From: Mytilus trossulus
Lineage: Eukaryota
Direction of reading: 5' to 3'
Length of the DNA: 64,000 bases
Assembly: GCF_036588685.1 (NCBI RefSeq)
Contig: NC_086380.1
Coordinates: forward strand, 1,488,001 to 1,552,000
Under the pieces are notes generated by a model. It did no database searches. It was not told the origin of the DNA and saw only the letters and a list, made by a program, of their open reading frames with translations. The position numbers and the translations under genes were made by a program. Below are positions 1 through 64,000 of this stretch, one piece after another (position 1 is the stretch's first letter; the number at the start of each line of letters is the position of its first letter).

Positions 1-304
1 CAGCGATGTACTACAGTTTCCTTTACTTTTGAACATTACAGAAGAAAAATTGTGGTCTTGGATAAAGAATTAAATGCATTCCTGTCAGTCAGGGATACTA
101 CTAGTACTATAATACAAGTCATGTTTATTTACTTTTAAGGATAAAAGTTATTTATTTAATTTCAAGGTTTGAATTTTCTTAGAAAAAGTTTTTTTTTACA
201 ACCATTGACAATTATTAAATTCTCAAGTGTGTCATTTTTCATGTTTGCTAATTATCTCACATAGTTCTGCCCTGTAATGGTGTCATTTTAGTGAATATAC
301 TTAC

Positions 305-2319
305 ACCTTCTAAATCTCCCCACCATTGATTAAAATCTGTAAACGACAATATTCCATCTTTACTATGGACTGACTGGTTTCTGTACCATTTAACTCTGGC
401 AAGGTCTGCGCCTGTACTGATATCATTTGGATGTGGTAAATTATCCCAGCCAGTAACAGGGGCAGATTCACGTGGTAGCAAGTTCCGTAAAAGGCAAACA
501 ATCAGAGTTGTATCAAACTCTGCTGAAGTACCTGTTTGGCCTGAAACAGATATCATATAATTATATCATGAGGGTGAGGTCATCAGTTATCCCAGCTTGT
601 TACAGGGACAGACTCAGGTTCTGTAAAAGGCAGATAATCATTGTTATACATGTATTGAAGTCTTCTGATCTAACAATAGTTGTTACAATAAATCATATTA
701 TAATAATGATAAGTAAGACCCCTTTTTGGCCCCAAAATATAGTAGTTTTAACAAAATTGTTTGGAATATTTGGTAGATTTTTCATATTTGAGCTTGAATC
801 GGATCGTTTTTAATGTCTTAATCAGTTAAAATCTTTCACAGAAACTAATTGATTCAAATGAAATAGACACTTAAGTGATCAAAAAGTGGTCAAAATCTTT
901 CGTCAAATGAACCTGAAATTTGAGGCCAAAATCGGTCCTTACTGGAACTACTCCTTTCATAACAAGTGAGATTAGGATAAATTTCATTTCAAAATAATAA
1001 TAAATAGACAAGACTGACTGCATCCTATTTCAAATAAATTTAAACAGGGGCATATTCATTTAGCCTTTAAGATTGTCCATAATGAAATCCAATTTGACAA
1101 AAGAAGAATTGAAGTTTGAAAATGCCAACATTTAATATACTATTGAGGATATCACAAAGTAGTTTGTTGTGAACTTTGAAAGTCATCATTGGCCTAGTGA
1201 GTCATGTGAGTAGCTAATGAAAATATCATGTTGCATGCAGGTTAAGCCAACTTAATCAAAACATTCTTTTTATTTCGTTTCACTTATTATACCACACTTT
1301 CTTCAAAGTGATAAAAATGATCTCCTTATTTGAAAAATAGAAAAAAAACCTACAAGACTTTATAACTTTACAAGAATACATTTTAAAGACATAATCCTGA
1401 TACCCCCCAGCCCAACTAACCCCCCCCCCCCCCCCCCCCCCGTTTTGGAAGATCAAGGCATTTGGATGGGGACATATGGTTGGAACTCTCCCTTTGATCT
1501 TTATTTGGTTGGGAATCTCCCCTTTTGAAAATGGCTGGATCCACTCCTGAGCTCTCATTTGAAGATCTTTGAACTTGTGTGTTTTTTTTATATACAATAA
1601 GGGTCATCTGGTTCACCTTAATCACAAGATGATTGATTGATTGTTGGTTCCTTAACATCCAGTGGCAAATGTTTCATGCATGTTCAGGACGAGAAAAAGT
1701 TAACATTTCTTTAGTTTTCTATGTTGTGTCATGTGTACTATTGTTTTTCTGTTTGTCTTTTTCATTTTTAGCCATGGCGTTATCAGTTTGTTTTAGATTT
1801 ATGAGTTTGACTGTCCCTTTGGTATCTTTCGTCCCTCTTTTAACAATAAATACAGAGTTATAGAGGCAATCTGAAATGATGGTCAGGGAATTATGGACAG
1901 CAACTGTAAAATAGTGGTATTTTGGATAGGGACAAAATAAATGCCTTGAAACAGGCAATCTATGGACCCCTTAAAGATTTATTGCAATGGTTCTTAATCA
2001 TGTTAATGTGCAGAGAGCATTTAATTAAGCACTATCTTTATACACAAGGCATGGTCCCCGTTGAAGCATTCTGACCAGACAACATTTATCACAAGAACAT
2101 ACATAGCTAAAACATACCAGGACTTGGATATAAAATATTCAGTTGCAATTTTGTCATAAAACGGAGGCCTCTCAAGGTCACAGAACTTTTGTTAAGTTCA
2201 CTGGCAAGTCCTGCTGGAGGATGGACATAATCAAAATATACCCTGACAGCCTTTGTGGCAATCTTAAGATTCAGGAAGTAAAACCTGAAGAAATTTGACT
2301 CTTCTTCTGTTAGACTCAT
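305..2319 (-). CDS. DZIP3/hRUL138-like HEPN-domain protein, 5' part only (coding exons 2319-2118 and 540-305; continues beyond the window start)
   Basis: Exons join in frame via GT-AG (CCTG|gtatgt at 2118; tttcag|GC at 540; GGT|gtaagt at 305). The protein MSLTEEESNFFRF...FDTTLIVCLLRNL...GWDNLPHPNDISTGADLARVKWYRNQSVH fits the DZIP3-type HEPN pattern and has an R-x4-H motif. Confidence 0.8.
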
Positions 2320-5255
2320 GTTGTTTCTCTAGTAGTATCTCCTTTACTTAATATCTTTAATCTGTTTATATTGGTTTATATTGCTCCCTACAGTGTTGCC
2401 CTCCATCACTATAGCTATTGTCTACAACTACATCTTTGTTCTGCTTGTATTGGTTTCTATTGCTAGAGCTGCCCTTGACATCCTGTTGTCAGTGTCTACA
2501 CTACATCTTTTCTTTCAGAATCGACCTGTAACATGTGTAATAGAACAGACTAAAATATATAAAATATCCCGTCAATCTGTCCGTATCTGTCAATATCGTA
2601 CACTAGGAGATGTAAAGATCGGCTTGTTTCGAGGCTAAGGCGTTTTCACACCTGTGGTTTAAATGTTAGGATAATGGATAGATGGGTGCCAATATTTCAG
2701 CCTGCATATTTATGTAATAGCTGCCGCTGTACATATGCAGGCTGAACTGATTAATGTTTATGTTATATGTTTATATGATATGAATGTGTTCAGCTTTTAC
2801 AAAACCTGAACGATAAGTTGGATGTTAAGGTTTACCTTATATGGCCTTTTTAAATTTATTTGACTTTATTGGCATTTTTAGAACTGAAATCAATGATACA
2901 AGGCAATATATGATCGTCATGCAATCAATAAAAGATGGGAAAAAAATGTCCAAAGTTGTGACTGAAGCACTCTGTGGATCTACCTTCATCAAGAACGTTT
3001 AAAGCTGAATATTTGAAGGCCAGCAATTTATAAAGAACCAAAATAGTTGATTAAAAGGTTAAAGATGATGGTTTAAAAGGTACATGCATCTGCCGACATG
3101 ATTGCAGAAAGTAAAGAAGTCGTAGAGCAAATTTTTTAACAATAAAATTTAAGCTTATGTAACGTGTAACCGGACGATCAATGGATCTGTATCTGAATAA
3201 ATCAGGATTTCAAGTGTTCAACTCAATTTTTCACCACATTCAGTTGTCCTATTCAAAACAATTAACACATCCTTAAATTGATTCACAACAAAAACTATAT
3301 ACACAGCACAATGCACATAAATCAAAATGCAAGGTGAAGTAACTTATTCACAATGCATAAACACACTGTATCATAACAGAATATATATACACAATGTCAC
3401 TATGTTATCATTATGCAACATGTATCAGACCGATTTATTCACAATGTCACTAACGTATTACTATGCAACATGCATACGGCCCTTTATTACACCATGTCAC
3501 CAACAGATTACTTTGCAACATGCATCAAGTAAGTATTACACAAAACGTATGAACACAAAATCGCATATACACAACTTCTATTTACAATGTTCACCAATAT
3601 TTAATATCACCTTGTTAATCTGCAACTAACCACAATAACACAATGACACATTTACACTTGCACTAATCCTTCAATGCACAAGGAATATATAATCATATAA
3701 ACACAGCTGAACTCACGCACTAACTATCCCTTTGAGTTCCCACACAATGCATATTATCCAACTGGTAAGGTTTAACACAATGCACTTTCACGAATACACT
3801 TCCACAATATTACAACTTGCAACACCAGCAAGTAAACACCTTGTATTATCACTAATACAAATCTATGAAGTATTCACACTTCCACATAGTACAACTTGCA
3901 ACACCAGCAAGTATACACCTTGTATTCTCATTAATACAAATCACTTATATATATATCAGATTCACTTTAAATATCCTTTGGAATCACTTATTTCACTCTA
4001 CTTACCAGTTGGAATATTTAATCCTGATGTTATCACTTCAACGGTCCACATAAAACTGACAAAGTTTCTCTGTCTTGAGCTGCCTTATATACTACGATAT
4101 GGAACGGTCCATTATACAAGAAGGGGTGAAAATCAAGACTATACCAAAATTAGGGGTGTTTTAAGTAATAGATGGTGCTCCAACTATGGAGAAACTTGTA
4201 TACATATAGAAACACAATTAACAGGGAAAGACAACTGGAGTTTCACATAAAAATAAATATACTATGACCGATTTTCGTTACACTACCCACGCCTCAAAAA
4301 TCATGCGTCCTCGCATGACTCCTTGAATATATCTGACATGCTGATAAATCATCTATCAAAGTGGTCATTTTTCATACCCAAACTCTTACCATAGTGCAGT
4401 CACTATTTCCATTGGACATATCTGCTGACCACAACGCCAGCCTACCATTTTGTCCATCAGGTCTTAACTGATGACATCACAAGGCACAACCCGTAGAAAC
4501 AAAGTCTACCTATGTCCTAATTCCTGTCAGCCATATCAAAACACATTAAACTTTCTTCTTATGAACAAACACTATTCACAGTATATTTCTCCTTTTGTCC
4601 GAATAAAACTTTTCAAAACTTTTCACTTCAAAATATCCCTTTTTCCACACATTAACCACTTTCCTAATAACGTCTGTAATTTACAGTGTCACTGCCAAAG
4701 AATATATTGAAACGGTCCCTAACAAATTTTGCCTCTGCAGTGGCCCTAAGGAGCCTACTCTTAACAAAATCTGCAGGAGGGGTCTTTTACATGCACAGGG
4801 CGTGACATGTTCCTGTACATGGGGCCTCGGATTTAACGTCCCCATCCGACGGACTCAAATTTAACTATGTACACTATATACACTACAAAACTATCTATAT
4901 ACACATATACATTGATCCTTTACCCCCAAAATGCTTCTTCTTTTCAGGCTCACGGTTACTTTCTTCCAAACACTACAGTATATCTTATTAATTCAACACC
5001 ATCTTTAATTCCTGAATCATTTTCCTTTTGTAAAGAATAAGAGGATGAATTTGCACAAAAATTTGTCTGAAACAATATTCCAATTTTTCAATTTCACTTG
5101 ATGTCCAATTTCCAAATCAAACAGATTTTCTGCCATTTCAACTGACTAAATGTTCCTTCTTACTAAAATGTACAAGACTTTGACTAAAACACAACTATCA
5201 TATTACAACTGGTTCAATCATATAAATATTTACAGTAGCAAAATCAACACATGAA

Positions 5256-5274
5256 ATCCCACCGCTTGCCACCA
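5256..5274 (-). promoter_or_regulatory. Primer-binding site, tRNA-Leu type (second copy at 7324-7342)
   Basis: TGGTGGCAAGCGGTGGGAT lies 4 nt inside the LTR. It is complementary to the tRNA-Leu 3' end (...AUCCCACCGCUGCCACCA) with a 1-nt insertion. Confidence 0.85.
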
Positions 5275-8265
5275 AATTTGTAACGTGTAACCGGACGATC
5301 AATGGATCCGTATCTGAATAAATCAGGATTTCAAGTGTTCAACTCAATTTTTCACCACAATCAGTTGTCCTATTCAAAACAATTAACACATCCTTAAATT
5401 GATTCACAACAAAAACTATATACACAGCACAATGCACATAAATCAAAATGCAAGGTGAAGTAACTTATTCACAATGCATAAACACACTGTATCATAACAG
5501 AATATATATACACAATGTCACTATGTTATCATTATGCAACATGTATCAGACCGATTTATTCACAATGTCACTAACGTATTACTATGCAACATGCATCAAG
5601 TAAGTATTACACAAAACGTATGAACACAAAATCACATATACACAACTTCTATTTACAATGTTCACCAATATTTAATATCACCTTGTTAATCTGCAACTAA
5701 CCACAATAACACAATGACACATTTACACTTGCACTAATCCTTCAATGCACAAGGAATATATAATCATATAAACACAGCTGAACTCACGCACTAACTATCC
5801 CTTTGAGTTCCCACACAATGCATATTATCCAACTGGTAAGGTTTAACACAATGCACTTTCACGAATACACTTCCACAATATTACAACTTGCAACACCAGC
5901 AAGTAAACACCTTGTATTATCACTAATACAAATCTATGAAGTATTCACACTTCCACATAGTACAACTTGCAACACCAGCAAGTATACACCTTGTATTCTC
6001 ATTAATACAAATCACTTATATATATATCAGATTCACTTTAAATATCCTTTGGAATCACTTATTTCACTCTACTTACCAGTTGGAATATTTAATCCTGATA
6101 TCACTTCAACGGTCCACATAAAACTGACAAAGTTTCTCTGTCTTGAGCTGCCTTATATACTACGATATGGAACGGTCCATTATACAAGAAGGGGTGAAAA
6201 TCAAGACTATACCAAAATTAGGGGTGTTTTAAGTAATAGATGGTGCTCCAACTATGGAGAAACTTGTATACATATAGAAACACAATTAACAGGGAAAGAC
6301 AACTGGAGTTTCACATCAAAATAAATATACTATGACCGATTTTCGTTACACTACCCACGCCTCAAAAATCATGCGTCCTCGCATGACTCCTTGAATATAT
6401 CTGACATGCTGATAAATCATCTATCAAAGTGGTCATTTTTCATACCCAAACTCTTACCATAGTGCAGTCACTATTTCCATTGGACATATCTGCTGACCAC
6501 AACGCCAGCCTACCATTTTGTCCATCAGGTCTTAACTGATGACATCACAAGGCACAACCCGTAGAAACAAAGTCTACCTATGTCCTAATTCCTGTCAGCC
6601 ATATCAAAACACATTAAACTTTCTTCTTATGAACAAACACTATTCACAGTATATTTCTCCTTTTGTCCGAATAAAACTTTTCAAAACTTTTCACTTCAAA
6701 ATATCCCTTTTTCCACACATTAACCACTTTCCTAATAACGTCTGTAATTTACAGTGTCACTGCCAAAGAATATATTTAAACGGTCCCTAACAAATTTTGC
6801 CTCTGCAGTGGCCCTAAGGAGCCTACTCTTAACAAAATCTGCAGGAGGGGTCTTTTACATGCACAGGGCGTGACATGTTCCTGTACATGGGGCCTCGGAT
6901 TTAACGTCCCCATCCGACGGACTCAAATTTAACTATGTACACTATATACACTACAAAACTATCTATATACACATATACATTGATCCTTTACCCCCAAAAT
7001 GCTTCCTCTTTTCAGGCTCACGGTTACTTTCTTCCAAACACTACAGTATATCTTATTAATTCAACACCATCTTTAATTCCTGAATCATTTTCCTTTTGTA
7101 AAGAATAAGAGGATGAATTTGCACAAAAATTTGTCTGAAACAATATTCCAATTTTTCAATTTCACTTGATGTCCAATTTCCAAATCAAACAGATTTTCTG
7201 CCATTTCAACTGACTAAATGTTCCTTCTTACTAAAATGTACAAGACTTTGACTAAAACACAACTATCATATTACAACTGGTTCAATCATATAAATATTTA
7301 CAGTAGCAAAATCAACACATGAAATCCCACCGCTTGCCACCAAATTTGTAACGTGTAACCGGACGATCAATGGATCCGTATCTGAATAAATCAGGATTTC
7401 AAGTGTTCAACTCAATTTTTCACCACAATCAGTTGTCCTATTCAAAACAATTAACACATCCTTAAATTGATTCACAACAAAAACTATATACACAGCACAA
7501 TGCACATAAATAAAAATGCAAGGTGAAGTAACTTATTCACAATGCATAAACACACTGTATCATAACAGAATATATATACACAATGTCACTATGTTATCAT
7601 TATGCAACATGTATCAGACCGATTTATTCACAATGTCACTAACGTATTACTATGCAACATGCATCAAGTAAGTATTACACAAAACGTATGAACACAAAAT
7701 CACATATACACAACTTCTATTTACAATGTTCACCAATATTTAATATCACCTTGTTAATCTGCAACTAACCACAATAACACAATGACACATTTACACTTGC
7801 ACTAATCCTTCAATGCACAAGGAATATATAATCATATAAACACAGCTGAACTCACGCACTAACTATCCCTTTGAGTTCCCACACAATGCATATTATCCAA
7901 CTGGTAAGGTTTAACACAATGCACTTTCACGAATACACTTCCACAATATTACAACTTGCAACACCAGCAAGTAAACACCTTGTATTATCACTAATACAAA
8001 TCTATGAAGTATTCACACTTCCACATAGTACAACTTGCAACACCAGCAAGTATACACCTTGTATTCTCATTAATACAAATCACTTATATATATATATCAG
8101 ATTCACTTTATACATTGTATCACAATCACTATTGCAACATCCACATATAAATCCAAACACTATTTATATATCCTTTGGAATCACTTATTTCACTCTACTT
8201 ACCAGTTGGAATATTTAATCCTGATGTTAACACTTCAACGGTCCACATATAACTGACAAAGTTTC

Positions 8266-8896
8266 ATATATATGGAAGTGTTTAACGACCTTGACTGGCT
8301 TTTCAGCCCTCGCACGGTCGGCTCGGTGCCGCGAAGACGATTTGTGAGCATTTAAATATTTTGTGCCGTGGGTCAGGAACGGGTAGCAAAGGACGCCGAA
8401 TGGAGGCCGCCATCTTGGTTTTGGTGAGCTGATTTTACTTTTTGACTATTTTTGTTGTTTTCTTTACTTCACAACGGCTGCTTTCAGGGCCAGTTTGGTC
8501 AGCTTGGCAGCCCGCTAGCCTCGATGATGGAGTACTGGTAGATGAATCGTGGACGTAGTTCTAAGATGACAGGAAGCGTTATCAGGACCAAAGCCCTGAG
8601 GCAGTGAAATGTAGGTCGTATCACCCAACAGCCTAGGATACAGCCCTCGGACGTTAATCGGCATGACACTCCCCATAATAGACAATGGTTTTGGAGGCAT
8701 GTTAACGCGGGTACGCCAACTACTACGTCTCTCTGTACGGCATGGATTGGTTTCTGTCATCTTAGTAGTATGTCGTTGACCATCTAGCAATAAACCCTCA
8801 TCGAAGATAGGGGGTAAAGGAGAGCTGACCCAGCACGTTCGTTCAGCTGTAAGGACTGAGACGTGACTGAATGAATGAATGATGAATGAATGAATG
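8266..8896 (+). mobile_element. 631-bp non-autonomous non-LTR retroposon inserted in the third LTR
   Basis: 11-bp TSD GACAAAGTTTC at 8255-8265 and 8897-8907; the empty site is visible in the other two LTRs. (GAAT)n 3' tail, GC-richer than the flanks, no recognisable Pol III A/B boxes. Confidence 0.85.
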
Positions 8897-9665
8897 GACA
8901 AAGTTTCTCTGTCTTGAGCTGCCTTATATACTACGATATGGAACGGTCCATTATACAAGAAGGGGTGAAAATCAAGACTATACCAAAATTAGGGGTGTTT
9001 TAAGTAATAGATGGTGCTCCAACTATGGAGAAACTTGTATACATATAGAAACACAATTAACAGGGAAAGACAACTGGAGTTTCACATCAAAATAAATATA
9101 CTATGACCGATTTTCGTTACACTTATACACATGTATTGAGCCATTTCATTGCTTAAAGTACAGTAGAAATATATATACATACTAGGAGTTGGTCAGTTTT
9201 CACTGTTACTCTTAAATGATGCCCCGATGAGAAAACCAAATAGTTCTGAATCATTTGAATTATTGATCTGAAACGCTATAAAGCTTAATATGTTAGGGAT
9301 TTTTTAAAACATAAATCAACTTGTATGATGCCCGTTTGAATAGGTTTTTTTTCAAAAGATACAAAACCTTAAAACTTTCAACTCAAGATACTGTTATCTC
9401 GTGGTAATGATCCAATTCTTTCTTTTTTTTTAAATATGACTTTAGATTATTAAATTTATTTTGCAATTGAAAATGATTTGATATATTTCGTGCCTTAGCT
9501 TCTATAAATAGGTAACAATATCATCATCAAAGCTGTACAGGCATCTTGTTTTAAAATGAATTTTCTTTTTTTGAGAAATTTTTATTTAGTTATTCAATTT
9601 TTCACCACTTACAACTGTCATGACTGTCTGCCTCTGGTTTTATTTTATACATTAACTTTTAAGTA

Positions 9666-10446
9666 CTGTAAATTCAGAAATTATTGCATGCATTTATTAT
9701 TGCGATTTAGTCATGTTAGACTTAAAAGCGATTTTAATTTTTACATTTTTGAGAAAAATCCTGTTAAATTCATATTAAATATTTCAAACTGCAAGTTAAA
9801 GTCATAAGAAACCTCAAATCAAAAAAAATAATGCATATGTTTTTTGTAACTCAATGGATAGTTTTCATTATAAAACTTATGTACATAATACTTTTCTGAA
9901 GAAAATTCTTTAATTTATCCATATTTAGAAGAAGTTTACTTTATTTTAATTGCTTGCTTCCAGCAACCAATTCCCCCGACATATTTTCCGTATGCAAAGT
10001 GACCTCAGTGTGACCCATCTCGTAAAAATCCGGTGATCACAATACGCATTGATGTCCTTAAAATAAACTATTATCTGAATTCACATGTGAAACACGTGCT
10101 CTCTTTCCATGCTTTTTTGTTTATTTTTTGTCGATTGTTGACAAACAGGTGACCATCGTTAAACTTCGGCTTCAAAACACGAACTTTAATTACCTGCCAT
10201 ATTTACACAACAACACTGACCGATTGAAAAAAGAAATTGACGATTATACGAAATTTACACGAAAAAAATGAAAAATTCGTGCACAGAAGACTAAGTTTAT
10301 GATGTGTGTATGCATTGGTTCAAGAATTGGAAGAACATATTTTTTCACCGGTCACTCGTTTCTTATGACTTTAAAATTATTGCGTTTACAACTCAGTCGC
10401 ATTTCTCGCAATAATAAAAACCTCGCATTAATTTCTGAATTTACAG
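9666..10446. mobile_element. Tc1/mariner-type MITE (TA TSD) containing a nested MITE
   Basis: TIR CTGTAAATTCAGAAATTA / TAATTTCTGAATTTACAG, flanked by TA on both sides. Confidence 0.75.
9800..10370. mobile_element. MITE with TTAA TSD (Kolobok/piggyBac-type)
   Basis: TIR AGTCATAAGAAAC / GTTTCTTATGACT; TTAA at 9796-9799 and 10371-10374. Confidence 0.75.
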
Positions 10447-10573
10447 TATCTGTATTTTTTCATGACATTTTGCTTTGTTTCGTTCTGCTTTTATTTTGTT
10501 TCAGACAAAGTTTACAGGTACCCCTTTTTTCGTCCTTTTTTTATTTTTTAAAAAGCAACCCATGGGTTAAAAG

Positions 10574-10760
10574 TTCAAATATTATTATTCAAAACTGAGG
10601 TTTATCCAATTCAAATATTATTATTCAAAACTGAGGTTTATCAAATTCAAATATTATTATTCAAAACTGAGGTTTATCAAATTCAAATATTATTATTCAA
10701 AACTGAGGTTTATCAAATTCAAATATTATTATTCAAAACTGAGGTTTATCAAATTCAAAT
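10574..10760. repeat. 36-bp minisatellite, about 5 copies
   Basis: TTCAAATATTATTATTCAAAACTGAGGTTTATCAAA repeated contiguously with no spacers. Confidence 0.95.
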
Positions 10761-10977
10761 GTTAACCTTACTATTAAACCCCTTTTTGGTTTTATGAAAC
10801 AAAGACTAATTAACCAGGGTTTAAACTTTTCAGGAACAACATGCAAATATTTCAGCATTTCCAAAATTAACATTTTTCCAGAGTGTTTGACAAAATGAGT
10901 GAACAGGCAAGTTATGTAGTTGATGAGTTGATGCTTTAACATTTTTAAGAAATAGATCAAATCGATCAGATGGATCA

Positions 10978-11178
10978 TTGTGTAAATTAAGAGTTAGTGC
11001 TCATAACCTTGCCATTGAAAGAGGAAGATGTTTAAAAGTGCCAAGAGATCAAAGAATTTGTGAAATCTGTAAAAGTGTCAAAATTGAAAATGAACAGCAC
11101 ATGCTGCTTCACTGCAGAGGTTACTCCAGCAGAGACTTTTGTATTAAAAATGTTCAAAATTACCGGAAAAAAATATAG
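10978..11178 (+). pseudogene. Degenerate LINE ORF2 C-terminal fragment (CCHC zinc knuckle)
   Basis: KLRVSAHNLAIERGR...RICEIC...IENEQHMLLHC is typical of the C-terminus of non-LTR retrotransposon ORF2. No upstream RT ORF is visible. Confidence 0.7.
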
Positions 11179-11570
11179 CCACATATACATGATATAGATA
11201 CATTTACATAGTGCTATAAAAATAAAATAAATCTTACACTTAATAATACATCTTACATGTCTTAAACGGCACTAAAACTATTTTCTTTTGTAACAAATTG
11301 TTTAAACATGTTAAATGCAAGAAGTAATCTATTGCATTAGATTGTCATTATACCTTTAATTTTTTACTCACATATATATAACTGTTTGTATTTTACTACC
11401 ATGTATTGTAAATTGTTTATTAATTCAGTCATTACCAATAATGCGTTTGTGCCAATATTAAGTTAAACATATCTAGGGAAGTTCGTCCGAATCGAACATG
11501 ACGTCACACTGTCTACTGTTTATCTAAATCAGAAACTTAAAAAAAATCTAACTTTCAAAAAGCAAAATAG

Positions 11571-11633
11571 TAGCCTGGGGTCCTGGCTAATCTTGTCACG
11601 ACGCGCAGCTAGATTGGGCCTGATCCCAGGCTA
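11571..11633. mobile_element. 63-bp palindromic mini-element (Academ-like termini)
   Basis: TAGCCTGGG...CCCAGGCTA termini, flanked by a 9-bp near-duplication GCAAAATAG / GCGAAATAG. Confidence 0.55.
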
Positions 11634-12066
11634 GCGAAATAGCAAAATTACATGTTAGATATAGTACTTTTGAAGTTTGATAAAATATCTAAACTATCAC
11701 ATTAAAAAAACGCTATATAGAATTTGAAATTTTTGATGTTTGATAAAAATTCCAAAAATTTGAAATCTTTTTAAAACTTTGAATTGATAAGTGTTACACG
11801 GATCAATTACCCAATGATATGTTGATAAAATGACCTTCCTCTGTTCTACAAGAATTATTTCTCGTAGTTTTTTACTGTTTTACTTCCTAAGTTTCTACTT
11901 TCGTTTTCGAATATACTGGTACTCTGGTATTTTATATAAAAGGAAAACAGCAAATGTGGCAGCGACCCAGACTATAATTTCTCACGGTCAGATGAGTGTT
12001 TTACGCCAGTTCAGATTTTGGTTTTTGACCAAGTTCTGATTTCACTTTGAAGTAAACGTTTGTAAA

Positions 12067-15000
12067 ATGTCCCAAAACGTAGATGATGACTACCAGAAGA
12101 CTAGAGCGCTTGTTAAACGTTTAGATGGAACCATATCTCTATCTCATTTACCTAACGATGAGGATAAAAAGTCTTTGAAAAGCCTTAAAGTGCTAGATGA
12201 AGAGACCTACACTAAGGTGTGACTAATAATATGAGGCAGGCATTACCTGTAAATGGGGACGAAGTCTGTATGAATTATTTTTTTGTAACTTAAATATTTG
12301 TTAAAAGAAAACCACGGAAATACCTTAACGTTTTCGATTTTGGTTCTGTTGTTAGGGATTTTAGTTGTGACATTATTAAAGTTATGACCTCATTTGCAAT
12401 GTAAACAAACAAACGCTATCATCAGGTAACGTTTGTTCATGTCAAGGAATTATTAGAAATGAAATTGGTATTGCTTTCCTTCCTATTTATAATAGACTGG
12501 TAAATATATATTTTCATATATAAAATTTACTTAACGGATTCAAACAAATAAAACCGGAAAAAGGAAGTACATTGTAGATTTCTGCGCATGTCCGGGGTTT
12601 CAAAACATGACATAAAAAAAATTGAATGATTTTGAGTTCATTAGTTCAATGAAAAATTTCGGGAAATTTTCCCGAATTTATTTTTTTATTGAATTTTCTA
12701 CTGTTATTGGGGACTTCGTCCCCATATGAGGCAGGCATTACCCAGGTCAGGAATAACCACCAATTAGTGTATAATTCTTTGTTTTTCAAAACAAATTATT
12801 CTACCAAAATGGAGCATTGTTTTCTTAAAACCATATTCTGGTATGAAAACTTGTCAAACATTCCTAGTTTAGTATAGTGACATAACATATTGCATTTAAT
12901 CAATAATTGTATTTGCAGTTTCTTCTATTGTTATCTTGTCAATTCTTGATTGGCAAATTTACCTGTAATCACCTGTCAATGGACATCATTACTGTCTGCA
13001 GTCATGCGATCATGAGTACAACTCCACAGGTGAATGGAGCTCTTTGTTAATACTTGACTTTCATTATCAAAAGTCAATCATGGTCAATAGTACAAATGTT
13101 TCAACAAAAGAATTGTTGTACACATGCATTCTTAAGAGTTGCAGCAGGCTTTGACAAAACTGAAACTTTCGGAGGACTCAGTAAGGGTCATAAAATAGGT
13201 TGCAAGTTGCAAAATCATGCTCCTATCTCACACTAGCATTTTATTACAAAAAAATTGCATTATACGTCAATTGGTCTATACCAATATACCTCAATTGGTG
13301 GATTATACGTCAATTGAGGTATAATCCACCAATTGGTGGTTATTCCTGACCTGTTACCAGTCTTTGCACTGAGTGGCAGCCCAGCAGCCCCAGGCTTGTA
13401 AAATTGCTCTCGGGCCTGTAAAAATCGTATCTACAGGCCAACAGAATCTTAACTAAAATAAATTTAAAATTGAGCTTCGGGCCTGTAGATTTAACAGTTC
13501 GTCGTGAAGACTGTGTTACCTGTAGATGGGGACAAAGTCTGTATTAATTTTTTGGAACTAAAATATTTGTAAAAAAAAAAGAGAAACAGAAATACTGTAA
13601 GGTTTCCAATTTTGGTTCTGTTGTTAGGGATTTTAGTTGTGACGTAATTAAAGTTCTGACGTCATATGCATTAAACATTGCAAAAAACGTACGTTAAAAT
13701 GTAATAATAATTTTTGACTAAGTATAACTAGAAGAACCTGGCTAGGTACTTATACATTCCTCAAGAAATTAAGCAATTTAAATTGGTATTTTCAACAAAT
13801 GTATCAAATATATATACATATATATATATACAACTCCATACCTGCCAACTTTTGAAAATGCCCATGGGGGTTTTAGCGTGCGACAACAATTTCAAAGGTT
13901 AAAATTCTTTGCAACGACTATTTTGCGCGTGCTGTTTTGTAGTCTAGAAAAAGTGTCATATTTGTAAGATGAGCTTACATCCTTTTTTCTTAAGTTTATT
14001 TGCATGATTCTAGTTATTATATCAGCAGAAAATATGGTCATGTAGCTGTAAGACCAGGAATTATTTTCATGTGTAAGGATACTAAATAGTTGTTGACTTT
14101 TCCAATTTAAAATTATACACAAAGAAGGATCTTTATCAGGTTGGGAACAACACATAGGGATCCCCCTCAATGTTAGGACATTGAAAACCACTTTTTAAGT
14201 ACAAATGAGCACACATTCATATTATTTGAAGAAACTTTTCCCAAAGAACTATACATCTTATGATCTATCTGGTATTATATGGTCAACACATGTCCAATAA
14301 TTTTGATATGTTTTTGGCCTTATATCTTCTTTATTATTCAAAATAATAGGACTCTTCATTTAGAAAAGCTGTTTCAAATACAATGTCAGAATTTCCCATT
14401 TTTAAGTTAAAAAATCTACATTTTTCTATTTAATTTTTTACAAGAGTGCCCCCTTGACTAAGGGTAGTTCCTCATTTAAGGGATTCCTCAAGTTGATGTG
14501 GGGGGGGGGGGGGGGGGGGGAGTTGGTCCATGTGAAAAATAATGAATAGTACATTATACAATGATTGAATAAATAAATAAAATTATGTTACAGCAAGTGT
14601 ACATGTAATGTCAATAAATTTGTGAATAAACTACTATTTATTATATTCATGGTAGTACTGCATCATTGAAGTTTGTCAATCAGCCATGCCTTTTATTCTT
14701 ATTCTGTGTAAGAACCTCCTTGCAGTTGAAAAATCATTTGTCAGTTTCACGTTTTTACAATTTTGAACAGGAATACAACACAAGTTCAATATCTAGCATG
14801 TTAAAACAATCTTGAGAGAAAACGTTTTTCATTGGCTGATTAATTTGATCATGAGAAACACACAATTTGATTGGCTGAACACGATTTTCCTCCATTGGAC
14901 ACAGTTCAAAATCGGGAACAACAATATTTTTCTTGTAGATTTTCACCAAATCGTGTTTTAGAGGTTTTTTCAGGAACACGATCGTGCAATCGTGACAAAG

Positions 15001-18000
15001 GGTCAAAATCATGTAGTACACGCCTAAATCGTGAAAGTTGGCAGGTATGCAACTCGTCTAAACATCAACCCAACAGTGTTAGATCTGTAAATTTGCTTTC
15101 GCAAATTTTGGGTTCTTCCCTCGCCGGGATTCGAACCCATGCTACTGTGATATCGTGACACCAAATCGCCTGCACTGCAGCCGTCCCGCTAGACCACAAG
15201 ACCACCTGGGCTCTACATTGTATATATATATAAAATGACTGAATAAATAGTCAACTATTAATCTTACAGGGCGATAGATCATGTAATATATGATTCTGTA
15301 CACTACAAAATATAACATATAACAAGTCAAAAAGGGTACAACATCACCATTAAATAACTATAAAATGAACAGATACAAATGTATTAGATATTTCGGATAA
15401 CAGATACCCTTCTTCGGTAATAGCACAATTTCAAATGAATCATGTCAGTATATTCAAATCTTGAAAATTTTAAACAATTAAGCCGCTTATAAATATGAGG
15501 AGGTGGTGACCATAAAGTTATACCTTCTACCTAACTCCTCTAGCATGCATAGAGTCTAGTCTACCAATACTTAATGATAAGGGACAGGTTTTGGCAAACT
15601 GAAATATTTTCAAGGCTGGTCTTTTATTATTATGATTATCATGATTATGATAACCTAATCAGAAATCTTTAAAAGAGGCATGAGAGGTGAAGTTAATAAT
15701 TTTGAATCACCAAAAATATTTTTTTATTCATAGGATTTAGAAGACATTATAGTTAGAGATTTTTATCCAGAACTTCCAACCCTACAAGAGAAAACTGAAT
15801 ATTATGAGGCATTGAAAAGTAATGATCTTGGTAAACTAAGAGAGTTACAGTTGAAATATGGAACAGAAGGAAGGCCCTCTTCAGTTTGTAAGTATTAGAT
15901 TACAGTAATAATTTTATATGCTAATGAGACAAATCTCCATCATAGGCACAATTTGAAAAAAGTAAACTATTAAAGTCTAAGTATGGTCTTCAACACATGT
16001 GCATGTACATAGCCTTGGCTCACATTGAACAGCAAGCTATAAAGGGCCCTAAAAATGACTAGTGTAAAACCATTGAAACAGGAAAACCAATGGTCTAATC
16101 TATTTTAAAAAATGAGATACAAGAAACACTTATGAACCACATCAACAAACGACAACCACTCAACATCAGGTTCCTTACTTAAGACAGGTGGAAACAAATG
16201 TAGCCCGTTTAAAAATACCAACCTCCACCTTTACTGTCACAACATAGAAAGACCTGTATAAGTCAGACTGTCTATAGATAGTATACATGGTATATGAGTA
16301 TTGATAACAAAATATTTCTAAAAAAACTTGTATCCTGTGACTTTAAAAGTTTATTGTAACGACTGTTAATGTATAGGGTGAAAATGTATGATTTTCTACT
16401 ATTAGCCAAAATTCTACACACTAAGTCACTTTGTCTTGTGAATTGCATTCCTCATTAACTACATTGTATTTTCGCTTCAAATCCATCAAAGTATATGAAA
16501 TAACAAATAGAACCTGACAATACTGGTTCACCAACACAACAAAACAAGAAGACATTTGTGAGTGTCCACATTTATTTCTTGTGTACAAAAATTAGAGATC
16601 GTAACTGTTACACCCAGACACCAAAATAAAATAATTTAGAAATTCGTATACATGTGTTCCGAGTGTTCGCAATTTTTTCTCTGTTAGTTATTTACATGCT
16701 GTTTAATGTATGTCCATAATTTGCAATACACCAGTAAGCTTTAATTTTCAGATTCTTGCAAATAACTAGGTCACATTGATATGAATTCAAAATGGCATTG
16801 CTTGCATGTATATTTTGAAAGCGTCACTTGTGAATTGATGCCATGAAAATTGGTGATGTTATCCAATCAAAATGAATAATACACAGTCAGGGGCATTACC
16901 TAAACAAGTAACAATTAAAATTACCTATACAAGTAATGTTGAAGACGAGGCTATTTTATAAGTAACTTTTCTGAATATTATTTTTATAGTTGTCCAAAAA
17001 TACAGATTTTACTAGCTTTAACTAATTTTCACAGTCTTCTGGTTATTTTTCCTATTAAATATAAAATCTTATTCTTCTGAAACACTAATTAACTTTCTGA
17101 CGCACTTATCTTTCATACCGACGCTTCTGGGTCAAAGATTGGTCTCATTTTCCTCCAAAATCTTGAAGGTAGACTGATATAAATAGATAGATACTTGTGA
17201 ATTAATTAAGACTTGAAGTTATTTATAATTTGTAACCAAAATCAATTACATATGTTCCTTAGATAAGTGTAATTACTATTTTTTTTCAAAAATGTATAAA
17301 ATAACTTATTCAAGTAATATTTTTGTCATTATTTTTAAAGTAACCCTTTATCTCTTTACATCTCTCAAATCTGACAAATTCTTTATTTTATGATATAAAA
17401 CGATGTAAAAATTCATGAAAACTACATTAAGTCTATGTTTCTATTGAAAATTAAAATAACTCTATTAAGTAATTGTTGTTATATTTAACTGCAGATAATA
17501 CACCTGCAACCTTTGAAACACCAGAACCAGAGAGTAGAAAAGATTCTCCTAAACTACATTCAAAAAAAGATCATGTGGAGAAGAAAAAAGAAGAGACAAG
17601 TAAAGACAGTAAAAGTGGTAGGTTTGCATTGTTACTGACACATGTTGTCTTACAACTCAAAGTGATAAAATGATATATATATATATATATGTGATGATAA
17701 GTTTACAGTCAATTAAAAACCTGAAATATTTATGAGCCTCTAGTTTGGACACATACTTCTGGATTGCCCATACTTTGAATTTTTCATTAGAATTTTTGTC
17801 ACACATAAATTCCCCCAAACTACTGAAAAAAATGGCATAAGTTTATATATTTAGTTAGCTGCATGGTTATGCTGAATTAGGAGGAGTTTTCAAAATTAGT
17901 CACACATCTACCTTGAAGAAACTTCTGATTTCTGAACACTGTAGTAGCACAACATCACATGCATTTTCTTGTTTATGTCATACGAAATAATCATAAGATC

Positions 18001-21000
18001 AGGCTAAATAACATGAATAATATCAACATGCTATTTATCTTATAGGTACTAAGAAGTTATCATTAGACCAGTACCTAGCCAAGAATACCAGTGAAGATAA
18101 TGCATCATTCACAGAGATACTGGAAGAAACACAACAAAAACACAGAGATAAACACGCTTGGCTGTTTGAAAGTGAAAAGTCAAGAACTGAAGTAAGTTTA
18201 AAACAAAGCTAGAGAATCTGTAGAACCATCAAAAGAGCAGTTGCTATAGAAGCCGTTGTCATATAAATATAACACCAGTCAAACATGTAACTGCATCTTT
18301 TTATCATTGAAAAAAATATATTGATATAATATATAAACAAAATGGTTTTATAACTTTTGGGTATTCCAGGAAAAAAGTGTATGGGAGGGTTTGACTCCAC
18401 ATGCTATTTTGTTAGAAGTATATATATTGGAAGACACAAATATAATTCTGTTACAAATTAAATAAAACTATAAATTATGGGTGGAGTCATACAAAAAAAG
18501 GTTGTCCAACTCCTCTGGAATAGCCCTTATAGTGATTTTAAAAGTTTTTTCCGAGCAATTTCAAATAAGAGCTTTTTGATATTAAGTATTAAGTTTCGTT
18601 GAGTAAGTCATACAATGTAGCACATTTTCTGATCGGTCATGTGTAAACATGCATAGACCATTGTTTACTTGTTAAAGTTTGTATTGAAGTCAATTCAAAT
18701 GGAACCTGGTATGGTAAGTCATGAGAGTTTATAGTAGTTCTCATTTCAATGGATTTTATTTGAATCTGGAGTCTGTATCTTCAGTCATGGTTTATTGACA
18801 TTAAACAATTGGCATATTTTATATTATTTTTATTTTAATGTAAATTTTTTTCAAAATGACATATAAGTACACCATATCGATATGTCAACAGTTTATATGT
18901 AGTATGCATATATATTTTTCTTAGCAACTACAAATCATATATAGCTTCTTAAAACTTGTTATTTCTAAATTGGTTAGCTTTACCTTTTGCTTTTGGTTTA
19001 TACTGTGGACTCTTTTATTTTTACGTTGTTTAAATTGTCATAGATTGAGGAAAGCTGGTATTTTGGTGAATATTTCATTTCGTGATTTTGCCAAAGAACT
19101 AACATGTTACCAACCTTATAGAAAATTTGTAATAATAGAGACATTTTATATTGTGGTTCACCTGTACCATGAAATCCAAGAATATTGCAATTGGTATCCA
19201 ATGACCAAAGAATAATAATGAACATGATCAGTTAACAGTAACCCCATGATCTATAAAAATGATTTCTTACTTTTAGGAAGAGAAAGAACACCTAGCACTA
19301 CCATCAGTTGAACAGCAAGCAGCCATTGAAGGGAACCATGATATAATCAACAGTTGGAAATACAAAACCAGAAATGCTCTAATGTATGTGCCCGATGGGG
19401 TGGAGTTTAGCAATGAGGAACTTGTTGATATGAAGAAAAAGAAACCAAGGAAAATAGTACATGACAACACACGCTTTCAAATTAACCCTTGGAATCGGAA
19501 TAAAAGTCGTGAAATGATGAAGCAGGCTGCATCAGCTAAAGCGATGGCTAATTGTGGTAAAATAGGACATGATGGGAAGGAAATCTTGCCTTCAGAATCC
19601 CCACAAATTAATGGATATGGATTTGTGGGTACTCCATCACCAGCCCCTGGTGTAGACGAGTCTCCATTAATGACTTGGGGAGAGATTGAGGGTACACCAT
19701 TTAGGTTAGATCCTGCAGATGCTATAACAGCGACACCTGGTCCTACGTTTAAGGTAAAGTTGTTAGGTTACTGTCATATCGATATTAACTCAATATTCTG
19801 AGATGTACAAGGTCTACTAGCATGTTAACAATGTGTACAAAACACTGGGTTTTTTTTACATAATAAACTTTTTTATCAAATAGAATTCTAGAAGAATATT
19901 TTCTGATTTAAATGAACACACTGGAAGAACAACCTGTGAATTAGAACTTAGATTTTTGGACATTTATTGATATTTATATTATAAATCTCAAAAGAATATA
20001 ACTTTCTTAAGATGTTTCATTTGTTAATAATTATATAAGTTAATTAAACGTTAAATATTGCAGTTTATTGATTTCTATGCAAATTCTTCTGGTCAGGTAC
20101 CTTTATGAGTACTAGTACTTCTAAATATTTCTTTCATTTCTAAGTATAAAAATTTAGTATCTGTGTTACTTCCATCCAGATATGTTGTGTTGTCAATATT
20201 ACTACAAGGTTTGTAGATAGTAGAGCATGAGTTAATGTCTTGGGTGTGATCATGTAAAATTGAGAATGGAAATTTATGGGGAATGTGTCAAAGAGACAAC
20301 AACCCCTTCATAGAAAAAACAACAACAGAAGGTCTCCAACAGGTCTTCAATGTAGCGAGAAATTCCCGCACCCAGAGGCGTCCTTCAACTGGCCCCTTAA
20401 CAAATATATAGTAGTTCAGTGATAATGAACGCCATACTAATTTCCAATTGTACACAAGAAACTAAAATTAAAATAATACAAGACTAACAAAGGCCAGAGG
20501 CTCCTGACTTGGGACAGGCGCAAAAATGCAGCTCAGGACTTATCAACAGTATGTGCATAATGTTGCTCTTGTAATAGAAAATCACAGCTAACTACCGTAA
20601 CATAAACAACATGGTGGAAAAATGAAGGGTTATAGATGGTCTTCTGTGGTTTAATTTCATTATTTTTAAACTGATGTTGCTGTTTAATTTAATCATTTAA
20701 CTTATTAAAGTCTGATAACGTATATCCTTGGCCAACAGAAAAAGACAAAACCACTACCTAAATCAATAAAACACTACGCAGAAATCTAAAAATAGAACAA
20801 CACAAACTTTATTAGAAAAGAGGGTTGGACTCAGATGCTCCTATAATACATGTAATATAAGAATGTTATTTCACCAACAATTAGGTACCAATAATCACTT
20901 AACTGTTATAATGGATTGCAAATAAAAGAAGTTGCATGTTAAAATGTTTTGTTTTGTTATAGATACCAGACGTTCCGAGAAGAGATGAAATAGCGCTAGA

Positions 21001-21991
21001 GTTAGCTGAAAAAGCCAGTAAAGCTCATAGAGATAAGAAAGAAAAAGCCATTAAATCAGTTCAGGCCAGACTTTCATCGTAAGTATTAAACTTGTTTGTT
21101 CAAGCAAAACTAACGAAGTAAATTTTAAATCTTTTTGTTCAGGCTATACTTTGGACTACAAACTATAAATCTGTTCAGGCTAGATTTTGAACCTAAGTTC
21201 AGGCTAGAATTTCAAGGTAATTATTGAATTGCACTAAAACAAAAAACATATTGATCTTTTGATTGGCCTAATCTTTCCCGGTCTCTCCACCTATACACAA
21301 ACACATATGTCATTAAGTAACTCTTTGAAAGGAAAGAAGATGTAACCTTTGACCTCAGTGAAACAGCAACCCAACTACTAAACCATTTTAAAGACATGGT
21401 GTGATACAATAGACAACTATTTATGGCATTTCCCAATTGTAGGCAAATTTTGACTAAATTTCTCACTAAATGCAAGAGAATTGTTGTCAACAAAAAACAA
21501 TAAGATATGTACAATAGTGTGCTTTGTCAACTTTAAATGAAATAATAACATAAGTGAAATTGTGTTTTTATATTGAAAATTTTTACTTTTGCCAATTCTG
21601 AATCTGATATTCATAGTAAAACAAAAGTGTTTTTCTATGTCCAGCCTTTAACTTGTTTATCAATTTTTTCCTCAGGCCAGCAGCCAGATTTGGTATGAGT
21701 ACAACTGACCGAGTAGCATCTATGTCTCCTGCAGCACAAAAACTGGTCAATTCTCGATTCAGGATTCGTACAAATACAGATAAAGCTCTCAGAGACAGTT
21801 ATAGTCCTTCACCGATACATAGACTACCAGGAGACAAAACTCCTGTCAGACTCACACCAACAAATACGCCAAAAAGTGTCAAAACTCCAAATCGGACACC
21901 TGGAAGTAAACGTGATGGAAGTGACATTACCTCCCTTACTGACAATCTCCTGAAGTTACCAAAGAGGAAAACAGCGGCAGATTTCTTCTAA
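12067..21991 (+). CDS. ESS2: Splicing factor ESS-2 homolog (DGCR14), about 493 aa; exons 12067-12216, 15734-15887, 17495-17617, 18046-18191, 19277-19753, 20963-21078, 21676-21991
   Basis: All introns are GT-AG and phases are consistent (1482 nt total). Motifs KVLDEETY..LEDIIVRDFYP, TPATFETP, LSLDQYL...TSEDNASF, PSPAPGVDESPLMTWGEIEGTPFRLD and C-terminal LTDNLLKLPKRKTAADFF. Confidence 0.95.
12743..13353. mobile_element. MITE in ESS2 intron 1 (5-bp TSD TTACC)
   Basis: TIR CAGGTCAGGAATAACCACCAATT / AATTGGTGGTTATTCCTGACCTG. Confidence 0.8.
13358..13513. mobile_element. Small MITE with 6-bp TSD TGTTAC
   Basis: TIR CAGTCTT / AAGACTG; TGTTAC at 13352-13357 and 13514-13519. Confidence 0.65.
13837..15049. 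mobile_element. 1.2-kb non-autonomous DNA transposon with 6-bp TSD, inserted in the tail of a SINE-like repeat
   Basis: TIR CATACCTGCCAACTTT / AAAGTTGGCAGGTATG; TSD CAACTC at 13831-13836 and 15050-15055. Confidence 0.85.
15050..15214 (-). mobile_element. tRNA-derived SINE-like repeat (same family as 63072-63240 and 63464-63648)
   Basis: A-box-like TGGTCTTGTGG and B-box GGTTCGAATCC; the (TA)n tail is displaced to about 13808-13830 by the inserted transposon. Confidence 0.75.
15381..15423 (-). ncRNA. Minimal type-I hammerhead ribozyme-like motif (Penelope-like-element type)
   Basis: Minus strand reads TATTA-CCGAAGA-A-GGGTA-TCTGT-TATCC-GAAA-TATC-TAATA. Stem I is TATTA/TAATA, stem II has 5 bp, stem III is a palindromic ATAT followed by a UC cleavage site. 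The core carries U4C. Confidence 0.6.
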
Positions 21992-23563
21992 TGTTGATGA
22001 TTTTTATCATTTATTCAAAGAAATATTAATCCACAAACACTTTAATAGTAGCGGTCAATCATTTCAGATTGATTGACAGTGAACATTTCTTTGTGAGATA
22101 GGCTGTTTTGCGGCCATGTTGGTAGGGTACTATGAAGTTGACATACAGTGACAAACACTGTGTAGTCTAAGATCCAAACAAATGACAGAATTGACAACTA
22201 CAGTGTAGTCTAAGTGACAAACACATACCAGACGTGAGGGAAGGATTCATGCAGTCTGAAATAAAACAATAACAGGCATCATATCACAATCCATTGTTAC
22301 TTGTGATAAGGATAATGCAAAGTAGAATTGACAAAATTAGAGCTATGTTTTACTTTATTTGTTTTATAGAAATTTCAAACTGCATTTAGTAATTCCATTG
22401 GAAATTATAATCATCTAACTACAGATCAATTATTTGCTACAAAAAGGAATCACATTGTTTATAAGTAAAGAGGAAATGTTCTTTCAAATTTTTAAAAATA
22501 CCAAAACTATATACAGAAAAATAGGTGGCATGTACCTAAAATTTTGTTCTTGACATTTTGGGGGAACAGCTGCTCTATTGGTGTGCCTCTTACCCTATGA
22601 CCCTGTCCATTTTGATTTAAGGGAAAACTGGTTATTATCTGTATAAAATACAGAGCATAGAATTCTTCTCATATATTTTATGTCAAATCCATCAATATTA
22701 TGATATATAGCATTCCATCATGTCAGTTTTTCCCACATATACATGAAATACATTTGAGAACTTTATTATCAATCCAGAGATTATTGAGTTGTTTATTCCT
22801 TACTTTGTGAAATTTTTTATGAAAGGACAAATATATAAGATTATTTTGTGTAGATTTTTTACATGTAAATGCAGCATACAAGTTATTTTCTTGCTATAAG
22901 TTTTACATGGATCACATCGAAGCTTAATATGTTTTAAGTTTTGTGTTGACAAATATTGATGGCTAAAACTATTTTACTGTCTGTTAATATAACTGCTTTT
23001 AAAAAACTGAATTTCATGTAGACATGATTCTGCTGTGATGTAATGAAATAGAAATCATTCAAAGTGTTTCCTCCAGTGTAATGAATCTTGAAAATGTATT
23101 TAAAGTTAAAAAAATTAATATGAATTTTCATTAAGTTTTTCAATAAAATGTTTATCACTTTGTATTGTGGCATATTTCTTATATGAAGGGGGATAACTTC
23201 TGATGTACCAGTCTTTGATAGAGAGTTCTGCAAGGTTTAATACCAATTAAGTACTTCATTGGTTAATCCAGAAATTTTCGAAAGTGGGGGCACATTGACT
23301 GCCAAAGAGGGGACTCGCTCCAGTCATGTCTCAGTGATTGCCTGAATAACCAACAAGTTATTTCCCATAAAAAGGGTGCCCTGAGCCCTCTGCCTAAATC
23401 CACCTCTGTACTTCCAATTTTTGATTCTGAGTGAGGGCATGTGGGCAATTTCATTGTTTGTAAAATAAGAAAATTATTTTTGTCGTGCCAGCAACTTTTG
23501 TTGCAGAAAGCTTGACATAGGGATAGTGATCCGTTGACAGTGGCTTCAGCAGTGGCAGTGTTA

Positions 23564-26027
23564 GGTAGCACTCCACAGTTAGAAAATAAAATTAACCAGA
23601 TGCTTCGCAGGGCGTAGCTTTATACGACCGCAGAGGTTGAACCCTGAACGGTTGGGGCAAGTATGGACACAACATTCAAGCTGGATTCAGCTCTAAATTT
23701 GGATTGTGATTAAATAGTTGACACAGCATAGGTTTCTGACACAGAATAAATGTGTTCTAATGAACTTAAAAAAAAAAATTTCTCGTAGAGCAATTCACTA
23801 TGCTGTTCAATATTAATCCTCTCAAAAAAAATGTTTGAAGAAATTTTCTTTTTATTTATGTAATTTCAAATGAGAAAAATTGAACCCAATTTTTTAATCA
23901 CATCCCCCTTTCCCTTATTCCAAAACTAATCTCAATTAAAATATTCTAATGGAGTTTGCAACAATAACTACTCATTTAAATACATCATAAAATATTAAGA
24001 TGTAAAAAAACTGCTTGTAATCACTGAATGGTAAAGATTATTTAAATTTATCAGTTGGTAGTAAAAAGTGAATATACATTGTATATTGTATATAACAAAG
24101 ATTTAAGTTGATTCTGAACAAAGCAAGATAACTCCAATTAAAAAAGATTCTTGCAATAAGATATTTCTTGCTTACTATTTTGGACAAAGAAAGATAACTC
24201 TAATTAAAAAAAAATTTGCTATTTCACAATATTGTGAAATTAGATATTTCTTGCCATTGCACAATACTTTGCAATTGAAAAGACTTGCTATTGTACAATA
24301 CTTAATATAATAATTTTAGATCCTGATTTGGACCAACTTTAAAACTGGGCCCATAATCAAAAATCTAAGTACATGTTTAGATTCAGCATATCAAAGAGGC
24401 CCGAGAATTAAATTTTTGTTAAAATCAAACTTAGTTTAATTATGGACCCTTTGGACCTTAATGTAGGCCAATTTGAAAACGGGACCAAATATGAAGAATC
24501 TACATACACAGTTAGATTTGGCATATCAAAAAACCCCATTTATTCAATTTTTTATGAAATCAAAAAAGTTTAATTTTGGACCCAGATTTGGACCAACTTG
24601 AAAACTGGGCCAATAATCAAGAATCTAAGTACATTTTTAGATTCAACATATCAAAGAACCCAACCGATTCATTTTTTGTCAAAATCAAACTAAGTTTAAT
24701 TTTGGACCCTTTGGACTTTAATGTAGACCAATTTGAAAACATGACCAAAAGTTAAGAATCTACATACACAGTTAGATTCGGCATATCAAAGAACCCCAAT
24801 TATTCAATTTTGATGAAATCAAACAAAGTTTAATTTTGGACCCTTTGGGCCCCTTTTTCCTAAACTGTTGGGACCAAAACTCCCAAAATCAATATCAACC
24901 TTCCTTTTATGGTCATTAACCTTGTGTTTAAATTTCATAGATTTCTATTTACTTATACTAACTTTATGGTGCGAAAACCAAGAAAAATGCTTATTTGGGT
25001 CCCTTTTTGGCCCCTAATTCCTAAACTGTTGGGACCTTAACTCCAAAAATCAATACCAATCTTCCTTTTGTGGTCATAAACATTATGTTTAAATTTCATT
25101 GATTTCTATTTACTTAAACTAAAGTTATTGTGCGAAAACCAAGAATAATGCTTATTTGGGCCCTTTTTGGCCCCTAATTCCTAAAATGTTGGGACCAAAA
25201 CTCCCAAAATCAATACCAACCTTCCTTTTATGGTCATAAACCTTGTGTTAAAATTTCATAGATTTCTATTCACTTTTACTAAAGTTAGAGTGCTAAAAGT
25301 ATTCGGACGACGACGACGACGCAGACGACGACGCCAACGTGATAGCAATATACGACGAAAAAATTTTTAAAATTTGCGGTCGTATAAAAATGAGCCACAA
25401 AATGTTTTATCATTTCCTATATTCCTAGATTTCTAATACATTAACCTAACTGTTTGTGTTGTACATGTGCATATGTATGTAATCAGTATCTTCCATAGAT
25501 TTGATTTTCAAAGGTTAAAAGGGTGAAAATTAATTCCAATTATGAGTATCCATGGCAACATTCTGTATTTATTTCCCGTAAAATATTGCAAAAAGGGGGG
25601 TGAACATGTCACATTTTCCCCCAAAATTTGGATCAAACTAGAATTTCAATGCCTTTGAGTGATACCTTTTCAGAAACTGTTTCCCTAAATCTTCCTAATG
25701 ATCAAATAAAAAATGGGTGTCTTTCGCCTCATTTTTTTCATAAAATCCAATCACAAAGTTCATGCGATAAAAAGTTGGAAAAAAACATTAAAATAATTGC
25801 GGGACCAATGTATGGTAGGGACATGCAAATACGGACTGTCACACAGAAAACAGCCTACATGTATATTACATACATTACATAACCTTGATGTTCATATAAA
25901 CCCAATACAAAGACTGTTTTAATACTCAGCTATCCAAAAATTAATTTTATTGCACACTAGCTCTCATATTTGAAAAATTCACAGGGGCCAAAATGCGAAA
26001 CTACACATCTAACTGTGGAGTGCTACC
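23564..26027. mobile_element. PIF/Harbinger-type MITE (TTA TSD) interrupted by a Helentron-like element
   Basis: TIR GGTAGCACTCCACAGTTAGA / TCTAACTGTGGAGTGCTACC; TTA on both sides. Confidence 0.75.
23594..25388. mobile_element. Non-autonomous Helentron-associated (HINE/pearl-like) element with internal tandem repeats
   Basis: Subterminal inverted repeat TATACGACCGCA (about 23621) / TGCGGTCGTATA (about 25375). It has a terminal hairpin, a (GAC)n microsatellite at about 25306-25332 and internal tandem units at about 24320-25290. It sits in an A-run with no TSD. Confidence 0.7.
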
Positions 26028-27325
26028 TTAGCTACTAGTAACTTCTTAAAAGCTTTATATTTTAGAAGATTGATGACCTGGATCCTTCATACTTTGTATA
26101 TAGATGCCTTATATATGTTATAAAGTTTCTGTCTGTTTTATGTCCATTGTCCTTGACCTCATTTTCATGGTTCAGTAACTACTTGATAAAAAGTTAGATT
26201 TTTTGTTGTAATGTTAATATCTCTCTTACTATAAGTAATATTAGGATAAGTATATTTAGTATGTGCGTACCTTGCAAGGTCCTCATGCCCATTACAGTTT
26301 TCACTTAAACTCAACCTGATTTCATAAATTAGTGAACAAGGTTAAGTTTTGGTGTTCAAGTCCATATCTCAGATACTATAAGCAATAGGTCTAGAAGAAT
26401 TGTTGTTTGGAAAGATTGCAACTTGTGTGTGTTTACCCTCTTTAAATAAAGAATTTATTATTGTTATTATTATTTCTACTATATTTGGTCTATTGAGTGA
26501 TTGTAAGGTGAACACATTTTCATGGTTCAGTGATCAAAGTTCAGTTTATTTGGTTTTTCAATTTTTTGTCTTTTTTTCTAACACAATATAAAAGGTCAAC
26601 TATATGTGATGTATGTAAATAGTTTATGATGTACTTGTCAGTCTCACAGGTTTTTTGTTTACCTTGACCTCATTTTAATGGTTCATTAGCTAGGAAACTA
26701 GAATAAGCCTCTTATAATTGTTCTATCAAAAAGTAAAAAAAACAAAAATATCAAATTCCAAGAAAACTCCAAAACAGGTTTTCTTTTACTTTTCTACATT
26801 GGCTAGAGGTTTAGGGGGAGGGTTGAGATCTCACAAACATGTTTAACCCTGCCCTATTTTAGCGCCTGTCCCAAGTCTGGAGCCTCTGGCCTTTGTTTGT
26901 CTTGTATTATCTGTTGGTGACCTTCTGCTGTTGTTTAATTCTTTGGTCGGGTTGTTGTCTCTTTGACACATTCCCAATTTCAATTCTCAATTTTATTTCT
27001 GTTCACAAATGACTTGGTACAGGCATTGCCTTATGAAGAAAATGGTGGATTAAACCTGGTTAATCTACAGCAAGAACAATAGACTGACATCAGAGAAATG
27101 GGTTAACAATGAATATCTACAATTTTGTCATTTAAAAGAAATTGTCCTGAAATCTGATCTTAGGTCACCATGTGAATGAAATAACAATTAATGTATTCTC
27201 AGATTGTTCCTACAGTATAGAAACATCAATTGTCATAGTGATCTTTGTTATATTATTTTTTGTTAAGTTATATATGGTGGGTTGTTGTCTCACTGACATT
27301 ACATTTCACTGACCATCATTTTATG

Positions 27326-27528
27326 TACTGTGGATTCATTTTTTTTTTCGTTGGATACCAATTTTCGTGGGTAAAGGTTAATCACGAAATTAAATGTTTA
27401 ACAAATAAGAAATTTACCCTAGAATTGCATGCAGACTTAGTTATAACCATGAAATTAAATATCCAAGAAAATGTCAGTTTTCTATTCACGAAAAATTGAT
27501 ACCCACGAAAATAAATGAATCCACAGTA
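27326..27528. mobile_element. Short TA-flanked MITE family (related copies at about 36605-36792, 38405-38579 and 39031-39250)
   Basis: TACTGTGGATTCATT ... AATGAATCCACAGTA terminal inverted repeats. Confidence 0.7.
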
Positions 27529-28464
27529 TTTGATTTTGTGTTTATATTTATTCTCATTACTATTTTATTCAGTCTTACTTTCTTTTCATTTCAATGTCTA
27601 ATTGTATTTTGATCCATCACCCTTTCCCCTCTGAAAAAGCTTAATTTTTCTATTTGTTCCATGACATTTTTATAGTAGTTTTCTCATAGCTTTGTACATT
27701 TGGTGTGATGCTTTATCATTTTTATTGTTTTATTGCACATCAAATTCTGTCAATTTTTCTTAATAACAGTATTTTTTTAAAGAAAACAAATTTATCAGAA
27801 CTTCTTCAAGTGACAGGATTTAACATATCATGAATATTTATAACCATTGCTCAACAACTTCTTGTTTATTGAACACTTATATTGAGGGTATCATAAAGAA
27901 CAATAGATGATTATTCTTGTTTTCCAGATATTTTTGGGATACGATTGCTGTCAAGCAATCTGTAGACTTTTACCATTGACACTATGACACACTCCCTCAC
28001 GTCATTCGTTTTATTCTAAACATTCGGCAACATCTCAGATTCTTATGATTGTCTTGCTTTAAAAGGTAAAAACAAGCAAAACAATTGAACATAAACAACT
28101 TTCCTGTAATGTTTTACTCATAATCTTCATGTATGATATTTTCCTTGACTTATATGCGTGTTTTTAACTATACGGAAAATCAGAATTAAACAGTATTTAT
28201 ATTTAGTGTTTTTATAAATTTAGAAACACGTCAGAGGGAATTCCCAAATTTTGATAACTTGCGAGAGTTCTCTGAAAGCCGATCGATAATTCTATTTCTG
28301 TCACAAGAACTGAAGTGGAGTATTTCTATATTTTACCGTTATGAAACTGATATTTGATACTGTACTCTCATAAAGAAATGGATAACCATTCGTCATATCA
28401 TTTAATAAACGTTCTTGTTCCAAATCGCAAGTCGCGGTTTGTTTATGTATTAATGTCCATGCGT

Positions 28465-29515
28465 GGTCTCACTAATTAGAGACAAAAAGCGTCAAGAAGC
28501 GACAAGAAGAATAATATTAGCAACAAGAAACTATTTAGCGACAAGAAAACATTTTTTTATTTATATTACTTATTCGAAATAAATATTAAAAAAATATGCA
28601 AAAGAAAACAATTTCAACGACAGGAAAGTTAATTTTGATAGGGGGGAAAAATGAAACTTGTAAATCTAATTCAGTTGCTACATTTATTTACATGATATTT
28701 TATCACAGGAAGTATATTTTGTATTTTTATTTGTTTTTAAAACCATTTTTGTACAATATATAATTAACTTGCAAAATGCATTATTTGTGCATAATTGTCC
28801 AGAAAATTCATACACAAATTGTGAAATACAAATTAAGAACTGAAATCAAACAAGAGGAAAACATAATTAAAATGTGAATATTTTTCATCATTTTATTTAG
28901 TGTATTGTCTCATTTAACGATATTTATCATGTTTATGCATATAGATTGAAGATTAAAGGAAACTGATGACAATCTTGAGTTTTCAACAGGTGTTCATTAT
29001 TCGGTACAATAATTTTATATTCTGGTGCGTGTAATTGATGAAGGTGTTAATGGATATTGTTGCAAAAAAACAAAGGACACGCACCTAGTTAATCTCATTT
29101 GTTGCTCTTAATTGTGTATTACCTTAGAGTGAAGCCACAGCTAATGTTGGTCCTATCAGGAAAAATTAATTGTAGTTAGGAAGGAAATAATATTTCATGT
29201 TTTTGTTTTATTAAATCCTTCAAAAGGAAGGTGACAAATCTTTGTTTTTATTTTCATTTTATAGCGTTTACATTTCCTTTGCTCTTACACATGTTTAATT
29301 TCTACATCTATCAATATGATAATAAAAAAAAGTACACAATCTCTTCATCGATTTTTTTTTATTTCTTCATCTTTCAATATAATCCTAAAAAATATTTTAA
29401 TGTATGTGATAACAAAATGTATTCTTGTCGCTAATTAGCTTCTTGTTGCTTTTTGTCACTTATTATTTTTCTTCTTGTCGCTTCTTGACGCTTTTTGTCG
29501 CTAATTAGTGAGACC
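28465..29515. mobile_element. MITE with long TIRs
   Basis: About 45-bp TIR GGTCTCACTAATTAGNGACAAAAAGCGTCAAGAAGCGACAAGAAG; CATGCGT is duplicated on both flanks (exact TSD length ambiguous). Confidence 0.75.
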
Positions 29516-32500
29516 CCACATGCGTGTAGTTTTCCTGATTTCAAGGGGTATCAGATTGAGTGATTCCCCGCTTCATTGATTAATTTGAAACTCATGGGAT
29601 TCTTTCTATGTCTGTCTGCATATGGAGGGCTATTGTTGTTGCATAATTTTAAATCACATGCATAATTTAAATTAAAATAAATGTTGCATCGTAAAAATTA
29701 CCTATAACACCCCTTCAGCAGAAATGGAATTTTCCATGTTATTGTTTCGAGTTGTCTCCCTTTTCGAAGTATTCGTCAAGAAGAATTAACTCGTTAATGC
29801 CGGTAAACATCGTTTTATATTAAGAACGATCTCAATGTAAACAGAGGAGTGTGTACGGAAAGGAGCCATGCCCTCTGACCCAAAGGAACTTCAATAATTA
29901 AAGAGTAAGAAATGGGGTTCCTCCTAAACTGGTCCGCCGTTCTATATATAGCTTCGCACCGAAGGTCAGTGTAGCGATAAGTGAACACAATATGATAGGG
30001 GTCCAGTTTAGGGTTCCTCCTAGAATTACGGTGATAAGATACGGAAGCAAGTTAACTCGTACCACGGCATTGGAACCAAAAAAGTTAACTTGTACTACTG
30101 GGAAGTCGTAACATTCAGAAAAATATATAAAAAATATGATGTTTTATGGGTTTCTGTTTGTAAACTTAATAGAAATAAAGTTGATTTACTTGAATTTTAC
30201 ACAGGAGTTAAATGAAAACTTAGACAAAAATAAAGAATGTTTTAAAGCATTAATGTTTTAACTGATCTTTCAAACTAGAACATAGGCGGATCCAGCCCCC
30301 CCCCCTTTTTTTGTGGAAAAAATTTGGTTGATAATAAAGGGAATCATTGAAGCATGACTGGAGCGGGCCCCCTCTTAGGTCAGTCAGCGGGCTCCCCCTT
30401 AGGAAAAGTTCAGGATCCGCCACTGTAGAACTTAATCCAGAGGAAAGTTAAAACATTGCTTTAACTGTACCTTATTAAAATTGAACATGTTGAATATGTA
30501 TATTATTATATCCAATTTAAGTTAATTAAAGCTGTAATCCATGATCACAAATTGAATGCTATGTTTACAATTGTTGAAAGCCATGTGCTTTTTTTTGCGG
30601 GGAAAATGCGGACCCCCTTAACAGGAATCAGTTAAATTTCATTGTTACATTTATTTATAGACAGTAAAAATAATTTTGGCAATCATTTTGACTAACTGCT
30701 AAGATTTTATTATTCATGAAAAATTTTCTTCGGGTGAAACTGTATATACCTTAACTATCTACATCTGCCACAGTATTTTCTATCCAATATACAAGGAACA
30801 TAAGCTACAAATTGGTCATTGTACTTTCAAATTATATACATTTTACAGACTTAAGAGGTATTGGGTGAAAGTAACGTATATCATGTATATTCATCATTTA
30901 ACACCATTTGAATGCATTTAAATAAGTTGGTACGAGTTAGCAATGGTTCGAGTTTTTTTTTTTTAATGGTACGAGTTTACAATGGTACAGGATAACTATA
31001 ATTCGATAAAACACAATAAGTACATGGCTCATACACTTGTAACGGGGATTGGCTATTCTTTAAGTTGAGTGACTATTCAGATTGTTACATTTTGCATGTG
31101 CAGTTGAATTAGTTTAGAGAATAATACTATCCAGCTGTACCAGGGTTACCGGCCAAAAATGCTTGAGACTCTGGCATGTTCATGCTTTTTTTGCAACAGT
31201 ATTCTTGGATCTATTTCTTTCCTCTTTGATCTTTTGAATTTTGGCCAAATCTCATGCATTTGTTTAATGAAAATTTGGCAGAACTGCTATACATGTGTCA
31301 ATGAAAACTATGGCAATCGTATCCCTCAGAGCATTCTGCTCTTTGATTGTTTACAACTGGTCAGAATGCATTGATGAAAAGAAACACAAAGGGGAGTATT
31401 AATTACTTTAATCACAAAGCTGTACAATTATTTACATCTATACATATGTATAAGAAAATATGTACACAGGCCAAAAAAAACACCTGGAAAAAAATTTGAC
31501 ATAATTAACAATAATATATAACAAATAAACAGAAAAAATTACATATAAAATAAAGGATTGAGGGAGTTTTAGAACTGTTAATGTGGTTTTGTTAATTAAT
31601 AATACCTTGAAATACCTCAATACAAAGATGGAATTTATCAGTGGAAATTACTCTAAATTTAAAGTATGTTATCAAGGGAATTAACTCTTATTTAATGTAT
31701 GTGGTATAGAGCATATTCTATTTCTTACTGATATGCCTATCTTCTGAGCTGTGAGCAGCCATACAAATCATTCAGTTCTTGGCATGCTCTTTGACTTATA
31801 ACTTTGAATTTAAAGTCCTTTCATGCTACATTAACCCAAATACATGAAACCTTTTTCTGTCATTATGAAAATGATAATTTGAAATAAAAAAAAAGAAATC
31901 CATGTTAAAAAGAGAAAGTACTATTAAGCCTCTTTTTTGGTCCCTTTATTTCAAAATTGTTAAAAAATATTAAAAAATTTATCAACTAATAACAATCGAA
32001 TCATTATTATATGGAGGTACACCTTCAAACTTTTTTGAATTAATGATATAGTGTAAAGTTGACAAACTAGTCTCATTTCAAGAATGTTTCATTAAAACTG
32101 GTTTTACTGTTTCCATGGTATTGTTTGTCTGTTGAAACAGTATCAGTACCTGGTTTGTATCAGGAAAAAAAATCTTATTTGACATATTTCATTTTTATCA
32201 AAGTAGAAAATCTGGATTTTTTTAAAGAAAACTTATGGTAAATTACAGAAAGGCACTTTGTATATAAATATAAACATTTTGGCAAAGATAAGGTCATCCT
32301 GAAAATACTAATATAAAAGTGACGCTTATTCTAAACTTGTTATAATTCTTCATTCATTTCCTTGATAGCCTATTAAGTAAATAAAATATTATCTATAAGG
32401 ATGACCAATCATTATCTATATTTCAGACAAAGAAATAGGATAAAATAATCTCATTTAAATACATAGAATTCAGTATCAACCATTAAACATCACAACTTAC

Positions 32501-32811
32501 AGGTATTTAAACATATCATTCTAGGATAAGACTGAAAGAAGAATAATAAACTAAAACACGATGAAAAGAAATCACTTAATTATAACTTTGATGAATCAGA
32601 AATAGTTATTCATCAGTTTTAATGCACCAAATGTATAAGTTTTCAATGTGCCATGAAAATTATTCAATCCATCTGTTTTGTTTTTAAAGCTGTATCATAA
32701 GAGTTTCCCAATCACCTAGCTGCCCTCCAGAGGAAATCGGAGATTCTTTAGTCGGAACAGGGAGTGGAAAACTAACAATATAAAAAGTCAGTTAAATATT
32801 TGACTGTTGTT

Positions 32812-35800
32812 TTATCCAGTCTTTGTGAAGTTGTGATACTTCAGATATTCCTTTATTCTACACGGTAATCGTAGGAAGTCGATTTTTGTTGATTTGACAT
32901 GCTTCCTTACGACCATTCGGCTGAGATGTTGGAGACGAGCTACTTTTGGCGGAGTCTGATAAAATCTGATCGTTCCGTCTTTATCCCTGTGAAGAAAAAA
33001 ATATATGGTTGAGAGACAATTCTATCAAAATAATTCTATCAAAAGTATTTAGGTATATGTGTGATATAATGTATGCTGTTTGATTCTTATCTTTTTAAAC
33101 AAGCCACAGTCTTTTGTAGATGATAAAAGAGCTTGTGTTGTAGTATGTTTGTCAGAATGTCCAATCAAAATAAAGTATTTTATAATACAAGTTTTAAAGG
33201 GCTGAAGAAATAACAATATCAGTCTAAAGGTGCCTGCAGGGTTAACCTGGAACATTGACCAAAATTTCTTCAAGATTTTGACATTTTCGAAATAAATATA
33301 GAAAAATTAAGCTTAAAATGGCATTAATTTAGTTTTTGTCTTTTTGTCAATTCCATTACTTTTGACAATTGATGATCTGTCCACTAAAAATCACTTCCAT
33401 CATCCATACAAAAGACTGTAATTTGTTTAAATAAGAGAAAGTGAAAATGAATAAGATTTAACAAAAAATTCAAGCTGTGGCAGTGTTACATTTAGGTTCA
33501 GTCTATGAGTTAAATTCTTTTTAGATAAATGACTTTGTCAAAACCTTTTTTCAAACCTACAGGTACAGTGCAAGTTTTTAAGACATTGTTTACTTTGTCA
33601 ATTTCCTTATAGAATTTTATCAAAATTGAACAGAAGCTTAAAATATAATGGAATTTGATGAGACTGTCATCAAAGTCAGAGGGTTAGCGTTATAAAACCA
33701 GGTTTAATCCACCATTTTCTACATTTGAAAATGCCTGTGCCAAGTCAGGAATATGACAGTTCTTGTCCATTTGTTTTTGTGATGTTCTTTGTTATTTGAT
33801 TTTGCCATGTGATTATGGACTTTCCGAATTAATTATCATCTGAGTTCAGTATTTTTGTGATTTTACTTTTTATCATGATTAAAAGATCGAATCTTCAGAA
33901 AACTTGAAAAAATTCTTTCGATTTTGCAATATTTTCCAAATAAATGGACTGAAGTTGGTGGGTGATTTTCTCACTGGGTTGAAGTCACATTGCTGTCTAT
34001 TTGACACAATCCTTGATACCATTCTCAATTCTATTTTCATTTTATTTTTTGGGCAGTTAATATTAGGGGTGAAATTTGTGATTGAAGTTTATAAGATATC
34101 CTTCAATTTCTCAAATCATCAAGTGGCTCATTCTTTATTTTCATGTTGTGTTTTGTTGTTTGTCTTTTTTTTTTGTCTTTTTTTTTCTTGGCGTTGTCAG
34201 TTTATTTTCGAATTATTTGTTTGAATTTGAATATTACAATATATTTTACTTGTATGCTCAATAAATATTTCATTTTACATTTCAAACTTATAGTGGTAAG
34301 TTGTAAGAGTAAAATGACAGATTGCAAATTAAAATGTATGGTTGGAGTTAACTCCCTTTATAAATACAATATTGCTATTCATAATTGATATCAAATGATG
34401 ACATAGATAAATCTAGCTGTATGTCTGGAGTTAGGGGTCATGCATAATTGTCAACCATTTTCCAAATTATACAAAACATATACTTTTTTAGACCCCCACC
34501 CTGCTTCAAAGTGTAAATCAACAATTTTGAGATTTTAAGATAAGAATCAATCATTCTTAATAAAAAGAAGATCCTGCCTATTCTATTTAAGTTTAATATA
34601 GAAATTTGCATTAAAAATAAACAGAAACATATTGACTATTTTAATTGATGCCATATCTGGGCGAAATTTAAAAAAAAAACGTACTCTAAAAATGTTAATG
34701 TTTTAACCCCCTTCCCCCAAGTGTACGCCTTGAACACTTTGGAAAATGGTTGATATTTATGGATGACCCCTTAACTCCCTTATAAATGTAAATACAATAA
34801 TACAATGGACATCAAATGATGTTTACACCAACCTGAACCTTTGTGATGATGCTGAGAGAAAGGTTTACTTTCTTCCAGCTTTCTTAACTCTCCCACATTC
34901 TACTGGGTCTTTCTGCAGAACAAACAATTAGTATAACACATGACCTTTGACCTTAAGGTCTAAAGGAAGTGGAATAATTTAATTTTAAGAGGCAATTTAT
35001 CATTTAAATGTGAACAAAATTACACAATATCTTAAGCTCATTGAAATATAATGGGGGTCTTTTATCTCTCACCTAATTAAGAATGACCACATCCCCCCTA
35101 TTGAAGAGGGTAGTAATGCCCTTGACCGTCAGACGTCAAACAGTCATTTCGGGCTACCATTATCAACAAATTGGTTAAAAATTGACTGAGATTCATTAAA
35201 ACAACCTTATTGGGATTCGTCAGAGGTCTTTAATAATTTTCGTTACTGTTATTCTAAAAAAAAATAATAATGTGATTCGCCAAGTTTGTTGATTTTTTTT
35301 TCTAAAAGAAAGTGTTCATTTAATTGTCATGCACCAAAAATTACTGTTTTTAATAACATCATTTGGCAAGAACTTTTTACCGTTATTAGTCATGAAAGTA
35401 CCCCCATTACAACCCTCATTCAATGATACACATTCTTACAGAATGCTTTAATACTGATGATAGATGTGTAAATGATGGCTTTCATGGCTGTCAAAGGTTT
35501 TTTGATAATTTTACATTTTTTTTGATTATCTAAATAGAAGTTAAAAAATCAATAGTTCAATTCAAAATAATATATTCATATGTTTATTTCTTTATTCTTT
35601 GTAGAATTCAGTTTTTCAACAGCAAAAAAAAAAAATTATAAAAATTATATACATTGCTAGAGATGAGTACAAATAATGTGTGATGTGAATTTCATTTAAT
35701 ATGTGAAAGTTGATGTTGAATACAAAATGTTGACCAATTACATACCAGATATTTCAGCAGTTAAATTTTTGATTAAAAGACGAAAAAAGCTTTCCTGGTA

Positions 35801-38800
35801 AAATTTCATTATAGTTTCCTTGGCAATTTGTGATAATTTCATTGAAGCAATTTTAATGTTATTTCTAAAGATAAACTGAATTCTACAGAGAAATAGCATC
35901 TTCATATTCATTTCTTAACTGTTAAAAAAAATAATTAATTAAAAAATGTCTTCTGATTAAAATACAAATATATATAATTCCAAAACCAGTAAATATGAAA
36001 ACTTTAACGTAAACCTACCCGACTGAGATTCGTTGACCTTTTGGTGAGAATGTGCAGTAAAGAGCATTTGCTTGCTCAACAACGTATGATGGGTCATTGT
36101 CATCTTCTTCTAAGTCCCAACATCTCACATACCTAAAATATTTAAACAAATAATCGTTATCAATTCTTTTATGTTCCAACATTGCATCTATCTAAATCAC
36201 TTAGGTCTATTCTTCTAACTTAAAATAATTGGGTTTTTTCCAAGAAAATGAGACCACAAATTTCGCTATTAAAGAATTAAAATTCAAAGTCTGCTTTTAC
36301 CAACAAATAGCAGTTCCTTAATTGCTTACACCCACTTCATTTGAACTTTTGATAGTTGGCATTCATACCTCATCTCTTTATTCTTATAATCATTATCATT
36401 TTTCACAGAGACAAAAATTCAGTTTTATAAGATTCGTTGGCCTTTATATTCTGTGTGTGTTTGAATGCCAATTATTCAAACTCTGCGTAAAACTTTCAGT
36501 TCTATATATTAAGAACAAATACCCATCTTTGTTTATAGTATTTAACGATGGACATTTCTTATTAAACTTATATCCAATGTCCCCTTTTGTCCAAATAATA
36601 CAATATTGTTGATTCATTATTTTCGGTGGAACCAATTTTTGTCGATCAAGGAAAACTTGTATTTTCGTAGATTTGACAGTCTGCATATATTCATTCCTTT
36701 AAAAAATTTGTAATTCATTAAACATGTAAATTCATGGTTCCCCTGTACCTACAGATTTGGTATCCAATATTATTAATAATGAATCCACAGTATACAAATG
36801 TCTTACCCATCATCATTAATGGTAAGGACCATCTGACCGTGTGGATGAAATGAGATTCCTCGAATATAAAATTCATTCGCTCCAGCTGCAAATATTGGTC
36901 GGGGAGGAGGGTACATGTGGCTGTAATCAGAAATAGTCAAATAAAAACATTTTATAAAAAAATATACAGGAAAACTATGTAAGAAGTACCATAAAATCTG
37001 TTTTATCCATTTTATGAAAATAGTAGGGGGTCACCTGTTTCATCTTATTTTCAGTAGAAATCAAAAAGAATTTTCAAGTAGCTGCAAAAAGAGTCTTATT
37101 TTGAGATCTTGAGTCAATAATTTTTAATTTCTCAAAAATATTGTTGCTAGAGGATATGTTTTTACATTTATACATTGTATATTAAATGTATCAAACTATG
37201 GAATTTCAAAATAACTCATGAATTATTTTTTTTTATAAAGAACACCCACCAAAGTTCTTGAAGCGACTGTCCTGTATATACATCCCACAATATAACTCTG
37301 GTATCAAAAGATGCAGTAGCTAATAAGGCGCCATCTGGTGAGAAACAACATCCAATAACATCATGGTAATGTCCATGTAAATGAGACGGAGAAAAGTTAT
37401 TCAACAAATCCCATAGTATCACCTGAAAAAGATGGCAAAATGAATTGACTGCTTTTTAAAATAAGTTATGATTGAATTCTAAATAAATTCAAAACAACAA
37501 GTAAAAATAGAGTTTACATGTTTAGACAAAAAGTAATCAAATATCAAAATATCCAAAATATTATATTTATCATTAATTGTTTAGTTCAACACCTTTTTAG
37601 ATCATTTCTATTTTAAGTTGTTGAACTTTAGTTGTTAATGTCTGCTTTATTTGGTCTCTTGATGAGAGTTGTCTCATTGGCAATGATACCACATCTTCTT
37701 TTTTTACATCTCCAGGTAAATTCTAAACACAGAGGGAAATAACAAAAAATCAGGAAAAAAACAATATATTGTGTTGTCTGTTTTAAAACAACAAACGATA
37801 TATTTTGTATCTGATTTAATTAATAATTCTGTGCAATTTTGAAATTTACGATCTGAAGTCCGGAGATCAGTTTCTGTTTTATGACAACATTATAAACCAA
37901 ATGAGCTAAAAGGGGACATTGAACATTTATTATTTGTGCTAATAATTATGATTTATCTCCCCTGAAACTTATCTATTTTGACTGACATATAACTTACAGT
38001 TTTTCCACTGCCAACACTAGCAATCATATCACATTTGGGTGACCATTTCGTATCATACACCCATTTAGTATTGCCTCGCAGTGATTTATACATATTTCCA
38101 TCGTCGTTAAGGTCCCAAAATTTAATAGTTCCATCTCTGGAGCCTGACAAAAGAATAAGGCTTCCATCTGGAGCAAAGTTTAAACTTTTAACGATGTCTT
38201 TATGGTCTTTTAACATAAGGAGAAGTTTGCCTGCAATGATAAAGATTACAGTTTACAGTACACACAAAGTTTAAAAATCACTCTTGCAAATGATGATAAC
38301 GCCAATCATCCTTATAACACATCTTCAAATAGACCGTTCTTAAGCAAATTAAAACATGAGCTCTGCCCGATCAGTTGAAATAACATTGGTAATACACACA
38401 AGATACTTTGCATTCATTTATTTGTGTGGGTATCAATTTTCGTGGATTGCTGAAAACTTACATAGTCTCAATAAACCTATTGAAATTATGTTACCTGATA
38501 AACATTCGAATTTGTTGTTCACCTGTGCCCATGAACCCACTAAATCTGGTATCCAACGAATAATAATGAATCCACAGTAGCTTGAAATTCATAAAAATTG
38601 CAATAAACAGTACATACAGGGTTTTAAACCACAACTACATATTTGTACTAGTGATAATAACAATACATGTAGTAATAAACAGAACACACATATCTGTGAA
38701 ACAGGTGCAATGGCTGTTGATTGAGCAATAACACTCATAATTTTTATGATTTTCAGAATACTGTGGATTGATTTAACTTCATTGGTACCAATTTTTGTTA

Positions 38801-41800
38801 ATTCACTTTCGAGGATATCTAATTTTGTAGTTTTTCCAAAGTCTGTATACAAGACAATGGAAAATTTGTATTTCGTTGAACATTTAAATTGTTGGCACAT
38901 CTGTAACCACAAAATCCACAAAAACTTTTGTAACCAACTAAAAATAATGACTCCACAGTACATAGAGAAATAGTAAATACTGCAATAAAAGAGGCTTCAA
39001 ATGTGTAATTGTGGTCTGTTGAGTATAAACTACTGTGAATTCATTTATTTTTGTGGGTATGATTAAATCAATTTCTGTGGATTGTTGAAAACTTGCATAT
39101 TCATGGATATTTGATTTCGTGGCTCTGCTGATCGTTGTATACACAGCCTCTTTAAAATATGTTGTTCCTTGAACATTTGAATTTGTGGTAAACCTGTACA
39201 CACAATTCCAATAAAAATTGGTTTCCTACGAATAATAATGAATCCACAATATACAGTGAGGGTTTTATTCTTTGCCTTGTTTTGAAGGCATGGTTGGTTG
39301 GTTGCATAAAATTGCTTATATCCACATAATTTGAAATATTGTGGAAAGTTGTCTAATTGGCAATCATACCACATCTCCTTATTCTTATTGTGAGCTTAAT
39401 TATAGTTCTCCTGTACTAATAAATATTGGAACACAGAAGCTTTTTCCGACAATATTTAACATTCACAATTGATTTACGGATAAAATATACAGGTTTCCTA
39501 CATGTATATACACAAGTCTATTACCTGTATTACAGTCCCAAACTTTAATGTTACCATTCTGATGACCAGTGGCTAGTAGCAGACCCTCGTCTACTTTCAA
39601 ATGTTTCCACGTCAAAGTATTATCTCCTTTTGTAGAACCAGATCCAAAGGCAACGGACCAAACAACTTCAACCCCATCTAAAATTCTAGTTGGTCTCTGT
39701 TCATTCTGTTGTTGTAAATTTCCATCTAAATGTAACGTTACATTCTCTGCGTCTTCATATAATAATATATCCTCATTTAACACTCTGTGTGTGGAAATAA
39801 AATAAAATTATATAAAATCAATCATCAAATTAAATGTTATAACAATATAGGAATACCTTTAAAGACGAAGGGAAGGATTATGGTCTCAATAACTTTGTTG
39901 AACCCTGGTCATAGAGCCAGTCCTGAAATAGCATCATTATAATCATTGATAATTGGTTGCTTACTGCCATACTTGACATTTTCTGTATTTTGAGATTATG
40001 AGTTGCAAGTAGTTCTTTGATAGATTTTGTCTAATTTATTGACTCATGACAATCTAGAGCTTTGTTTATTGTACATGCACCTAATTATATAAACATTGTT
40101 GACGTTTGTATTTTGATCTCTAAAGGTTTTTTGGTTGCTTACATCCGCAAAGAGATATTGACATAAAGGAAGTGCAAATTGAGTGTATCTTTTTGATTGC
40201 ATTAAACTATTCTCATTTTCTTTCTAGATCTATATCTGGCCCTAAACAAAAATGTATACTGGTTCTGTGACAATGGACGTCATACAACTATTCATCAGAG
40301 AACAAAATCTTGGATGTAAACAACTAAAACTAGGTCATCATAGCTGATTTTTCATGTTTTCTTTGAACTACACATACCGGTACATGTATATAATATTAAT
40401 CACTCACATTTTGTTTTCTCTGTTATCCCAGGGTACCAGTTCAACCTTTCCTCCACCACATGGCCAAGCAAAATAAGTATTATCTGGTGACCAGGCACAA
40501 GTCTTGGCACCTGACGGGGACCTGGTGGTTCTATGGGTTATAGGTAATGTAAGGGGATGTAACTGTACATCCGTCTGCTTGAGACGTTCTAAAAATAAAA
40601 ATAAACATGATTAATTTGTCTGCCTCATGTCCTCTGTATTCTACTTGAAACAAGCATTATTTTTTTTAATGTGGAATAACTTTGAATTCTGGAAAATTGA
40701 TAAGAAAAGTATGATGAAAACTAAATAGGGTTGCATGCGCACATGGCTCTTAGTTCATACTGAAATATCAGTGAAAGTAAAATTAACCTCTAAGCAGTGT
40801 ATGCATGCTTAACTCTGTTTAAGGTTTAGTTTTCACCATTCATTCTTTTCTATCAATTTTCAGAATTCAAATTATTCCAGATTTTAAGAATTCCTTGTTT
40901 TGAGACGTTCCAAAATTTAAAAAAAACCATGAACATGTGATTCAAATGTACAAAAAAGCAGTTCTATAATATAAGTTAGTTTGTAGTTCACGCTGGACTA
41001 TGAATAATCTTTTATTAAATTGACTTTGTTATACAAGTATATAAGGTCACACTGATCACACAACTGATAAGCCTAGGACAAGGACAATCACTTGTGGTCC
41101 AGTCATTAAACAAATAGAACTTTGACCTCAAATTATTTTCCATTTGAGTTTGGTGTTAACATTCAGGTAAGTCAAATAATATATGTATCCATTGCTCTGT
41201 AAACAATGGTAAATGTCTGTGTATTAAACATGTGTATAACACTAAAATTGGTACATACAAAAGAGAAACTGGTACTCTTTCCTAATATTACACCCCAAAA
41301 ACTTAAACCCTCTAAAACCAAAAACCATGATAACCAGAGTTTTTGAAAAGTGGCAGTCCTCAGGATTTTGCATAGGACTGACACAATTTTAGTATTTTCA
41401 ATAGAATTAATAGTGAGGACCAGCAGATTTTCTCCAAGAACCATCAAGGAAAAAAAGATTCCGCGAAATTCTGAATAACCACTCTAAAATTCTAATCCCT
41501 CACATGCACACCAATATCTCCATTCCTCCTCCCCACGTACACACCAAAATCTGAAAGCCTCCACCTCAATTACACATTAAAATCTTATACCCTCCTCCCC
41601 ACATACAACCCAAAAACTTAAACCCTGTCCTCCTTGTATACCCATTTTAAAACCTTAAACCCTCCACCTCACTTCATGTACTTGCACATCAAAAACTTAA
41701 ACCCTCCAACTCACTTGCACATCAAAAACTTAAACCCTCCAACTCACTTGCATATCGAAAACTTAAACCCTCCAACTCACTTGCACATCAAAAACTTAAA

Positions 41801-42458
41801 CCCTCCACCTCAACTGCCAATTAAAATCTTATACCCTCCTCCCAAAATACAACCCAAAAACTTAAATCCTGTCCTCCTTATACCCATTTTAAAACCTTAA
41901 ACCCTCCACCTCACTTCATGCACTTGCACATCAAAAACTAAAACCCTCCAACTCACTTGCACATCAAAAACTTAAACCCTCCAACTCACTTGCACATCAA
42001 AATCTTAAACCCTCTTCCCAACATACAACCCAAACATGCCAAAAACTTAAACTCTGTCCTCCTTATACCCATTTGAAAACCTAAAACCCTCCACCTCATT
42101 TGCACATCAAAATCATATACTCTCCTCCCTACATACACCACAAATACTATCCCTACTGTTTCCCTAAGTTATGGCTGTTTTAGATAATTTTAACATTTTT
42201 AATATATATATGCACATGTATGCATGGTGTAATATATGTTAACTGCAAAGCATAGGGGCAATAACACTGTAAACTTTCTGATGCAATATCAGACACAATG
42301 CAGTTATATAATCAAATAACATGTACACAGTACATGTATAAGTACAAGATTTAAATAAACAAAACAAAATACACACAAACACATACATACACAAACATAA
42401 GATACTCAATAAAGTATTTACCTCCTGTATCTCCTTTAAGAAAACTTGTCCTGGTCAT
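32812..42458 (-). CDS. WSB1: WD repeat and SOCS box-containing protein 1, about 428 aa; exons 42458-42422, 40588-40408, 39784-39525, 38230-37998, 37422-37250, 36920-36807, 36132-36019, 32986-32812
   Basis: In-frame GT-AG joins (1287 nt total). Motifs AWSPDNTYFAW..GKVELVPW, several WD40 repeats and HMYPPPRPIFAAGAN. C-terminal SOCS box VARLQHLSRMVVRKHV...LRLPCRIKEYLKY. Confidence 0.93.
41490..42140. repeat. C-rich, about 33-bp minisatellite in a WSB1 intron
   Basis: Unit AAAAACTTAAACCCTCCAACTCACTTGCACATC with degenerate copies and a higher-order repeat. Confidence 0.9.
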
Positions 42459-45400
42459 TTTTTAAATTTCTCAACAAATGTACTCTTTACATGTAACTTT
42501 TTATAAACAATAACAACCTAATTCAGATAAAACACATATGACCTTGACACTGATCAGACAGAACCCACATGACATCGTTTGACTTTTATAAGTACTAAGA
42601 TAATACCAGTTTTATCAATGAAGTAGGTATTATTTTTATTAATGAACAATCCTTTACGGTTTTCTTGTTAGTAAACATACATACAGTTTTGACAGTTGTC
42701 CATCCCATGGCCATAACAATAAAATTAGATTTATATTTTTGGATATAAAAAAAGATGTGGTATGATTGCCATTGAGACAACTCTCCACAAGAGACCAAAA
42801 TGACACAGAAATTTACAAGTATAATACACTGTACTGCCTTCAACAATAAGCAAAGCATACCACATTATGAGTCAGCTATAAAAGGCACTGATATGACAAT
42901 TCAAACAAGAAAACTAACAATGTTTCTAAGAAGTTTGATGGTAGTGATTGAATGTCTGTAGAAATAGACACTACATGTAGGTATAGTAGATTTGCCAGCA
43001 CGAAGATCAAGAAAATGATGTATACAATTCTGCATAATTATTCTAAAAGTCTAAAAATATATCTAGATATAGGAAGATGTGGTATGAGTACCAATGAGAC
43101 AACTCTCCATCCAAGTAACAATTTATAATAGTAAACAATTATAGGTCAAGGTACAGCCTTCAACACAGAGCTTTGGCTAACAACCAACAGCAACTATAAA
43201 AGGGTCCTAATATATATTTAAAGAACACGTCAAATATCATATTTATTTTCCTTATGATAACTGATTATGAAAATATATCTTACTTCATCCCTCCCTGTCT
43301 ATGAATGTTGGCCAACTGACAATTCGATTACTCCAGGTCTTTACACTGAGTAAGTTTGAAAATAGTAGGTAGACTGATATCTTAGTTTTATTTGACAATC
43401 ATAGGTAAAGTTACTGATACATGTACATATAAGTTAGTTTGACAATACTATGTAAACTTACTAATATCATCAGAATCTATACACTGGAACCCAGAAGGTC
43501 TTGAAGAGGTGGTTCTCATTTATTAAGTTCTACTGTTTTATCCAATGATCTGAAATCATACAATGTTCAAATTTGTAAAAAAGTACTTCTAAGATGTACT
43601 GTACATATTAAATGTCATGAAAAAAATGCTTCTTACATTGAATGTACATGATGTATATATTACTTAGGCCATGGGAAAATAATTGATGGTTTCCCCTAAC
43701 CCGACCGGGTCATTCTTTAACCATGTTAACCGCCGGGTCATTAAATTTTTCTGTGAAATATTGGTCTTTGAAACTTGGAGTTTTTGCTGAAGACAGTTAC
43801 AAAAGGCGCAAATATTTTAAAGCTTTGAATGGCATGAATAGTCAAAATATATAATGTATACATACAAGTTGGGAATACTACATGTATCTTTATTCTGTCC
43901 CTATCATGAACATGATGAATGATGATTATTAAACTGTTGCTATTTTAAATCATATATATATATAATAATTAACTGTCATCATGGTCATGACTGTATATAT
44001 ATTACCACTCTCAAAATAAACAAAAGATACACATAGTATCCTGTTTCAAGATATATTTATATGTACATATTATTTATAATTATCATATATTTAGTAGTTG
44101 TTTGTGTAACACAATCAATGGGAATCTGCTGTTATAAAAATTATGAGCTACAAAAAGTAACCTGAGAAAAATTGTTAGACATGTCAAACATTTTTTGTCA
44201 AAACTTGAAAATTTTAGGGAATGTAAAAAAACCTTACATGCACTTATACCATGTATACAAGTAATTTTCAATAAAAATTAAGAGAAGATTAATCATTGTT
44301 AATCAAACATAATGTAAACAAAACAAAATTTACTAATTTATTTACGTCACATGTACTTAACATATATATTGTAATTTACTTTTATTATAGCTTGCTATTC
44401 AGCATGAGCCAAGGCACTGTGTTGAAGGTCATACTTAGACCTATAATGGTTTACTTATTACAAATTGTGACTTGAATGGAGAGTTGTCTCATTGGCATTC
44501 TTGCCACTATCTTCTTATATCTACATTTATTTGCAACTGTGACTGATATCCAGAGGCGGACTTGCCTCCTCTTTTTTTACTGTGAAAAAATTATTTGATT
44601 ATATAGGGAATCACTGGAGCATGACTGAATCAGTCCCACTCTCATCTGCTCTTAGGTAGTACTAGTCAGTGGTCCCCACATACATGTATGAAAATGTCTG
44701 GTTTCACCACTTTTAAAGGGTTCCAACTGAATGTCCCCATTCAAATGCATTGATCATCCAAAAAAGCAATCCGGATTCCCGCTCCCCACCCCATCCCACC
44801 TTGTATCTGCCACTACACATTTATTGGTATGTGTTAATCAAAATAATTACCCTTCGATGTCTAGCCTAAGTTTAATATTATACTACTAAAAAAAGAGTAA
44901 AGATTTTTCAAAGATAATTGAACAAATAGTGTCGAGTATTGAACATGTTGAACAAAATAGAAAGTACATAATTATATATTTTTTGGAAAACTGGAAATAG
45001 AATTAAAATTATAAAACACTTAAAAACATATATAAAGTAGTGTTCAAAGATTTAATTAATTGAAATGTCAGATTTCGTTTTTATCAAGTTCTGTTTACAT
45101 GTGCAATGATGTGTGAATAATAAAAATATTATGTAGGTCATCACCTCAGTGTCCTGAGAACTGTTGCCGGTTAAAGTTTGTGTTTATTTTTAAAAGATTT
45201 TAGAAATTTCATGGAACCAAGAATATGTATGTATTTTGAATGTCAAGGCTGTTATTCTCCTGATATTACAATTTCCGTCTGAAAATTCCCAGATTCTGAC
45301 AAAATATATTTTCATTTTAAATGTAAATAATTGAAATGAAAGACTTGTGACTTGAAAGTTTAATATCACATTATGACATTACTTGCAATTCGTTTGTTGT

Positions 45401-45720
45401 TTAGTGTCTACAGATTTTTAACTATGTTTTATCGACATAAATAAACAAACACATCTAACATGATAACCTGATATCTTACCAGCAATGTTTTTCTGTTTGT
45501 AGGTAAATGACCGAATTTTTGATTGATACTAAAGTGTTGATTTACTCATTGACACGTGACTAACTTATTGTGCGCTTCAAATAGGTGATTTTTAATGGTT
45601 AACAATCACCGATTTCAGCCGGAAAATTAGCGGTGGTTACCTGAGCGTTTTTTTTATCAGTTAGACGCTTGTAACTAATGTAAATGTATGGCGGTCTCTA
45701 ACGTTCTGACGTAAAACAAG

Positions 45721-48288
45721 ATGCCAACAAGATGTTGTGTCCCAGGATGTTCTGTGAGTGGTGGTCACAAATTCCCTTCAAATCCTGAGCTGTGTCTAAA
45801 GTGGAGGGTTGCCCTAAAAAGATCTGACCCCACCAAAGGTCTATGGAAACCGGGAAAGCACGACATTGTTTGTCATCAACATTTTACAGTAAATGATTAC
45901 AAGGAGACATTATTAGGTAAATTTTGTATGATCTACAGGTAGTTTATTTGCATTCTATTACTCTTAAAATTATCGGCATGCATTATAATGTCAGTAGTTG
46001 GATTTTTAGTGACCAGAAAGTGTTTTAGGGGGTGGAAGGTATACAATTTTTTTTTTTTTTTTTTTTTGTAAAACTAGCAGCATAAATGTATTGATGTATT
46101 AAAATAGCTTTGTATTGATATCAAAAGTTACATCAACTGTCCAAGCCTGTGTTTTACCTTTTCTATCACTATAATGTGTAATTTTTTTTATGAATAGTAT
46201 TTCTTAACACCTGTAAATTAATGTTCAAAGATCATGTATTTGGGCACAATCATTATCACAGCTGACTGACATATTGTTTCTGAATAAAAATATTGTTTTA
46301 GCATGAATTTTTGTGTTTTAAAGTTCGTGTTGCTTTGTGGTTTTGTTTTCCTTTTTTAGGAAGACTGTGCAAGTAAAGAGAATGTGAGTACAGCATTATT
46401 TAATGATAGAATAATATCCTTATCTTTTTAATAATAATATGATCATACATGTACTGTAACAATCAATGGAAAATTGGGATTAAAATAATTTCAGATAAAT
46501 AAAAAATAAATTAACTGTCAACTCCATAAATTGATGTTAATGAGACTTGAGAGTTACAAATGTATGTAAAAAATGTAAGTGGCTCATAATTTAAAATGAG
46601 CTGTTTGTTATCAATGAGTTGTTTTATTACATGAAAGTATCCACTTCAGGTTTCATAAGGCACAAATTGAAATGATTTAAACCTAAGAAATTGCCAACCA
46701 ACTCTACATTGAATACATAAATTATAAAAATAAGCAATTATGCATGATAGTCAAATTACAGCTTCAGCTTTGAGCCTTGACTCACACAACAAAGTTACTT
46801 AATTTGTAAATACATGTACCACCAATTATAGGTCACACCTGCAACATGGAGACTTGGTTTTTGCCATAGATAAACTTACTCAATGTCAGAGTGTGATTGG
46901 ATGTGGAACAAAGATTTCTTGTTTAACCCAATTAAATAAAATCTTAATAAGTCTTATTATTTATAAATGTATGTAAAGTAATACATGTATAGTGCTATCC
47001 CCACTGCAATATAAACAAAAATAATGCAGAATACATGTACAATGTACATGTAGATGGTAGTTATATTGCCAAAATAAAAAAAAAATGGTTTCCAAGCACA
47101 TGTGTGCAATATTTTTAAAATCAGTTTCATGCTTTGTTTCCAGGTGATCGAAGTAGACTAAAGGTAGATGCAGTACCATCAGTGTTTAGCTTTCGTCCCA
47201 AAATAAATATTGTAAGCCCTAGAGCTTTAAGAATGCAATCTAGAAAAGCCATGAGTGTGGACACAGCTCTTAACCAAGGAGTACAACAAGAGGTTGAAAT
47301 TGAGTCAACATCAAATAGTACTGATATTTCCTTACCTTCAGAGCCTGACGTACATGTACCCAAGGACATGCAGATCCAATGCGAGTTACTTGGTCGGTAT
47401 TCGATTGAGAGGTTTATGGACAATCCAAAGGCAGTTTCATTTTATACAGGTTTTAAATCTTATGAACATTTTATGTTCTTATTCCATGCACTAGGTCCTG
47501 CTGCATATGAGCTCAAATATAAATGTTCAACCCTTCATCCATCGGATCAGCTTTTTATAACATTGATTAAACTTAGATGTGCCAAAGAAGATGTAGAGTT
47601 ATCCTTGCTATTTGATTTATCTGTTTCAACCATTGCTAGGATTTTTAATACCTGGATTAACTTCCTTTATTTTCAATTGAATGAATTAAATATTTGGCCA
47701 TCAAGAGACATTGTTGATAAGCATATGCCAGTAGATTTTCATAGAAAATTTCCAAGGACGAGAGTTATTCTTGATGCTACCGAGATTCCTATCCAGAAAT
47801 CTCAAGACGTTAACATTCAGAGTGTGACTTGGTCATCCTACAAGCACAAAAATACTGTGAAAACTATGGTCGGGTGTACCCCAAGAGGTGCTATATCCTA
47901 TATTTCAGACTGCTATGGGGGATCTACCAGTGACAGGCAGATTATTGAAGACTCAAGTCTTTTAGATAATACCAGGTTTGAATCTGGGGATAGTATAATG
48001 GCGGATCGAGGCATAATGGTTCAAGACCTCTTTGCAAACAACGATGTGTATGTTAATACGCCTACAATGCTGAAAGGAAAATCACAACTAGAGCCAGAAG
48101 AAATTGTGAGGGATAGACGTGTTGCATCCAAGCGTATCCATATAGAACGTGTTATAGGATTAGCCAAACGTTTTAAAATTCTTAAGTCCGAACTTCCAAA
48201 CACCAAACTGTCATTAAGTAACAGAATTGTATTTGTTTGTTTTGCATTGACAAATTTCAAAAATGCAATTGTTGATAAATTTGCCTAG
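45721..48288 (+). CDS. THAP-HTH-DDE transposase, 446 aa (exons 45721-45916, 47144-48288)
   Basis: THAP domain CCVPGC..HKFP..W..VCHQHF..LKVDAVPSVF is split by the intron. HTH region DQLFITLIKLR..LSVSTIARIF. Catalytic motifs VILDATE, MADRG and RIHIERVIG. Confidence 0.93.
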
Positions 48289-48659
48289 ATTTTCAAAGGG
48301 TCCCATTTTTATATTTATATTGTAATTTAACCAAAGATAGTAAAATTGGCCTTATTTTCATAGTTCTAAAGTATACTCCTGAGATGTATCCACTAATTAC
48401 AAAAAATGTAATTATACTTTTTAACTAATTTTGGCGTGTGATAAATACATGTATGACATTTTCGGTACCTAATGCTCTTATTTCTTTGAGTATGTTTAAT
48501 TATTTTTTTATCAAGTTCAGCATTATTGGAGGAAAAGAGGGGGGATGTCATGAATTGAGAATTATCCATAAAAAGAGGGGGGGGGCTTCAATTGATTATA
48601 AATCAGAAGGGAGATAACAAATTAAACAATATAAAGTCTCAATAATTTTATTAATTTTT

Positions 48660-49662
48660 TTATAGTATTGAGGCAATATATGGCCTAAAGTGTTTGGAGT
48701 AAAACAATTCCATCTTTGGCAGCAGACAACCAACACAGTAGTCATGATTAATTCCAATTTTCTCAACAAAGAGGTCTTTGAATGTGTACACAATAAAATA
48801 ACAATGTTCTCTATTTGATAAAAATAGTTGACCCTGAATTTGGTCATAATAGTTTGATGATTTTTTTAATGTTATATTGTTATCTTTGTCATATTCCAAG
48901 AAAGAAAAATTAACACCTGGAACAATGCTCTCATCTCGTCCTGTATATGGACACTTCACCTCCACAACACAATCATCTCCAATTAAAGCGTCAGGGGAAG
49001 CTCCAAGAAATGGTTTGTCAGCAGATATAAACAGTCCACATGGTTGACATTTCATTTGAAACTTTTTTTCAAACTGTGTTATTGCCTTCTGCTCATACAT
49101 TTTACCATGCAATACAGACTTCACCTTTAAGAACTTTTGGGAACACAATGATTCACATAATTTTTGTATATTTCTCCTTGTGGTAATTTTTGAAATTTCT
49201 CCAAATCTAGATGCTGTAATCCTCCACTGTCTTAAATAAAACCATTTCTTATTGCTGGATTGTCCTCTTGACTCCTTTTCAGCCAATTTTGCCTGCTGTT
49301 CTGTAACCTAAAATAGTAGTGAAATCAGTATAAAATCTTGACGTTAAGAAATTTCCAACCTGTAAATGAAGAAAGCAGTTTTTTTTAATTTTTATATAGT
49401 TAAAAGATCTTAAAAGATTTCTAATATAGTTTATAAGATATATCTCATATAGTTTATAAGATATATCTCATATAGTTCATAAGATATCTCATAAAAATAA
49501 TATATGAGATATATCTTATAAACTATATTAAGATATTATAAACTACATAAGATATCCTATAAACTATGTAATATATCTTTAATATACACTATATAAGATA
49601 TATTAGACATTATATAAGATATCTTATAAACTATGTATATGATATCTCATATAGTTTATAAG

Positions 49663-49694
<32 letters not shown>

Positions 49695-52600
49695 CATGTA
49701 AGATAAGATTTATAAGATAACATAATTGATTATTTTTTATATATAAAGATAATTTATATAGTTTATAGGATATTTCATGAATTCAAGCAATCCTTTTTAT
49801 TTTATTCAGAAATAGAAACATTTATCCAATCATAAGATGTTTTTTTTATTGAAATACAAGTATTTTGGACCTAGGTACTGAATACACAGTCAAACATGTT
49901 TATAAAAGTGTGGAAACTATTCTGTTTTGAAAATTAAGTGAATAAAAACTGAATTATTTAGAGTACAACAATGATCAGTAAATTTTATGGTTAGTGGTAC
50001 CCTATATGCTATATGAAAGCTGAATATTTCTTATTTAGTGCTTATGAATTGTTAAACTTTAGCGTAAAAATATTTAAGGGTTTTTATAGATTAATATTTA
50101 TTGTACATGACCAGATATTTTGGAGTTTCCTTGTATTGGCAATGATTTACATATAAATTGATGAATCTTTCATCTTACCAGTAAAGCTCTATCGACCCAA
50201 TATTCAGCAAATGGTAATGGCAGGTAGGCATGATCAAGCTGGGCAGTCTGAAATACAAATTCAAAACTATATTAAAGAAGCCATGTGCATATAAAATCAA
50301 ACTACAATGCACATGATTTGAATTATTTTTTAAACATGGAGTTATCTACCTTTGACTAACAAAATTTATATCGATATACTACATACATTGTATTACAGTC
50401 AATTTGACAATATGAAAACTCAAGGCTACTTGCTTTCTTTACTTGATATATAGTTTTTTGGATTATTTAATACCAGTTACTTGAATTTACAAGAACAGTG
50501 TCATGTTTAAAAATAGAAAGGCAAGGTAAATTTTCCAAAAATCAAGAACATGCAAACTTTTTGTCTTTATTATGTGTATGATTCAAATAGGTTTATTAAT
50601 ATATATGACTATGTGAGTGTATAAGTTGTTAATGTTGTTTATTGTTAATTTTATTCTTTGTATTACCTTAAATTTGTTAATTCTATTTAAAATTAAAATA
50701 TTTTTCAAGTTTTTCTTGTTAACCATCAACTTCCATTGTACCTGTATATCAGCTGCAGGAAAAATATATCTCAGTGTAAGGTCTTGAGAAGATTGAGAGC
50801 AGAAGTTAATCATGGTGTTTCTGACATGGTCTGTAAACCCTTCCATATTTCTGTATTTCTGTGGTCTTGGGTCTTCTAATATTTCAGTTGGTTTTCTTTT
50901 AGCCAATTTTTCAATTTTCACTGGAGCACCTAAAATATTAAATAATTAAAAATGAACGAAAACAAGAGACAAAAACTCTAGTCAGAGGCATGGCGGAGAT
51001 ATTTTTTCTGAACCTTGACATGTTTCCATATATATGTTTAACTTTTTAGAACAATAATGACGTAAAACTTCTTGTACTGTTGATTTACGGTGGGACATAA
51101 GATATAAAGAAATGAAACTTGTTTATTCTCTCAATTCTTTGGTTATATAAATGGCTTTTACAGACAGTCAGTTAAAAGAAGTTACCATTGTAATATGTCT
51201 TTGGTTGTTGAAAAGTTTGTAGACCTTCTGTACATGACTTCTGTATTGAAATTTCTCCAGTATTAGAAAAAACATCAGCCATTAACAGCACTGCAGCTAC
51301 ATGCTTGCAGGTGGCGTTGGGACCCTTTCCTGCTGGACATTCACACTTAGAATTAACTGGGCTGCCAGATTTGTCAAGTTTGATGTGATAGTTGTAAGTT
51401 ACCTGCAAATAAAAAAAATAAGTGAAGCTTAATTTTAAAAACAAATCAGATGATTTTATTTGAGCATATATTGGTTTGGCAGAGCATTCACTCAATAAAA
51501 GTAAACTGAAAGAGATACAATAATGGTTATTGAAAAAGTATTACAGAGTATAATCATGAAAATTGGAAAACATGAAGCAGAAATCAATAACACTTATTTC
51601 ATCTTAGACATGGTTTGAGTTAAGCCTTTTTCATCTGATTTTTATGGTTCGTTCTTATGTTGTACTGTTATACCACTGTTTCAGGTTAGGGGAGGGATGG
51701 GATCCTGCCAAAATTTTTAACCTAACCACATTTTTTATGTATATGCCTGACCCAAGTCTGTAATTCAGTGGTTGTCGTTTGTTTTTCAATCATTTTTTTA
51801 TATAAACAAGGCTGACAGTTTTCTCATTTGAATTGTTTTACATTGTCTTATGGGATACTTTAATTACTTTTATAGCTGACTATGCAGTATGGGCTTTGCT
51901 CATTGTTGAAGGATGTACGGTGACCTATAGTTGTTGATGTCTGTGTAATTTTGGTCTTTTGTGGATAGTTGTCTCATTGGAAATCATACCACATCTTCTT
52001 TTTTTTGTATTATTTTCTCAAATAGAATATTCCACATTTAAGTTATAACACACGTTATATAAATGTTATAAGGATGGGACAAAACTGTTAATGATGCAAA
52101 CCTGTTTTTTCATGGCTGCCCCAACAATACCACTTAGGAAAATACCATCAACAAGGATAAGTACAGAACAAGCTAAGATTTTTTTCGCTTGTAGCAAATC
52201 TCTGCCTTTCTCCAATGCCTTTATGTCGCCATTCACCTGCTTATCACCTGTAAAAATAACAACATATATAAATAATATATAAATGATTTTAGGATTTTTA
52301 AATGAACATTTACTGGTGACAATTACAGAATTGTTTTAATATGGACGCCACTTTATTTTCAAAATGGTATTTTATATAGTTCGACTAAATCAAAATCTAT
52401 CATTATGTACCTTGTTTAAACACTTTTAATTTATTTACATTATGAGACATGATTGGCAAATGCAATATGTTTGTTTGGTAACTTTCACTTTAAAATACTT
52501 TACCACCATGGAGATACTAACCTGCTAATCTAAATAAAAAATAGCCATCAATTTGCTCTCTGGTTACTTTAGAAAATACCAATCTGTGATCTGCTATAAG

Positions 52601-53437
52601 CTGCTTATATCCATGTTTTGGCCATTCTATGTCTGTAGCTTCTGGAATTTCTATGAGGGGTGGTTTGAAGTTGTGATTTCTGTCATATGCAACCAGTCTA
52701 TAAGCATAATTATTAGTGTGTGAATTCAAAATTAAAACAATTTATTTCTATGTAATAATTAGGACATTTAAAATTTTTTTTTTTTATTTGGTTAAACTTT
52801 TGTTGCGAAGAATTTTAAAATATTTTATTATATTGATACTGTATCATACAGTATAAAAACAAGGATTTTTTTGCATGTTATTGTTTTGTTTATAAGTTTC
52901 ACAGGCCCTTGATTCTTTCACTTTCTATCCATGTTATTTAATAATATAAGAACATGGAAAGTAGACCTTCCAACTGATAGAAATAAGTGCATGTGATAAG
53001 ATTGTTCTATATTTCAACTTAATCAAATTGTTAAAAAAAGTACCCCTTTTAAGACCAAAAAAAAAGAAAAACGATTGACAAAATATCAATTCCAATTAAA
53101 CAAAATTATACTTCAGACATTTCCGCTTCTTTTGGTGCCAAGTTCATCAAAATCTAACATGGAATACCAAAAAAATATACTTTATATGAAATGTATACAA
53201 CAACTAAAAATTGACTATTACGTTTGTAAGTTATGACGTTTTTTCCACATACTCACTGTACTGTGGCAGACTTTAAAGTCGTTAGTATCCCATAAAATAT
53301 TGTGCAATTGACATGATTTAAGTCATCATATACCTATCAATCAGATCTGCCTTTCTGCCTGTGATTACTGCACCCTTAATACTCAGTTCTGCCTTCAATT
53401 TCGGGACGGTCCACAGAGGGTATTTTGCCGCCGCCAT
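48660..53437 (-). CDS. SAP-SWIM-YqaJ (lambda-exonuclease-like) protein, 515 aa; exons 53437-53334, 52697-52522, 52247-52102, 51402-51186, 50929-50742, 50247-50179, 49307-48660
   Basis: Seven exons join in frame (1548 nt). SAP motif WTVPKLKAELSIKGAVITGRKADLIDRL; SWIM motif CECPAGKGPNATCKH; YqaJ motifs RITASRFG, HGKMYE, GASPD, EVKCP and YYDQIQGQL. Confidence 0.9.
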
Positions 53438-53669
53438 AGTTTACATTAGATACAAGCGTCTCATTGAAAATAAAACGCACGCGTAACCACCGCTAACGTT
53501 TATGCGGATCCGACTTGTAAAATTACGTGATTGTTAACCAATTTTGGTTAACAATCACCGATTTCAGCCGGAAAATTAGCGGTGGTTACCTGAGCGTTTT
53601 TTTTATCAGTTAGACGCTTGTAACTAATGTAAATGTATGGCGGTCTCTAACGTTCTGACGTAAAACAAG

Positions 53670-56237
53670 ATGCCAACAAGATGTTGTGTCCCAGGATGTT
53701 CTGTGAGTGGTGGTCACAAATTCCCTTCAAATCCTGAGCTGTGTCTAAAGTGGAGGGTTGCCCTAAAAAGATCTGACCCCACCAAAGGTCTATGGAAACC
53801 GGGAAAGCACGACATTGTTTGTCATCAACATTTTACAGTAAATGATTACAAGGAGACATTATTAGGTAAATTTTGTATGATCTACAGGTAGTTTATTTGC
53901 ATTCTATTACTCTTAAAATTATCGGCATGCATTATAATGTCAGTAGTTGGATTTTTAGTGACCAGAAAGTGTTTTAGGGGGTGGAAGGTATACAAATTTT
54001 TTTTTTTTTTTTTTTTGTAAAACTAGCAGCATAAATGTATTGATGTATTAAAATAGCTTTGTATTGATATCAAAAGTTACATCAACTGTCCAAGCCTGTG
54101 TTTTACCTTTTCTATCACTATAATGTGTAATTTTTTTTATGAATAGTATTTCTTAACACCTGTAAATTAATGTTCAAAGATCATGTATTTGGGCACAATC
54201 ATTATCACAGCTGACTGACATATTGTTTCTGAATAAAAATATTGTTTTAGCATGAATTTTTGTGTTTTAAAGTTCGTGTTGCTTTGTGGTTTTGTTTTCC
54301 TTTTTTAGGAAGACTGTGCAAGTAAAGAGAATGTGAGTACAGCATTATTTAATGATAGAATAATATCCTTATCTTTTTAATAATAATATGATCATACATG
54401 TACTGTAACAATCAATGGAAAATTGGGATTAAAATAATTTCAGATAAATAAAAAATAAATTAACTGTCAACTCCATAAATTGATGTTAATGAGACTTGAG
54501 AGTTACAAATGTATGTAAAAAATGTAAGTGGCTCATAATTTAAAATGAGCTGTTTGTTATCAATGAGTTGTTTTATTACATGAAAGTATCCACTTCAGGT
54601 TTCATAAGGCACAAATTGAAATGATTTAAACCTAAGAAATTGCCAACCAACTCTACATTGAATACATAAATTATAAAAATAAGCAATTATGCATGATAGT
54701 CAAATTACAGCTTCAGCTTTGAGCCTTGACTCACACAACAAAGTTACTTAATTTGTAAATACATGTACCACCAATTATAGGTCACACCTGCAACATGGAG
54801 ACTTGGTTTTTGCCATAGATAAACTTACTCAATGTCAGAGTGTGATTGGATGTGGAACAAAGATTTCTTGTTTAACCCAATTAAATAAAATCTTAATAAG
54901 TCTTATTATTTATAAATGTATGTAAAGTAATACATGTATAGTGCTATCCCCACTGCAATATAAACAAAAATAATGCAGAATACATGTACAATGTACATGT
55001 AGATGGTAGTTATATTGCCAAAATAAAAAAAAAATGGTTTCCAAGCACATGTGTGCAATATTTTTAAAATCAGTTTCATGCTTTGTTTCCAGGTGATCGA
55101 AGTAGACTAAAGGTAGATGCAGTACCATCAGTGTTTAGCTTTCGTCCCAAAATAAATATTGTAAGCCCTAGAGCTTTAAGAATGCAATCTAGAAAAGCCA
55201 TGAGTGTGGACACAGCTCTTAACCAAGGAGTACAACAAGAGGTTGAAATTGAGTCAACATCAAATAGTACTGATATTTCCTTACCTTCAGAGCCTGACGT
55301 ACATGTACCCAAGGACATGCAGATCCAATGCGAGTTACTTGGTCGGTATTCGATTGAGAGGTTTATGGACAATCCAAAGGCAGTTTCATTTTATACAGGT
55401 TTTAAATCTTATGAACATTTTATGTTCTTATTCCATGCACTAGGTCCTGCTGCATATGAGCTCAAATATAAATGTTCAACCCTTCATCCATCGGATCAGC
55501 TTTTTATAACATTGATTAAACTTAGATGTGCCAAAGAAGATGTAGAGTTATCCTTGCTATTTGATTTATCTGTTTCAACCATTGCTAGGATTTTTAATAC
55601 CTGGATTAACTTCCTTTATTTTCAATTGAATGAATTAAATATTTGGCCATCAAGAGACATTGTTGATAAGCATATGCCAGTAGATTTTCATAGAAAATTT
55701 CCAAGGACGAGAGTTATTCTTGATGCTACCGAGATTCCTATCCAGAAATCTCAAGACGTTAACATTCAGAGTGTGACTTGGTCATCCTACAAGCACAAAA
55801 ATACTGTGAAAACTATGGTCGGGTGTACCCCAAGAGGTGCTATATCCTATATTTCAGACTGCTATGGGGGATCTACCAGTGACAGGCAGATTATTGAAGA
55901 CTCAAGTCTTTTAGATAATACCAGGTTTGAATCTGGGGATAGTATAATGGCGGATCGAGGCATAATGGTTCAAGACCTCTTTGCAAACAACGATGTGTAT
56001 GTTAATACGCCTACAATGCTGAAAGGAAAATCACAACTAGAGCCAGAAGAAATTGTGAGGGATAGACGTGTTGCATCCAAGCGTATCCATATAGAACGTG
56101 TTATAGGATTAGCCAAACGTTTTAAAATTCTTAAGTCCGAACTTCCAAACACCAAACTGTCATTAAGTAACAGAATTGTATTTGTTTGTTTTGCATTGAC
56201 AAATTTCAAAAATGCAATTGTTGATAAATTTGCCTAG
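53670..56237 (+). CDS. THAP-HTH-DDE transposase, copy 2 (exons 53670-53865, 55093-56237)
   Basis: ORF-track translation is identical to copy 1. Confidence 0.93.
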
Positions 56238-56608
56238 ATTTTCAAAGGGTCCCATTTTTATATTTATATTGTAATTTAACCAAAGATAGTAAAATTGGCC
56301 TTATTTTCATAGTTCTAAAGTATACTCCTGAGATGTATCCACTAATTACAAAAAATGTAATTATACTTTTTAACTAATTTTGGCGTGTGATAAATACATG
56401 TATGACATTTTCGGTACCTAATGCTCTTATTTCTTTGAGTATGTTTAATTATTTTTTTATCAAGTTCAGCATTATTGGAGGAAAAGAGGGGGGATGTCAT
56501 GAATTGAGAATTATCCATAAAAAGAGGGGGGGGGCTTCAATTGATTATAAATCAGAAGGGAGATAACAAATTAAACAATATAAAGTCTCAATAATTTTAT
56601 TAATTTTT

Positions 56609-57611
56609 TTATAGTATTGAGGCAATATATGGCCTAAAGTGTTTGGAGTAAAACAATTCCATCTTTGGCAGCAGACAACCAACACAGTAGTCATGATTAA
56701 TTCCAATTTTCTCAACAAAGAGGTCTTTGAATGTGTACACAATAAAATAACAATGTTCTCTATTTGATAAAAATAGTTGACCCTGAATTTGGTCATAATA
56801 GTTTGATGATTTTTTTAATGTTATATTGTTATCTTTGTCATATTCCAAGAAAGAAAAATTAACACCTGGAACAATGCTCTCATCTCGTCCTGTATATGGA
56901 CACTTCACCTCCACAACACAATCATCTCCAATTAAAGCGTCAGGGGAAGCTCCAAGAAATGGTTTGTCAGCAGATATAAACAGTCCACATGGTTGACATT
57001 TCATTTGAAACTTTTTTTCAAACTGTGTTATTGCCTTCTGCTCATACATTTTACCATGCAATACAGACTTCACCTTTAAGAACTTTTGGGAACACAATGA
57101 TTCACATAATTTTTGTATATTTCTCCTTGTGGTAATTTTTGAAATTTCTCCAAATCTAGATGCTGTAATCCTCCACTGTCTTAAATAAAACCATTTCTTA
57201 TTGCTGGATTGTCCTCTTGACTCCTTTTCAGCCAATTTTGCCTGCTGTTCTGTAACCTAAAATAGTAGTGAAATCAGTATAAAATCTTGACGTTAAGAAA
57301 TTTCCAACCTGTAAATGAAGAAAGCAGTTTTTTTTAATTTTTATATAGTTAAAAGATCTTAAAAGATTTCTAATATAGTTTATAAGATATATCTCATATA
57401 GTTTATAAGATATATCTCATATAGTTCATAAGATATCTCATAAAAATAATATATGAGATATATCTTATAAACTATATTAAGATATTATAAACTACATAAG
57501 ATATCCTATAAACTATGTAATATATCTTTAATATACACTATATAAGATATATTAGACATTATATAAGATATCTTATAAACTATGTATATGATATCTCATA
57601 TAGTTTATAAG

Positions 57612-57643
<32 letters not shown>

Positions 57644-60600
57644 CATGTAAGATAAGATTTATAAGATAACATAATTGATTATTTTTTATATATAAAGATA
57701 ATTTATATAGTTTATAGGATATTTCATGAATTCAAGCAATCCTTTTTATTTTATTCAGAAATAGAAACATTTATCCAATCATAAGATGTTTTTTTTATTG
57801 AAATACAAGTATTTTGGACCTAGGTACTGAATACACAGTCAAACATGTTTATAAAAGTGTGGAAACTATTCTGTTTTGAAAATTAAGTGAATAAAAACTG
57901 AATTATTTAGAGTACAACAATGATCAGTAAATTTTATGGTTAGTGGTACCCTATATGCTATATGAAAGCTGAATATTTCTTATTTAGTGCTTATGAATTG
58001 TTAAACTTTAGCGTAAAAATATTTAAGGGTTTTTATAGATTAATATTTATTGTACATGACCAGATATTTTGGAGTTTCCTTGTATTGGCAATGATTTACA
58101 TATAAATTGATGAATCTTTCATCTTACCAGTAAAGCTCTATCGACCCAATATTCAGCAAATGGTAATGGCAGGTAGGCATGATCAAGCTGGGCAGTCTGA
58201 AATACAAATTCAAAACTATATTAAAGAAGCCATGTGCATATAAAATCAAACTACAATGCACATGATTTGAATTATTTTTTAAACATGGAGTTATCTACCT
58301 TTGACTAACAAAATTTATATCGATATACTACATACATTGTATTACAGTCAATTTGACAATATGAAAACTCAAGGCTACTTGCTTTCTTTACTTGATATAT
58401 AGTTTTTTGGATTATTTAATACCAGTTACTTGAATTTACAAGAACAGTGTCATGTTTAAAAATAGAAAGGCAAGGTAAATTTTCCAAAAATCAAGAACAT
58501 GCAAACTTTTTGTCTTTATTATGTGTATGATTCAAATAGGTTTATTAATATATATGACTATGTGAGTGTATAAGTTGTTAATGTTGTTTATTGTTAATTT
58601 TATTCTTTGTATTACCTTAAATTTGTTAATTCTATTTAAAATTAAAATATTTTTCAAGTTTTTCTTGTTAACCATCAACTTCCATTGTACCTGTATATCA
58701 GCTGCAGGAAAAATATATCTCAGTGTAAGGTCTTGAGAAGATTGAGAGCAGAAGTTAATCATGGTGTTTCTGACATGGTCTGTAAACCCTTCCATATTTC
58801 TGTATTTCTGTGGTCTTGGGTCTTCTAATATTTCAGTTGGTTTTCTTTTAGCCAATTTTTCAATTTTCACTGGAGCACCTAAAATATTAAATAATTAAAA
58901 ATGAACGAAAACAAGAGACAAAAACTCTAGTCAGAGGCATGGCGGAGATATTTTTTCTGAACCTTGACATGTTTCCATATATATGTTTAACTTTTTAGAA
59001 CAATAATGACGTAAAACTTCTTGTACTGTTGATTTACGGTGGGACATAAGATATAAAGAAATGAAACTTGTTTATTCTCTCAATTCTTTGGTTATATAAA
59101 TGGCTTTTACAGACAGTCAGTTAAAAGAAGTTACCATTGTAATATGTCTTTGGTTGTTGAAAAGTTTGTAGACCTTCTGTACATGACTTCTGTATTGAAA
59201 TTTCTCCAGTATTAGAAAAAACATCAGCCATTAACAGCACTGCAGCTACATGCTTGCAGGTGGCGTTGGGACCCTTTCCTGCTGGACATTCACACTTAGA
59301 ATTAACTGGGCTGCCAGATTTGTCAAGTTTGATGTGATAGTTGTAAGTTACCTGCAAATAAAAAAAATAAGTGAAGCTTAATTTTAAAAACAAATCAGAT
59401 GATTTTATTTGAGCATATATTGGTTTGGCAGAGCATTCACTCAATAAAAGTAAACTGAAAGAGATACAATAATGGTTATTGAAAAAGTATTACAGAGTAT
59501 AATCATGAAAATTGGAAAACATGAAGCAGAAATCAATAACACTTATTTCATCTTAGACATGGTTTGAGTTAAGCCTTTTTCATCTGATTTTTATGGTTCG
59601 TTCTTATGTTGTACTGTTATACCACTGTTTCAGGTTAGGGGAGGGATGGGATCCTGCCAAAATTTTTAACCTAACCACATTTTTTATGTATATGCCTGAC
59701 CCAAGTCTGTAATTCAGTGGTTGTCGTTTGTTTTTCAATCATTTTTTTATATAAACAAGGCTGACAGTTTTCTCATTTGAATTGTTTTACATTGTCTTAT
59801 GGGATACTTTAATTACTTTTATAGCTGACTATGCAGTATGGGCTTTGCTCATTGTTGAAGGATGTACGGTGACCTATAGTTGTTGATGTCTGTGTAATTT
59901 TGGTCTTTTGTGGATAGTTGTCTCATTGGAAATCATACCACATCTTCTTTTTTTTGTATTATTTTCTCAAATAGAATATTCCACATTTAAGTTATAACAC
60001 ACGTTATATAAATGTTATAAGGATGGGACAAAACTGTTAATGATGCAAACCTGTTTTTTCATGGCTGCCCCAACAATACCACTTAGGAAAATACCATCAA
60101 CAAGGATAAGTACAGAACAAGCTAAGATTTTTTTCGCTTGTAGCAAATCTCTGCCTTTCTCCAATGCCTTTATGTCGCCATTCACCTGCTTATCACCTGT
60201 AAAAATAACAACATATATAAATAATATATAAATGATTTTAGGATTTTTAAATGAACATTTACTGGTGACAATTACAGAATTGTTTTAATATGGACGCCAC
60301 TTTATTTTCAAAATGGTATTTTATATAGTTCGACTAAATCAAAATCTATCATTATGTACCTTGTTTAAACACTTTTAATTTATTTACATTATGAGACATG
60401 ATTGGCAAATGCAATATGTTTGTTTGGTAACTTTCACTTTAAAATACTTTACCACCATGGAGATACTAACCTGCTAATCTAAATAAAAAATAGCCATCAA
60501 TTTGCTCTCTGGTTACTTTAGAAAATACCAATCTGTGATCTGCTATAAGCTGCTTATATCCATGTTTTGGCCATTCTATGTCTGTAGCTTCTGGAATTTC

Positions 60601-61386
60601 TATGAGGGGTGGTTTGAAGTTGTGATTTCTGTCATATGCAACCAGTCTATAAGCATAATTATTAGTGTGTGAATTCAAAATTAAAACAATTTATTTCTAT
60701 GTAATAATTAGGACATTTAAAATTTTTTTTTTTTATTTGGTTAAACTTTTGTTGCGAAGAATTTTAAAATATTTTATTATATTGATACTGTATCATACAG
60801 TATAAAAACAAGGATTTTTTTGCATGTTATTGTTTTGTTTATAAGTTTCACAGGCCCTTGATTCTTTCACTTTCTATCCATGTTATTTAATAATATAAGA
60901 ACATGGAAAGTAGACCTTCCAACTGATAGAAATAAGTGCATGTGATAAGATTGTTCTATATTTCAACTTAATCAAATTGTTAAAAAAAGTACCCCTTTTA
61001 AGACCAAAAAAAAAGAAAAACGATTGACAAAATATCAATTCCAATTAAACAAAATTATACTTCAGACATTTCCGCTTCTTTTGGTGCCAAGTTCATCAAA
61101 ATCTAACATGGAATACCAAAAAAATATACTTTATATGAAATGTATACAACAACTAAAAATTGACTATTACGTTTGTAAGTTATGACGTTTTTCCCACATA
61201 CTCACTGTACTGTGGCAGACTTTAAAGTCGTTAGTATCCCATAAAATATTGTGCAATTGACATGATTTAAGTCATCATATACCTATCAATCAGATCTGCC
61301 TTTCTGCCTGTGATTACTGCACCCTTAATACTCAGTTCTGCCTTCAATTTCGGGACGGTCCACAGACGGTATTTTGCCGCCGCCAT
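56609..61386 (-). CDS. SAP-SWIM-YqaJ protein, copy 2 (exons offset +7949; residue 7 is Arg instead of Pro)
   Basis: Same exon structure as copy 1; codon 7 is CGT instead of CCT. Confidence 0.9.
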
Positions 61387-62898
61387 AGTTTACATTAGAT
61401 ACAAGCGTCTCATTGAAAATAAAACGCACGCGTAACCACCGCTAACGTTTATGCGGATCCGACTTGTAAAATTACGTGATTGTTAACCATTTAATCTACA
61501 CCATTTCTTCTGTGAATTTGTTTACTTACCCCAATCTGGAATACTGTGTGTTTATTGCTTATTTTATCAACGAAATCCACTAAATAATTGATCAAGAGAT
61601 GAACACACTACAGATCAAAACTTTGGCACGTACTGGTTTCCTGTTCATAGTCCCTTATCATCCTTATCTCATGATGCAACACATTCCACAGAGTAAACTT
61701 GGGGGTGTGTTCGTTGTGACCTTGAACGATATTCTCCATCGTGACACTTTTCGTGTTCTACTTTTTTGGGGGTATACTGGATATCACGTTTTCGTTTTTT
61801 TTCAACAATAAAATTAACGTTTCTATTCTTTATAAACTTTCTGATTAAATGTTTTACTTTGTTCCCACTAATCTTTATTTTAATTTATTTTTATGTAATA
61901 TGTTGTTGTTTGTTTTGTTTGGTTTTTTTTGGGTTTTTTTTTTTGGGGGGGGGGGTTCTAAGACCAGTACATGAGACTACTAAACTCCGTTTGACTTTTT
62001 TGTGTTGAAGTCAAAAGGAAAACATTCTTCTCGGCCAGACGGGATTTTAGGAAGAATCCACGAAACATTAGATTGCAAAAAGTGTTCCGAAGATTTCTGA
62101 ACACAAGAGCTCGCTGAAGACGGATCGTTCTCATTATAAAGTTAGAAAAAAATGTAGGATTGCAAATGAGATGACAACCCACATTGATATACCAGTACAG
62201 TGTTACAGTGTAATTTTGCATAAACATTCCTATTTGAACTTTTATAAAGAAAGGCTTTTATTTTATTTAATATTTGAATTTTTTCTTCAAAAGAAAATCA
62301 TTTTGTAGTTTTGTTACAATTAACTGCACAGTTAATTTATTCTTTGTTATATTAAGAAATTGTTAAGAACATATTAAGAATTCCTTTTTCCTTTGTCATA
62401 TCTTAAGTGACAGATTTTATTACATAAGATCGTCTCACACTTTTTTGTCCAAAATAGGTGTAAATTCTTTGCTAATCAAAATATCTTTGTATACAATATT
62501 TGCAATTAAGTTCCTACATCTCCAAGCAATTTAGTGGATAATCCTAATACGTGGTAACTTTAACTTTTGCCGTGTTACCATGGATTAATAAGAAGAATCG
62601 GATTCCGATTGCAGTAAATACAAACTATTCTCACTGAGTAATCAGATTTGGTTATTGTCAGGCCTGTCAAAAGACTTTTGCGAACAATTAAGTCTATCTT
62701 GCCACAGCTTTACTGATCATAAGTCAATTCCACACTTGTATCTTTCTGGCACGTACCCTCTTCTCAAGCTCTGCAAAATTCGTACACCCAAAAGTCAAGT
62801 TTGACACGACGAAAACAAATTTGAAACAGTTCAAATAAAATGACCATATATATATATATATGTAGAGTTGTCACTGACTCAGACGTACTTATAAATAT

Positions 62899-63755
62899 AA
62901 TTATTTTCTGTGACTGTATATTACATTAATTTGTAGGATCCTTTACTATAGATAATTTAGCTGATCTGTAACAATAACATCTTCATGCCTTATATATCAT
63001 GTACTGTAGTACGCCGCTAGATTAAAACTGGCGTGGAAAGGTAACATACGGCCAGCGAAAGCTCTTTTTTTGAGAGCCCAGCTGGTCGTGTGGTCTAGCG
63101 GGACGGCTGCAGTGCAGGCGATTTGGTGTCACGATATCACAGTAGCATGGGTTCGAATCCCGGCGAGGGAAGAACCAAAAATTTGCGAAATTTACAGATC
63201 TAACATTGTTGGGTTGATGTTTAGACGAGTTGTATATATATTGGATCTGTAAATTTGCTTTCGCAAATTTTTGGTTATGTATATATATATAATTATTTTC
63301 TGTGACTGTATCTTACATTAATTTGTAGGATCCTTTACTATAGATAATTTAGCTGATCTGTAACAATAACATCTTCATGCCTTATATATCATGTACTGTA
63401 GTACGCCGCTAGATTAAAACTGACGTGGAAAGGTAACATATGGCCACCGAAAGCTCTTTTTATGAGAGCCCAGGTGGTCGTGTGGTCTAGCGGGACGGCT
63501 GCAGTGCAGGCGATTTGGTGTCACGATATCACAGTAGCATGGGTTCGAATCCCGGCGAGGGAAGAACCAAAAATTTGCGAAAGCAAATTTACAGATCTAA
63601 CATTGTTGGGTTGATGTTTAGACGAGTTGTATATATATATATATATATACAACTCGTCTAAACATCAACCCAACAATGTTAGATCTGTAAATTATATATA
63701 CAACTCGTCTAAACATCAACCCAACAATGTTAGATCTGTAAATTTGCTTTCGCAA
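62899..63755 (+). repeat. Two 392-bp tandem units, each with a hammerhead-like motif followed by a tRNA-derived SINE-like segment and (TA)n, plus inverted partial tail copies (63650-63755)
   Basis: Units start at 62899 and 63291. A-box-like TGGTCGTGTGG and B-box GGTTCGAATCC. Inverted CAACTCGTCTAAACATC fragments follow the (TA)n. Confidence 0.8.
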
Positions 63756-64000
63756 GCAATAATAAAAAAAAAAATATGATAAGCACCAACAAACGACCAC
63801 CATTGAATTATTTGATCCAAAATAAGAACAAACAAACGAATGTGGAAAAAATGTAAACTTTACTGACGCCTAATAGACTGGAATTAAGGGCGGACATTGT
63901 GGAAAATTTTGGTATACTGGAAAAGGGCAAACATTTTGCCTTGTAACAGACCTTTTACGGACCCAAAGTGACTTGTGGCAGTAAAAATATCAAATAAAGT

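What the first reader, a model, noticed from the sequence alone, without database searches (positions are those of the whole stretch)
48660..53437. Intact 7-exon SAP + SWIM + lambda-exonuclease partner gene in a young transposon
Seen: the ORF track shows only fragments, but the exons splice into an uninterrupted 515-aa protein. It has an N-terminal SAP DNA-binding motif (exon 1, missed by the ORF track), a CxC-x8-CxH SWIM finger and a complete PD-(D/E)xK YqaJ domain. Known: ISL2EU elements carry a YqaJ gene, but to my knowledge its function is unresolved. Inference: this is a DNA-tethered 5'-3' resection nuclease that processes transposon or donor ends. With an intact transposase and TIRs, this is a probably active two-component system suitable for reconstitution.
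Basis: partly seen in the sequence, partly recalled or inferred. Interest (0 to 1): 0.7.

Follow-up and report, generated by a model that had tools for sequence, protein, structure and literature searches.

The report
Intact ISL2EU transposon pair with nuclease
This is the intact, spliced second gene of an already described two-gene jumping element (ISL2EU) in a mussel, here present as two copies joined head to tail; it encodes a predicted DNA-end-chewing enzyme that likely trims the breaks left when the element jumps, a role that is still untested.

Summary
Observation confirmed. Seven GT-AG exons give a 515-aa SAP–SWIM–YqaJ protein. All six introns are skipped in contigs of two public, probably RNA, runs. 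The gene faces a 446-aa THAP–HTH–DDE transposase in a 7,943-bp element with 13-bp TIRs and an AT target duplication: a new member of the described ISL2EU group. The scan has found this kind in other genomes before. Lambda-exonuclease fold, catalytic residues and 5'-phosphate pocket are intact. Purifying selection is strong: 13 synonymous to 2 replacement changes between subfamilies. So the nuclease is very probably needed, but its step is inferred; I favour chewing the donor-side strand at transposase cuts (0.45). Not in the finding: the element is a head-to-tail dimer whose 6-bp joint is not the target duplication, and a second ISL2EU family in this genome has a similar dimer. Caveats: the productive transposase splice was not seen, and transcripts cannot be tied to this copy.

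The parts
45597..53539 (+). ISL2EU element, copy 1 (7,943 bp)
   Evidence: TIR positions and comparison with 7 other genome copies
53546..61488 (+). ISL2EU element, copy 2, head to tail; 3 differences from copy 1; same seven exons at +7,949, open frame
53540..53545 (.). 6-bp joint (AATTTT) between the two copies; not the AT target duplication
   Evidence: only such joint of this family in G000
45595..45596 (.). left AT target duplication (flank ends AAT)
   Evidence: empty paralogous site
61489..61490 (.). right AT target duplication around the whole dimer (flank begins ATT)
45597..45609 (+). left 13-bp TIR; an imperfect mirror of the right end runs on for about 100 bp
53527..53539 (-). right 13-bp TIR of copy 1; the partner's start codon lies at the inner edge of the ~100-bp mirrored block
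53334..53437 (-). partner exon 1, SAP domain (aa 1-35)
   Evidence: Pfam PF02037; SAP folds; junction in X1, X4, X5
52522..52697 (-). partner exon 2 (end of SAP, linker, start of SWIM-associated fold)
52102..52247 (-). partner exon 3 (helix and beta-sheet before the SWIM finger)
51186..51402 (-). partner exon 4, SWIM zinc finger C162/C164/C174/H176
   Evidence: Pfam PF04434; ligands in 49 of 53 aligned proteins
50742..50929 (-). partner exon 5, mostly low-confidence linker
50179..50247 (-). partner exon 6 (69 nt)
48660..49307 (-). partner exon 7, lambda-exonuclease (YqaJ) domain; D406, E416, K418; pocket W322, R326, S333
45721..45916 (+). transposase exon 1, THAP domain
   Evidence: Pfam PF05485
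47144..48288 (+). transposase exon 2, HTH_Tnp_4 + DDE_Tnp_4 (D276, D353, E400 invariant in 68 of 68)
46360..46383 (+). candidate frame-breaking cassette exon in the transposase intron (in-frame stop)
   Evidence: its donor spliced to exon 2 in one contig of X6; its acceptor use not seen

Best explanation
The gene is the intact, spliced second gene of a young ISL2EU cut-and-paste transposon, and its protein is predicted to be a lambda-exonuclease-type 5'-to-3' nuclease that likely chews the donor-side DNA strand at the cuts made by the element's own transposase. Shown: gene structure, splicing in the family, domain order, intact catalytic and 5'-phosphate-pocket residues, purifying selection, tight pairing with the transposase. 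Predicted: metal-dependent digestion from a 5'-phosphate. Inferred: the transposase nick at each 3' end leaves a 5'-phosphate on the flanking donor strand; SAP (DNA) and the SWIM module (protein contact) would hold the nuclease there; digestion away from the element would expose the uncut strand for release and leave 3' tails that send the donor break into homologous repair from the sister chromatid, restoring the donor copy so that copy number rises.
For: Fold: best matches LHK-Exo (Z 18.7, rmsd 2.4, 175 aligned) and lambda exonuclease (Z 17.8, rmsd 3.2, 198 aligned); Foldseek agrees. By the alignment, W322/R326/S333/E372/S404/D406/E416/K418 sit on lambda W24/R28/S35/E85/S117/D119/E129/K131; R28 is central to the 5'-phosphate pocket (PMC5888420, passages). 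Eight key nuclease residues are present in 52 of 53 aligned relatives, so the substrate is likely an existing 5'-phosphate end. Selection: 13 synonymous, 2 replacement changes fixed between two subfamilies (pN/pS 0.04, p 1e-7) and 15:9 among private changes (p 1e-5), against 5:1 and 6:8 for the transposase. Pairing: 32 of 37 transposase hits with at least 45% identity have a convergent YqaJ hit within 10 kb, chance about 0.002 each. Termini are exact in 9 of 9 full-length copies, which points away from the element's own ends as substrate.
Against: No activity, binding or footprint data. Domain orientation is not determined (pTM 0.50). Lambda exonuclease works as a trimer on free duplex ends; loading at a nick and the oligomeric state are untested. 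The sister group Spy mostly has no partner (PMC4122938, passages), so the related transposase chemistry can run without one. Related Harbinger elements excise precisely (109 of 110 in yeast, PMC2836001), which needs no resection. The two dimer joints (AATTTT, TATT) are not what fill-in of a flank overhang would give. 67 of 148 transposase hits have no YqaJ hit within 10 kb (a ceiling set partly by search depth). The pN/pS counts have no correction for transition bias.
Confidence: 0.45

Rival explanations
1. The partner is a subunit of a heteromeric transposase that itself cuts or trims the non-transferred (5') strand at the element ends, as the restriction-enzyme-like subunit of Tn7 does.
For: [quoted passage not shown] Selection as strong as on the transposase suits a core subunit. 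The SWIM region matches the SWIM region of ZSWIM8 (Z 10.1, rmsd 2.3, 101 aligned), which organises a protein assembly there (PMC13083262, passages). Harbinger's partner binds its transposase (PMC2836001).
Against: The conserved 5'-phosphate pocket fits an exonuclease better than a site-specific endonuclease. The best fold matches are exonucleases. Sister-group Spy elements mostly have a single gene.
Confidence: 0.22
2. The partner is needed mainly as a DNA- and transposase-binding scaffold, like the Myb-like protein of Harbinger; nuclease activity is secondary.
For: Both Harbinger proteins are required, and the partner binds the ends and the transposase. SAP and SWIM are binding modules. Another family in this genome carries a weak PHD-finger match at the C-terminus instead (E 4e-4, below cut-off), so the tether varies.
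Against: Catalytic residues are invariant in 53 of 53 (D406, E416, K418). This transposase has its own THAP and HTH domains.
Confidence: 0.13
3. The nuclease acts away from the cut, for example destroying abortive excised copies or host silencing RNA, as herpesvirus alkaline nucleases also cut RNA.
For: Herpesvirus alkaline nucleases are fold relatives (EBV enzyme Z 14.8; a KSHV SOX-RNA complex). Other transposon lineages carry unrelated accessory nucleases of unknown role (PMC9587614, passages).
Against: Closer to phage DNA exonucleases than to herpes enzymes (E 2.5e-23 against 0.25). A SAP domain suits DNA. A diffusible anti-host factor would be less tightly selected in each lineage (inference).
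Confidence: 0.1
4. The gene is a passenger or decaying relic without a role in transposition.
For: One sister copy has the catalytic change E416K and one has a broken partner frame; 5 of 37 close transposase hits lack a nearby YqaJ hit.
Against: Purifying selection, conserved pairing in the genome, neighbouring gene-model numbers for the pair in a brachiopod and a ribbon worm, and YqaJ partners in 13 rows of Han 2015 Table S2.
Confidence: 0.04

Closest known systems
[quoted passage not shown] IS4EU-1_BF, IS4EU-2_DR, oyster ISL2EU-10_CGi (Han et al. 2015, PMC4482050; Han et al. 2014, PMC4122938)
   Same: AT duplication in an A|AT|T target, GG termini, short TIRs, THAP-HTH-DDE transposase, second gene with YqaJ domain; partners of 512 and 515 aa are listed for lancelet and zebrafish; function stated as unknown.
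   Different: Longer (7.9 kb against a mean of about 4.8 kb) because of six partner introns. SAP and SWIM are not named in the passages and supplements searched. Head-to-tail dimers are not mentioned in the passages read.
Lambda exonuclease / YqaJ family (lambda Exo, LHK-Exo, mimivirus R354, herpes alkaline nucleases)
   Same: Fold, PD-(D/E)xK residues and 5'-phosphate pocket.
   Different: Fused to SAP and SWIM; no annealing-protein gene beside it; trimer and activity untested.
PIF/Harbinger two-protein systems (Ping/Pong, Harbinger3_DR)
   Same: Related DDE_Tnp_4 transposase plus a separate second gene.
   Different: Their partner is a Myb/SANT DNA-binding protein and the duplication is 3 bp; here the partner is a nuclease and the transposase has THAP.
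Tn7 heteromeric transposase (TnsA + TnsB)
   Same: A DDE enzyme paired with a PD-(D/E)xK-type nuclease (analogy).
   Different: The Tn7 subunit is a restriction-like endonuclease; this one keeps an exonuclease pocket. No homology or binding shown.
KolobokE (PMC9587614)
   Same: DNA transposon with a lambda-exonuclease-like nuclease of unknown role.
   Different: Different transposase superfamily, TTAA duplication, nuclease encoded downstream of the transposase domain.
Tandem transposon dimers by double insertion (McGurk and Barbash, bioRxiv 10.1101/158386)
   Same: Head-to-tail full-length copies with intact inner TIRs.
   Different: There the joint is the target duplication; here it is 6 bp (and 4 bp in a second family) and is not the 2-bp duplication.

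Membership tests
ISL2EU | 2-bp AT target duplication, target A|AT|T | tested here: met
   AAT left and ATT right in 7 of 7 single copies and at the outer ends of the dimer; paralogous empty site equals both flanks minus 2 bp, with 2 substitutions at the site
ISL2EU | TIRs of 6-259 bp, usually beginning GG | tested here: met
   13-bp perfect TIR beginning GG
ISL2EU | THAP + HTH + DDE transposase with the PHIS motif D..K..D..D..P..R(3)E | tested here: met
   Pfam THAP, HTH_Tnp_4, DDE_Tnp_4; D276, K305, D353, P372, R396, E400 in 68 of 68; motif
ISL2EU | Second gene with YqaJ exonuclease domain | tested here: met
ISL2EU | Placement in the ISL2EU clade of a DDE tree with Repbase references | not tested
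Lambda exonuclease / YqaJ | Fold and PD-(D/E)xK catalytic residues | tested here: met
   Z 18.7 and 17.8; D406, E416, K418 invariant in 53 of 53
Lambda exonuclease / YqaJ | 5'-phosphate-binding pocket (W24, R28, S35, S117 equivalents) | tested here: met
   W322, R326, S333 invariant, S404 S or T in 53 of 53; mapping
Lambda exonuclease / YqaJ | Ring-shaped trimer | not tested
   no oligomer model was made
Lambda exonuclease / YqaJ | Processive 5'-to-3' digestion of duplex DNA | not testable with these tools
   needs biochemistry
Tn7-type heteromeric transposase | Nuclease subunit binds the DDE subunit and cuts the non-transferred strand | not testable with these tools
   no model of the pair was obtained; needs biochemistry
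Spy | No target duplication; mostly one gene; no THAP | tested here: not met
   2-bp duplication, two genes, THAP present
KolobokE | TTAA duplication; nuclease downstream of a Kolobok transposase domain | tested here: not met
   AT duplication; separate convergent gene; DDE_Tnp_4 transposase
Double-insertion tandem dimer | Joint equals the target duplication | tested here: not met
   joint AATTTT here, TATT in the C5 dimer, against an expected AT

The most novel reading that the evidence does not exclude
ISL2EU elements use a two-enzyme transposase, a eukaryotic counterpart of Tn7's, in which the SAP-SWIM-YqaJ nuclease frees the second strand; and the head-to-tail dimers with short non-target joints, seen in two unrelated families of this genome, are fossils of an end-to-end joined (circle or sister-chromatid) intermediate of that pathway.
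Probability: 0.13. Interest if true: 0.78.

Novelty: new member of a known kind. Interest (0 to 1): 0.42.

Why it matters
Why ISL2EU elements carry a phage-type exonuclease is stated as unknown in the paper that defines the group, and I found no later test in the library searched. This family offers natural, unreconstructed parts: both genes open in 7 of 9 full-length copies, RNA-supported partner splicing, known ends and target. That makes the question directly testable in a cell assay. If the nuclease steers donor repair or frees the second strand, it would be a transposition step not yet described for eukaryotic cut-and-paste elements. The kind itself is ordinary and common: dozens of such gene pairs occur in this genome alone.

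Tried and rejected
1) First splice attempts had off-by-one boundaries; corrected. 2) A complex prediction of transposase with partner returned no model: no verdict, binding stays open. 3) No run was on record as RNA ('no RNA holder listed'); splicing rests on intron-skipping contigs. 4) The dimer joint was not bridged by any listed contig in 4 other runs; they showed other flanks, so the joint has no support outside this assembly, and absence in contigs proves nothing. 5) Deriving the joint from the target: rejected, because the empty paralogous site leaves no room for it. Fill-in of flank overhangs predicts ATT...AAT, not seen. Hairpin-derived or untemplated bases fit only in part; n = 2. 6) The two substitutions at the empty paralogous site (2 of 23 in 1,336 aligned bases; nearest others at -328 and +93) could be a footprint, but equal length and higher divergence of the paralogue favour ordinary variation. 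7) A three-copy cluster on C6 is a degenerate segmental repeat without clear element-bounded units; not counted. 8) False tandem by assembly: not excluded, but 3 differences, exact ends and a novel joint argue against. 9) My automatic TIR finder failed on most other families, so their ends were not defined. 10) No nuclear-localisation pattern matched the partner with a simple motif; uninformative. 11) Han 2015 Figure S2 (their proposed mechanism) is a picture and gave only its title; Repbase reports could not be searched and may already name SAP or SWIM.
Full report
Observation. The gene is there as described. Seven minus-strand exons between 53437 and 48660, all with GT/AG sites, give 1,548 nt and 515 aa with one terminal stop (earlier tries had boundary slips). 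Pfam finds SAP in exon 1, SWIM in exon 4 and YqaJ in exon 7, and nothing in exons 2, 3, 5 and 6. The SWIM spacing is CxC-x9-CxH. An NCBI gene model of 515 aa, labelled Mytilus trossulus by its source, differs at 3 residues, so the host is very likely a mussel. Contigs of four coded runs, guessed to be RNA, skip exactly the predicted introns: 6 of 6 in X1 and X4, 4 of 6 in X5, 2 of 6 in X6. This shows splicing in the family, not of this copy: three runs read the Arg7 allele, while this copy has a private Pro7. No listed contig spans all seven exons.

The element. The gene faces a 446-aa THAP-HTH-DDE transposase (45721-45916 + 47144-48288; database model P0121 differs at 1 residue). The element runs 45597-53539, with 13-bp TIRs and an imperfect mirror of about 100 bp that ends at the partner's start codon. 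A second copy follows head to tail at 53546-61488 with 3 differences. Exact end patterns found seven further full-length copies in G000: five at 98.3-98.9% and two at about 95% identity, all with AAT on the left and ATT on the right. Two more copies are truncated or fragmented. Both frames are open in 7 of the 9 full-length copies; one of the seven has E416K in the nuclease site. Other runs show other flanks at the ends, consistent with recent movement. Against full activity: the productive transposase splice is not among the listed joints (14 were not shown), while one contig splices an upstream donor at 46383 to exon 2. That donor belongs to a 22- or 24-nt candidate exon whose splice sites are kept in 9 of 9 copies and which breaks the frame in either length.

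The protein. An AlphaFold model on 53 hand-picked relatives (of 120 listed, 267 found; chosen for length and leaning to full-length models) has mean pLDDT 84 but pTM 0.50: three firm domains on loose linkers. Residues about 300-515 match LHK-Exo (Z 18.7, rmsd 2.4, 175 aligned) and lambda exonuclease (Z 17.8, rmsd 3.2, 198 aligned); residues 1-47 match SAP folds; residues 73-193 match the SWIM region of ZSWIM8 (Z 10.1, rmsd 2.3, 101 aligned), which organises a protein assembly in that ligase (PMC13083262, passages). The profile alignment places W322, R326, S333, E372, S404, D406, E416 and K418 on lambda W24, R28, S35, E85, S117, D119, E129 and K131 (lambda numbering read from that alignment). 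R28 is central to the 5'-phosphate pocket (PMC5888420, passages). Eight key residues are all present in 52 of 53 relatives and the four SWIM ligands in 49 of 53. Pfam scores SAP in 18 and SWIM in 16 of 53; many models lack exon 1. Relatives come from molluscs, a brachiopod, a ribbon worm, tunicates and insects.

Is it needed? Between the two subfamilies the partner has 13 synonymous and 2 replacement fixed changes (pN/pS 0.04, p 1e-7 against neutral site counts, no transition correction); private changes are 15:9; the transposase gives 5:1 and 6:8. Coding divergence is 1.1% against about 4% non-coding. In G000, 32 of 37 transposase hits with at least 45% identity have a convergent YqaJ hit within 10 kb; over all hits 71 of 148 are convergent, 10 divergent and 67 unpaired (148 of 150 and 116 of 124 rows used, split or duplicate fragments dropped; the searches scored 150 of 356 and 150 of 224 candidates). 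The partner is therefore part of the element's machinery.

Mechanism. The pocket points to an existing 5'-phosphate as substrate. A DDE nick at the element's 3' end leaves one on the flanking donor strand (established chemistry; PMC5714172, passages), and full excision leaves them on donor and element ends. Exact termini in 9 of 9 copies make the element's own ends the less likely substrate. I therefore favour digestion of the donor-side strand, which would help release the element and push the break into homologous repair, restoring the donor copy (0.45). Rivals are a Tn7-like second-strand cutter (0.22), a Harbinger-like scaffold (0.13; PMC2836001, passages), action away from the cut (0.10) and a passenger (0.04). 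None is tested by activity data.

The dimer. One AT duplication surrounds both copies. A paralogous stretch about 100 kb away is empty and equals both flanks minus 2 bp, with two substitutions at the site, so the 6-bp joint is not target DNA. The two copies share 21 substitutions absent from the other seven, so they come from one parent. A second, unrelated ISL2EU family has a head-to-tail dimer on C5 (99.4% identical units, outer AT duplication, joint TATT; a single sister on C7). Double insertion predicts the duplication as joint (bioRxiv 10.1101/158386, passages); neither joint fits. Both joints begin with the three bases that end the left flank, then extra T; with two cases this is only a lead. 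Joining of a right end to a left end of sister chromatids, or a circle, would explain the layout (inference; short flank-derived spacers in circular intermediates are described for bacterial IS families in PMC9587614, passages). The joint is not confirmed outside the assembly.

Known or new. ISL2EU is defined by an A|AT|T target, GG termini, a THAP-HTH-DDE transposase and a YqaJ gene of unknown function (PMC4482050, passages and Table S2 rows; PMC4122938, passages; PMC9179366, passage). Every feature tested is met; tree placement was not tested. Listed partners include 512 and 515 aa. SAP and SWIM were not found for ISL2EU in searches or in the texts searched, but database names carry them and Repbase reports were out of reach. 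PMC11304231 (active Spy) and PMC3744419 (alternative transposition) were seen only as search listings. The scan's own notes report the same gene pair in several other genomes.

Verdict. Real, intact and well suited to test an open question, but a new member of a described kind. The dimers with odd joints are the one unexpected feature. Interest 0.42.

Noticed in passing
window 53540-53545; G000 C5:75,792,081-75,804,140 (L025, L026): Two unrelated ISL2EU families each have a head-to-tail dimer with intact inner ends and a joint that is not the AT duplication (AATTTT; TATT).
   Followed up: partly
window 46360-46383: Candidate frame-breaking cassette exon in the transposase intron, splice sites kept in 9 of 9 copies; inclusion would give a THAP-only product or a decay target, a possible self-limiting switch. 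Donor use seen in one contig.
   Followed up: partly
window 45688-45714: An 8-codon upstream frame ends 6 bases before the transposase start; its ATG mirrors the partner's start codon at the other end and is kept in 9 of 9 copies. The shared ATGGCG resembles a YY1-type promoter motif (recalled), so the mirrored ends may be twin inward promoters.
   Followed up: partly
L025:7532-8857 (minus): The partner of the C5 family ends in a PHD-finger-like segment (Pfam E 4e-4, below cut-off), suggesting that the tether varies around a SWIM + YqaJ core.
   Followed up: partly
G000 C8:1,633,123-1,643,608 (L045-L048): A ~10-kb paralogue (87-97% identity by block) of the flanks, empty of the element, with two substitutions within 5 bp of the insertion point; may be a duplication or a second haplotype.
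   Followed up: partly
L020 (G000 C5:68.60 Mb): Sister copy with open frames but the catalytic change E416K: a natural nuclease-dead allele.
   Followed up: no
window 48288-48660: The two genes converge 371 bp apart, and the first poly(A)-like signals on each strand (48621 plus; 48647 and 48495 minus) suggest overlapping 3' ends and possible double-stranded RNA.
   Followed up: no
window 49396-49776 and 51616-52010: Intron 6 holds an AT-rich, partly palindromic minisatellite; intron 3 holds a very abundant host repeat also found at 37632, 39312, 42747 and 44462.
   Followed up: no
window 37953-40610 (minus); 19277-21991 (plus); 257-565 (minus): Host exons: a WD40-repeat gene, an Es2-family nuclear protein gene, and a short frame that looks like a DZIP3/HEPN-type exon (recalled, untested).
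   Followed up: no
window 3711-8218: Three near-identical ~2.07-kb units with strong C-over-G skew, a tandem repeat.
   Followed up: no
L031:275-1925: A 1.65-kb non-autonomous-looking element with GGTTAA-starting TIRs and AAT/ATT flanks, possibly mobilised by an ISL2EU family.
   Followed up: no
P0043, P0045, P0058, P0065-P0067 and others: Many YqaJ relatives are fused to PF20700 (Mutator-like transposase), a second transposon lineage using the same nuclease.
   Followed up: no

What the first reader, a model, noticed from the sequence alone, without database searches (positions are those of the whole stretch)
53527..53558. ISL2EU dimer joined end-to-end by a 6-bp non-TSD spacer: possible trace of a circular or concatemeric transposition intermediate
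Seen: two complete 7943-bp copies in direct orientation, with a single AT duplication outside the pair (45595-45596 and 61489-61490). The junction reads GTGATTGTTAACC-AATTTT-GGTTAACAATCAC. Two independent adjacent insertions would leave a spacer that starts and ends in AT, and AATTTT does neither. The element has no long direct repeats to drive simple unequal crossover. Known: abutted-end junctions with short spacers mark circle or tandem-dimer intermediates of bacterial IS3/IS21/IS30, and lambda-type exonucleases act in strand-annealing recombination. Inference: the element may excise, join its ends and integrate as a multimer, which would give a role to the otherwise unexplained ISL2EU exonuclease. 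The spacer also resembles the empty target (AATTTA), so target-templated repair is an alternative. The junction is a 15-bp-arm palindrome able to form a cruciform.
Basis: partly seen in the sequence, partly recalled or inferred. Interest (0 to 1): 0.85.

Follow-up and report, generated by a model that had tools for sequence, protein, structure and literature searches.

The report
Head-to-tail ISL2EU transposon dimer in mussel
Two almost identical copies of a cut-and-paste transposon sit head to tail in a mussel chromosome, joined by six odd bases, which most likely records one misrepaired transposition event, not a regular circular or multimeric stage of the element's life cycle.

Summary
Two 7943-bp copies (45597-53539 and 53546-61488) lie in direct orientation. 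They differ by 3 substitutions, are joined by AATTTT, and share one AT duplication outside the pair.

The element is a textbook ISL2EU: a THAP-HTH-DDE transposase plus a YqaJ/SWIM partner gene. The genome is almost certainly Mytilus trossulus.

- **Target rule:** all 17 outer ends of this family in the genome are flanked AAT|...|ATT (target A|AT|T). Both inner flanks of the junction break this rule.
- **One event:** the two copies share 21 private substitutions and 32 private gap columns against seven other copies. They are sisters from a single event, not two insertions.
- **Insertion confirmed:** a paralogous or allelic block about 96 kb downstream lacks the whole dimer.
- **Uniqueness:** the TIR-spacer-TIR junction occurs once in the 1.3-Gb assembly. 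None of about 100 other PHIS (PIF/Harbinger-ISL2EU-Spy superfamily) transposase hits lies in a tandem pair.
- **Reads:** contigs from four public runs of other animals do not cross the junction. They also lack this lineage's private letters, so they do not test it.

Best reading: a rare by-product of transposase cleavage followed by end joining, either between sisters or via a circle plus recombination. A routine IS30-like circle or multimer pathway is unsupported. The scan had not reported this before on other DNA.

The parts
45595..45596 (.). Left copy of the AT target-site duplication; with the preceding A it forms the canonical AAT flank
   Evidence: The paralogous empty site lacks everything from here to 61489.
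45597..53539 (+). E1, complete 7943-bp ISL2EU element; 13-bp TIRs at 45597-45609 and 53527-53539
45721..45942 (+). THAP zinc-finger exon of the E1 transposase (same in E2 at 53670-53891)
   Evidence: Pfam PF05485, E = 6e-10.
47134..48288 (+). HTH_Tnp_4 + DDE_Tnp_4 catalytic exon of the E1 transposase, open frame (same in E2 at 55083-56237)
   Evidence: Pfam PF13359 E = 1e-41 and PF13613 E = 8e-11. Both copies have an open frame without stops and match the query at 100%. The annotated 446-aa protein P0001 is 100% identical.
48660..49286 (-). YqaJ (lambda-exonuclease-like) exon of the partner gene in E1 (E2: 56609-57235)
   Evidence: Pfam PF09588, E = 5e-14.
51172..51495 (-). SWIM zinc-finger exon of the partner gene in E1 (E2: 59121-59444)
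   Evidence: Pfam PF04434, E = 2e-5.
53527..53558 (.). End-to-end junction: right TIR of E1, spacer, left TIR of E2. Near-palindrome with 15-nt arms.
   Evidence: The only such junction in the assembly.
53540..53545 (.). Non-canonical 6-bp spacer AATTTT. The outer A and T match the nearest TSD base on each side; the inner ATTT has no counterpart in register.
53546..61488 (+). E2, complete 7943-bp ISL2EU element; 3 substitutions from E1
61489..61490 (.). Right copy of the AT target-site duplication; with the following T it forms the canonical ATT flank

Best explanation
This is a real chromosomal head-to-tail dimer of one canonical ISL2EU element, made in a single aberrant, transposase-dependent event.

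**Proposed steps.** A monomer was inserted normally at an AATT site, giving the one outer AT duplication (shown). Later the transposase cut at or within 1 nt of the element ends. Host end joining then connected a right end to a left end of a sister copy, with a few filler bases. Three routes fit equally well:
- (i) direct joining of the cut right end on one sister chromatid to the cut left end on the other;
- (ii) closure of an excised copy into a circle by end joining, followed by homologous recombination of that circle with the resident copy;
- (iii) gap repair in which both broken ends copied the whole element before being joined.

All three yield flank-E-spacer-E-flank with one outer duplication.

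**Status of the steps.** The dimer is a by-product, not a normal intermediate. The cleavage, the joining and the choice among routes are inferred. The structure, the single event and the non-canonical junction are shown.
For: - **Canonical ISL2EU.** THAP, HTH_Tnp_4 and DDE_Tnp_4 on the + strand; YqaJ and SWIM on the - strand. The literature gives target A|AT|T, TSD AT and a YqaJ second ORF (PMC4482050 and PMC4122938).
- **Target rule.** All 17 outer ends of the family are flanked AAT|...|ATT. The two inner ends read CC|AAT and TTT|GG.
- **Sister copies.** E1 and E2 differ by 3 substitutions and 0 indels. They share 21 substitutions and 32 gap columns absent from seven other copies. Each carries at least one derived private change.
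- **Breakpoints.** The duplicated unit ends within 1 nt of both TIRs, and 4 nt are unmatched. This is the signature of cleavage at the ends plus filler joining.
- **Insertion.** A collinear paralogous block lacks the whole 15.9-kb dimer at exactly this point.
- **Rarity.** The junction is unique in 1.3 Gb, and no other tandem pair occurs among 107 PHIS transposase hits.
- **Precedent.** End-joined transposon ends with 1-1000 bp of intercalary DNA of unknown origin are common excision by-products of hobo/Hermes and other eukaryotic cut-and-paste elements (PMC2803484).
Against: - No read-level confirmation. The four runs laid were Logan contigs of other animals. None of the listed pieces bridges 53540/53546, and all lack the E1/E2 private letters at 53263-4, 53307 and 53418.
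- Routes (i)-(iii) cannot be told apart from the sequence.
- The spacer cannot be derived cleanly from the flanks under any simple model.
- There is only one instance.
- A duplicated block nearby on the same scaffold shows the region is structurally complex, which slightly raises the chance of assembly trouble.
Confidence: 0.6

Rival explanations
1. The dimer arose elsewhere by the same kind of aberrant end joining. It then moved here as one 15.9-kb composite element using its two outer ends, which produced the single AT duplication.
For: There is a single canonical AAT/ATT duplication around the whole pair. No close relative of the E1/E2 lineage exists elsewhere in the genome, as expected for cut-and-paste loss of a donor. 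The paralogous site lacks both copies together.
Against: The same outer flanks are expected if a monomer inserted here and doubled in place. The E1/E2 lineage has about 21-24 private changes against only 1-2 per copy since the doubling. That fits a long-resident monomer just as well. Mobilisation of a 16-kb composite is likely to be less efficient than that of a monomer.
Confidence: 0.15
2. Assembly artefact. The animal has one copy here, and the second copy and junction come from a graph loop, for example from reads of an end-joined extrachromosomal circle of the same element, or from misjoined haplotypes.
For: No independent read support could be obtained. A large duplicated block about 96 kb away on the same scaffold shows the region is hard to assemble, or contains retained haplotypes.
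Against: Assemblers do not invent a novel TIR-AATTTT-TIR sequence, so some reads must contain it. There are no N or gaps in the window. The two copies carry different derived substitutions. Haplotype misjoins overlap in flanking sequence and do not fall precisely at the TIR ends.
Confidence: 0.12
3. One reading: ISL2EU normally or often excises, joins its ends into circles or concatemers, and integrates as a multimer in the manner of IS30/IS21/IS3, with the YqaJ exonuclease acting in that pathway.
For: An abutted-end junction exists, with both TIRs intact and a short spacer. The element encodes a lambda-exonuclease-like protein of unknown role. Reintegration of end-joined episomes is documented for Hermes (PMC2803484).
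Against: Only one junction occurs in 1.3 Gb, with none among the other eight full-length copies or about 100 other PHIS hits, and none in JGI metagenome contigs. The spacer is 6 bp rather than the 2-bp TSD length and is not flank-derived. Canonical cutting of a circle junction would give a monomer, not a dimer. Strand annealing by a lambda-type exonuclease would collapse direct repeats, not build them.
Confidence: 0.08
4. Transposase played no part in the junction. It came either from two canonical neighbouring insertions whose spacer later mutated, or from an ordinary tandem duplication that happens to end at the element.
For: The sequence around the site is A/T-only and of low complexity, so mutation or slippage could blur an original spacer.
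Against: No AATT target lies next to either end in the flanks. The shortest canonical spacer, ATTAAT, differs from AATTTT at 3 of 6 positions. The copies are sisters. Chance breakpoints within 1 nt of both TIR ends are negligible. Duplication through the TTTAAT microhomology predicts the spacer ATTTAAT.
Confidence: 0.05

Closest known systems
End-joined episomal circles of eukaryotic cut-and-paste transposons (hobo/Hermes; also reported for Ac/Ds, Tc1, Minos, Mu), PMC2803484
   Same: Both TIRs are intact and face each other. They are separated by a few bases of intercalary DNA whose origin is not obvious. These circles are interpreted as by-products of excision plus host end joining.
   Different: Here the junction is embedded in a chromosome between two full copies, not shown to be extrachromosomal. 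The superfamily is PHIS/ISL2EU, for which I found no such report in the ISL2EU papers I read. Only one spacer is seen, not a spectrum.
Tandem IS dimers and circle junctions of bacterial IS30, IS21 and IS3/IS911 (from my own knowledge of these families)
   Same: Abutted left and right ends separated by a short spacer; head-to-tail geometry.
   Different: In those families the spacer has a fixed short length tied to the target duplication and comes from donor flank. The junction is a highly reactive obligatory intermediate and recurs. Here the spacer is 6 bp against a 2-bp TSD and is not flank-derived. It is unique in the genome and has persisted long enough for 3 substitutions to accumulate between the copies.
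Closely linked Ac/fAc pairs in direct orientation in maize: reversed-ends and sister-chromatid alternative transposition, and transposition-mediated re-replication (PMC3744419, PMC4270019)
   Same: Two copies in direct orientation whose facing ends are a right and a left end. Transposase acts on ends of different copies or sisters, and host repair then creates duplications.
   Different: The maize events insert the hybrid ends at a new target with a normal duplication and duplicate flanking host DNA. Here the ends are joined to each other and no host DNA beyond 6 bp is involved.
V(D)J signal joints (as discussed in PMC2803484)
   Same: Two recombination-signal or TIR-like ends fused head to head after excision by a DDE-type recombinase and host end joining.
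   Different: Signal joints are usually precise and lie on excised circles. The enzyme family is different (RAG/Transib).

Membership tests
ISL2EU group of the PHIS (PIF/Harbinger-ISL2EU-Spy) superfamily | Transposase with an N-terminal THAP finger, an HTH and a DDE_Tnp_4-type catalytic domain | tested here: met
   PF05485 E = 6e-10; PF13613 E = 8e-11; PF13359 E = 1e-41. The definition comes from PMC4482050 and PMC4122938.
ISL2EU group of the PHIS (PIF/Harbinger-ISL2EU-Spy) superfamily | [quoted passage not shown] | tested here: met
   PF09588 E = 5e-14 on the opposite strand, with a SWIM finger exon upstream.
ISL2EU group of the PHIS (PIF/Harbinger-ISL2EU-Spy) superfamily | 2-bp AT target-site duplication within the target A|AT|T | tested here: met
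   17 of 17 outer ends of this family are flanked AAT|...|ATT. The paralogous site without the element keeps a single copy length.
Circle or tandem-dimer junction of copy-out-paste-in or IS30/IS21-type insertion sequences | Spacer of fixed length matching the target duplication and derived from donor flank | tested here: not met
   The spacer is 6 bp against a 2-bp TSD. It starts AA and ends TT, whereas every flank in the family starts ATT or ends AAT.
Circle or tandem-dimer junction of copy-out-paste-in or IS30/IS21-type insertion sequences | The junction recurs as an intermediate (several instances or molecules) | tested here: inconclusive
   It is unique in the assembly and absent from JGI metagenome contigs. 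Contigs of four other runs show none. Raw reads of the source animal were not available.
Circle or tandem-dimer junction of copy-out-paste-in or IS30/IS21-type insertion sequences | The junction is preferentially cleaved and integrated by the transposase | not testable with these tools
   Needs a biochemical or cell-based assay.
End-joined episomes of eukaryotic cut-and-paste transposons | Two intact TIRs facing each other with short intercalary DNA of non-obvious origin | tested here: met
   Compare PMC2803484.
End-joined episomes of eukaryotic cut-and-paste transposons | Extrachromosomal circular topology and a spectrum of spacers | not testable with these tools
   The assembled form is chromosomal. 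The test needs exonuclease-resistant DNA, or the raw long reads.
Alternative-transposition substrate (paired ends of two linked copies, Ac/Ds type) | Two copies in direct orientation with a right end facing a left end at short distance | tested here: met
   Whether rearrangements result was not tested.

The most novel reading that the evidence does not exclude
ISL2EU elements do form end-joined circles or tandem multimers as a functional, reintegrating form. On this reading the chromosomal dimer is a trapped example, and the element's lambda-exonuclease-like YqaJ/SWIM protein takes part in making or resolving such forms. That would be an IS30/IS21-like pathway in a eukaryotic PHIS transposon.
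Probability: 0.07. Interest if true: 0.85.

Novelty: new variant of a known kind. Interest (0 to 1): 0.37.

Why it matters
If the dimer is real, it is a rare chromosomal record of transposon ends being joined to each other in the PHIS superfamily, whose cleavage chemistry is largely uncharacterised.

- **A hint on cleavage.** One flank base is retained at each end. This hints at where the non-transferred strand is cut, but it is a hint only.
- **A ready-made substrate.** The locus carries abutted reversed ends 6 bp apart, on which to test whether ISL2EU transposase can act on such a junction and whether the YqaJ partner influences the outcome.
- **A possible source of instability.** It is a 16-kb direct repeat with a 32-bp palindrome. 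An earlier scan note places it upstream of a host gene; I did not check that.

It does not by itself change the view that ISL2EU is a plain cut-and-paste element.

Tried and rejected
- **Two independent canonical insertions.** Rejected on the flank rule and on the sister relationship of the copies.
- **Simple tandem duplication with flank-derived junction.** The spacer would have to be a prefix of ATTTAATC followed by a suffix of GATTTTTAAT. AATTTT fits only as A + 4 unmatched + T.
- **Duplication through the TTTAAT microhomology (45591-45596 and 61490-61495).** This predicts the spacer ATTTAAT. Rejected.
- **One-ended strand transfer as in IS911.** This predicts a spacer equal to a flank prefix (ATT...) or suffix (...AAT). 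Rejected.
- **Palindromic nucleotides from hairpin opening.** These would add GG or AT, not AA. Rejected.
- **Snap-back templating from AAAATT.** The reverse complement of the spacer lies 15 nt inside the right end and 26 nt inside the left end, but the priming bases do not fit. Such a hexamer is also expected by chance in 32% GC DNA.
- **Spacer templated from the empty target.** It matches the inferred target AATTTA at 5 of 6 and the paralog ATTTTC at 4 of 6. Neither is significant for an A/T-only hexamer.
- **A second hit of the relaxed junction pattern (C8:51127344).** It sits inside a larger palindrome and has no similarity to this element.
- **Public reads.** Only Logan contigs of other animals or species were served. 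They carry the family but not this lineage, so they neither support nor refute the junction.
- **Another assembly of the same element.** The only 100%-identical transposase cluster belongs to this same genome.

Full report
**What is there.** The window holds two 7943-bp copies of one element in direct orientation: E1 at 45597-53539 and E2 at 53546-61488. They differ by three substitutions and no indels. Each ends in a perfect 13-bp terminal inverted repeat (TIR), GGTTAACAATCAC. The copies are joined by AATTTT (53540-53545). AT stands immediately outside the pair on both sides (45595-45596 and 61489-61490). The junction is a near-palindrome with 15-nt arms. As single-stranded DNA it folds into a 14-bp stem with a 4-nt loop at -13.4 kcal/mol, and none of 200 shuffles folds as well. 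There are no N in the window.

**What the element is.** On the + strand it carries a THAP exon (45721-45942) and a 384-codon open frame with HTH_Tnp_4 and DDE_Tnp_4 domains (47134-48288). On the - strand it carries a YqaJ exonuclease exon (48660-49286) and a SWIM finger exon (51172-51495). This matches the published definition of the ISL2EU group of the PHIS (PIF/Harbinger-ISL2EU-Spy) superfamily. That definition is a THAP-HTH-DDE transposase, a second ORF with a YqaJ domain, target A|AT|T and a 2-bp AT duplication (PMC4482050 and PMC4122938).

The best protein match is a 446-aa protein annotated in Mytilus trossulus. Its longest contig has exactly the length of contig C5 of this genome, 88,129,055 bases. 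The window therefore almost certainly comes from the M. trossulus reference assembly.

**The family in this genome.** Pattern searches found seven other full-length copies, one diverged partial copy and one copy lacking both ends. All 17 outer ends are flanked AAT| on the left and |ATT on the right. The target rule is therefore as strict here as in the literature.

The two inner ends of the dimer break the rule. E1 is followed by AAT... and E2 is preceded by ...TTT. A spacer made by two neighbouring canonical insertions would have to start ATT and end AAT. The flanks also contain no AATT site next to either end.

**One event, not two.**
- E1 and E2 differ at 3 positions.
- Each differs from every other copy by at least 47 substitutions and at least 60 gap positions.
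- They share 21 substitutions and 32 gap columns found in none of the seven other copies.
- Each carries at least one derived private change: G at offset 7822 in E1 and C at offset 7648 in E2.
- The E1/E2 lineage has about as many private changes (24) as other copies have (7-29).

So the doubling falls in roughly the last 5-8% of that lineage's history. The dimer is young relative to the family, but not brand new.

**Where the breakpoints are.** The 7949-bp periodicity extends only one base beyond each TIR: T before each copy and A after. These are the nearest bases of the canonical duplication. The four bases ATTT (53541-53544) have no counterpart in register. Breakpoints within 1 nt of both transposon ends cannot be chance, so the junction is tied to the transposon ends. 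The four unmatched bases look like filler from end joining.

I tested simple derivations and none gives AATTTT:
- flank prefix plus flank suffix;
- duplication through the TTTAAT microhomology that lies on both sides, which predicts ATTTAAT;
- one-ended strand transfer as in IS911;
- hairpin-derived palindromic bases;
- snap-back copying of the subterminal AAAATT.

The resemblance to the inferred empty target (AATTTA, 5 of 6) is not significant for an A/T-only hexamer.

**An empty site.** The left flank occurs a second time at C8:1639623. Window 16176-62850 is collinear with C8:1600023-1640975 at 86-99.5% identity. This is either a segmental duplication or a retained second haplotype about 96 kb downstream. 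That copy lacks the whole 15.9-kb dimer at exactly this point, which confirms the outer boundaries.

One detail is unexplained. Within 200 bp on either side the two copies differ at only three positions. Two of those lie inside the six bases at the insertion point (AATTTA inferred here, ATTTTC there, same length). The paralog site may be an excision footprint. Alternatively, a T-to-A change created the AATT target in this lineage and the other difference is chance.

**How common is the junction.**
- The pattern right TIR, 0-30 bases, left TIR occurs once in the 1.3-Gb assembly.
- A relaxed 10+10 pattern adds one hit inside a larger palindrome that shows no similarity to this element.
- Among 107 scored PHIS transposase matches in the genome, the only tandem pair is this one.
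- JGI metagenome contigs contain none.

**Reads.** Public runs that hold the stretch were all served as Logan contigs, with at most 74% of the sampled words. I laid four runs from different organisms or samples on 51540-55545, which is 4,006 letters and within the operators' limit.
- Among the listed pieces, those over the right end of the element stop at 53540, the end of the element plus the shared A. None of the listed pieces bridges to 53546.
- All four runs carry C at 53418 and different letters at 53263-4 and 53307. These contigs therefore represent other copies of the family, not the E1/E2 lineage.
- The listing was also truncated.

The reads neither support nor refute the junction.

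**Interpretation.** Shown: a canonical ISL2EU, a single outer duplication, sister copies from one event, a junction that violates the integration rule, breakpoints at the element ends, and uniqueness in the assembly.

Inferred: transposase cut the ends, and host end joining linked a right end to a left end of a sister copy. This could happen directly between sister chromatids. It could also happen by circularisation of an excised copy followed by homologous recombination with the resident copy, or by double copying during gap repair. All three routes give the observed layout, and the sequence cannot separate them.

End-joined transposon ends with intercalary DNA of unknown origin are well-documented by-products of eukaryotic cut-and-paste excision (PMC2803484). 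Paired ends of linked or sister copies are known to be used by Ac transposase (PMC3744419, PMC4270019).

Three things count against it here: the spacer has the wrong length and origin, the junction does not recur, and cutting a circle junction would give a monomer. A lambda-type exonuclease acting in strand annealing would be expected to collapse such a direct repeat, not build it.

**Residual doubt.** I could not see the source animal's long reads, so an assembly artefact remains possible. One version is a graph loop caused by reads from an end-joined episome. I put the artefact reading at about 12%. An assembler cannot invent the junction sequence, there are no gaps, and the copies carry different derived changes.

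**Verdict.** This is a genuine and neatly documented oddity. It is most likely a one-off misrepair product of an otherwise ordinary ISL2EU element. It is of moderate interest, mainly as a natural reversed-ends substrate and as a pointer for read-level and PCR tests.

Noticed in passing
window 16176-62850 versus G000:C8:1600023-1640975 (loci L036-L041): A block of about 45 kb is present twice on the same scaffold, about 96 kb apart. It is collinear, with mosaic identity from 86% to 99.5%. It is either a segmental duplication or a retained second haplotype. The second copy lacks the transposon dimer.
   Followed up: partly
window 45591-45596 and 61489-61495 versus L035:1520-1535: The paralogous empty site reads ATTTTC where the occupied site implies AATTTA. 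That is two differences within 6 nt, while the surrounding 400 nt show one. It may be an excision footprint, or a mutation that created the AATT target.
   Followed up: partly
window 51540-52075 (and 59489-60024 in E2): A segment inside the element is a very high-copy repeat in all four public runs, with summed contig depth of 10^5-10^6 against tens elsewhere. Related copies lie at window 37650, 39330, 42747-42856 and 44465. It is probably a small high-copy repeat nested in or captured by the element.
   Followed up: no
L031 (G000:C14:7957000-7966900), positions 2412-8386: A further copy of the element covers only element positions 459-6453, so both ends are missing. Its transposase frame is 100% identical and open. 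The 3' break lies at the edge of the high-copy repeat.
   Followed up: partly
L032 (G000:C1:96523753) and L033 (G000:C6:85122883): Two loci carry the same 13-bp TIR with the canonical AAT flank but unrelated internal sequence. They may be ends of non-autonomous or sister families that use the same transposase.
   Followed up: partly
window 45623-45629 and 53512-53518: AAAATTA lies on the same strand in both subterminal regions: 26 nt inside the left end and 15 nt inside the right end. Its core is the reverse complement of the spacer. It may be chance or a subterminal binding motif.
   Followed up: no
window 3158-9166, 10535-10800, 24311-25303, 41266-42148: Several tandem-repeat arrays lie in the window: about 2.07-kb units repeated 3 times, a 36-bp array, 160/260-bp units and a 33-bp array. 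They are unrelated to the finding.
   Followed up: no
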